Origin: a virus
Lineage: Duplodnaviria; Caudoviricetes
IMG/VR virus record: IMGVR_UViG_3300025133_010191
Coordinates: 1 to 35,142 of that record
DNA: 35,142 bases
Strand: one strand, 5' to 3'
Under the pieces are notes generated by a model. That model searched no databases. It was not told the origin of the DNA and saw only the letters and a list, made by a program, of their open reading frames with translations. Below, in pieces: positions 1-35,142 of the stretch. The translations under genes were made by a program, and so were the position numbers. Numbering within the stretch: the first letter of the stretch is position 1; every line of letters begins with the position of its first letter.

Positions 1-693
1 GCTCTTAAATCGACTCTTGTCATTTCCAGCAGCTTCAATCTTCTCTACAACATCAAGAGACTCAATGTATTCTGCAGAGGTTCGAATTCTCTTCACTGGT
101 TTTCTACCAGCAGGAAGCTCAGCGTTCTTCTTTATAGGGTCTGTCACAATCTCAGTTTCATTTTCATCTCCGGGTTCTGATTCCCCGACTGCTGCACTTG
201 AATCTGCAGCGTCAGCAGAGATTAATGCTGACTGAATATATTCCGCAGTGTTTGGTCCTACTCTGCCATCGTTGCGCAGCGCATCAGACTGCAGCTGGAA
301 ACCTTTAACTGTATCATATGTGTTTTTACCGTAGATCCCGTCGACTTTGAGAGGCCGGCCGAGCATGTTATCTGCGTACCCAAGCATATTCATTGCAGCC
401 TGCACTGCTTTCACAGGAGCATCGTCGTTAACTGCTTCATTCAGCAGGCTTATCTCTTCGTTGATGATACGTTTAAGCTCACCCACAGTGAGGCGAAAAG
501 TTGTGCTTTCATTTGACATATTGTTCTCCTGCTCGGCCATCACACCCAACCCCATCGCTGGAGCTCCGAAATCTTCGGGAGGTCGTTCGGTTCGAGCTGC
601 TTTTGCTTTTTCAGTATTCTTGTGAAATGTCTCTTCAGGAGTTCCCGATCGAAATCGGATGATCATCTTTTTTGGTTTGGAAGATACACTCAT
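1..693 (-). CDS. Peptidoglycan-binding domain protein with internal 'LKRIINEE' leader motif; runs off the left edge (missing from the ORF track)
   Basis: Hand translation from ATG 693 (AGGAG upstream) is open to position 1. A second in-frame ATG at 519 has its own AGGAG: MSNESTTFRLTVGELKRIINEEISLLNE...VKAVQAAMNMLGY...LKVDGIYGKNT...VKGFQ...DGRVGPNT, a typical PG_binding_1 pattern. Confidence 0.85.
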   Translation of the reverse strand, partial: MSVSSKPKKMIIRFRSGTPEETFHKNTEKAKAARTERPPEDFGAPAMGLGVMAEQENNMSNESTTFRLTVGELKRIINEEISLLNEAVNDDAPVKAVQAAMNMLGYADNMLGRPLKVDGIYGKNTYDTVKGFQLQSDALRNDGRVGPNTAEYIQSALISADAADSSAAVGESEPGDENETEIVTDPIKKNAELPAGRKPVKRIRTSAEYIESLDVVEKIEAAGNDKSRFKS

Positions 694-723
694 GGATACT
701 CCTAGAAGATTCATAGACACAGT

Positions 724-731
724 ATAACTAT
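724..731 (-). promoter_or_regulatory. ATAnwTAT motif, putative phage late promoter (ATAGTTAT)
   Basis: Intergenic, upstream of ATG 693. Confidence 0.4.
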
Positions 732-773
732 TACGTTAAGGAGTAAAATGTATCAGCCCTATCTAGACAGAGT

Positions 774-1187
774 TCAACCTTTGAATTGCAGGCGAGAACC
801 TGGGCCAATACCCCGATCTTTACACCACCCGAGCGGCACCTCAAGGACGAACTTCGCGGGTCCAGAGGAGAGCATTTTCTCTTCGGAATGCGGGACGCCT
901 TCTTCCACATTTAGGATCTGGCCGGAAGAGTCAGCGAAGGCCACCTCTAGCGGGAGGGAAGTATTTCTCATCCAGAAAGATTGTTGAGCTTCTCGAGGAA
1001 AGATAAATAGCATTCCTTCTCCGTCGCCCAGACTCCTGCGTCCCATCAGGCCTTGCATGCGAGATCGGTCATCGGAAGCCAGTTCACAGTCCACAGAATG
1101 ACCGTCAACAGCGATCGATTGGCGAGGTTGAGTAGATACTCGACTCAGTTCTTCTTTAATGATCTCGACCAACCTGGACCTTCTCAT
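774..1187 (-). CDS. DUF192 family protein with N-terminal 'LVEIIKEEL' leader
   Basis: Motifs GLMGR, GMLFIF, FWMRNTSLPLEVAF, VLEVP.G. Start at 1187 overlaps the upstream stop (ATGA). Confidence 0.85.
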   Translation of the reverse strand: MRRSRLVEIIKEELSRVSTQPRQSIAVDGHSVDCELASDDRSRMQGLMGRRSLGDGEGMLFIFPREAQQSFWMRNTSLPLEVAFADSSGQILNVEEGVPHSEEKMLSSGPAKFVLEVPLGWCKDRGIGPGSRLQFKG

Positions 1188-1540
1188 GTATCTTTCCCTA
1201 CGCTGTAGTCCATCCAAGCATATGCCTGGCGAGTCGGTATGTATAATTGATTATCATCGTTGTTGTAAGCTTCCATCTCAAATCGAATCGATTGATACGC
1301 TCCTTTGGGGCCTCGAGCCCTTAGGCCGGACAACCAGTCGAACAAGTATACCGCGTAGAATCCGATCACCAGAGTTTCCTTCTGTTGTTCAATGTGAATC
1401 CTCTCGTGATTGATCAGTCTGTCGGATTCGTGATCGGGATGCACGAAGATGAACGGGAACAAGGTGATGCCACCCACCGAGAAGAACCAGGATGCGAGCC
1501 ACGGAATTAGGCGGCCGCGAATGATCCAGCCTTGAAACAT
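1184..1540 (-). CDS. Conserved membrane-associated HExxH (zincin-like) protein
   Basis: GITLFPFIF...LINHERIHIEQQKE...IRFEMEAY. Confidence 0.7.
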   Translation of the reverse strand: MFQGWIIRGRLIPWLASWFFSVGGITLFPFIFVHPDHESDRLINHERIHIEQQKETLVIGFYAVYLFDWLSGLRARGPKGAYQSIRFEMEAYNNDDNQLYIPTRQAYAWMDYSVGKDT

Positions 1541-1851
1541 CAGGTATCTCCTTCTAGAAGGTTAGATGCCAGACGAAGTGCTAGCCCTGTGGGAAGCATG
1601 CCTAAGCGCTTGGATGTATCGATTACATCTAGATACCTATCTTTCATAGACTGCGGTAGATTACTACCATTGCTATTTAGAGACCAGATCAGAATATCAG
1701 AGTCTAAGTCGACTAGGTCGTCCAGTAGATTTTTTACTCTTAGGCATTCCAGGGATGGATCATCTTGGATCTGGTTGTAAATCTCATCGTAGATTCCGGT
1801 GAGGAAGCCTAGCGCAGGATGGGTAAGCATGGGTTTCACTTTGTTAGTCAT
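1540..1851 (-). CDS. Hypothetical helical protein, paralog 1 of a tandem triplet
   Basis: RVKNLLDD...RYLDVIDTSKRLGML resembles 2232..2621. Confidence 0.7.
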   Translation of the reverse strand: MTNKVKPMLTHPALGFLTGIYDEIYNQIQDDPSLECLRVKNLLDDLVDLDSDILIWSLNSNGSNLPQSMKDRYLDVIDTSKRLGMLPTGLALRLASNLLEGDT

Positions 1852-2200
1852 CAGATTCTCCGCTTAGATCGACCAGGATTGATGCTCGGCGCGCTGATGT
1901 AATTATCTGCTCTAGCTCAAATGCCCATGGGGTGGTCCACACTCCGGCATGGGTCGCGATTTCTAATAGAAGATTACGAGCGTCTTCACGAATGTTGACA
2001 ATCCTTAAGACTAAATCCTCTTCGGGTAGACTTTGAATTTTTTTCAATATATTGAGCAGGCTAGAGATAGCAGAATGTCTTGCCATGCCTCTGGAGTCCC
2101 GGGGTGTATATATTACCCCTCTGAGTGGTGGTGGAATCAACTGTGAACCTCCGATCTTGAACCTGACGGTCTTTTTTGGCATGGCATCCTCGATGGTCAT
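1844..2200 (-). CDS. Hypothetical helical protein, divergent paralog 2
   Basis: LRIVNIREDARNL...IITSARRASIL weakly matches both neighbours; GAGG RBS. Confidence 0.6.
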   Translation of the reverse strand: MTIEDAMPKKTVRFKIGGSQLIPPPLRGVIYTPRDSRGMARHSAISSLLNILKKIQSLPEEDLVLRIVNIREDARNLLLEIATHAGVWTTPWAFELEQIITSARRASILVDLSGESDD

Positions 2201-2231
2201 GTCCTCAAAAAGAACGCAACAACATTATGAA

Positions 2232-2621
2232 CTACATTATCCCCAAGCGCTTAGTTGTTTTGATCACGTCAAAATATCTTTGAAAAAACTCGGCCGGCCA
2301 AGTTACATCCACATCATCATCAAGAAGCTCTCTGACGTCTTTTTGAAGAGATTCAATATCATCTCTTAGATTGTTTACGCGGGGATTATTAAATCCAGAA
2401 TCGCTATCTTGGAGTGCTTTAATCTTTTCAATAATTTCGGGCAGAGTCAATGTATCTTCATCAATAAGATCAAAGGTATTTTGTCGATCATCCGACAATA
2501 TGTCATCTGGGTATTTCATACAGACATAACTATCTCGGTACGAAAGTTGATGACTTACTCGATCAAGAATTTTACTTCTCTTACCACCCTTTGAAGAGTG
2601 CATTTGTTGTTCCTGTCGCAT
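2232..2621 (-). CDS. Hypothetical helical protein, paralog 3
   Basis: RVNNLRDD...RYFDVIKTTKRLGIM; true start probably downstream of 2621. Confidence 0.7.
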   Translation of the reverse strand: MRQEQQMHSSKGGKRSKILDRVSHQLSYRDSYVCMKYPDDILSDDRQNTFDLIDEDTLTLPEIIEKIKALQDSDSGFNNPRVNNLRDDIESLQKDVRELLDDDVDVTWPAEFFQRYFDVIKTTKRLGIM

Positions 2622-3037
2622 AGATCGAATCGGGCTGTTATATAAATGCGGGCTGGGCCTTTTCTCAACGCAACAAGAAGAGAAGTAAAGACAAGCGTTC
2701 GATTGTCGGCGATGCTGTTTGCGTCGCGGCCGACGAAGGATTTCTTCTGGAGGATAACATGTCTAGATGTTGCTAGTCTTATAGAAATTGAATCTTTATC
2801 TATCTCTTTATCCCACATCTCTACGAGCGAGATTCTAAAAAATATTCTTTCTTTCCGCTTCATTTTTGTCGGAACAGAAACTTCTAGCATCGGTTGGTCT
2901 GTGATCTTTGTGGATGCGGCTGCCAGAGTTTCTGGGATTGCAGGCAGTACATTTTGTCTTTGCAGATGGGTATTCCCATGACAAGAACTAAAAAACACAA
3001 GAAACGCAAGGAGAGCAGTGTGTCTCATGTGGGTCAA
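2555..3037 (-). CDS. Predicted lipoprotein, possibly DsbD N-terminal-like beta-sandwich
   Basis: Signal peptide and lipobox FSSC; beta-rich body ending FDLCDRNNKC, a cysteine pair placed as in DsbD-alpha-like domains. Confidence 0.45.
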   Translation of the reverse strand: MTHMRHTALLAFLVFFSSCHGNTHLQRQNVLPAIPETLAAASTKITDQPMLEVSVPTKMKRKERIFFRISLVEMWDKEIDKDSISIRLATSRHVILQKKSFVGRDANSIADNRTLVFTSLLVALRKGPARIYITARFDLCDRNNKCTLQRVVREVKFLIE

Positions 3038-3672
3038 TCCTCGCTAAGCTCACCGAGAAATGCATCTCTCCAATTAGATCTATCCCCGGAAGATCCTCCG
3101 CAGGATCTGCTATACTCATATGTAAAATCATCGCCATCTAGAATTGCCATAAATGGTAGGCTATATGAGCCATTTGCGGGGCATGCATTTATTATTCCGC
3201 TGAATGTCTTATTCCAGTTCGGATCAATAAGAACTCTTGCAGGATCTGCTTCGATCTCTGCAGCGTAGTCCATGCATTCCTCTAGCGATATGTCTGGGCT
3301 CCTGGCGTTATCTTGCCCCTCAATGATGTAATAGTCCCAATCGGCTTCTTCGCCCCCAGAAAGAATAAAATCATAAGTGAGACCTCTGAAATATCCCTTG
3401 CATGCTCCGCACCAAAATGCGCCGATTCCCAAGACTGTTAATTTCTTTTCTCCACAAGAAGACTGGATATTCACCCTGTCTCCATAGCAATTTATGAAAG
3501 TCTCGTCTGCGATCTGGTCGCCCACGTTGGTTCCCGTACCTAAAGGCTCACAAGAGTGCTCATTGGGTGGGGGCTGTGTTACAGGTGGATTGTTTCGTTC
3601 TTCGTTCGCTTTCTCTGTACCGCAAGCAGAAAGAACTGCAAAAGCTAAAAGTAATAGGTAGTTTTTAATCAT
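3034..3672 (-). CDS. Thioredoxin-fold (TlpA/redoxin-like) lipoprotein
   Basis: GAGGAG RBS before ATG 3672; lipobox LSAC; Pro-rich linker; GTNVGDQIAD, AFWCGAC (CxxC) and cis-Pro-like LPFMAILD. Confidence 0.7.
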   Translation of the reverse strand: MIKNYLLLLAFAVLSACGTEKANEERNNPPVTQPPPNEHSCEPLGTGTNVGDQIADETFINCYGDRVNIQSSCGEKKLTVLGIGAFWCGACKGYFRGLTYDFILSGGEEADWDYYIIEGQDNARSPDISLEECMDYAAEIEADPARVLIDPNWNKTFSGIINACPANGSYSLPFMAILDGDDFTYEYSRSCGGSSGDRSNWRDAFLGELSED

Positions 3673-3689
3673 GATGACTCCTCGCATAA

Positions 3690-3697
3690 ATAAGTAT
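3690..3697 (-). promoter_or_regulatory. ATAnwTAT motif (ATACTTAT)
   Basis: Just upstream of the RBS of 3034..3672. Confidence 0.5.
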
Positions 3698-3721
3698 GGA
3701 GAAGCCAAGCGTTAGAATGAT

Positions 3722-4306
3722 TTATTCATCATCCTCGTCGAGAAGGCCCATACTTTTAAGGTAGTTCCTCACCAGGACATTAACAGGAACCCCAGTGATG
3801 TTAGTGATCCAACTATCCGCTGTGAAGGGCTTATCGAGGTCGAGATTCTTCTCTGTCGCTGGCAGCCAACCAGACGGACGTCTTTTCGCTGCTTCGCGGA
3901 TTAACTCTTTTAGCTGTCCTAGTTTTATCTTCATCTTGCCTTCCTCGAACTTTGTAGGAGCATCCTGCATATCTTGACGCTTCCACTCCCTCTCGGTGGC
4001 GGTGACTTGTCGTTCAATATCACGTTCCCGTTCGGGGGTCTGATGAGACCGATCGTCCCCGGGGGCGTCGCCGAAAACTTGACTGTAGGCTTCATCACCC
4101 TCGGGATCAGGGATGTCCATCTTAAACATCACATCCAGTTTGGACTTTTCGTGCGGGTTGGTTATGATGATGGGGTCATCGTTCTGGAAGTTCCCGCCCT
4201 CTTCCTTGGGTGCACTGATCACCACATCCACAGTCCAAGGCTTGTTCGAGAACTGTGTCAAGCGTTCCCGTATCAGCTGTCTTAGCTGTGCTTCTGTGAG
4301 CTTCAT
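3722..4306 (-). CDS. Leader-motif protein with two copies of the motif
   Basis: N-terminal MKLTEAQLRQLIRERL; internal MKIKLGQLKELIREA from ATG 3934. Confidence 0.8.
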   Translation of the reverse strand: MKLTEAQLRQLIRERLTQFSNKPWTVDVVISAPKEEGGNFQNDDPIIITNPHEKSKLDVMFKMDIPDPEGDEAYSQVFGDAPGDDRSHQTPERERDIERQVTATEREWKRQDMQDAPTKFEEGKMKIKLGQLKELIREAAKRRPSGWLPATEKNLDLDKPFTADSWITNITGVPVNVLVRNYLKSMGLLDEDDE

Positions 4307-4629
4307 CTTCTTTCACTTTTCTTATAGCTTAAGTAATCCATGTCGTCAATGAACTTCTTAATTTCGCCCACTGCCTCGTCTTTACTTTTCCAGACGCGCT
4401 CGCCGAGCCTGTCTCGGATAAAGTCTTTAGTAATCTCCTTGTAGCCATACTCCAGGCCCCGATGGTTTTGATCCAGGTATTCTTCTAACTCGAAGATTGT
4501 TGGGCCGGATCCGTAACCTGATCCTCTCACATTAGATGAAGCATGACCACCCATACTTCCCCCGCCGAAAGTATACTCATTGAGCTCCTCGCGGATGATC
4601 TGTTGTAATCTGGCGCTTGTGATTTTCAT
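4303..4629 (-). CDS. Leader-motif protein
   Basis: MKITSARLQQIIREELNE from ATG 4629, followed by a Gly-rich segment. Confidence 0.8.
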   Translation of the reverse strand: MKITSARLQQIIREELNEYTFGGGSMGGHASSNVRGSGYGSGPTIFELEEYLDQNHRGLEYGYKEITKDFIRDRLGERVWKSKDEAVGEIKKFIDDMDYLSYKKSERR

Positions 4630-4633
4630 GTTA

Positions 4634-5029
4634 TTATCTGTCACCCGCTGCTTGGGCATCTAACTCAACTTCTTCATCGCCCTCGCTGTGGAGTTTTTGT
4701 GCTTCCTCTATGGCGATCAATATCTCTTCTGCTTCAGTTGCACCACCCATCATTCTAAGTGGGCGAGCCAGTCTTTCCATTGCTAGATCAAGAGCATTTG
4801 GGTTTACTTCGTATGCTGCTTCTTTGAATCCATCACTGTCATCGCCATGATTATAATATGCTGAAACAATCTGATCAACTTGTTCCTGCACAGCTGTGCC
4901 AAGTGATGCGTAAGCCTTTGCAAAGTCTATAAGCTCTGAGCCTGTTTCAACTGCCATTCCCCACGATTCATTTATGTGGTTCAATTCTTCCTGAATGATC
5001 TGTTGTAGTTTTCTTTTTGTGATTTTCAT
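4634..5029 (-). CDS. Leader-motif acidic protein
   Basis: MKITKRKLQQIIQEELNHINE; AGGG RBS. Confidence 0.85.
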   Translation of the reverse strand: MKITKRKLQQIIQEELNHINESWGMAVETGSELIDFAKAYASLGTAVQEQVDQIVSAYYNHGDDSDGFKEAAYEVNPNALDLAMERLARPLRMMGGATEAEEILIAIEEAQKLHSEGDEEVELDAQAAGDR

Positions 5030-5039
5030 GTTTTTTCCC

Positions 5040-5615
5040 TTACATTGAGTCCATTATGAAGGCGCGCAGTTGGTCCTCGTCATCGAAGTGCCAGAGCAGC
5101 TCATCCCACTCATCTGCCTGAAAGTGGTGTTGAGCGGAATCCGCAAGGTCGAAAGCAACAACATCTATAGGATATTCTTGATCGCCTGCAGCGTGATCTG
5201 CTTCCCAACCTCTGGCGGCATCATCTGCCCACTTACGAAGGCGTTCTTTTAGGCTGTCGATGTCCAGTCTTTCTTGGTCGGTCTGATCTGCAGCGCGTTG
5301 CTTCTCACGCTCTGGTCTATCATAGACATCATCGATGTGACCCTCAAGCTTTTCGAAATCAGCGCTGCTAAGTTCGATGCTTCGTTCAGTTCCGTCTTTG
5401 TCATCGCCTCGAACGGACAGACTAAGCTTTTCGATAAACTCATCGGCTTTAGCGGCAGGTATGCCTCTTTTAGTTCCCGCGCCGATGTAAAGCACCTCGC
5501 CGGTTTCTACATCAACGATATCAATTGTGTCCAGGTCGTTGTCAGCTTGCTCGCCAAGAACTCGTGTGAGCTCCTCCTGGATGATTTGCTTAAGTTTGCC
5601 TGCTGCGATTTTCAT
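5040..5615 (-). CDS. Leader-motif acidic protein
   Basis: AAGGAG RBS before ATG 5615; MKIAAGKLKQIIQEELTRVLGE. Confidence 0.85.
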   Translation of the reverse strand: MKIAAGKLKQIIQEELTRVLGEQADNDLDTIDIVDVETGEVLYIGAGTKRGIPAAKADEFIEKLSLSVRGDDKDGTERSIELSSADFEKLEGHIDDVYDRPEREKQRAADQTDQERLDIDSLKERLRKWADDAARGWEADHAAGDQEYPIDVVAFDLADSAQHHFQADEWDELLWHFDDEDQLRAFIMDSM

Positions 5616-5625
5616 TTTAATCTCC

Positions 5626-6345
5626 TTATTCGTACCCGAAATCTTTAGCAGTGCCAACGGCACGTGTCATAATAAAATCTTCACTGTATTCTTCGACAGC
5701 GCGTTCAACCCAGCTAGGACGACCACGCTTTGTGTATTGCTCAGGGCCTACCTTAACCATGATGATATCTCTAGCGACTTCCTGTGCAGAGACTTGACCT
5801 TCTGCAGCACTGACTGGGAAATCTTCGAGTGCTTTCGTCATCAATTCGTCAAAATCATCAAGCGCTGATCCTGGGGCTGCTCCGCTGTCAGTTCCTTGTC
5901 GGGAACCTTCCAGTTCAATTTCTCGCACAATATCAGCTATGGATTTTGTCATTGGGACGTTGCGCTCAAGGATATCCTGGACATCTTGTCCGTATTCTTG
6001 CTCGTCTTCCTTGCTTAGCTTCCCAGAAGTATAAGCTTCCAGCCCAAGCATAATGACGTCTAACACTAGTCCCATATTCTCAGATTCAGATTCAGCTTCT
6101 GTTCTTCGATACGATGTTTCAGATAAAGAGCCGAGCTCCTCTTGAATCATTTGTCTAAGCTGTCCTGCTGTGATTTTCATGGTTGATTCTCCAATTTCTA
6201 TTGCGGCGATTTGCCCTTGCATTTTCTTTTTACTTGTATGACAAGCACGGTGCTTCTTGCCTTTTTTATCTGTGTAAGTGAGCACATATTTGCCCAGGTC
6301 GCCGTCTGACTGTTTGCATTTCTGTGTATGCTTCTTGTAGGGCAT
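5626..6345 (-). CDS. Two-part protein: basic N-terminal domain plus internal leader-motif acidic domain
   Basis: GAGG RBS; MPYKK...CHTSKKKMQGQIAAIE, then GGAG and in-frame ATG 6180 MKITAGQLRQMIQEELGSLSE. Confidence 0.8.
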   Translation of the reverse strand: MPYKKHTQKCKQSDGDLGKYVLTYTDKKGKKHRACHTSKKKMQGQIAAIEIGESTMKITAGQLRQMIQEELGSLSETSYRRTEAESESENMGLVLDVIMLGLEAYTSGKLSKEDEQEYGQDVQDILERNVPMTKSIADIVREIELEGSRQGTDSGAAPGSALDDFDELMTKALEDFPVSAAEGQVSAQEVARDIIMVKVGPEQYTKRGRPSWVERAVEEYSEDFIMTRAVGTAKDFGYE

Positions 6346-6363
6346 TGTTAAACCTCGCTGTTC

Positions 6364-6371
6364 ATAAGTAT
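6364..6371 (-). promoter_or_regulatory. ATAnwTAT motif (ATACTTAT)
   Basis: Upstream of the leader-motif operon beginning at 6345. Confidence 0.5.
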
Positions 6372-6461
6372 CATTTTACTGGGATAAATGTTATTGTTTT
6401 TCAAGCCCGTGGCACATGTGAGTGTTTTCTCTTCTTATCGTCAATCGGCACAGACATCTGC

Positions 6462-6974
6462 TTATCGTAATCTCGCACTCCGTCTCCGCCTGGAACCGGT
6501 GTTTGAGCAGCGCCTCTTCGTCCTGTTTGGTGTGGCTTTCAGTCGCTGCGGGTTTGGATCAGACTCCGCCTGCTCGTTTACATTCTCATTTCTTCTCTTG
6601 GAAGGTGTTACATGTCCAGGCAAGCTTTTTCGATGCTTTGGTTCTTTGGCCTTATGGCCTTTAACCTTCTGTCCAAGCTTTGCTAGATTTTTTAATTCTT
6701 TGTTGGTGATCTCGCCGCTATACAAAGCCCATGCTGCTCCACCATAACTCTTTATCTTTCTCTCAGCTGCTTTTCGAGCTTTTCCTCGCTTCATGCGAGC
6801 AGAGTATGCGATTCCAGCAGCCATTTGTTGAGCTTGAGATTCTGTGGATCCTTGCTCCCGGTACGGCGGTGGCCCGTCTGTCTTTGAAGCAGACCGAGTT
6901 GATGACTTTCTTTTCTCTTGAAGTATCAGCTCTTCTCGAATGATAGCTTTAAGCTCAGAGAGTTTAATTTTCAT
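6462..6974 (-). CDS. Leader-motif basic protein with DUF3008-like domain
   Basis: MKIKLSELKAIIREELILQE from ATG 6974; SQAQQMAAGIAYSAR...GAAWALY...KELKNLAK...LPGHV resembles the DUF3008 pattern as recalled. Confidence 0.6.
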   Translation of the reverse strand: MKIKLSELKAIIREELILQEKRKSSTRSASKTDGPPPYREQGSTESQAQQMAAGIAYSARMKRGKARKAAERKIKSYGGAAWALYSGEITNKELKNLAKLGQKVKGHKAKEPKHRKSLPGHVTPSKRRNENVNEQAESDPNPQRLKATPNRTKRRCSNTGSRRRRSARLR

Positions 6975-7010
6975 GGCAGGCCCTTCCCCTTCAATACAAT
7001 CTAACAAACA

Positions 7011-7018
7011 ATAAATAT
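7011..7018 (-). promoter_or_regulatory. ATAnwTAT motif (ATATTTAT)
   Basis: Upstream of ATG 6974. Confidence 0.5.
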
Positions 7019-7050
7019 CACTTATCGCTCATAAAAGATCGTTTGGAGAT

Positions 7051-7227
7051 TTAATCTCTTGTGGCAGGGGCTACCAGCTCTCTGGGCAGCCAAATATTCT
7101 CTTCTTTGATTTGTAGATAATACTTTTCATTCAACGTGTCAAATCCGAGTATTCTAGCATCAGTAGGTTCAAAATTCTCATGAGCAAGGCACTGAACTTT
7201 GGTTCCAAAAGGTAGGGCAGTAGTCAT
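7051..7227 (-). CDS. 58-aa small SH3-like protein (missing from the ORF track)
   Basis: AAGGAG RBS; MTTALPFGTKVQCLAHENFEPTDARILGFDTLNEKYYLQIKEENIWLPRELVAPATRD. Confidence 0.7.
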   Translation of the reverse strand: MTTALPFGTKVQCLAHENFEPTDARILGFDTLNEKYYLQIKEENIWLPRELVAPATRD

Positions 7228-7275
7228 ATATAAACTCCTTAAGAGAAATATACTCTGTTTACCTCAATTGTTAAC

Positions 7276-9177
7276 TTAATCTCCGCCGGATTCGATATCT
7301 ACTGCATGTTCAAAATCTGATTTTTCATCTATAACACCTACTGGGGGTATTTCTTTGTCGCCCTCAAAAACCCATCGGATCTCTTCGGCGTCAATAGTTT
7401 CCTTCTCCATCAAGCTCTCAGTCATGAAATCAATCTTGTCCTTGTGTGTAACTAAAATGTGTTTCGCATCTCTAATACAAAGATCGATGATCTTGCGAAT
7501 CTCATCGTCCAGCTGCTTAGCTGTCTCGTCACTGCACTCACTTCGCCTAGACATTGCCATCTCACGACCCAAGAACACATTCTCATTTCCTGATCCCATA
7601 TAGATGGGTCCAAGAGACGACATGCCGAAATCTCGGACCATGCGTGATGCTATTTGTTTAACTCGCTTTAAGTCATTGGAGACACCTGTGGTTGAGCCTT
7701 TTTCACCGTAATACATGCGCTCAGCCAGATATCCGCCAAGAAGAACTTTAATTCGATCTTCGTATTCCTGCCAAGTTGAAGAGTACTTATCTTCCTCGGG
7801 TAGCTGCATGGTTAATCCGAGCGCTCGGCCGTGAGGAATAATCGTCACTTTGTGAAGAGGATCAGATGACGATGTGTAGTAAGCAACAACCGCATGACCC
7901 GCTTCATGACGAGCAGTAGCAAGCTTTTGCTCTTCAGACATTGCCATAGATTTTCTTGGTGCGCCCATCGTAATCTTGTCTCTTGCTGTTTCAAAATCCT
8001 GCTGGCCGACTCTGTCGGCATCTCGTCGGCCGGCCATAAGTGAGGCCTCATTGATAAGATTTGCTAAGTCAGCTCCTGAAAATCCGGGGGTAGATTTAGC
8101 AACTATCTTTAGATCAACAGCAGGATCAAGAGGCACATCTTTTGCGTGCACATCGAGGATCATTTTGCGACCCTTGATATCGGGTAGAGGTACTACAACT
8201 TGACGATCGAATCGGCCAGGCCGAAGAAGCGCGGGGTCTAAAACATCTGGGCGGTTAGTTGCTGCAAGAACAATAATACCGCTATTATCTTCAAATCCAT
8301 CTAGCTCAACCAGTAACTGATTTAATGTCTGCTCTCGCTCATCATGTCCGCCACCCATGCCGGCGCCTCGTTGTCGACCGACAGCATCGATCTCGTCGAT
8401 GAAAATAATACAAGGTGCATTTGCTTTAGCTTGAGCGAATAAATCTCGAACTCGGCCGGCGCCGACTCCGACAAACATCTCGACAAAATCCGACCCGGAC
8501 ATACTGAAGAAGAATACATTAGCTTCGCCAGCCACAGCTTTTGCAAGAAGTGTCTTTCCTGTGCCTGGGGGGCCCGATAGCAACATGCCGGTGGGCATTT
8601 TACTGCCCAGCTTATAATACTTCTTTGGATTCCGGAGGAAATCGACGACTTCCTCTAAGTCTTCTTTTGCTTCATCGCACCCTGCAACATCTTTAAAAGC
8701 AGTAGTGTTAGATCCTGGAGGGATTATTTTGTGCTTGCTTTTGTTAAAGTCCATTGCTTTGCCCTGGTTCTTTCCCATGCTCTTAATGAACAAAAAGAAG
8801 ACGCCAAAGATGAGAATGAAAGGCAGGATATTGATAATAAGCGCCCAGAACATGTTCGGTCGAACTTGAGGTTTAATTATAAGTCTCAATCCCGGGTGAT
8901 GCTTTTGAGTCAGCTCCAGCAAATTCTCAGTAATGGGACCAACTGTTATCAACACTCTATCTATTTCAGGTTGATTCAATTCCCACTGGTCCCCTTCGAT
9001 CGTGAGAACAGCGGGAGGGTCAGAGTTCTCTGGCAGATCTTGAATAATCTTCACCATCTCTGTATAACTGATCTTTTCTTTTTGTACTTTCACCCCTTGG
9101 GGAAATGAGATCAGCGCAAAAATACACAAAAATGCTGCGAGCCAAATAAGCCAAGTTTTAGATCTAAAAATTTGCAA
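7276..9177 (-). CDS. ftsH: ATP-dependent zinc metalloprotease FtsH
   Basis: Two N-terminal TM segments, Walker A GPPGTGKT, Walker B IIFIDEID, pore motif [30 protein letters not shown] zinc motif. Confidence 0.97.
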
Positions 9178-9214
9178 ACTACATCACTCCCTTTTGAAGG
9201 TGAACTTACAAAAT

Positions 9215-9222
9215 ATAAGTAT
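9215..9222 (-). promoter_or_regulatory. ATAnwTAT motif (ATACTTAT)
   Basis: Upstream of ftsH. Confidence 0.5.
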
Positions 9223-9243
9223 AATGCTTCTGTTCAAGTCGAA

Positions 9244-9672
9244 CTAATTTTGAAGTATTTCTCGAGTTTCAACGAGGCTAATAAGTGAAGCCTGGGAAGA
9301 AATTCTTCCTCCTGCGCGATAAGACCCAATACTGATTACAAAAAATTTATTTTCTGGGAGAGGGTCGCCGTTAGACTCACAACAAAATCTAACTTTTACT
9401 TCGTATTCTTGACGTGTTCCCGGCATGGAGGTTCTGTCTATAACAGTTATTTCTGGACGATCATTAGCAGCAGCCCTTAAATCTTGAGAGTAAAGATTCA
9501 GTGCCATAAAATGATTTAATCCGCTTTGAGCAGAAATTTTTGCTAACGTGTGACGACGGGCGTTTCCCGAAATAAGTGCATTGTCTCTTGCTGACGCCCA
9601 CAACACTGCAGAGAAAGAAGATATAATTACCAGCATCATCATGGTGATAATAAAAGCGAAACCTTTTCTCAT
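9244..9672 (-). CDS. PilX/GspK-like minor (pseudo)pilin
   Basis: Class III signal MRKG/FAFIITMMMLVII without Glu+5; A..SA.SGL helix and C-terminal VISIG strand typical of PilX-like proteins. Confidence 0.65.
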   Translation of the reverse strand: MRKGFAFIITMMMLVIISSFSAVLWASARDNALISGNARRHTLAKISAQSGLNHFMALNLYSQDLRAAANDRPEITVIDRTSMPGTRQEYEVKVRFCCESNGDPLPENKFFVISIGSYRAGGRISSQASLISLVETREILQN

Positions 9673-10040
9673 GGATTAATTTGCATGTTAAGGATAAAAT
9701 TTTGTCTTCTGACATTTCCTTGGTTTGGGCCGGCGCCGGACCTAGCATCAATTACAGGAAAATTTTTCTTGACCCACTTCTGAGTTTTGGCAGCGCATCG
9801 ATCTTCCCCATACCCACCACGTACACACATTGACTCAGTCGCTTTTACAACTTCGCAAAAACATCTCATTTGATTGTCTCGCCACTGCTCTGGGGAGTAT
9901 CGGTAGATTACTCCTCTCGGAACTCTTGTATTAGTTCCAGGTAGATACTTGGAGCATACAATTTCAGATTCTGGATGAAAGAATGGCAATCCTGTTGCCA
10001 AAAGAGTTGATGTTATCAATGTTATCAGTTTAAGTCCCAT
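9669..10040 (-). CDS. Secreted cysteine-containing hypothetical protein
   Basis: Hydrophobic N-terminus, 5 Cys; overlaps the pilin-like start (ATGA). Confidence 0.65.
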   Translation of the reverse strand: MGLKLITLITSTLLATGLPFFHPESEIVCSKYLPGTNTRVPRGVIYRYSPEQWRDNQMRCFCEVVKATESMCVRGGYGEDRCAAKTQKWVKKNFPVIDARSGAGPNQGNVRRQNFILNMQINP

Positions 10041-10046
10041 GTTAGA

Positions 10047-10075
10047 ATTCTACAGTGCGCTATTAAAATTTACAT
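10047..10075 (-). promoter_or_regulatory. Sigma70-like promoter, probably leaderless
   Basis: ATGTAA-17 bp-TAGAAT ending 6 nt before ATG 10040; no RBS. Confidence 0.5.
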
Positions 10076-10076
10076 A

Positions 10077-10247
10077 CTAATAAGGGCAAAGGACTGAACT
10101 GTGTATTACTCGTATCGTTCCTTCGAAGTCTACTTCATACTTGTCATCGCCGATTTGCTTTACAATTTTTCCATACGTGCAGAAAAGCGGAACAATCTCC
10201 CACACATCGCAGACGACAAGATGATTTGGATAGAACTTTTGTTTCAA
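10077..10247 (-). CDS. 56-aa SH3/KOW-like family protein (missing from the ORF track)
   Basis: TTG start overlapping the upstream TGA; MKQKFYPNHLVVCDVWEIVPLFCTYGKIVKQIGDDKYEVDFEGTIRVIHSSVLCPY. Confidence 0.6.
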   Translation of the reverse strand: MKQKFYPNHLVVCDVWEIVPLFCTYGKIVKQIGDDKYEVDFEGTIRVIHSSVLCPY

Positions 10248-10444
10248 TTTTCTACTGACTTTAGTTCATCTTTAGAAAACTCTAAAACTTTACCATCTAT
10301 CAAGATCATATATACATCAGGTTCGTCACAAATCTCAGATAAAATGACCCCAGATTTTCCAACTAATTTTTTAGATTCTTTTAATAGAAATCCCGGGTAA
10401 TGATCAGGGAACGGTCGCACTACAACAAGATCACCCAGTTTCAT
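10244..10444 (-). CDS. Small SH3/KOW-like 'GDLV' protein
   Basis: MKLGDLVVV...GKSGVIL...YMILIDG...ELK. Confidence 0.75.
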   Translation of the reverse strand: MKLGDLVVVRPFPDHYPGFLLKESKKLVGKSGVILSEICDEPDVYMILIDGKVLEFSKDELKSVEN

Positions 10445-10445
10445 C

Positions 10446-10742
10446 TTAGGATTCTTGCAAGCGCTTATGTGTGTGTTGTTTTCTCAGCGCTAGAATACCT
10501 TGAGTAAGATTTCCGATGAAGATGTGCCCGCAGATAATCCCGAAAGCTAACCAGTCAGCATGGACGGCTAGCATGTAAAGCGCGGCGATGGCACCGGTAC
10601 CAAAGTACCAGAAACAGGCTGGTACATTGATTGCATCAGCAGTTGGTGAATCTACAATTGCTTTGATTACCGGATAGTACCAAAAATAATTTAGCACTTG
10701 AGTCACAACATACAAGCCTATCAAGAACTCAATAGCAGTCAT
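10446..10742 (-). CDS. PQ-loop/SemiSWEET-like three-TM membrane protein
   Basis: Three hydrophobic helices; YPVIKAIVDSPTADAINVPA; paralog of 24870..25148. Confidence 0.55.
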   Translation of the reverse strand: MTAIEFLIGLYVVTQVLNYFWYYPVIKAIVDSPTADAINVPACFWYFGTGAIAALYMLAVHADWLAFGIICGHIFIGNLTQGILALRKQHTHKRLQES

Positions 10743-10951
10743 TGAACCTTTTTTCTATTTCGAATATGGCCGATTTGATGAATCTGGACGTATTGTGCTC
10801 TTATCCTTCTTAGCTCACCTTCATGCAAGACAGTAACAATCTTCATGTAGGGCTTATACTCTTCAGTAATGATACCATACTTCCAATCCGTCAATTCTTG
10901 GGTTCGATGATTAATGATATCTCGAAACCGAACCATGTCACCTTCTCTCAT
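10739..10951 (-). CDS. Small SH3/KOW-like protein
   Basis: MREGDMVRF...YGII...VTVLHEG. Confidence 0.75.
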   Translation of the reverse strand: MREGDMVRFRDIINHRTQELTDWKYGIITEEYKPYMKIVTVLHEGELRRIRAQYVQIHQIGHIRNRKKVQ

Positions 10952-10971
10952 TTAGATTATCCGCTCTTTTT

Positions 10972-11211
10972 CTAACTGGAAGAAATCATTCTAACAAGGT
11001 GTGCCGGAAAGTATTTCTTTTTTCCGTCAAATAGAATGTCATATGCTGGACATCTTTCAGAATGATATTCTTTTAAGATTACGCCGTATCTAGGCTTGTT
11101 ACATTTGAATTGCGCGAGAAGAAGAATCAAATCTCCTGGACAGGGACGATCAAGTTGATGATTCATCGCATAGTTCACAATCAAGTATGTGAATCCATTG
11201 AGGTTCTTCAT
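10972..11211 (-). CDS. Small SH3/KOW-like protein (start probably shorter)
   Basis: PGDLILL...YGVIL...YDILFDG. Confidence 0.7.
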   Translation of the reverse strand: MKNLNGFTYLIVNYAMNHQLDRPCPGDLILLLAQFKCNKPRYGVILKEYHSERCPAYDILFDGKKKYFPAHLVRMISSS

Positions 11212-11371
11212 TTATCAGCACCCAGCAAAATGATGCAGCAAAACCAGTATCTTCTAAAACTAGTCCGGCGCGACCTGAAAATACGCCGTCTAGGACTTTA
11301 ACTAGATCGCCTTTAACAAGACTAGGTGCTTTGCCGATCAATGCGTCCTCTCGTTCCTTCTCAGTTCTCAA
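11150..11371 (-). CDS. Small KOW-motif protein
   Basis: KGDLVKVLDGVFSGRAGLV is a canonical KOW pattern. Confidence 0.75.
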   Translation of the reverse strand: MRTEKEREDALIGKAPSLVKGDLVKVLDGVFSGRAGLVLEDTGFAASFCWVLINEEPQWIHILDCELCDESST

Positions 11372-11705
11372 TCAGATCAAGTAGATCTTTTCTGATTCCT
11401 AAGACAACACCGTCTGAATCTCTGGTGTACCTAACATATTTGAAGCGCGATAAACTGTCGATCGTTTCTTTGGGCGCTTTGGGAAATAGTACCTTGGCTT
11501 CGATATCTGATTCTGTGATAACCCCAGTCCATGACTTGTGTTCTCGGCACGTAACTCTAGATCCGGGCACCCAGCCCTTGGGCGAAGGGGTGCTATCTTT
11601 TTGAGGTGTTTTAGCAGAAGTTTTGTCAGATGTTTTGACAGACACTTTCTTTTGTGCTGTCTTCTTTTTCGCTTTTTGTTTTTTCTTAGACATGCAAATC
11701 GTCAC
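11361..11705 (-). CDS. Lys-rich N-terminus plus SH3-like domain
   Basis: KKKQKAKKK tail; VPGSRVTC...WTGVI. Confidence 0.7.
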   Translation of the reverse strand: MTICMSKKKQKAKKKTAQKKVSVKTSDKTSAKTPQKDSTPSPKGWVPGSRVTCREHKSWTGVITESDIEAKVLFPKAPKETIDSLSRFKYVRYTRDSDGVVLGIRKDLLDLIEN

Positions 11706-11874
11706 TCAAAACAAGATTGACTTCTTGCGATTCAAACCACATTTGTTGGCCTGCAACGAGGACTTGATACGCTTCTAAGTAATCGTCAAACTCTCTTCGA
11801 TCAATGATCATCGCCACTTGACCGTCAAATCCAGAATGACGTGAGTTAACAACAACTAGGTTTCCGGGTGACAT
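11686..11874 (-). CDS. Small SH3/KOW-like protein
   Basis: MSPGNLVVV...GQVAMII...YQVLVAG. Confidence 0.75.
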   Translation of the reverse strand: MSPGNLVVVNSRHSGFDGQVAMIIDRREFDDYLEAYQVLVAGQQMWFESQEVNLVLSDDLHV

Positions 11875-12146
11875 ATCTTTTCCTGGTCAAGGTGGTCCCA
11901 ATATTCCTCGAACGATGAATCATACCACCCCCGAACAATCTTGTTCATAACGAGAACATCGATGACAGGATTCCCTTCTTCATCTTCATAAACAGCAGTA
12001 ACCACGGCGGGCGTAAGCTCAGGAATGTTCAAGATATCCCCGTTGGCGTCTGCGCCGGTCCATTGTATTGGGCCTGTGGACGTATCGACCCACTCGGCGA
12101 ATCGTACGAGATCACCTGGTTTGAAAATCACCGACTTACCGGACAT
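11856..12146 (-). CDS. Small SH3/KOW-like protein
   Basis: FKPGDLVRF...AVVTAV...IDVLV; GGAG RBS. Confidence 0.75.
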   Translation of the reverse strand: MSGKSVIFKPGDLVRFAEWVDTSTGPIQWTGADANGDILNIPELTPAVVTAVYEDEEGNPVIDVLVMNKIVRGWYDSSFEEYWDHLDQEKICHPET

Positions 12147-12168
12147 AGATAGCGCTCCGAACGCTCTA

Positions 12169-12570
12169 TTATACCTGGGTTTGTAGAGTTTGTTTTATGC
12201 CATCAGTTGCTTTTTCGACCACTTTGGAGGTCAGTTCTAGCTCTTGGCTGAACTTATATACGCCGGCCTGAATTGCTAGCAGTTCAGTAGGATTAAACTG
12301 TTTTCCAGAAGTTGCAAGCTTGATAATCTTGTCTAGCTTTCCTTGTCCGGACATGACGCTAGATAAAACTCTTGTTAGATTTGCATCTTTTGTCTTGTCT
12401 ACCCGGAGCTCCTGCTTGATCTCTGCGGTCTTTTGGGTGGAAGGTATATTATCCATCGATGCCGAAGAGGAAGTTTGTTTCAGAACATCTTGGAAGCTCT
12501 TGGGTGTACTCTGGGCTTTAACTGGTTGATTTGCTGTAGGCAGTTGTATGTTTAACCCTGAAATTTCCAT
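12169..12570 (-). CDS. Type III secretion inner-rod (SctI/YscI/HrpB2)-like protein
   Basis: Low-complexity N-terminus; C-terminal PTELLAIQAGVYKFSQELELTSKVVEKATDGIKQTLQTQV follows the P..L...Q..........EL..K pattern of inner-rod C-termini. Confidence 0.65.
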   Translation of the reverse strand: MEISGLNIQLPTANQPVKAQSTPKSFQDVLKQTSSSASMDNIPSTQKTAEIKQELRVDKTKDANLTRVLSSVMSGQGKLDKIIKLATSGKQFNPTELLAIQAGVYKFSQELELTSKVVEKATDGIKQTLQTQV

Positions 12571-13052
12571 TATCGAACGTTGTTAATTGCGTTCTTCGCA
12601 GTGTCGTGCTTGGTTTTCATCACGTTTGAGATCGTGCTAAATTGCCTGTTCTCACCCTGCATCTTGTTCTGGAGGGTTAGATACTGGAGGTTGAAGCTCA
12701 TCTGCATCTCTTGCATAGCTTTGGTTTGATCCATCAAGGTCTGCGTTGATGATCCGCCGGTTTGACCTGCAGGTGTATTTAAGCTGGGTGATTGACCTGG
12801 AACGTTCATTGTACCATTACCTGCGTAGTTGCCGATTGCTTCAGCTGCTTGACTTACAGTAGCATTGACAACTGATCCCCCTGGAACATAAGGTGCTGCA
12901 ACTCCGACCGCACCTGCTACTACTCCTGCTGCGTTTGATGCGCCCCGGCCGACCATTGCGCCGAAATCGTTTCTTGCAGTTTGGCGAGTGTGCATAGCTT
13001 CTGAGGTTATGCGAATTGAACCGCCGTTATTTAGTCTATTAATACCTGGCAT
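12570..13052 (-). CDS. Type III secretion needle (SctF)-like filament protein
   Basis: C-terminal YLTLQNKMQGENRQFSTISNVMKTKHDTAKNAINNVR matches the SN..K...D.....I.N.R needle C-terminal helix; Ala/Gly-rich hydrophobic segment upstream. Confidence 0.65.
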   Translation of the reverse strand: MPGINRLNNGGSIRITSEAMHTRQTARNDFGAMVGRGASNAAGVVAGAVGVAAPYVPGGSVVNATVSQAAEAIGNYAGNGTMNVPGQSPSLNTPAGQTGGSSTQTLMDQTKAMQEMQMSFNLQYLTLQNKMQGENRQFSTISNVMKTKHDTAKNAINNVR

Positions 13053-13062
13053 TTTATTTTCC

Positions 13063-13881
13063 TTACCGGATGTTTCTAATTGACGTCATGCTCATGTCGT
13101 GCATTGTCTTGAGAACATTAGAGATCAAATCATGCATCTCTTTGCGCTTATTCATAGCTTGCTGAATCTTGAAGTTGATAACTGATCTGCTGTGATCGAC
13201 ATCTCCTGCGGGTTTTCTGCCGAACATCGAACTACCTATGCCGCCGCCGAATGCCGAACCTAACTTTGATCCGATTGGGCCGCCAACTAATCCGCCCAGA
13301 ACTCCGCCGCCGAGCGTGACAGCCTTTGAAGCGAGAGATTTAAAGGCGCTCTTGATGCCGCCGAAGATCCCGCCTTTCTTCTTACTCTTCTTCATGGACT
13401 CATACTTCTTAATCAGCGATTTAAGCTCTTTCTCAGAATCGCGCATTTGTTTGAAGAGGAAAGCTGCCAGCATATCCTCGAAGGATGCTCCTGGGCCGAC
13501 TAGAGAATCCATGTCGCCGCCTTGCTTTTGAATCTGGCCCCTGAGAATGTTTCCGGCTGATGCGCCGCCGGATCTAATCAAGTTCATGATCTCACTGTCC
13601 ATTGCCCGAAGCGCAGATCCTAAGGTTGTACGTGCAGTATTTTGCGAGTAAGTGTGACCGCATTGCCGGCGGGATCTTGCAATTGCTCGGGAAGGCCTGC
13701 TTAAAAACTGCTGTGTGGTTTGACCGGAGAATAAGTCCTTCCAGTTTTGAACTGCCCCTGAGATGTTTAGGGTTGCTAGATCTACTTGGGCTCCTGCAAT
13801 ATCTCCGACTGCATCCGGATAACCGAGTTTGTCTAGTGTTTTGTTGAGCCGAGTTCCGAGCGAATTAATTCCAACTACCAT
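13063..13881 (-). CDS. T3SS needle/tip/translocator-like protein with glycine zipper
   Basis: GGGAGG RBS; coiled coil, amphipathic helix and GxxxG zipper; C-terminal ISNVLKTMHDMSMTSIRNIR paralogous to 12570..13052. Confidence 0.6.
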   Translation of the reverse strand: MVVGINSLGTRLNKTLDKLGYPDAVGDIAGAQVDLATLNISGAVQNWKDLFSGQTTQQFLSRPSRAIARSRRQCGHTYSQNTARTTLGSALRAMDSEIMNLIRSGGASAGNILRGQIQKQGGDMDSLVGPGASFEDMLAAFLFKQMRDSEKELKSLIKKYESMKKSKKKGGIFGGIKSAFKSLASKAVTLGGGVLGGLVGGPIGSKLGSAFGGGIGSSMFGRKPAGDVDHSRSVINFKIQQAMNKRKEMHDLISNVLKTMHDMSMTSIRNIR

Positions 13882-13911
13882 GTTTGAGGACCTCCCGTTT
13901 GTGTATGTCCT

Positions 13912-13919
13912 ATATCTAT
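13912..13919 (-). promoter_or_regulatory. ATAnwTAT motif variant (ATAGATAT)
   Basis: Upstream of the T3SS-like cassette. Confidence 0.35.
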
Positions 13920-13953
13920 TACCGGTAGTTTTACGGAAAAGTTTCCTCTTTTT

Positions 13954-14175
13954 TTAGTTTTTTTTTGTTTTTGTTGGAAAATCAACGGGCTGGAAGCCTT
14001 CTTTGAGTAGCTCTAGTTCGTCTTTTTCAGCATATGCTCTGCGACCATCGTCGTACAAAACTTCAAATTCCCAGTAATAAGTTACTGAATCTGTGTCTGT
14101 CCAGTATATATCTTTCTTGATGATCATCCCGGGTCGAAATATCGAGTAATCGTAAACCAAGTCACCGACTTTCAC
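13954..14175 (-). CDS. Small SH3/KOW-like protein
   Basis: MKVGDLVYD...GMII...FEVLYDDG...ELE. Confidence 0.75.
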   Translation of the reverse strand: MKVGDLVYDYSIFRPGMIIKKDIYWTDTDSVTYYWEFEVLYDDGRRAYAEKDELELLKEGFQPVDFPTKTKKN

Positions 14176-14501
14176 GAGACCACCAGAACCTTTGCAAGAA
14201 TGTGTGTCCTGTTTTCGTCTACTGCTCTTTGCAATCTGTGATGCCCATCAAGAATGCTCTGGATCTCTCCTTCTTGCTCTATCGCGATGATCGGAAAAGA
14301 TAAGTCTGCGGTTTCCTTCCGATGCTGTTCAATAATCACGTTAGATATCAGGGTTAATGGTTCGACTTCTAGCAAAACAATCGGCTCATCTTGCAGTGCT
14401 GCCAGAACATCTTGGATTGTTACTCTGTTTCCTTTTTCATCTTCCCAGAATGTTTTCTCCCAATCACTTAATTTCACGGGATCACCTCCAAGGTCCACCA
14501 A
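14172..14501 (-). CDS. ParB/Srx-like domain protein
   Basis: ADLSFPII...ILDGHHRL; true start probably GTG near 14477. Confidence 0.7.
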   Translation of the reverse strand: MVDLGGDPVKLSDWEKTFWEDEKGNRVTIQDVLAALQDEPIVLLEVEPLTLISNVIIEQHRKETADLSFPIIAIEQEGEIQSILDGHHRLQRAVDENRTHILAKVLVVS

Positions 14502-14662
14502 GGCGGGTCAAAATGACCGAAGGTCCATCTTCCGCCCTCGCTGTAAAAAATTAACGGACACGATTTCGATAGGATCGGGTAGTCCTCATCGCATATATAC
14601 ACGCCGCGGGCGATACAATCGTCATCTCTAGAAATTATTCTAACGAGGTCACCTGGCTTCAT
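14474..14662 (-). CDS. Small SH3/KOW-like protein
   Basis: MKPGDLVRI...GVYI...HFDPPWWTLEVI; close paralog of the next gene. Confidence 0.75.
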   Translation of the reverse strand: MKPGDLVRIISRDDDCIARGVYICDEDYPILSKSCPLIFYSEGGRWTFGHFDPPWWTLEVIP

Positions 14663-14831
14663 TGACTACTTCAATTGTCCATTGGTTGTCAAAATGGTGT
14701 ATTTCCCCCTTGAAGAAAACAGTCGTTGATCGCCCAGAAAAAGGATCAGTCCACGCATCGTAAAGATAGATTCCGATCCCGAGGTTGTTGTCATCGAATC
14801 CAACAATGCTGACAAGATCACCAGCGTTCAT
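14649..14831 (-). CDS. Small SH3/KOW-like protein
   Basis: MNAGDLVSI...GIYL...HFDNQWTIEVV; ATG overlaps the upstream stop. Confidence 0.75.
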   Translation of the reverse strand: MNAGDLVSIVGFDDNNLGIGIYLYDAWTDPFSGRSTTVFFKGEIHHFDNQWTIEVVNEAR

Positions 14832-15226
14832 ACAGCTTCCTTTAGCTCGTCGTATATCTGTTGAACTACATCTGCTGGGACCCATCCAGCGACATTATCA
14901 TACTCATCCCAGAACTTAGACCAGGGCTTCTTCTTCATGTCTGTCTCCATAGACGGGTTCAACCAAGCAGAGTCATTTGAAAGAAGTGCAATCTCAAAGG
15001 TTTCATAATCGTAAGGTAGTAAATTATCAGCTCTTGGTGAACAATAATTTTGAGAGCTGGCGACAACTGAAAGCTTCATTCCGCCTCGGAGATGCAGCTG
15101 GGCGTGGCACTTTCGCATTCCTGGGCGCAACATATAGTTTCTAAAATCATCTTTCATCGATTGCTTCAAGCTGGCTTTTGAATATCCACCATCGCCCAGT
15201 AGTAAAGAGTACAAGTGCATGCTCAT
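14828..15226 (-). CDS. Conserved phage hypothetical protein (start probably near 15157)
   Basis: LSVVASSQNYCSPR...FEIAL...VAGWVP, a pattern seen in phage hypothetical proteins. Confidence 0.65.
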   Translation of the reverse strand: MSMHLYSLLLGDGGYSKASLKQSMKDDFRNYMLRPGMRKCHAQLHLRGGMKLSVVASSQNYCSPRADNLLPYDYETFEIALLSNDSAWLNPSMETDMKKKPWSKFWDEYDNVAGWVPADVVQQIYDELKEAV

Positions 15227-15344
15227 AGCCGACTTCGTCTTCTATGATATCAATCACAATTCCAGGGGACTCAGGTACAGAATTATCCGCCAGCCCAAAT
15301 ACTTTGCTGCTGTCCCTAAGCGCGACCAAGTCCCCGGGCTTCAT
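15147..15344 (-). CDS. Small SH3/KOW-like protein
   Basis: MKPGDLVAL...PGIVIDI...LVLF...QLE. Confidence 0.75.
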   Translation of the reverse strand: MKPGDLVALRDSSKVFGLADNSVPESPGIVIDIIEDEVGYEHALVLFTTGRWWIFKSQLEAIDER

Positions 15345-15538
15345 TTGTCTGGCTCTTCTTTCACAGGAATAAGACTATCTATTCTCTCTTTTTGGCATAG
15401 AAGTCCCCCAGTAGTTAAAACCCACATCACGGACACAAAATTTTTGTCATCGTGTTCGCGAACAACTTCGCCCCAGGCAAATAGAATATCTGCTCCGGTT
15501 TTTGGCTTTACTTTTGTCCCTACATTCATATTTTTCAA
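15341..15538 (-). CDS. Small SH3-like protein
   Basis: MNVGTKVKP...WGEVV...VSVMW. Confidence 0.7.
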   Translation of the reverse strand: MKNMNVGTKVKPKTGADILFAWGEVVREHDDKNFVSVMWVLTTGGLLCQKERIDSLIPVKEEPDK

Positions 15539-15822
15539 CCCTCCGAAAGTGAGCAGTCTACGCTGGTTCTAGGTTGCTCAATATAGATCTCCTTTTGACG
15601 CCTCGTCAAGCTTTTAAATCTATATTCAGCTTTAGAGGCGGTGGATCTGTCATAATAATTATCTGAGAAGATTAGGTTTACTGGACGTCTTGACCTGGTG
15701 TATTTTGCCCCTCTTTTAGACTCATTATGCTCTTTTACTCTTCTGGCTAAGTCTGTGGTGATCCCTGTATAGTAAGTGCCGTCGGCACATTCTACTACGT
15801 ACATGTACCAGTCATCGCTCAC
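15535..15822 (-). CDS. GIY-YIG nuclease (UPF0213-like)
   Basis: WYMYVVECADGTYYTGITTDLARRVKEHN...GAKYTRSRRPV...KAE. Confidence 0.92.
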   Translation of the reverse strand: MSDDWYMYVVECADGTYYTGITTDLARRVKEHNESKRGAKYTRSRRPVNLIFSDNYYDRSTASKAEYRFKSLTRRQKEIYIEQPRTSVDCSLSEG

Positions 15823-16165
15823 TGACTACCTCTAAGTCTTCTCTGTGTATGTAGAACTTCTGGCCTGTTCGTGGGCAAGCAAGATAAGCGCACTTGGGAA
15901 TTCCGTTGCCCCAACCAACTCGAGCATGTGCTCGAGCTCTGAGCACTAGGAATGATTCGCCCACTTTGAGATCAATCCACCGCGTTTGAGGAGCTAGCTT
16001 GGGTTCGCCGGAACTGTCGTGCCACGTAGTGAGCCCAGCATGGATATCACGAGTTAGTTCTTTTCGCCACTCTTCTTGTTCTTGCTGTGTCGTAGATCGG
16101 AAACCCGTAACATCTCCATACTTGTGGACTACAGCTTTCACCCTTACAAGATCACCTTTTTTCAC
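15812..16165 (-). CDS. SH3/KOW-like protein with large insertion
   Basis: MKKGDLVRV...C-terminal FYIHREDLEVV. Confidence 0.7.
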   Translation of the reverse strand: MKKGDLVRVKAVVHKYGDVTGFRSTTQQEQEEWRKELTRDIHAGLTTWHDSSGEPKLAPQTRWIDLKVGESFLVLRARAHARVGWGNGIPKCAYLACPRTGQKFYIHREDLEVVSER

Positions 16166-16359
16166 TTTGTCTTATCTTCTTTTTTGTATCCCGGGGTTTG
16201 AGATGCAGTTAGTTTTACAAGCTTTCTTAAAATACCTGACGCTAAATCATCATTTTGAGTAATGGTTGTATCTGGTAAGCGGTGGTTCGCATATTGAGCT
16301 ACGGCATGCCAGCGCAATATTTCATTACATTCTTCTTTGTTAAGCTCTATCAACTGCAA
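16162..16359 (-). CDS. Hypothetical protein
   Basis: AGGAG RBS, TTG start, overlaps the next start. Confidence 0.6.
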   Translation of the reverse strand: MQLIELNKEECNEILRWHAVAQYANHRLPDTTITQNDDLASGILRKLVKLTASQTPGYKKEDKTK

Positions 16360-16374
16360 TAACTCCTTTTCTCT

Positions 16375-16659
16375 CTAGACACGATCTTCTTTTTCATTGT
16401 AGTGTGACAGTGTACCCCTAATGCTTTCTCCGTAAAGCTCAATGCAGGGCTTGCCCTTAAACGGATCTTTTTGATTTATAGAAAATGTTGGTTTTCTAAC
16501 CCATAAAAATCGGTGTTTTTTCCACGAGTCACCTTCTTCGTATACATGCTGGAAGGATCCCACGTATTGCACAAGCCCCTCGATGCCCTTAAACCAGTGA
16601 TTAAACCTATAGATCTTTCCAGGCTGGAGATCGCTAACGTATACTTTTCTGTTTTTCAT
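16375..16659 (-). CDS. Hypothetical protein, SH3-like start
   Basis: LQPGKIYRF...GLVQYVG. Confidence 0.6.
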   Translation of the reverse strand: MKNRKVYVSDLQPGKIYRFNHWFKGIEGLVQYVGSFQHVYEEGDSWKKHRFLWVRKPTFSINQKDPFKGKPCIELYGESIRGTLSHYNEKEDRV

Positions 16660-16743
16660 TTCGCAATCGCCATATTTTCTACAAAGATTAATAAACTGAT
16701 TTCTTTCGCTTTGAATTCATCGCTGATTCTAGTGAATCTGTTC

Positions 16744-16947
16744 TTAGGTGTTTGAGCTACCTTCACTTACTAGCGTCAAGTTTGATCCCAAAGCATGCAT
16801 CTTCTTTCCTGACGACATGAAGAGATCATACTCAGCACGATAGTAGCACTTTATAATTATACCAGACTCTCCACCAGCTTTACAGTACTCTTTTATCTGG
16901 ACAAGATCGCCGTTCTTAAACTGGTCTTTATAAGAATCGCAAGGCAC
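16744..16947 (-). CDS. Small SH3/KOW-like protein
   Basis: FKNGDLVQI...GESGIII...YDLFMSSG...NLTLV. Confidence 0.75.
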   Translation of the reverse strand: MPCDSYKDQFKNGDLVQIKEYCKAGGESGIIIKCYYRAEYDLFMSSGKKMHALGSNLTLVSEGSSNT

Positions 16948-17178
16948 TTATTGTTTGTCCACTGAGATTCTGCCTTCAGTGACATCTCGATGTGCTTTTA
17001 TCAATTTAGCAACTATCATAGCAGTGTCTTCAGGCGAAAGGCCCTGCAGTTGTTTCTCTTCATTTAAGTTGACAAACTCAAGATGCCCGGTTGCGGTTGG
17101 TTGGACCCCGCTGAATGTGTACTGCTTTCCATCTATCTCGGCTTTGATTATTGTTACTACTTTTTTTTCTTTGCTCAT
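16948..17178 (-). CDS. Hypothetical protein
   Basis: AAGGAG RBS, ATG start. Confidence 0.7.
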   Translation of the reverse strand: MSKEKKVVTIIKAEIDGKQYTFSGVQPTATGHLEFVNLNEEKQLQGLSPEDTAMIVAKLIKAHRDVTEGRISVDKQ

Positions 17179-17206
17179 CTTAGTCTCCTTGTTTTATGAG
17201 TCTAAA

Positions 17207-17377
17207 CTAATTATTCTCAAGCTCATCTTCGAACACTTTATAAGCAGCATCAAAACAAGTTCCACACTCATCTGCGATTCCCAGAAGCTCCATCAGGTCA
17301 ACAAAGTCATCGTAGCCGCTGGTAACAGCTTTTCGAATTTCTTTATCTGATACTGCTCTACGGGCACAGATTATCAT
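17207..17377 (-). CDS. Bfd-like (bacterioferritin-associated ferredoxin) protein, 56 aa, one Cys ligand replaced (missing from the ORF track)
   Basis: MIICARRAVSDKEIRKAVTSGYDDFVDLMELLGIADECGTCFDAAYKVFEDELENN; Bfd pattern C-x-C...VSD..IR.AV...CG.C with Arg at the second Cys; GGAG RBS and upstream promoter. Confidence 0.75.
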   Translation of the reverse strand: MIICARRAVSDKEIRKAVTSGYDDFVDLMELLGIADECGTCFDAAYKVFEDELENN

Positions 17378-17397
17378 TCAAAGCCTTCTCCGGATTT

Positions 17398-17427
17398 ATT
17401 ATAACGAGCAAACTATTTTTTTTGCAC
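17398..17427 (-). promoter_or_regulatory. Sigma70-like promoter
   Basis: GTGCAA-18 bp-TATAAT upstream of the Bfd-like gene. Confidence 0.5.
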
Positions 17428-17661
17428 TAAAATATTATTAGGATCAATTTCATAATCCTGGGGTGCTTTTTCTAGCCATCTCTCGTCGATCTCACGAGGT
17501 TCTTCGTTCTGGAATTTTACCCAGTACACATTCGATCTCCACGGAGATCTGTCTTGAGAAATCTTAAATATAAACCCTAGTTTGCCGGAATCTTTGTTCG
17601 GGTTTTTCAAAAAAACATATCGAACAAGATCACCTGGAATGAAGTGTCTAGAGTCACACAT
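17413..17661 (-). CDS. Small SH3/KOW-like protein
   Basis: FIPGDLVRY...GKLGFI...YWVKF...WLE. Confidence 0.75.
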   Translation of the reverse strand: MCDSRHFIPGDLVRYVFLKNPNKDSGKLGFIFKISQDRSPWRSNVYWVKFQNEEPREIDERWLEKAPQDYEIDPNNILVQKK

Positions 17662-17836
17662 GCTGCTTTAATAATTCGTGCGGGGCGAAAGCACGAAGTT
17701 CGCTATTTACAAGAACAGTAAACCTTCGACTATAATGAGCAGTATCATTAACTTGCACGATAACGCCTTTTGAACCGTGCAAAGAGTCGGGCGGCGGGAT
17801 CATCCTGATTTCGACTAGATCACCCTTTGTCAGCAC
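17654..17836 (-). CDS. Small SH3/KOW-like protein
   Basis: LTKGDLVEI...GSKGVIV...FTVLV...HEL. Confidence 0.75.
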   Translation of the reverse strand: MLTKGDLVEIRMIPPPDSLHGSKGVIVQVNDTAHYSRRFTVLVNSELRAFAPHELLKQHV

Positions 17837-18041
17837 GTTCCACCAGTACTAACTTATTGTCATAGACAAATTCTTTTAATCCGTTGCTAAACAAAATTTC
17901 GTAAACATCTCGAACGTTATGCCCGTATCGGTGTGCCATTACGATTGGCCACGTATTAGAAAACTTAAGAACAACACCGGTCATTTCTGAATTGTTGTGG
18001 AAAACAAGGTCTCCAGGGTAGAACTTTTTTCTCTTTCCCAA
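17820..18041 (-). CDS. Small SH3/KOW-like protein
   Basis: FYPGDLVFH...TGVVL...YEILFSNG...KLVLV. Confidence 0.75.
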   Translation of the reverse strand: MGKRKKFYPGDLVFHNNSEMTGVVLKFSNTWPIVMAHRYGHNVRDVYEILFSNGLKEFVYDNKLVLVERADKG

Positions 18042-18043
18042 TA

Positions 18044-18373
18044 TTAGACTCGGCCGTAATTGTCATCCAGACGGACGACGTCGTCTAGTTCGGGAGTAGA
18101 CACCTCTACAATTCGACAATCACTAACTGCAGTCATTCGGTGAACAGTATCTGGCGGGATATGCGCTGCTTCCCCAGGATGCAAAATCTTTTCATCTCCA
18201 TCCTGCTCAAATAGAAGCTCTCCATCTAAGATCAATATCGTCTCATCCTTCTCAATATGAAACTGCCTAGAAAGAGCGTGTCCTTCTTTGATAACAAGGA
18301 TTTTTCCAACGTACTTATCTGTGTGCGCCCATAAGACTTCATGTCCCCAAGGCTTTTCAATTACATTACTCAT
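18044..18373 (-). CDS. Cupin domain protein (mannose-6-phosphate isomerase-like)
   Basis: MSNVIEKPWGHE...LSRQFHIEKDET...HIPPDTVHRM...EVSTPELDDVVRLDDNYGR. Confidence 0.88.
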   Translation of the reverse strand: MSNVIEKPWGHEVLWAHTDKYVGKILVIKEGHALSRQFHIEKDETILILDGELLFEQDGDEKILHPGEAAHIPPDTVHRMTAVSDCRIVEVSTPELDDVVRLDDNYGRV

Positions 18374-18998
18374 GCTCTTCATCTTTTTCATCTTTTGATT
18401 TAGAAGTCCACGTTCCAGTCTCATTACCTTCAGCCGCCCATCCTGGTCGGTCAGTGCGAGAGTAAAGTTCGAGATAGGGCCCGGCTGATCTTTTTTCCAC
18501 GAAGTCGTAAAACTCTTCCGGTTTTCGTGAATGTTCACGGCGTGGTGCGAAAATATAGTCCCTCGAGGTGCATAAACCTCTGCCGTTTACTACATTTTCA
18601 GGATCATCAGTACCGCTGTAACGTGTATTCTTTCCCATTCCCTTGTCATACCTGACTGCAAAGATACACATTTCAGTATATCTCATTCCGTATGGAGTGG
18701 GGCTGCCTACATTGCTCTTCACCCACGGGATGAGTGTAATCGGAGTGAAACCCAGGCGCTCAATAACTTCTATTGCCGGGATGATACCTTGATCTTTTCC
18801 TGCAGTAAATGAATTAACTGCCCACATATACATGTGTGCCTCAGGGGCAACGCCGTATTCATTAAACCAGCTGTTCAAAGTAGTAACGATCGACTCTTTG
18901 GATTGCACATTATAGTGAGTAGAGGGTTGCAAAGATTTATGCCCTACGCCCCCAGTGCTTTTCTTCCAGGGAGGATCGATCATTACCGTTTTGAACAT
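18366..18998 (-). CDS. MT-A70 family adenine methyltransferase
   Basis: DPPW catalytic motif, HSRKPEEFY, YLELYSR...GW...GNE. Confidence 0.9.
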   Translation of the reverse strand: MFKTVMIDPPWKKSTGGVGHKSLQPSTHYNVQSKESIVTTLNSWFNEYGVAPEAHMYMWAVNSFTAGKDQGIIPAIEVIERLGFTPITLIPWVKSNVGSPTPYGMRYTEMCIFAVRYDKGMGKNTRYSGTDDPENVVNGRGLCTSRDYIFAPRREHSRKPEEFYDFVEKRSAGPYLELYSRTDRPGWAAEGNETGTWTSKSKDEKDEEHE

Positions 18999-19005
18999 TT
19001 GATTC

Positions 19006-19437
19006 CTACTGCTGAATTTCTACAAGTTCAATCTCAAAATTAAGGTCCTTACCTGCCATCGGGTGATTGAAGTCAACATTAACTGCTTCTTCCTTCACTT
19101 CGTTGATGGTTCCTATGACTGGCCCGTTTGGACCGAAGCCCTGGATCATGGCACCTTCGACATACTCAAAGTCATCTGGAAAATTATCCTTTGAGATATC
19201 AACAACTGCTTCGGTGTTAATAGGGCCGTAAGCCTCTTCTGGAGTCAAAGTAATATTCTTTGTCTCTCCCGTAGTCATACCCACAACTGCAGTATCAAAT
19301 CCTGGAATCATTTGCCCAGATCCAACTTCGAAAGTTAGGGTTTCATTACGACTATGCGAGCTATCAAACTCGGTTCCGTCGTTAAGGGTGCCACGATAGT
19401 GGACACTGATTGTATTGCCATTCTCTACTGTGCTCAT
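19006..19437 (-). CDS. FKBP-type peptidyl-prolyl isomerase (SlyD/SlpA-like)
   Basis: AAGGAG RBS before MSTVENG; VHYRGTLNDGTEFDSS, GQMIPGFD, PEEAYG, VDFNHPMAGKDLNFEIEL. Confidence 0.93.
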   Translation of the reverse strand: MSTVENGNTISVHYRGTLNDGTEFDSSHSRNETLTFEVGSGQMIPGFDTAVVGMTTGETKNITLTPEEAYGPINTEAVVDISKDNFPDDFEYVEGAMIQGFGPNGPVIGTINEVKEEAVNVDFNHPMAGKDLNFEIELVEIQQ

Positions 19438-19447
19438 TTTATTCTCC

Positions 19448-19630
19448 TTATAAGTCCATGTGCAGTGTAGTTGTTTCATCAGGACTTTCGGAATCTCGAT
19501 ATCCTGTTTGCGATTTTGTGAATCGATCAGCTGTCATATGACGAAGTTGATCTTTTAGTTCTTTGTTCTCTTTTTGCAGCTTATTAATGATATCTTGAAG
19601 ATGTTTTTCTCTGTTTGTGGCTTTTGTCAT
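19448..19630 (-). CDS. Small coiled-coil hypothetical protein
   Basis: LQDIINKLQKENKELKDQL; abuts the ligase stop. Confidence 0.6.
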   Translation of the reverse strand: MTKATNREKHLQDIINKLQKENKELKDQLRHMTADRFTKSQTGYRDSESPDETTTLHMDL

Positions 19631-20914
19631 TTAACAAGTTCGCTCATCGCCATGAATCACTTTTACCACTGGAAACCTTAGACTAAAGGTTCCTTCCTGG
19701 TTTTGGCTCTCTTCAAAGTACTGCACGGTAATAACTTTGTTCAAGATATCTTGTGGGTTTTTAAAGAAATGTTTTCGTTCCTCGATCGTAAATCCAGATC
19801 CGACACCTACATCATTCTTCTTATGTACGATCACAACGTTAGAAAGCATCTCTTCTTCCACTTCGCGCCCTTCGACTACGTAGCGGAACGGCCCAAAGGA
19901 CACATCCTTCACGCGATACTCTGCATCGTGCATGGTTTTAACCTTCAGGATGTCCTTTGACCGCTTGCCCTTATATGTGGTATCAAGCCGGAGCATCAAA
20001 CCTTCCCAGCCAGCATTCTGGGCTTCCTGGCGCCACTTCTCAAAGTCCTCGATACCTGCAACCCTCTGCTGGTGGAGAACGCTGAGGTGCTTTGCTTTAA
20101 ACGGGACAGTGTCTCGAAGGCGACTAAGACGCGTGAGGAACCCATCTTCAGACGTACCAGACTGGAAGTCGGAGAGATCGATCATATCAAAGATCTGGAA
20201 CAGGCCATTCTCGACGGTGTGATCCTTGCGACGGATTTCCTTCATCATGCTCTGGAAATCCTCATCTCCGTTCTCGTCGACTAGGCACATCTCGCCGTCA
20301 AAGACAACGTTGGTCACACCGAGTGCTTCGATCTCTTCTTCTACTTTCCTCAAAGTTTGGAACTGTTTTCCAGATCGCGCCCATGACGAGGCGTGGCCGT
20401 TCTCATCTACCATCACCAGACATCTAACGCCGTCTAGTTTCCGAGATACCACCCAAACCTGATTTTCGAAATCAACTTTCTTAGCAGTCTTCTCATCATA
20501 CGAGTTTGCCAATGCTACGTCGAACGTGGGAATGAGATTATCACACGCTCGATTAATAAGCTTCTCTGACGCTCTGATTTTTAAGCTTCTGTCTAGGATT
20601 AAAGTTAGTACTTCTTTCCACTCTCCGTTTTCACGCAGGAAGGAATTTGTTTGGGACAGGGCTTTGTGGCCTGTAATCTCTCGCGCGTTTAGGGCGTCGA
20701 GCAAGTCAAAAACTGTGTCATAATCACATGTATCATCACAGAGATCAGACCTCTTTTGAAGGTTCTTGACTCCGACGTGATACTGCAAGTAAGGATTGTA
20801 CGTATAGTAGAGTGTCTTTCGGATTAGATCGTCGGCATTCTCGAGCAGTTGAACCTTATCTAAGACTGAGGACGTTGCTTGCATCTCATCAAGAAAAGTG
20901 TGTAGGTTTTTCAT
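19631..20914 (-). CDS. ATP-dependent DNA ligase
   Basis: Motif I SRKLDGVR, VFDGE, FQIFD, WEGLMLR, KVK, VGSGFT, SLRFPV; ATG 20914 overlaps the upstream TGA. Confidence 0.95.
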   Translation of the reverse strand: MKNLHTFLDEMQATSSVLDKVQLLENADDLIRKTLYYTYNPYLQYHVGVKNLQKRSDLCDDTCDYDTVFDLLDALNAREITGHKALSQTNSFLRENGEWKEVLTLILDRSLKIRASEKLINRACDNLIPTFDVALANSYDEKTAKKVDFENQVWVVSRKLDGVRCLVMVDENGHASSWARSGKQFQTLRKVEEEIEALGVTNVVFDGEMCLVDENGDEDFQSMMKEIRRKDHTVENGLFQIFDMIDLSDFQSGTSEDGFLTRLSRLRDTVPFKAKHLSVLHQQRVAGIEDFEKWRQEAQNAGWEGLMLRLDTTYKGKRSKDILKVKTMHDAEYRVKDVSFGPFRYVVEGREVEEEMLSNVVIVHKKNDVGVGSGFTIEERKHFFKNPQDILNKVITVQYFEESQNQEGTFSLRFPVVKVIHGDERTC

Positions 20915-21444
20915 CAGTGGGTGTGACCTTTCCACAGATTCGTACGATATTTACATACAAACTGGACTGGATCTAGGTGGTCATCTTTAAGGTTTCCCTT
21001 ATTCCGATATACTTCTAAGTGAAGATGGGACCCTAAGGCTTTTCCAGTGGATCCGACTTCCCCGAGGAGTGTTCCTGCCTTTACTGTCTGCCCCTTCTTT
21101 ACAAGAATCTTGGACATATGCGAGTACTTAAACTTCAAGCCACTGGGTGATCGAACCATTACCTGCAGGCCGCCTCCGGCGGAGGATTGGCGGGCGTAGT
21201 AGACGTAACCCTCGGTGATACTTCGAATAGAAACACCTTCATCAGATTCAATATCAATTCCGTAGTGAAACTTCTTGCCGGGCCCGAAAGGATTATCCCT
21301 CATTCCGTAATGTGAGGTAATTCGGCCAAACCGGTAATCGATGGGAAGCTTGCAATCTGGGCCTCTATCAGAGACAACGTCTACAGATTCCATAGCAACA
21401 ACATTTGATGGTGCTGACAGTACTAGCAAAGCAATGAGAACCAT
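20914..21444 (-). CDS. Secreted M23 family peptidase
   Basis: Signal peptide; ITSHYG.R, HYGID (HxxxD), YSHM, GSTG, HLHLEV. Confidence 0.93.
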   Translation of the reverse strand: MVLIALLVLSAPSNVVAMESVDVVSDRGPDCKLPIDYRFGRITSHYGMRDNPFGPGKKFHYGIDIESDEGVSIRSITEGYVYYARQSSAGGGLQVMVRSPSGLKFKYSHMSKILVKKGQTVKAGTLLGEVGSTGKALGSHLHLEVYRNKGNLKDDHLDPVQFVCKYRTNLWKGHTH

Positions 21445-21462
21445 ATGTTCCTCCTCGCTTTT

Positions 21463-21491
21463 ATTATACTGTATGGGTGTATAATTTACAC
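21463..21491 (-). promoter_or_regulatory. Sigma70-like promoter
   Basis: GTGTAA-17 bp-TATAAT, then GAGGAGG RBS of the M23 gene. Confidence 0.6.
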
Positions 21492-21506
21492 AAAAATAAT
21501 GTGAGC

Positions 21507-22391
21507 TTACTTACCTAAATCAGGCTCATCAAAGACTTCAACGTCACCTGGAAGAGTTGGGGCGCCTGCCGCTTCCCAGTCTTCTTTTGAAATAGTTGTA
21601 ATCTTTTCACCGGTGCGCTTATCTGTAACTTCAACACCTCGGGACCAGGCTGCAGCGCCGAATCCAGAAATTCCTGGCAGAAGCGCAGAATCAGTGAGAT
21701 CAACATCTTCTTCTGGTTCATCACCTGGGTGCGCTGCTGAGCCTATGCCTAGTTTTACAAGAGCTGTTGCTGCTGCTCGGTCATTCGCGGGGCTGATATC
21801 GGCGCCGATTTGTGCAAGCATGTCTTCAATTGCAGCATCAAGATCTTCATCTGACGTCTCTTCTGACTTTACAAGAGATTTTCTTTGTTTTTCAGGTTCG
21901 ACTGCTTCGGGCTCATCAAATACAACATCTTCTGCTTTGAAATCCCCAATAAATCCTTTTCGCCCGGCGATTATGCCGGCGTCGACCATGTCAGCCATTG
22001 CGCTCACTAGGGCGGAGTCTGCATCATCTCTATCTAAGGCTATAGCCAGAGACTTAAGAGTTCCGGGGCCAACTACTCCATCAACATCAAGCTCTTCAAA
22101 GCTTTGAAATGTTGCCAGGGCAGTTGCTGTCTTTGGTCCCCAGGCTCCGTCATCCTCACCGGGTGCCAAAGCCCCTACTGCGATCAGTGCACGTTGTATG
22201 TCTTCGATTTCATCGCGGGATGCTCTGCGTGCTTCTACAAGCATATCTTTTGCAATCTCTGCGATCATACCTCGAAGGCCGGCCTCGTTCATTGTAAATG
22301 CCTGGTCTTGCGTAGACTCAGCGATTTGTTCTGTCTCTACAGACTCGTTAAGAAGACCTGCGATCTTGTTCCAGCGATTAAATGTCGTCAT
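21507..22391 (-). CDS. Acidic peptidoglycan-binding protein with leader-like N-terminus
   Basis: RWNKIAGLLNE and LRGMIAEIAKDMLVE precede IQRALIAVG...DDGAWGPKTATALATFQ...LDVDGVVGPGT. Confidence 0.85.
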   Translation of the reverse strand: MTTFNRWNKIAGLLNESVETEQIAESTQDQAFTMNEAGLRGMIAEIAKDMLVEARRASRDEIEDIQRALIAVGALAPGEDDGAWGPKTATALATFQSFEELDVDGVVGPGTLKSLAIALDRDDADSALVSAMADMVDAGIIAGRKGFIGDFKAEDVVFDEPEAVEPEKQRKSLVKSEETSDEDLDAAIEDMLAQIGADISPANDRAAATALVKLGIGSAAHPGDEPEEDVDLTDSALLPGISGFGAAAWSRGVEVTDKRTGEKITTISKEDWEAAGAPTLPGDVEVFDEPDLGK

Positions 22392-22433
22392 AATTACACT
22401 CCATGGGATAATATTAATTATCTGTTATCTTTA

Positions 22434-24692
22434 TTAATTGTCTAAAGTAAATACTTCCACCTCTTGAGTCCATGCGCGGCGATGGTGAGAAGATATCTCT
22501 TCAAGATCCCACTGCCCGAAATCAAAACCTGGAAGCAAAGCTGTTGTCATACGATATAAGAATGCCCCTGAACCGGGGTGATCAATCTCGGATTCGAGAT
22601 CATTCTGTGGGAAGTAGGGTAGTTTGAATTTAGTCAAGTGTCCTGGGACAAACACATGCCACTGGTTACCGGTGCTTGCTTCTGCAAGTGTAAACATATA
22701 CAGCGACGGCTGCGGGCTGATTGGTTGTGTTCTCCACTGCATCATGCGATTTCTTAAGAAGCTTCCTCGTGTTGGCTGATTCATGCTGGGAAACTGCATC
22801 ATCTGCCCTAGCATAACTCCTCCGCTTATATCGTCTGGTCCGGATCTAATAATTGCACTATACGGCTCATTATAACTGTAGCTTCCATGACAAGATAAAC
22901 CCCTGCTGCCCTCCCGACAAGTTTGACCTCGTTGACAGTCGGTATGCATACGACAAGAAACTACATTGTCATAGTCTGGATCCCAGGCTCTTGTATACGT
23001 TCCTGCATAAAACGTGAGCATTTGCCCCGGTACTGACGGTATGCTTTCAACTACGACATGCGTGCGGGCTGCTGTCTTGGTGCTCAAGTGATACACTCCC
23101 TCACCTCCAAAATCTAAGAAAGTAGAAACTTTGGAATGCGTTGGCCCTTCTCGGGTGCCGGCATAGAAAGGAGCTTCGGGCAATGTGATAACTGTAGAGT
23201 TTTCCAAGTCGTATTCTAAATTAATTACAATGTCGCTTACAGTCTCACCAAACACAGCATTAATTCCTCGTCGGATTCCCATTTGACGCACAGAGGTTAT
23301 CTCTTGAGTTCTAACATTTATTACTCCGGTAAAAGCAACCAGGGCGAACCTTCCTGGAATAGTGATGAAATCGAATGGCGCATTATCTTCAAAGATAGTA
23401 TCGTTGCCAAAGATGACAATGCAGTTTCCGCTTGAGAACCAAGTGCAGGGTCTTCCGCCTTGCGGAACAGGTTGCTCCCACGCAGTTGCCTTGGGTGTTT
23501 TTCTGCTAAAGATATTCTTCTGGGTGAGGTCGATGAATCCAAATGCACGCTCGTAAGGTCCGAGAGTGTTTGGATCGAATAGTGCCTTCGAGAATCCAGT
23601 GACCACACCTCTTATTCTAGGGAATACAACAGGAGGCTGGGAGGGTGGTGCGCCGGAAGAGGGGGGTGAAGGAAAAGAGCAGTTTAGGTAAACTGTAAGG
23701 TCTTCGGAAGGCACCTCAACATAAGTCTCTGTGTCACAATATCTTGCTGCAATAGTCACTGTTTGGGCGCCGTAGACGCTAGGGCCACTCAGCGTTGCTA
23801 GCCCAAGCTGGTTTGTCTTTTTAGCGTATCGGGGTTCTTGTTCTACGCCCAACCAAACCAAGGAGTCTGCCAGCGGTATTCTTTCCCCCTGAATTATTGT
23901 CAGGACTTTTACATTAAACGATCCCGACACATTGTTGCCATGCACACCGCCAGTAATGAAGGCTGGGTCATAATACTCAAACCCTCCTCGAATATCTGTA
24001 GTACTACCATTAGAATCTATAGAAACGTCTACATATCCTGTCAATCCTTGCGGAGTATAGACGTTCAAAGTGTTTTCATCTGGTGCATCCTCGACAATGC
24101 CGGGCATTCCACCAAACATAACTGAAGCTGTCTCGCTGCCAATACCCACAGAAACTAAAGTAACATATGTACCACCCGCAATTGATCCTCGGTTTGGGTG
24201 TACTTGCGGTGCATTCTCATCCACGTATTCAAAATCAGACGACGTTGATACTCCTAGGCTGTTCTGCACTCTAATCTCAGCAGGCCCTGGTGTACCCGGA
24301 GGTAATCGGAAAGTAATTACGCGCTGGTTTACGCTGAACACATCCTCAGCAGCTTGTCCTGACACTGTTACTGTGGTATCTGGCATGAACCCATAGCCCC
24401 GGAGTCGGACACGCGGGCCTCCCAAAACAGGACCGGTTGGTGGTGTGATCTCCTGGATATGCACTGCAGGACCAGAATCATAAGCTTGAGGTTGGCGGGA
24501 TGGACCTGCATCTCGAGGAGGTGGAGCAGAAGTTCTTCCTGCATCATACTTGAGATTAATTATGGGTCCCACGTCATGAGGCGGTGATTCTATTTGCTCA
24601 ATACACGCAGCTAAAAACCCTAGCAGAGCGATATTAAAAATCTGTAAAGTTAGCTTCTTCAAACTCGATCGCATTCTTCTCATCGAGAACAT
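22434..24692 (-). CDS. IPT/TIG-repeat lipoprotein, myxobacterial type
   Basis: Lipobox LAAC, DAG/Pro-rich linker, two IPT/TIG repeats (ITPPTGPVLGG..V.LRG.GF; VHPNRGSIAGGT.VTL), Cys-rich insert. True start probably slightly downstream of 24692. Confidence 0.8.
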   Translation of the reverse strand: MFSMRRMRSSLKKLTLQIFNIALLGFLAACIEQIESPPHDVGPIINLKYDAGRTSAPPPRDAGPSRQPQAYDSGPAVHIQEITPPTGPVLGGPRVRLRGYGFMPDTTVTVSGQAAEDVFSVNQRVITFRLPPGTPGPAEIRVQNSLGVSTSSDFEYVDENAPQVHPNRGSIAGGTYVTLVSVGIGSETASVMFGGMPGIVEDAPDENTLNVYTPQGLTGYVDVSIDSNGSTTDIRGGFEYYDPAFITGGVHGNNVSGSFNVKVLTIIQGERIPLADSLVWLGVEQEPRYAKKTNQLGLATLSGPSVYGAQTVTIAARYCDTETYVEVPSEDLTVYLNCSFPSPPSSGAPPSQPPVVFPRIRGVVTGFSKALFDPNTLGPYERAFGFIDLTQKNIFSRKTPKATAWEQPVPQGGRPCTWFSSGNCIVIFGNDTIFEDNAPFDFITIPGRFALVAFTGVINVRTQEITSVRQMGIRRGINAVFGETVSDIVINLEYDLENSTVITLPEAPFYAGTREGPTHSKVSTFLDFGGEGVYHLSTKTAARTHVVVESIPSVPGQMLTFYAGTYTRAWDPDYDNVVSCRMHTDCQRGQTCREGSRGLSCHGSYSYNEPYSAIIRSGPDDISGGVMLGQMMQFPSMNQPTRGSFLRNRMMQWRTQPISPQPSLYMFTLAEASTGNQWHVFVPGHLTKFKLPYFPQNDLESEIDHPGSGAFLYRMTTALLPGFDFGQWDLEEISSHHRRAWTQEVEVFTLDN

Positions 24693-24795
24693 CCTTAACC
24701 AAGCTCCTGATTATTTTAGGTAATCGATGCTTGAGTTCTAATTCTACTGCTTCTCGAATCATGTGTTCAATCTTAGGTGATAGAATAATTTTCAT
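24634..24795 (-). CDS. 53-aa helical protein (missing from the ORF track)
   Basis: AGGGG RBS; MKIILSPKIEHMIREAVELELKHRLPKIIRSLVKDVLDEKNAIEFEEANFTDF. Confidence 0.6.
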   Translation of the reverse strand: MKIILSPKIEHMIREAVELELKHRLPKIIRSLVKDVLDEKNAIEFEEANFTDF

Positions 24796-24869
24796 GTCAT
24801 TCCCCTGCTCTTTTCACACATAAGCCTGTTATTAGTTTATGCTACACTGGGATTTATCAAAAGCAAAGA

Positions 24870-25148
24870 TTACTTCTTTAGTTTTTTCTGCTTGCCGTGT
24901 GCGAGATATAAAATAACAGCATTGCCTACAAAATAAGACGTAACAACTGCGCCCAAGACGGCATCCTCAACGACTAACAGCGTGTAAAGAACTGATGCAA
25001 ATGCGCTCATCGTAAAGACGCAGTATGCCGGCACAGAAATTGCGTCAGCAGTTTCTGACTTGGCTACGGCTTTAACTTGATGAATAAACAGGAGTATTGC
25101 CAAAGCCTGTGTTGCAATATAAAAACAAGTAAGAAGCGTATCTATCAA
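24870..25148 (-). CDS. PQ-loop/SemiSWEET-like three-TM membrane protein
   Basis: IHQVKAVAKSETADAISVPA, three TM helices, GN in the last helix. Confidence 0.6.
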   Translation of the reverse strand: MIDTLLTCFYIATQALAILLFIHQVKAVAKSETADAISVPAYCVFTMSAFASVLYTLLVVEDAVLGAVVTSYFVGNAVILYLAHGKQKKLKK

Positions 25149-25609
25149 TTTACTAACTCCGCTCGAACTTTATATTTGATATCTGGGACCTTAGTAGTGA
25201 GATATCCTACAGACTTAAAGACATCGCCTTTGACCAAATGCGGTACTTCGACCGGAATACCTGAGCCTGTAATGGCGCGCCCGTAAACGAGAAGATCTCC
25301 GTCAGTAACCACGTATCGATCAGGCTGGAAGTCAACTCGATCGGTCTTATATCCAGTCTTGAATAGCTCGTCGTAAAGCTCTTGCCCGGACCAGTTAGAA
25401 GTAATCATGATCTTAACAGGTACTTCAGGATACCTTGCCACAGATCCCACGCGGACTTGTGGGATATTTGTGTTAGCATTCTTATAATCTACCCCAAGCT
25501 TGAACATTCGACCGAATCCGCCCAGTGTGGAAGCGAAGCGTCGAGTGCCGTATATAGAGAGTTGCTCACGAATTAGTTTTCGGAGTTTTTTCTCTTGGTC
25601 AGTGTTCAT
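25145..25609 (-). CDS. Leader-motif hypothetical protein
   Basis: EKKLRKLIREQL near the N-terminus. Confidence 0.75.
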   Translation of the reverse strand: MNTDQEKKLRKLIREQLSIYGTRRFASTLGGFGRMFKLGVDYKNANTNIPQVRVGSVARYPEVPVKIMITSNWSGQELYDELFKTGYKTDRVDFQPDRYVVTDGDLLVYGRAITGSGIPVEVPHLVKGDVFKSVGYLTTKVPDIKYKVRAELVN

Positions 25610-27027
25610 ACTGTTGCAGTGTTAGAATAAGCGCTGTTATAAGCATTGATGTTTTTTGTAACGTGGGCAATATAGTCTGGATTTTTTTTACCGTAATATT
25701 TGCCGACCCACCCTGCTGTATTACCCGACTTCATTAATTTAGCAGCATCTGGATTTCTTGCAATCCAAGCCTTGAACGCTGTTTTAGAATGTTCTTCTGG
25801 ATTGACCCGCCACGCAGACATGAATTTCTTTGGGTCTCTGCCATAATCTTGAAGAGAAGATTCGCCTAAGACTTGATATAACCCCCAGGCTCCCCCAGAG
25901 ATTGCTGCTACTGGATCAACTTTGTAAGCCTTATTAAATTGCTTCTTCGCGTTGTCGCCGTAATAAGATTTTCCTGCCGGAAGTTTGCCGGGTATTTCAG
26001 AATGCTTTCTTGCGATGTGTGCATTCCATGCGAAGGCTTTGGGATTGCCTGCTGATTCCCTTTTCTCAATTGCATAGATCACTGCAGCTGGAACGCCTGT
26101 TGAGGCGGCAAGTTCTTGTGCTCGACCTGCAGATGTGTGACTTACATCGACTGCGGAAACCAGATCTCCGGTGGCGGCATCAATATCGCTGACTTTAATG
26201 AGTGTTTTTTCAATATTCTTTGGAATGTCAGCTGTCACAGCAGCTTTTATCTCTGCATCCTTCTCCAGAAATTTATCCCATGTTTCTGACGTTGTGGTTC
26301 CCGTAACTTTTATCTTATTATCTTTTTGAAACTTTTTAATAGCATCCTCAGTCTTTTGATCGAACATGCCGTCAACATCGACTTTATACCCAAGTGAATC
26401 TAGACCTTGCTCAAGAACTTTGATAACCTTTAAATAGATCGATGTTTGCCCAGAAGGGGTTTTAGCATACACGTCTCTTTTGGATGCAATCTCAGATTTT
26501 GCACCTGGCGATATCGCTTCCTGGATTGATTGCCGGGTTACTTCTTTTATTTTTGCTAAAGTTATTGGACCCTCAAGATCTTCAAGGCGATAGTAGACGT
26601 CTTCCAAGACCAGATTCTGGAATTGCTTTCTGACCTCGTATACGTCATCATTTTCTCTGTTCATCGCGAACCCCTTGATTAGAGATCCGGCGCGGGCATT
26701 AGCGTCATCTTCCAAGTATCCTCCGACATGTTGCATGGGATGCTCATCAAACTCACCCTTGTCATCTTGCTTGGCATGTACTAATTCATGTGCAATAGAT
26801 CGCAGAACATCAGGAACCGCACGATCCTTGCCGTAGATCTTAATGATCTTGTTGATCGGATCATAAAAAGCTGTAGTTTGTATTTCATGCGCGGCACGGT
26901 CATCAACAATGTAGATATCGTAGTCAGACTCAATGCCCAAACTCTTGCAGCAATGATCGACGAAAACCTGGACCAGAGCCTGCTTTGATTCTATTCGGGG
27001 AAGCTCCCCCTCGAGATACAAGGCCAT
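25606..27027 (-). CDS. Multidomain protein: zincin-like HExxH, PG-binding and N-acetylmuramidase (DUF3380-like) domains
   Basis: DVLRSIAHELVHAKQ...EDDANARAG; LDSLGYKVDVDGMFDQKTEDAIKKFQKDNKIKVTG; AIEKRESAG...GAWGLYQVLG. Confidence 0.8.
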   Translation of the reverse strand: MALYLEGELPRIESKQALVQVFVDHCCKSLGIESDYDIYIVDDRAAHEIQTTAFYDPINKIIKIYGKDRAVPDVLRSIAHELVHAKQDDKGEFDEHPMQHVGGYLEDDANARAGSLIKGFAMNRENDDVYEVRKQFQNLVLEDVYYRLEDLEGPITLAKIKEVTRQSIQEAISPGAKSEIASKRDVYAKTPSGQTSIYLKVIKVLEQGLDSLGYKVDVDGMFDQKTEDAIKKFQKDNKIKVTGTTTSETWDKFLEKDAEIKAAVTADIPKNIEKTLIKVSDIDAATGDLVSAVDVSHTSAGRAQELAASTGVPAAVIYAIEKRESAGNPKAFAWNAHIARKHSEIPGKLPAGKSYYGDNAKKQFNKAYKVDPVAAISGGAWGLYQVLGESSLQDYGRDPKKFMSAWRVNPEEHSKTAFKAWIARNPDAAKLMKSGNTAGWVGKYYGKKNPDYIAHVTKNINAYNSAYSNTATV

Positions 27028-27053
27028 TTAAAATACTCCTAGGCGTACGTTAT

Positions 27054-27061
27054 ATATTTAT
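27054..27061 (-). promoter_or_regulatory. ATAnwTAT motif variant (ATAAATAT)
   Basis: Upstream of the muramidase fusion gene. Confidence 0.35.
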
Positions 27062-27078
27062 GCACTCGGAAGAAGTTA

Positions 27079-27393
27079 TTACTCTTCAACCTGAACTAGG
27101 ACTATGCCTTTTTCAAATCCGCCCCGAGAGGTGCGCTTATTACATTTAACTTCGATGACATCCTCGATCTTGAGATCCAGCTTCTTTCGAAGGGAGTCAA
27201 CGACCTCCATCAGATCAGCCATTTCCTCTGGACAAGGATTCTCGAAAAGCTCTTCCATCTCTTCTAAGATCTTGAGTCTATAATACTCTTCGATCTCCTC
27301 AGATTTCATTTTCCGAGTCTTGCATGTTTTTCCCGCTTCCTTGATAATCATCGGGATCTTGTCGCGGACTAGCTTGTTATATTTTTTTATCAT
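27079..27393 (-). CDS. MazG-like/PRA-PH-like nucleoside triphosphate pyrophosphohydrolase
   Basis: YNKLVRDKIP, KILEEMEE, EEMADLMEV, KR..RGGFEKGI.L. Confidence 0.85.
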   Translation of the reverse strand: MIKKYNKLVRDKIPMIIKEAGKTCKTRKMKSEEIEEYYRLKILEEMEELFENPCPEEMADLMEVVDSLRKKLDLKIEDVIEVKCNKRTSRGGFEKGIVLVQVEE

Positions 27394-27574
27394 CTATTGG
27401 ATGCACTAACTCTGGTTCAATAAAATAGATTTCTCCATCTGACAGAATCTTGCAGCGTGTGTCTTCAAACGAATTGGGTGCTGCTGCAGGTTTACCTAGA
27501 AAGACTCCGAGAAATCGATAGTCAACGGGAAGATCGTCATCTTCAATCCAGACCATATCCCCTGGGATTATCAT
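27377..27574 (-). CDS. Small SH3/KOW-like protein
   Basis: IIPGDMVWI...LGVFLG...CKILSDG. Confidence 0.72.
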   Translation of the reverse strand: MIIPGDMVWIEDDDLPVDYRFLGVFLGKPAAAPNSFEDTRCKILSDGEIYFIEPELVHPIDDKKI

Positions 27575-27801
27575 TACGCTTCTAATATATCAAGCATCTG
27601 TTCGATCGTGTTCGTGGAATCGACATTCTTAAGCCGAATCTTATAGATACTGAGCGCTGCTTTGAAAGCTTTAGTATCTAGGCGTGCCTTGAACTCTTCC
27701 ATCAATACCTTGCGATCTTCTCGGAGCGTATCAATCTCAGATTCAATAGTTGTCAAGCGACCCATGAACTCGCTTACTGCTTCTTTTAATTCATTCGACA
27801 T
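27574..27801 (-). CDS. GapR/DUF2312-like DNA-binding protein
   Basis: FMGRLTTIESEIDTLREDRKVLMEEFK...DTKAFKAAL follows the DUF2312 helix pattern. Confidence 0.65.
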   Translation of the reverse strand: MSNELKEAVSEFMGRLTTIESEIDTLREDRKVLMEEFKARLDTKAFKAALSIYKIRLKNVDSTNTIEQMLDILEA

Positions 27802-27803
27802 TT

Positions 27804-28028
27804 TTATTCCTTTCTAGAAATAATTTCAATTTTATTAGGTGTAGTGATAATCTTTTCACCACCGACTAGAACTTCGACCCAAAGCAAGTTCTCAAAGTCA
27901 ATATTTTGTGAAACCTCTAGGAGCATCCCAGATTTCCAGCAATGATCAAGCTCTCCTGTTGTTGTGTCTCTTTCAGATATCAAAACTTCAACAAGGTCGC
28001 CGGACGACGGAGATCGATGATTCTTCAC
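27804..28028 (-). CDS. Small SH3/KOW-like protein
   Basis: SSGDLVEV...WKSGMLL...VEVLVGG...KIEII. Confidence 0.72.
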   Translation of the reverse strand: MKNHRSPSSGDLVEVLISERDTTTGELDHCWKSGMLLEVSQNIDFENLLWVEVLVGGEKIITTPNKIEIISRKE

Positions 28029-28396
28029 TTATTCTTACTCTCTCTGTCCTTGATCTTCTTCTCTTCTTTTTCTTTCATTTTCGTCAGCCTCTCGATATCT
28101 ACATGCGTATTAAATTTCTCTGTTGAGCCAACATCTTCCATAGCAAAAAGATCTCCTAGCTCAGCAGCAAGAAAACTATCTTTGTTCTTTTGTGAAATAT
28201 AAAGCATGGCTCGATGTGCAGAATGCATCCAAAAGGCATCGTCTAAGTCTTCCTTTTTAGCTGCCTCCCTGAACTTTTCTACTTCTTCTGCGATAACAGA
28301 AGTGATCTTGTCACACGACTTAAGAAGCTGGCGCTTGAGGCGGTTTGTCCGCACCTTATCTTCTTTTCCTGACTTTGCTATTACCTTAAAACCCAT
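28025..28396 (-). CDS. Hypothetical protein
   Basis: GGAG RBS; charged helical protein. Confidence 0.7.
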   Translation of the reverse strand: MGFKVIAKSGKEDKVRTNRLKRQLLKSCDKITSVIAEEVEKFREAAKKEDLDDAFWMHSAHRAMLYISQKNKDSFLAAELGDLFAMEDVGSTEKFNTHVDIERLTKMKEKEEKKIKDRESKNK

Positions 28397-28414
28397 TTCT
28401 TTCTCCAGAGCTAT

Positions 28415-28717
28415 CTACAAAGATGTTCTTTCTTTGTCGGGCGGACTGTGCGGGTTCGCGCCTTCAGTATCTACTTCCTTGAAGTTTCCACCTTTTCTTT
28501 TAGGGATTCCGCCCTTAACTCGGGCAGTAGCAGTATTGTTTGCCTCTTCTAGACGCCGATTATTCACTGAACACCCTTGGCAGCGCTCTTTTTTATTGGG
28601 CTCTTTAGTCGTGGTCATTCCACACCCATTTAAACATTTGTATCTTGTGATTGAAATTAGCTGTCCGTCGATTTCAATCTTGTCTTTAAACTTTTTCCAT
28701 TTGCTTGCGTTTCTCAT
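28415..28717 (-). CDS. Putative zinc-ribbon protein
   Basis: CLNGC...CQGC; GGAG RBS. Confidence 0.6.
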   Translation of the reverse strand: MRNASKWKKFKDKIEIDGQLISITRYKCLNGCGMTTTKEPNKKERCQGCSVNNRRLEEANNTATARVKGGIPKRKGGNFKEVDTEGANPHSPPDKERTSL

Positions 28718-28772
28718 TTTTCTCCGAGAATTAAGTTGTGTGAAATCTATATACCAAGATTTTAGAATTTGT

Positions 28773-28961
28773 TTATTTTAAACGTCCATTTTGAGACACA
28801 AGTCGGGCGCCCCAATCAACAAATAGGCCGATCATAGCTATGTTCGCAAGAACATCTATCTCTCTTCCCGGAAGAACTAAAGATGCTAGAATAATTCCAA
28901 TTCCCGCCAACCTTAAGTTATTTTTAGTGATCTCAGACATTTTATCCCCTTTTTGTCTCAA
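28773..28961 (-). CDS. Small two-TM membrane protein
   Basis: Two hydrophobic stretches; likely start MSEITK at 28940. Confidence 0.6.
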   Translation of the reverse strand: MRQKGDKMSEITKNNLRLAGIGIILASLVLPGREIDVLANIAMIGLFVDWGARLVSQNGRLK

Positions 28962-29142
28962 CTAATCGATTAAGATACCAGAGCGCTTTCTCTAGATCTT
29001 GAACCTCGTTTCCTTTGTATGGAGACCGAAGAAGATACTTCAAAACATTTCCTTCGTGAAACCCTAGGCTCCACTCTTCGATTACGTCAAGAACTTCTAT
29101 CTTGCCTACATTGTAATGATTTGGGTGGTCGACTTTGTTCAT
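28942..29142 (-). CDS. DUF3310 family protein
   Basis: VDHPNHYNVGKIEVLDVIE...GNVLKYLLR...DLEKALWYL. Confidence 0.9.
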   Translation of the reverse strand: MNKVDHPNHYNVGKIEVLDVIEEWSLGFHEGNVLKYLLRSPYKGNEVQDLEKALWYLNRLVETKRG

Positions 29143-29174
29143 CTACGCTTTATAACGCATAGGACGAAATTGTA

Positions 29175-29441
29175 TCAGATACAATCTGCAAGAAAGATCT
29201 CATCTTCATAAACCCAAATTATCTTTCCGCTAATCAATATCTTGTAGTCAAAAGATTTTCCGCCGTCGATCGGGGCGACATGAGACTGCGCTAATAAATG
29301 AGATCTCATTCCGATAATAACAGCAGGGCTGCTGCCGTGGTCGAGGCCAAACAAATCTAAAGAGTTGTCTCGAAGAGATTTTTTCAGCTTGATCAGATCA
29401 CCCACCTTAAACAGAGGGCTAGCGTTCAAATATCCACTCAT
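29175..29441 (-). CDS. Small SH3/KOW-like protein
   Basis: FKVGDLIKL...AVII...YKILISG...DEI. Confidence 0.72.
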   Translation of the reverse strand: MSGYLNASPLFKVGDLIKLKKSLRDNSLDLFGLDHGSSPAVIIGMRSHLLAQSHVAPIDGGKSFDYKILISGKIIWVYEDEIFLADCI

Positions 29442-30045
29442 CGTAACGAGCTCGGATGAGGCGCATAATTCTGATTGAAGATTTCTGGTACTGCTCTATT
29501 ACATTTCTTGCTTTTGAAATCTTCCATCCTGGCCCCCCGTTGTAGCAAGCAAAAATATTATTTTTTTGGCAAGCCTTAAATCTATAGAAGTCACGCAATA
29601 TAAATACAGCATGTCGAGCATTTGTTCGGGGGTTCATGTTACTTTTTACGAATTCTTTTTTAGTTTTATATCCCAGCTTCTTATACCACCAGTGCGCATT
29701 AATCTGGAATAAGCCATAATCACCTGTGTGAGAAACAATGTTAGAATAAAACGAAGATTCTTTGAATGCTATAGTAAGCATCAGAACCTTGTCAAAATTC
29801 TCTTCTTTTGCAACGTCTAATATAACACTAACATTAGTAAGCTGCGTAGAATTCAGACGACCTAGAACTGACTTGGCATGAAAATATGTTATTTCTAGTT
29901 CGTCATTTTTCGGTGTCGTATATTGAATTACCGGGAATGTCTCACCTGCGTAGATTTCATGATCTCGTGCTGTTTCATCACTAGTGGTGCATGACGCAAG
30001 GAAAACTAGAATAGGAAGATACTTTTTCAATGTTGTTGCCCTCAA
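29419..30045 (-). CDS. Lytic transglycosylase (SLT domain) lipoprotein
   Basis: Lipobox LASC; KESSF, DYGLFQIN, ACYNGG. Confidence 0.88.
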   Translation of the reverse strand: MRATTLKKYLPILVFLASCTTSDETARDHEIYAGETFPVIQYTTPKNDELEITYFHAKSVLGRLNSTQLTNVSVILDVAKEENFDKVLMLTIAFKESSFYSNIVSHTGDYGLFQINAHWWYKKLGYKTKKEFVKSNMNPRTNARHAVFILRDFYRFKACQKNNIFACYNGGPGWKISKARNVIEQYQKSSIRIMRLIRARYDEWIFER

Positions 30046-30091
30046 GCTTTTTACTTTACTGTATTGTCTTTAAACTTAAAATGGTATTATC

Positions 30092-30889
30092 TTATCGCCT
30101 GTAGAAAATAAAGCACTTGCCTAAGATGCAGAACTCATATACATCCCGATCTTCTTTAAGCACGTCCTCAACTATCATTAAAATAGAGTCGTGAGGAGAT
30201 GCAATAGATAGATTTTCTAACTTCTCTACGCCGGCGTAAACTAATCCGACAATCTGCATAGAAGAATTTAAGATGGGTGAGCCAGAAGAACCTGGTCGTG
30301 TCGGTAGGGAATAAACTGATTCGTGTAAGCTTGGTCGCCCTGCGAAGAATCCCTCAAATAGGAGCACTGTCTCTCTGCCAAAATATCCGTATGGTGCTGC
30401 CATATTATAGATTCTTTCTCCTCTTGACGGCGGGAAATTGGCGATGTCTAGATATTCAATTTTGTCATTGTTAGCGGTAAGAACCTTCAATACACACAGG
30501 TCATTGTCTTTGTCAACTCTGATTACGTCTGCGGGCATGCGATTTAAATTTTCATCAACGATGGCGATGCTTGTACCAATAAGCTCTATTGTTGGCCCTG
30601 TTTTAAATTTTGGAATCGTAGGTTTCGCGCATGAATGTCCCGCTGTTAAGAAAAAACTGTAATCAGAATCTTTTCTACTTCTTGCAAAAAAAGAACCCGA
30701 AGACGTCGATGTCGACGTCTTGATCTTGCACTCCTTGCCCTGGCATATTTTTAGCAACATCGAGTGCCGGACCATGCCGAATGACTCAGTGGGCATGATA
30801 ATTCTATGCGGTGAAGCATAACAGCTGCTCAATAGAAGCAGAGGAAATAAAATAGCAACAGAAAGTACATTTTTTATGATTTTTTCCAT
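30092..30889 (-). CDS. Trypsin-like serine protease, predicted lipoprotein
   Basis: Lipobox LSSC; triad TAGHSC, NDLC, PGSSGSP; start taken as ATG 30889. Confidence 0.88.
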   Translation of the reverse strand: MEKIIKNVLSVAILFPLLLLSSCYASPHRIIMPTESFGMVRHSMLLKICQGKECKIKTSTSTSSGSFFARSRKDSDYSFFLTAGHSCAKPTIPKFKTGPTIELIGTSIAIVDENLNRMPADVIRVDKDNDLCVLKVLTANNDKIEYLDIANFPPSRGERIYNMAAPYGYFGRETVLLFEGFFAGRPSLHESVYSLPTRPGSSGSPILNSSMQIVGLVYAGVEKLENLSIASPHDSILMIVEDVLKEDRDVYEFCILGKCFIFYRR

Positions 30890-30893
30890 ATTG

Positions 30894-30901
30894 ATAAATA
30901 T
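30894..30901 (-). promoter_or_regulatory. ATAnwTAT motif (ATATTTAT)
   Basis: Ends 4 nt before ATG 30889. Confidence 0.45.
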
Positions 30902-30956
30902 GTAGGAACGCGCATACACACACAAAATATTGCGCTAAGTAGCCTCGGAGCATTTC

Positions 30957-31235
30957 ATGAAAATCCTAAAGAACTCTGCTGTTGGCATCATTGCCGTCAT
31001 CGCAATACTGGTGCTTTTACAAAAAGACAACACAGTAAAACAAGGACAAGTCTGGACTAAAAAAGGATCAGAGTGGTCTTACGTTGGAAGCAAATCCAAT
31101 GAAAAAAAACAAATACACATCATAAGTCAATCCAGTATTAATAGCAAAGAAATATTTAATACTGTGATAAAGATGCCTTTTGTCACGCTAGAAGGTAAAA
31201 ATAGAACTCATGGTAAAAATTGGAGAAAAAACTAG
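30957..31235 (+). CDS. Membrane-anchored hypothetical protein
   Basis: GGAG RBS; single N-terminal TM helix. Confidence 0.65.
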   Translation: MKILKNSAVGIIAVIAILVLLQKDNTVKQGQVWTKKGSEWSYVGSKSNEKKQIHIISQSSINSKEIFNTVIKMPFVTLEGKNRTHGKNWRKN

Positions 31236-31668
31236 GTTTATCATTCTGGGGGCGCTTTTAGTCGCCACAGGATTAACTTATTACCTCGTCAATATCACTC
31301 CTGATCTGGTCTTTAAAAAAGACACAATTTATTACATGCCCGGCAAAAATAACGATTGCACTTGGCACGTATATTTTGAAAATAATGTCTATCTCAAAAG
31401 AGGCTCTTTTTCTAATATATTCATTGGCCTGCCTAACCGAGAACAAAACGGAGCTATCAAAGGTATTGTAGAATCAACAGCTACTGACCTTCTTTTAGCT
31501 TTTTCTTTTCCAGGAAACATCAGGCAGGCGCCGATTGTTCTGACAGCAAGGCACAATCAGATCACTGCACCGATTGATCACGTTAGATTTAGATTGTTTA
31601 ATAGCACCCTTTTAACCATCTTAATTTTCAAAGATCATAAATCCTGTATTTCGAGGAGTTCGAAATGA
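31210..31668 (+). CDS. Membrane-anchored beta-rich hypothetical protein
   Basis: N-terminal TM helix, two Cys; overlaps both neighbours. Confidence 0.7.
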   Translation: MVKIGEKTRFIILGALLVATGLTYYLVNITPDLVFKKDTIYYMPGKNNDCTWHVYFENNVYLKRGSFSNIFIGLPNREQNGAIKGIVESTATDLLLAFSFPGNIRQAPIVLTARHNQITAPIDHVRFRLFNSTLLTILIFKDHKSCISRSSK

Positions 31669-32906
31669 GGAATGCTGCTATTTTAGTTTTTATTTTTTCA
31701 TTATCTGGTTGCCCCGATGACGATCTTTTAGTTCAGTTAGAGTGTGCTCCGGGTGACTCTAGAGTATGCGATTATTCTGGGAACATAATCGATCTTTCAA
31801 CTTCCAACCTTGACCTTCCGGGCGTTTGCAGCTACGGTCAACAGTTTTGCACTTTTGACGGATGGGGTGAGTGCGTAGGAGCAGCAGGTCCAGAAAATGA
31901 GATTTGCGACGGTATTGACAATGACTGTAACGGCAGGATCGATGATTCTTACCCAGAAAAACATGAACTTTGCGGCTTTGAAGAGGACATTAACTATAGC
32001 GAAGGTATCTGCAAACCCGGAGTCTATGAGTGTGTAGAAGGTAGTATTTTATGCAGAGGGCATGTTGGACCAGAACGCGAGGTTTGTGACGGTGTTGATA
32101 ATAATTGCGACGGCCAAATAGATGAGCATATCTCCAATCAAACAGCTGTTGTTTGTTATGACGGCCCGCCAGGAACAATGAGAGTTGGTATCTGCCGGGC
32201 AGGAATATCATACTGCACAGACGCAGAAATGTCCCACTGTGAAGGTCAAGTTTTACCTCAAATTGAACAATGCAATCAAGTAGATGATAACTGTAATGGC
32301 GTGATCGATGAGGGCTTTGAAAATCGGCCGGCAGAAATTGTGTTTGTAATAGATGTCTCTGGCTCTTTTGATCAGGAAATATCTTCTATGATCGGGGGGA
32401 TTCGACCGTTGCTATCTGAGCCCATCACTGAAAACTTTAAGTTTGGGCTGGTGCTTATTGGAATGCGGGTGCCGCACGCAGATGAAAACTATCCTCACAC
32501 GCTAAAGACAACTGACTTAGTTTCAAGAGACGAGTTTATTGCGTTCTTAGAAGAAATACAAGTAACATACATGCCGCTTTCTGGTGGTAGTGAACCTTCA
32601 TACGATGCAATTTACGGCATCTCTACAGGAGAGATCCCCTTTAACTTCTCTGAAACATCGCAGAAAGTTATCGTTCTTATGACAGACGAAAATGGGCAAT
32701 CATATAAAATGCCTAGAATAACAGAGACACTTGCCGGAGAAGCTGCTAGAAACAATAACGTATCTATTTATATCTTCTCTAGTCCGCATGATGTGCCAAG
32801 CTTTGATCAGATAGTAGACGACCCTATGCATATTTTCTCAGCTACGTCAGATCAGCTTACAGTTTTTAATCAGCTTCAAAATCTGTTTAATGATATTTGC
32901 AGATAG
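31665..32906 (+). CDS. Cys-rich lipoprotein with three MopE-related metal-binding repeats and C-terminal VWA domain
   Basis: GAGGAG RBS; lipobox LSGC; repeats EICDGIDNDCNGRID, EVCDGVDNNCDGQID, EQCNQVDDNCNGVID; MIDAS FVIDVSGS and VLMTDE. Confidence 0.88.
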   Translation: MRNAAILVFIFSLSGCPDDDLLVQLECAPGDSRVCDYSGNIIDLSTSNLDLPGVCSYGQQFCTFDGWGECVGAAGPENEICDGIDNDCNGRIDDSYPEKHELCGFEEDINYSEGICKPGVYECVEGSILCRGHVGPEREVCDGVDNNCDGQIDEHISNQTAVVCYDGPPGTMRVGICRAGISYCTDAEMSHCEGQVLPQIEQCNQVDDNCNGVIDEGFENRPAEIVFVIDVSGSFDQEISSMIGGIRPLLSEPITENFKFGLVLIGMRVPHADENYPHTLKTTDLVSRDEFIAFLEEIQVTYMPLSGGSEPSYDAIYGISTGEIPFNFSETSQKVIVLMTDENGQSYKMPRITETLAGEAARNNNVSIYIFSSPHDVPSFDQIVDDPMHIFSATSDQLTVFNQLQNLFNDICR

Positions 32907-32983
32907 CTTCTTATCTATTATAGTTCGTCAGAGAAACCAGGATGATCTGCAGGCAACATAAAATGTCCAACTAATAGTTTAGG

Positions 32984-33760
32984 TTACTTGTCAGTAGGAC
33001 ACCACGCTGGGTGTATCCAGTTCTGCTCAGCACAGAGATTAGCCTCTAGACGATCTATGCTCAATACTGATATTGGCGTTGCATATACCATGCTTTCTAA
33101 GAGCTGCGGCACATATCCCCTTCCAACTGGAATGGCTACTAAGACGCCCACAAAATTTCCTTTTTTATCAAAAAATCCTGAACCTGAAGCTCCTGGCCAT
33201 CCGTACGTATGGACTGTAATCTTAGTTCTTCCACCTGATATCTTTTCTATTCCGGCGACGTCGCCGCGCAGCGTAAGCAAATCATGATGGCCTGGATAAC
33301 CGGAATAGGTAAGCGTTTCTCCAATTTCGGGCAAGGGAGAAGTATTTGTTCTAAACGGAACAGCAAGAATAGATTCCATCTTCTTAACCGCGAGGATGCA
33401 TACATCTTCCTCATTGTCAAAATAAACGATCCACCCTTTAGTTCTTTCTTTTTCAGGGGTTACTACCCACACATATGAATGATGTGATGCATCCACAACA
33501 TGTGCAGCTGTTACAACCAAGTATTGATCTTTGTAAGAGACGTATGTGCCGGTGCCTCGGCCGCTGCCCGGGGTAAATACTTTTACTGTAGCGTATCTAG
33601 ATCGAAGCTCATGCGGATTTAAAGTTTCGACTGGAGTAGCTTTTCCCCAGAACAACTCTTCTAAAACCTGCTTATCATTGTCACAAACTTGTGCTGGGCT
33701 GACTGCATTGCAGCTAGCTGCTAGAACAAAGAGCAAAGAATAAGATAGAAATCTATTCAT
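32984..33760 (-). CDS. Trypsin-like serine protease, predicted lipoprotein
   Basis: Lipobox AASC; TAAHVV, EDVC, PGASGSG. Confidence 0.88.
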   Translation of the reverse strand: MNRFLSYSLLFVLAASCNAVSPAQVCDNDKQVLEELFWGKATPVETLNPHELRSRYATVKVFTPGSGRGTGTYVSYKDQYLVVTAAHVVDASHHSYVWVVTPEKERTKGWIVYFDNEEDVCILAVKKMESILAVPFRTNTSPLPEIGETLTYSGYPGHHDLLTLRGDVAGIEKISGGRTKITVHTYGWPGASGSGFFDKKGNFVGVLVAIPVGRGYVPQLLESMVYATPISVLSIDRLEANLCAEQNWIHPAWCPTDK

Positions 33761-33790
33761 GGCGTTCTTTCCTTAAAAAAAGATCAAAGT

Positions 33791-33878
33791 TGGAGGAGAG
33801 TGAGGGATTCGAACCCTCGGTAGATTGCTCTACAGCCGCGTTCCAGGCGACCACCTTCGACCGCTCGGTCAACTCTCC
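33791..33878 (-). tRNA. tRNA-Ser (anticodon GGA)
   Basis: Reverse complement GGAGAGT...GTCGC-CTGGAAC-GCGGC...long variable arm...GAGGGTTCGAATCCCTC-ACTCTCC-T-CCA. Confidence 0.95.
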
Positions 33879-33888
33879 ATATCCAAGA

Positions 33889-35142: not shown

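Follow-up and report, generated by a model that had tools for sequence, protein, structure and literature searches.

The window analyzed here is the whole 35,142-nucleotide record of an IMG/VR virus (IMGVR_UViG_3300025133_010191), and a 48.7-kb IMG/VR contig includes the same stretch at 100% identity. On its minus strand lies a cassette of three intact, closely spaced open reading frames, whose C-termini are those given in the initial annotation of this DNA. The features, listed from the upstream end, are:

13919..13945, minus strand, motif GAAAC-N15-CCGGTAA, a putative sigma-28-type promoter and the phage variant of a host motif
13891..13896, minus strand, ribosome binding site GGGAGG, seen in the sequence ahead of the 272-aa gene
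13063..13881, minus strand, open reading frame, first of the cassette, gene for a 272-aa translocator-like (SctB-type) protein
12570..13052, minus strand, open reading frame, second of the cassette, gene for a 160-aa SctF-like needle subunit
12169..12570, minus strand, open reading frame, third of the cassette, gene for a 133-aa SctI-like inner-rod subunit

A gap of 72 nt precedes the 272-aa gene, the 160-aa gene follows after 10 nt, and the 133-aa gene overlaps the latter by 1 nt. The upstream gap and the flanking small K/P-GDLV genes were recovered as first annotated, as was a strong ribosome binding site at the first gene, which is however the only gene of the cassette with a clear GGAGG. 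The 160- and 272-aa proteins, described initially as sharing one 20-residue C-terminal helix, end in helices that are alike but not the same, with 11 of 20 residues identical (14 of the last 45). All three genes are under purifying selection, with dN/dS values of 0.055, 0.067, and 0.097 relative to the cassette L087, at a dS near saturation. No sigma-70 promoter or terminator was detected above chance. An ATA(C/T)TTAT-like element, recognized by eye, precedes several other genes of the window and is distinct from the cassette motif. Contigs of four marine sequencing runs also cover the cassette stretch, in short pieces.

Distribution of the cassette in phages and metagenomes

The 133-aa gene was found in six IMG/VR contigs and the 272-aa gene in five. 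Four distinct three-gene cassettes could be recognized (the window, L087, L003/L004, and L005), together with a single two-gene form, L090, which is composed of the needle and rod genes without the 272-aa gene. The neighbouring genes vary between the phage cassettes. A T4-like gp23 capsid is encoded in the 236-kb and 174-kb viral records, while SctJ, SctV, the T3SS ATPase (SctN), and the secretin were found in none of the five viral records tested, which include the 48.7-kb one and are 15–70% complete in four cases and 96% in the fifth; in these searches genome G048 or the control genomes gave the positives. The lack of these sct genes, first remarked for the window, holds for the rest of the contig. 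The virus record, the gp23-bearing relatives, and the absence of basal-body genes all agree with the proposed phage origin and rule out a bacterial contig. A tyrosine integrase was likewise found in none of the five records, nor was there any match for the cognate TPR chaperone, in a search run without a positive control. The 160- and 133-aa proteins had no match among 50,697 GenBank phages, and PHROG gave no match for the cassette proteins.

In metagenomes a full-length short form of the 272-aa gene (269–275 aa) is present at 24 of 43 loci, one of which is the window's own record and many of which are near-copies. The contig runs on into the 160-aa gene in 23 of these 24 loci and into the rod gene in 18, the rest ending with the contig. 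A long form (364–369 aa, GC 0.54–0.63) was found at nine of the 43 loci; the needle gene did not follow it, these contigs being mostly short.

The 160-aa protein

From its sequence the 160-aa protein is SctF-like; it is not a proven needle and we do not class it as SctF. Compared in hhalign with an alignment of 17 fetched SctF needles, a profile of its tail (35 rows) scored 92.8% (E 3.9e-7), matching co-terminally and without gaps along 45 columns. None of 60 column shuffles and none of 60 block shuffles attained this score, one block shuffle reaching a probability of 84%, and the reversed profile failed. The C-terminal helix shares with SctF a co-terminal pattern of Q, S-N, K, D, I, N, and R. 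The same tail gave 0.2% against the SctI profile and 22.9% against the flagellar axial (Flg_bbr_C, D0 C-terminal) profile built from 25 clean rows, and a flagellar origin was therefore rejected; G048 carries the needle-like gene twice without any Flg_bbr_C. In the PDB the tail profile matched one sequence only (E 0.47), a needle fragment of 43 aa from the entry of a needle with its chaperone; the fragment is near-identical to the SctF in L150. In the Atlas the top named clusters were PF09392 with a score of 0.89, a lead only.

No member of the family reached a Pfam or NCBIfam SctF cut-off. PF09392 was matched at E<=1 by none of 50 full-length members and by 11 of 35 tails (best E 0.0015), an unrelated helical family being matched equally often, and TIGR02105 gave E 0.02 for a G048 needle-like copy. 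The protein is also longer than the 71–112 aa of the SctF set, having an N-terminal extension with an Ala/Gly-rich helix pair (residues 30–74) and a Gly/Ala-rich apolar segment (KD19 1.56), and the PxxP hairpin turn ahead of the last helix is absent. The helical hairpin proposed initially as a structural test did not appear in the low-confidence models: the monomer (mean pLDDT 53) has one long C-terminal helix (102–159), for which Foldseek gave no fold match and VIA only generic helices (best Z 6.4). Full-length profiles gave nothing useful against the PDB. Matches to SrfA, Arg_decarb_HB, and microcin V (the last a faint one, E 0.066) were dismissed as chance helices.

A model of the TPR protein of L007 with its own needle tail scored 0.71, compared with 0.02 for the best of three controls, which were not other TPR proteins. 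The runs agreed on at least 85% of contacts with a partner pLDDT of at least 61, and contact was made through the last 25 residues. The mark applied is attained by 116 of 157 solved pairs and by 2 of 215 mismatched ones; since similar complexes have already been solved, the model is taken as a likeness only. The same tail is also present in Bacteroidota, Acidobacteriota, and other groups, on stand-alone proteins whose N-termini resemble signal peptides (SctJ/FliF was missing in four of five tested genomes bearing them), and similar C-terminal helices are found on many unrelated proteins of myxobacteria. The tail profile, together with the position of the gene in the sctF slot of host clusters (see below), nevertheless upholds the initial reading of the protein as SctF-like.

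The 133-aa and 272-aa proteins

The matches of the 133-aa protein are weak but consistent and point to an SctI-like inner rod. It missed the SctI cut-offs (PF17001, E 0.0048; NF038054, E 0.0059), and host rods scored 18.7 bits against TIGR02497, for which the cut-off is 23.45. The rod profile gave 8.8% against SctI over 63 columns extending to the C-terminus, above all of 120 shuffles but no better than the 13.9% obtained against SctF; its top PDB match was MxiI (E 0.26). The phage rod is 30–50 aa shorter than the host forms of 150–190 aa, and residues 91–133 are almost invariant in 70 sequences. A hypervariable rod was rejected, mean identity being 93% among 69 sequences. In hosts the rod gene lies directly before sctJ in L034, L047, L057, and both G048 clusters; in L006, L007, L009, and L010 it lies apart from sctJ, with SctJ elsewhere in those genomes. 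The SctI-family matches and this adjacency to sctJ bear out the assignment made at first.

With moderate confidence, the 272-aa protein is interpreted as a shortened, translocator-like (SctB-type) substrate with an SctF-like tail. It is predicted to contain a coiled coil (approximately residues 134–164), a modestly apolar Gly-rich stretch (approximately 176–225; KD19 1.26), and the SctF-like C-terminal helix. Its tail gave 76% against SctF and 0.5% against SseD, while residues 127–164 matched the coiled coil of seven SseD-family translocators at 42% (E 2.6e-4) over only 38 columns, with a shuffle maximum of 8.7%. A search with the SseD family missed the cut-off both for the phage protein (E 0.51) and for a host copy (E 0.0053), there was no match to the one IpaC/SipC-family sequence compared (0.6%), and the monomer model had a pLDDT of 43. 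Compared with the 364–376-aa host form, about 95 aa are missing from each of the 24 full-length phage-type copies. In the host loci L093/L137 and L094/L136 the gene order is sctU-like gene, small gene, TPR gene, and the 365–376-aa gene, and the TPR protein directly before the host long form is LcrH/SycD-like (E 6.6e-11). No SctE partner was found in the phage. A second needle is disfavoured by the separate host locus, the LcrH/SycD-type TPR neighbour, and the SseD-set match, and what had been annotated as a secreted axial, needle-type subunit is better read as translocator-like and as derived from a different host locus.

Host loci and origin of the cassette

Searches returned 526 relatives of the 160-aa protein and 323 genome stretches encoding one, the best 80 of which were retained. 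The gene order in Myxococcota is a gene of ~110 aa, the needle-like gene, a TPR gene, a gene of ~127 aa, a FliA-like sigma gene, and the rod gene, which in L034 is followed by SctJ (2e-22), FliG-like, SctL, SctN, and SctO genes. We take this order to be that of yscE-F-G-H-I-J-K-L with the sigma gene inserted. In both long and short clusters the 160-aa family occupies the sctF slot, that is, small gene, needle-like gene, and TPR gene, followed further on by sctI and sctJ; needle and TPR genes occur together in 58 loci among the matches listed. The host TPR protein matched needle-chaperone families (CdsG, E 8.5e-7; SctY) below their cut-offs, whereas the upstream small gene had no YscE match; nor did the small neighbour gene match any anti-sigma factor. 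In a sample of the family Myxococcaceae the needle-like gene was present in 57 of 61 genomes, mostly in two copies; one of the 57 genomes is unpublished. In the complete genome G048, of the same family, one copy heads the long cluster and the other directly precedes sctI-sctJ in the short cluster, and neither cluster contains a secretin. Host copies thus lie in T3SS* loci with sctI, sctJ, sctL, sctN, and sctO, as would be predicted from the initial annotation, and suggest that the host's "needleless" machine has an overlooked needle-like gene.

Phylogenies were built for the rod from 43 rows and, as a quick tree, for the needle from 78 rows, with the exclusion of duplicates, of stand-alone rows from outside the myxobacteria, and of a single frameshifted locus. 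In them four phage copies group with the marine MAG loci L006, L007, and L009 (support 92/97 and 94). The needle of L090 nests instead in the Myxococcaceae long-locus clade, and a single viral clade was rejected (p-AU 3.5e-7, 24 chosen rows). On these trees a second phage lineage captured needle, rod, and motif independently. The host homolog of the 272-aa gene sits at a different locus from needle and rod, so the phage joined genes of two host loci, and to judge by the gene orders it left out the chaperones and the sigma gene that lie between needle and rod in the host. The myxobacterial source and T3SS link proposed initially are therefore retained, but in place of one captured needle/rod block there are three selected genes from two loci. 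The phage host is likely a Myxococcota predator, as inferred from gene trees only. We regard the identity and origin of the cassette as highly probable.

A putative host-type promoter motif

Comparison of five phage upstream regions brought out two boxes 15 nt apart. This pattern has six matches in the 568,726 b of the five viral records, five of them upstream of the cassettes, one for each of the five records, compared with none for the reversed control, and with a tighter pattern the cassette site is the only match in the 48.7-kb record. With a relaxed pattern the motif lies 59–65 nt before the start in all 24 full-length short-form loci. The host form is (G/A)CAAC-N16-17-CGATA(A/C). The phage-derived pattern was found in 23 of 72 host needle upstream regions as against 21 of 5,000 random windows, and the relaxed pattern, which was tuned after the host data had been seen, at 55 of 59 long-locus host needle genes as against 125 of 10,000 random windows. 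An intermediate pattern occurs before 11 of 28 host rod genes and both host 365–376-aa genes (L093, L094); elsewhere it matched one of 66 TPR genes, none of 30 sigma genes, and none of nine short-locus needle genes. Sites per genome numbered 26, 24, 36, and 12, with 5, 0, 4, and 6, respectively, in the reversed controls. The presence of the motif before host needle, rod, and 365–376-aa genes places all three captured genes in one putative regulon of 12–36 sites per genome.

The motif resembles the sigma-28 (FliA/WhiG) consensus. The sigma factor of the host cluster has its best match in TIGR02479 (E 1e-47, under the cut-off) and is nearest to FliA/WhiG. Two boxes, a set spacing and distance to the start, enrichment before regulon genes, and a FliA-type sigma in the host were all found, as is expected of a sigma-28 promoter. 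A phage-encoded FliA was rejected, as the viral records gave only 31–42-residue region-4 matches. As the nearest hosts have flagella, the motif might be recognized by a flagellar sigma; the T3SS* sigma is favoured because G048 has the motif without flagellar axial genes. It is probable that the cassette is controlled by a host sigma factor, which may be the FliA-like sigma of the cluster acting on the putative promoter. The initial annotation was silent on this motif, on the second capture, and on the needle-like gene inside the host's "needleless" cluster.

Possible functions of the cassette

The cassette is real, recurrent, and host-regulated in appearance. In the explanation that we tentatively prefer, three T3SS* genes of the host are present in shortened form in a large marine phage of the T4-like kind, behind a host sigma-28-type motif, their predicted secreted products being an SctF-like needle, an SctI-like rod, and a translocator-like protein. 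The FliA-like sigma of the host cluster would transcribe the cassette from the motif, host chaperones and the T3SS* export apparatus would serve the phage proteins, and the phage subunits would assemble in the host machine. Parts resupplied in this way would let the cell go on lysing prey and taking up nutrients during the shutdown of host genes by the phage, by the logic known from cyanophage psbA. As the purpose of the cassette, resupply of consumable T3SS* parts during infection is thus a tentative choice.

Phage subunits might instead co-assemble with those of the host and alter or block the surface structure of the T3SS*, leading to superinfection exclusion or a saving of resources. Such jamming or remodelling would be in keeping with the ~95 aa of the host translocator-like protein that are missing from 24 of 24 full-length phage-type copies, with a rod 30–50 aa shorter than that of the host, and with a phage that carries no chaperones, and expression timed with the host substrates would suit a poison subunit too; this constant loss of 95 aa is equally compatible with remodelling and with resupply. 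A single truncated subunit would suffice for this purpose, however, and the phage has gathered three assembly-competent parts that are under purifying selection and show no hypervariability. Superinfection exclusion was moreover ruled out for the flagellar analogue FRphi, according to the available part of that report (PMC13418256). We consider jamming rather unlikely and prefer resupply, because three intact consumable parts are kept and their assembly helices are near-invariant.

Extra rod and needle could also act without any lasting structure, by shifting the substrate switch or titrating chaperones so that sigma activity or effector release is changed. Rod dosage alters needle length and switching in Salmonella, needle and rod are the part common to both captures (L090 has only these two), and a FliA-like sigma is present in the host cluster; this regulatory use leaves the third gene unexplained, the small neighbour gene has no anti-sigma match, and we hold it to be improbable. 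It is slightly more doubtful still that the C-terminal helix is a general export or oligomerization tag and that, instead of forming filaments, the 160- and 272-aa proteins act on membranes as T3SS* substrates, either toxins or components of a pore. Both do contain Gly/Ala-rich apolar segments (KD19 1.56 and 1.26), the microcin V match of the 160-aa protein, the similar helices on unrelated myxobacterial proteins, and the stand-alone copies outside T3SS hosts point the same way, and the system is called needleless in the available text of published accounts (PMC3459982, PMC10433427, PMC12075869). Against this stand the sctF-slot synteny in long and short clusters, the SctF-specific profile match, and the chaperone binding modelled through the last 25 residues. 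A new use of the proteins in the virion or in DNA ejection is hardly credible: they are helical, polymer-type proteins in a phage, but a host-type motif lies upstream of them, unlike the ATA(C/T)TTAT-like element of other window genes, their place among small non-structural genes differs between phages, and PHROG gave no match.

Resupply, the preferred reading, can be extended to a broader hypothesis that is possible though doubtful. The T3SS* would possess a needle after all, an extended SctF that would be exported together with a translocator-like protein, both under a sigma-28 of their own; lytic marine phages would twice have captured genes for these consumables as "auxiliary predation genes," by which prey lysis would continue in an infected predator and feed phage replication. 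If this is true, marine viruses gain a route to act on bacterial predation. Overall, the interpretation given in the initial annotation is supported as to source, T3SS link, and the SctF-/SctI-like pair, and is revised as to the role of the 272-aa protein and capture as a single block.

Comparison with known systems

With their psbA/psbD auxiliary genes, cyanophages carry just those components of a host machine that turn over rapidly. The present cassette differs in that it concerns secretion and predation, not photosynthesis, and in that its benefit is putative. With SctF (PF09392, TIGR02105) and its YscE/YscG-type chaperones the 160-aa protein shares a co-terminal helix, a host small gene upstream and TPR gene downstream, and a tail modelled in the TPR groove; it is unlike SctF in being about twice as long, with an N-terminal extension, no PxxP turn, and scores under the cut-off. 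The SctB translocators (SseD, YopD, SipC/IpaC) that are served by LcrH/SycD resemble the 272-aa protein in coiled coil, apolar segment, and terminal helix, and its host form follows an LcrH/SycD-like TPR gene; the likeness is confined to 38 aligned columns, the tail is SctF-like, and the phage has no SctE partner.

The T3SS of myxobacteria has been described as without needle, translocon, and secretin in the accessible text of four papers (PMC3459982, PMC10433427, PMC12075869, PMC10196010). The loss of SctF from these systems belongs, in the portion of PMC3459982 available, to the usual account of how injectisomes evolved, and how such a machine delivers is an open question according to the accessible parts of PMC10433427 and PMC12075869. 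In Myxococcus xanthus the available sources distinguish the "needleless" T3SS* (MXAN_2434-2464) from T3SS(2) (MXAN_5643-5654), as well as long and short myxobacterial NF-T3SS, and SctI has been named in print for the T3SS* cluster. The terms "sctF" and "sctI" were not found in the supplements of PMC12075869, nor were "T3SS" or "needle" in the available main text of a 2026 myxophage survey. The phage genes are homologous to genes in both cluster types of G048, where, unlike in the published descriptions, the first gene of the long cluster is SctF-like and another such gene stands before sctI in the short cluster; by position only, the SctF-like gene would correspond to MXAN_2434. A published T3SS* deletion strain lacks just mxan_2438-2451. 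The phage differs from the T3SS* in having three substrates only and no basal body. Its three genes single out T3SS* candidates, to which are added a chaperone, a sigma factor, and a motif listing 12–36 candidate substrate genes per genome.

In the literature searched, neither an SctF from myxobacteria nor needle or rod genes carried by a phage had been reported; an earlier notice is possible, as most subscription papers were outside its scope. Within the searches made, the cassette would be the first case of a phage carrying a set of structural parts of a non-flagellar T3SS. As described in the available part of the report on FRphi, this temperate phage supplies a flagellin, FliCp, while TldR gives RNA-guided repression of the host gene (PMC13418256). 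In both cases a phage encodes a structural part of the host's type III machine; export is left to the host in FRphi and probably here too. Unlike FRphi, to the extent that its report is accessible, the cassette phage is large and T4-like with no integrase detected, the machine is a non-flagellar T3SS and the three subunits come from two loci, there is no repressor beside the cassette, and the host promoter motif is kept. Among phages that supply a subunit of a host machine, the FRphi flagellin is the nearest precedent.

Variant cassettes and annotation of the rod

Needle and rod genes are also present in a second phage lineage (L090:9974-10835, in virus record G547; 174 kb, 96% complete), where they are preceded by the same upstream motif; this lineage nests within the Myxococcaceae long-locus clade and lacks the 272-aa gene. 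An inserted 320-aa Cys-rich gene (6544-7506) separates the 272-aa gene from the 160-aa gene in phage locus L003 and leaves both unbroken; judged by eye, its product is endonuclease-like. Most relatives of the 133-aa rod-like protein carry a precomputed PF09392 match, and the annotation of host rod proteins P0242 and P0252 as "ATP-dependent helicase HrpB" is a confusion of names with the T3SS rod HrpB2. The host cluster also contains a conserved gene of 125-160 aa between the TPR and sigma genes (L009:2318-2698, from a marine Myxococcota MAG, and homologs), for which family searches gave no match; this position suggests that the product, which has a low-complexity N-terminus, is YscH or a FlgM-like anti-sigma factor.

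SctF-like tails on other proteins

Other proteins ending in an SctF-like tail fell into two sets.

L052, L058, L062, L065-L068, L070, L072-L074, L077, L080, L081, L083: stand-alone proteins of Bacteroidota, Acidobacteriota and Verrucomicrobiae, with the same 45-residue tail as the 160-aa needle-like protein
L134:5252-5476, L134:7667-7891; L091, L092, L095, L096, L098-L100: further myxobacterial proteins

Many of the stand-alone proteins have signal-peptide-like starts; none has T3SS neighbour genes, the promoter motif was found at none of 28 such loci, and SctJ/FliF was absent from four of the five carrier genomes tested. The myxobacterial proteins are often encoded next to TPR genes. They range from the products of a pair of identical 74-aa genes, both located in the long cluster of the Myxococcaceae genome G048, to proteins of 300-550 aa, and may form a family of subunits, of a tip or a filament, that can substitute for one another.

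Other genes and motif matches in the window

10667-10693, minus strand: looser match to the first promoter pattern, within an ORF
8177-8203, minus strand: looser match to the first promoter pattern, within an ORF
7276-9177, 18366-21444, 22434-27027, 31665-32906: FtsH-like protease, methyltransferase, FKBP-like protein, ATP-dependent ligase, M23 peptidase and peptidoglycan-binding proteins; in addition, a protein of 752 aa and one of 413 aa with GIDNDC repeats

The tighter promoter pattern matched at neither of the first two sites. The 752- and 413-aa proteins look host-derived. A run of genes (3722-7007 and 25145-25609) shares the N-terminal motif MKIT..L.QII.EEL, which is also frequent in related phages.

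The motif across host genomes

Flagellar genes (FliF, Flg_bbr_C) and a separate SctJ occur together in Myxococcota genomes G002, G004, G005, G006 and G549, and RcpC (Tad) was found in six of seven genomes tested. RCAAC-N16-17-CGATAM sites numbered 26 in G004, 24 in G005, 36 in G006 and 12 in G048, with 5, 0, 4 and 6, respectively, for reversed-pattern controls. Among the flagellar contigs listed the pattern was found only in G005:C48, at least 84 kb from flgC. The genes downstream of this pattern constitute a candidate list of effectors of the myxobacterial predation-linked system (T3SS*); judged by eye at loci L210-L239, many of them have Ser/Pro/Asn/Thr-rich N-termini, which resemble those of T3SS substrates.
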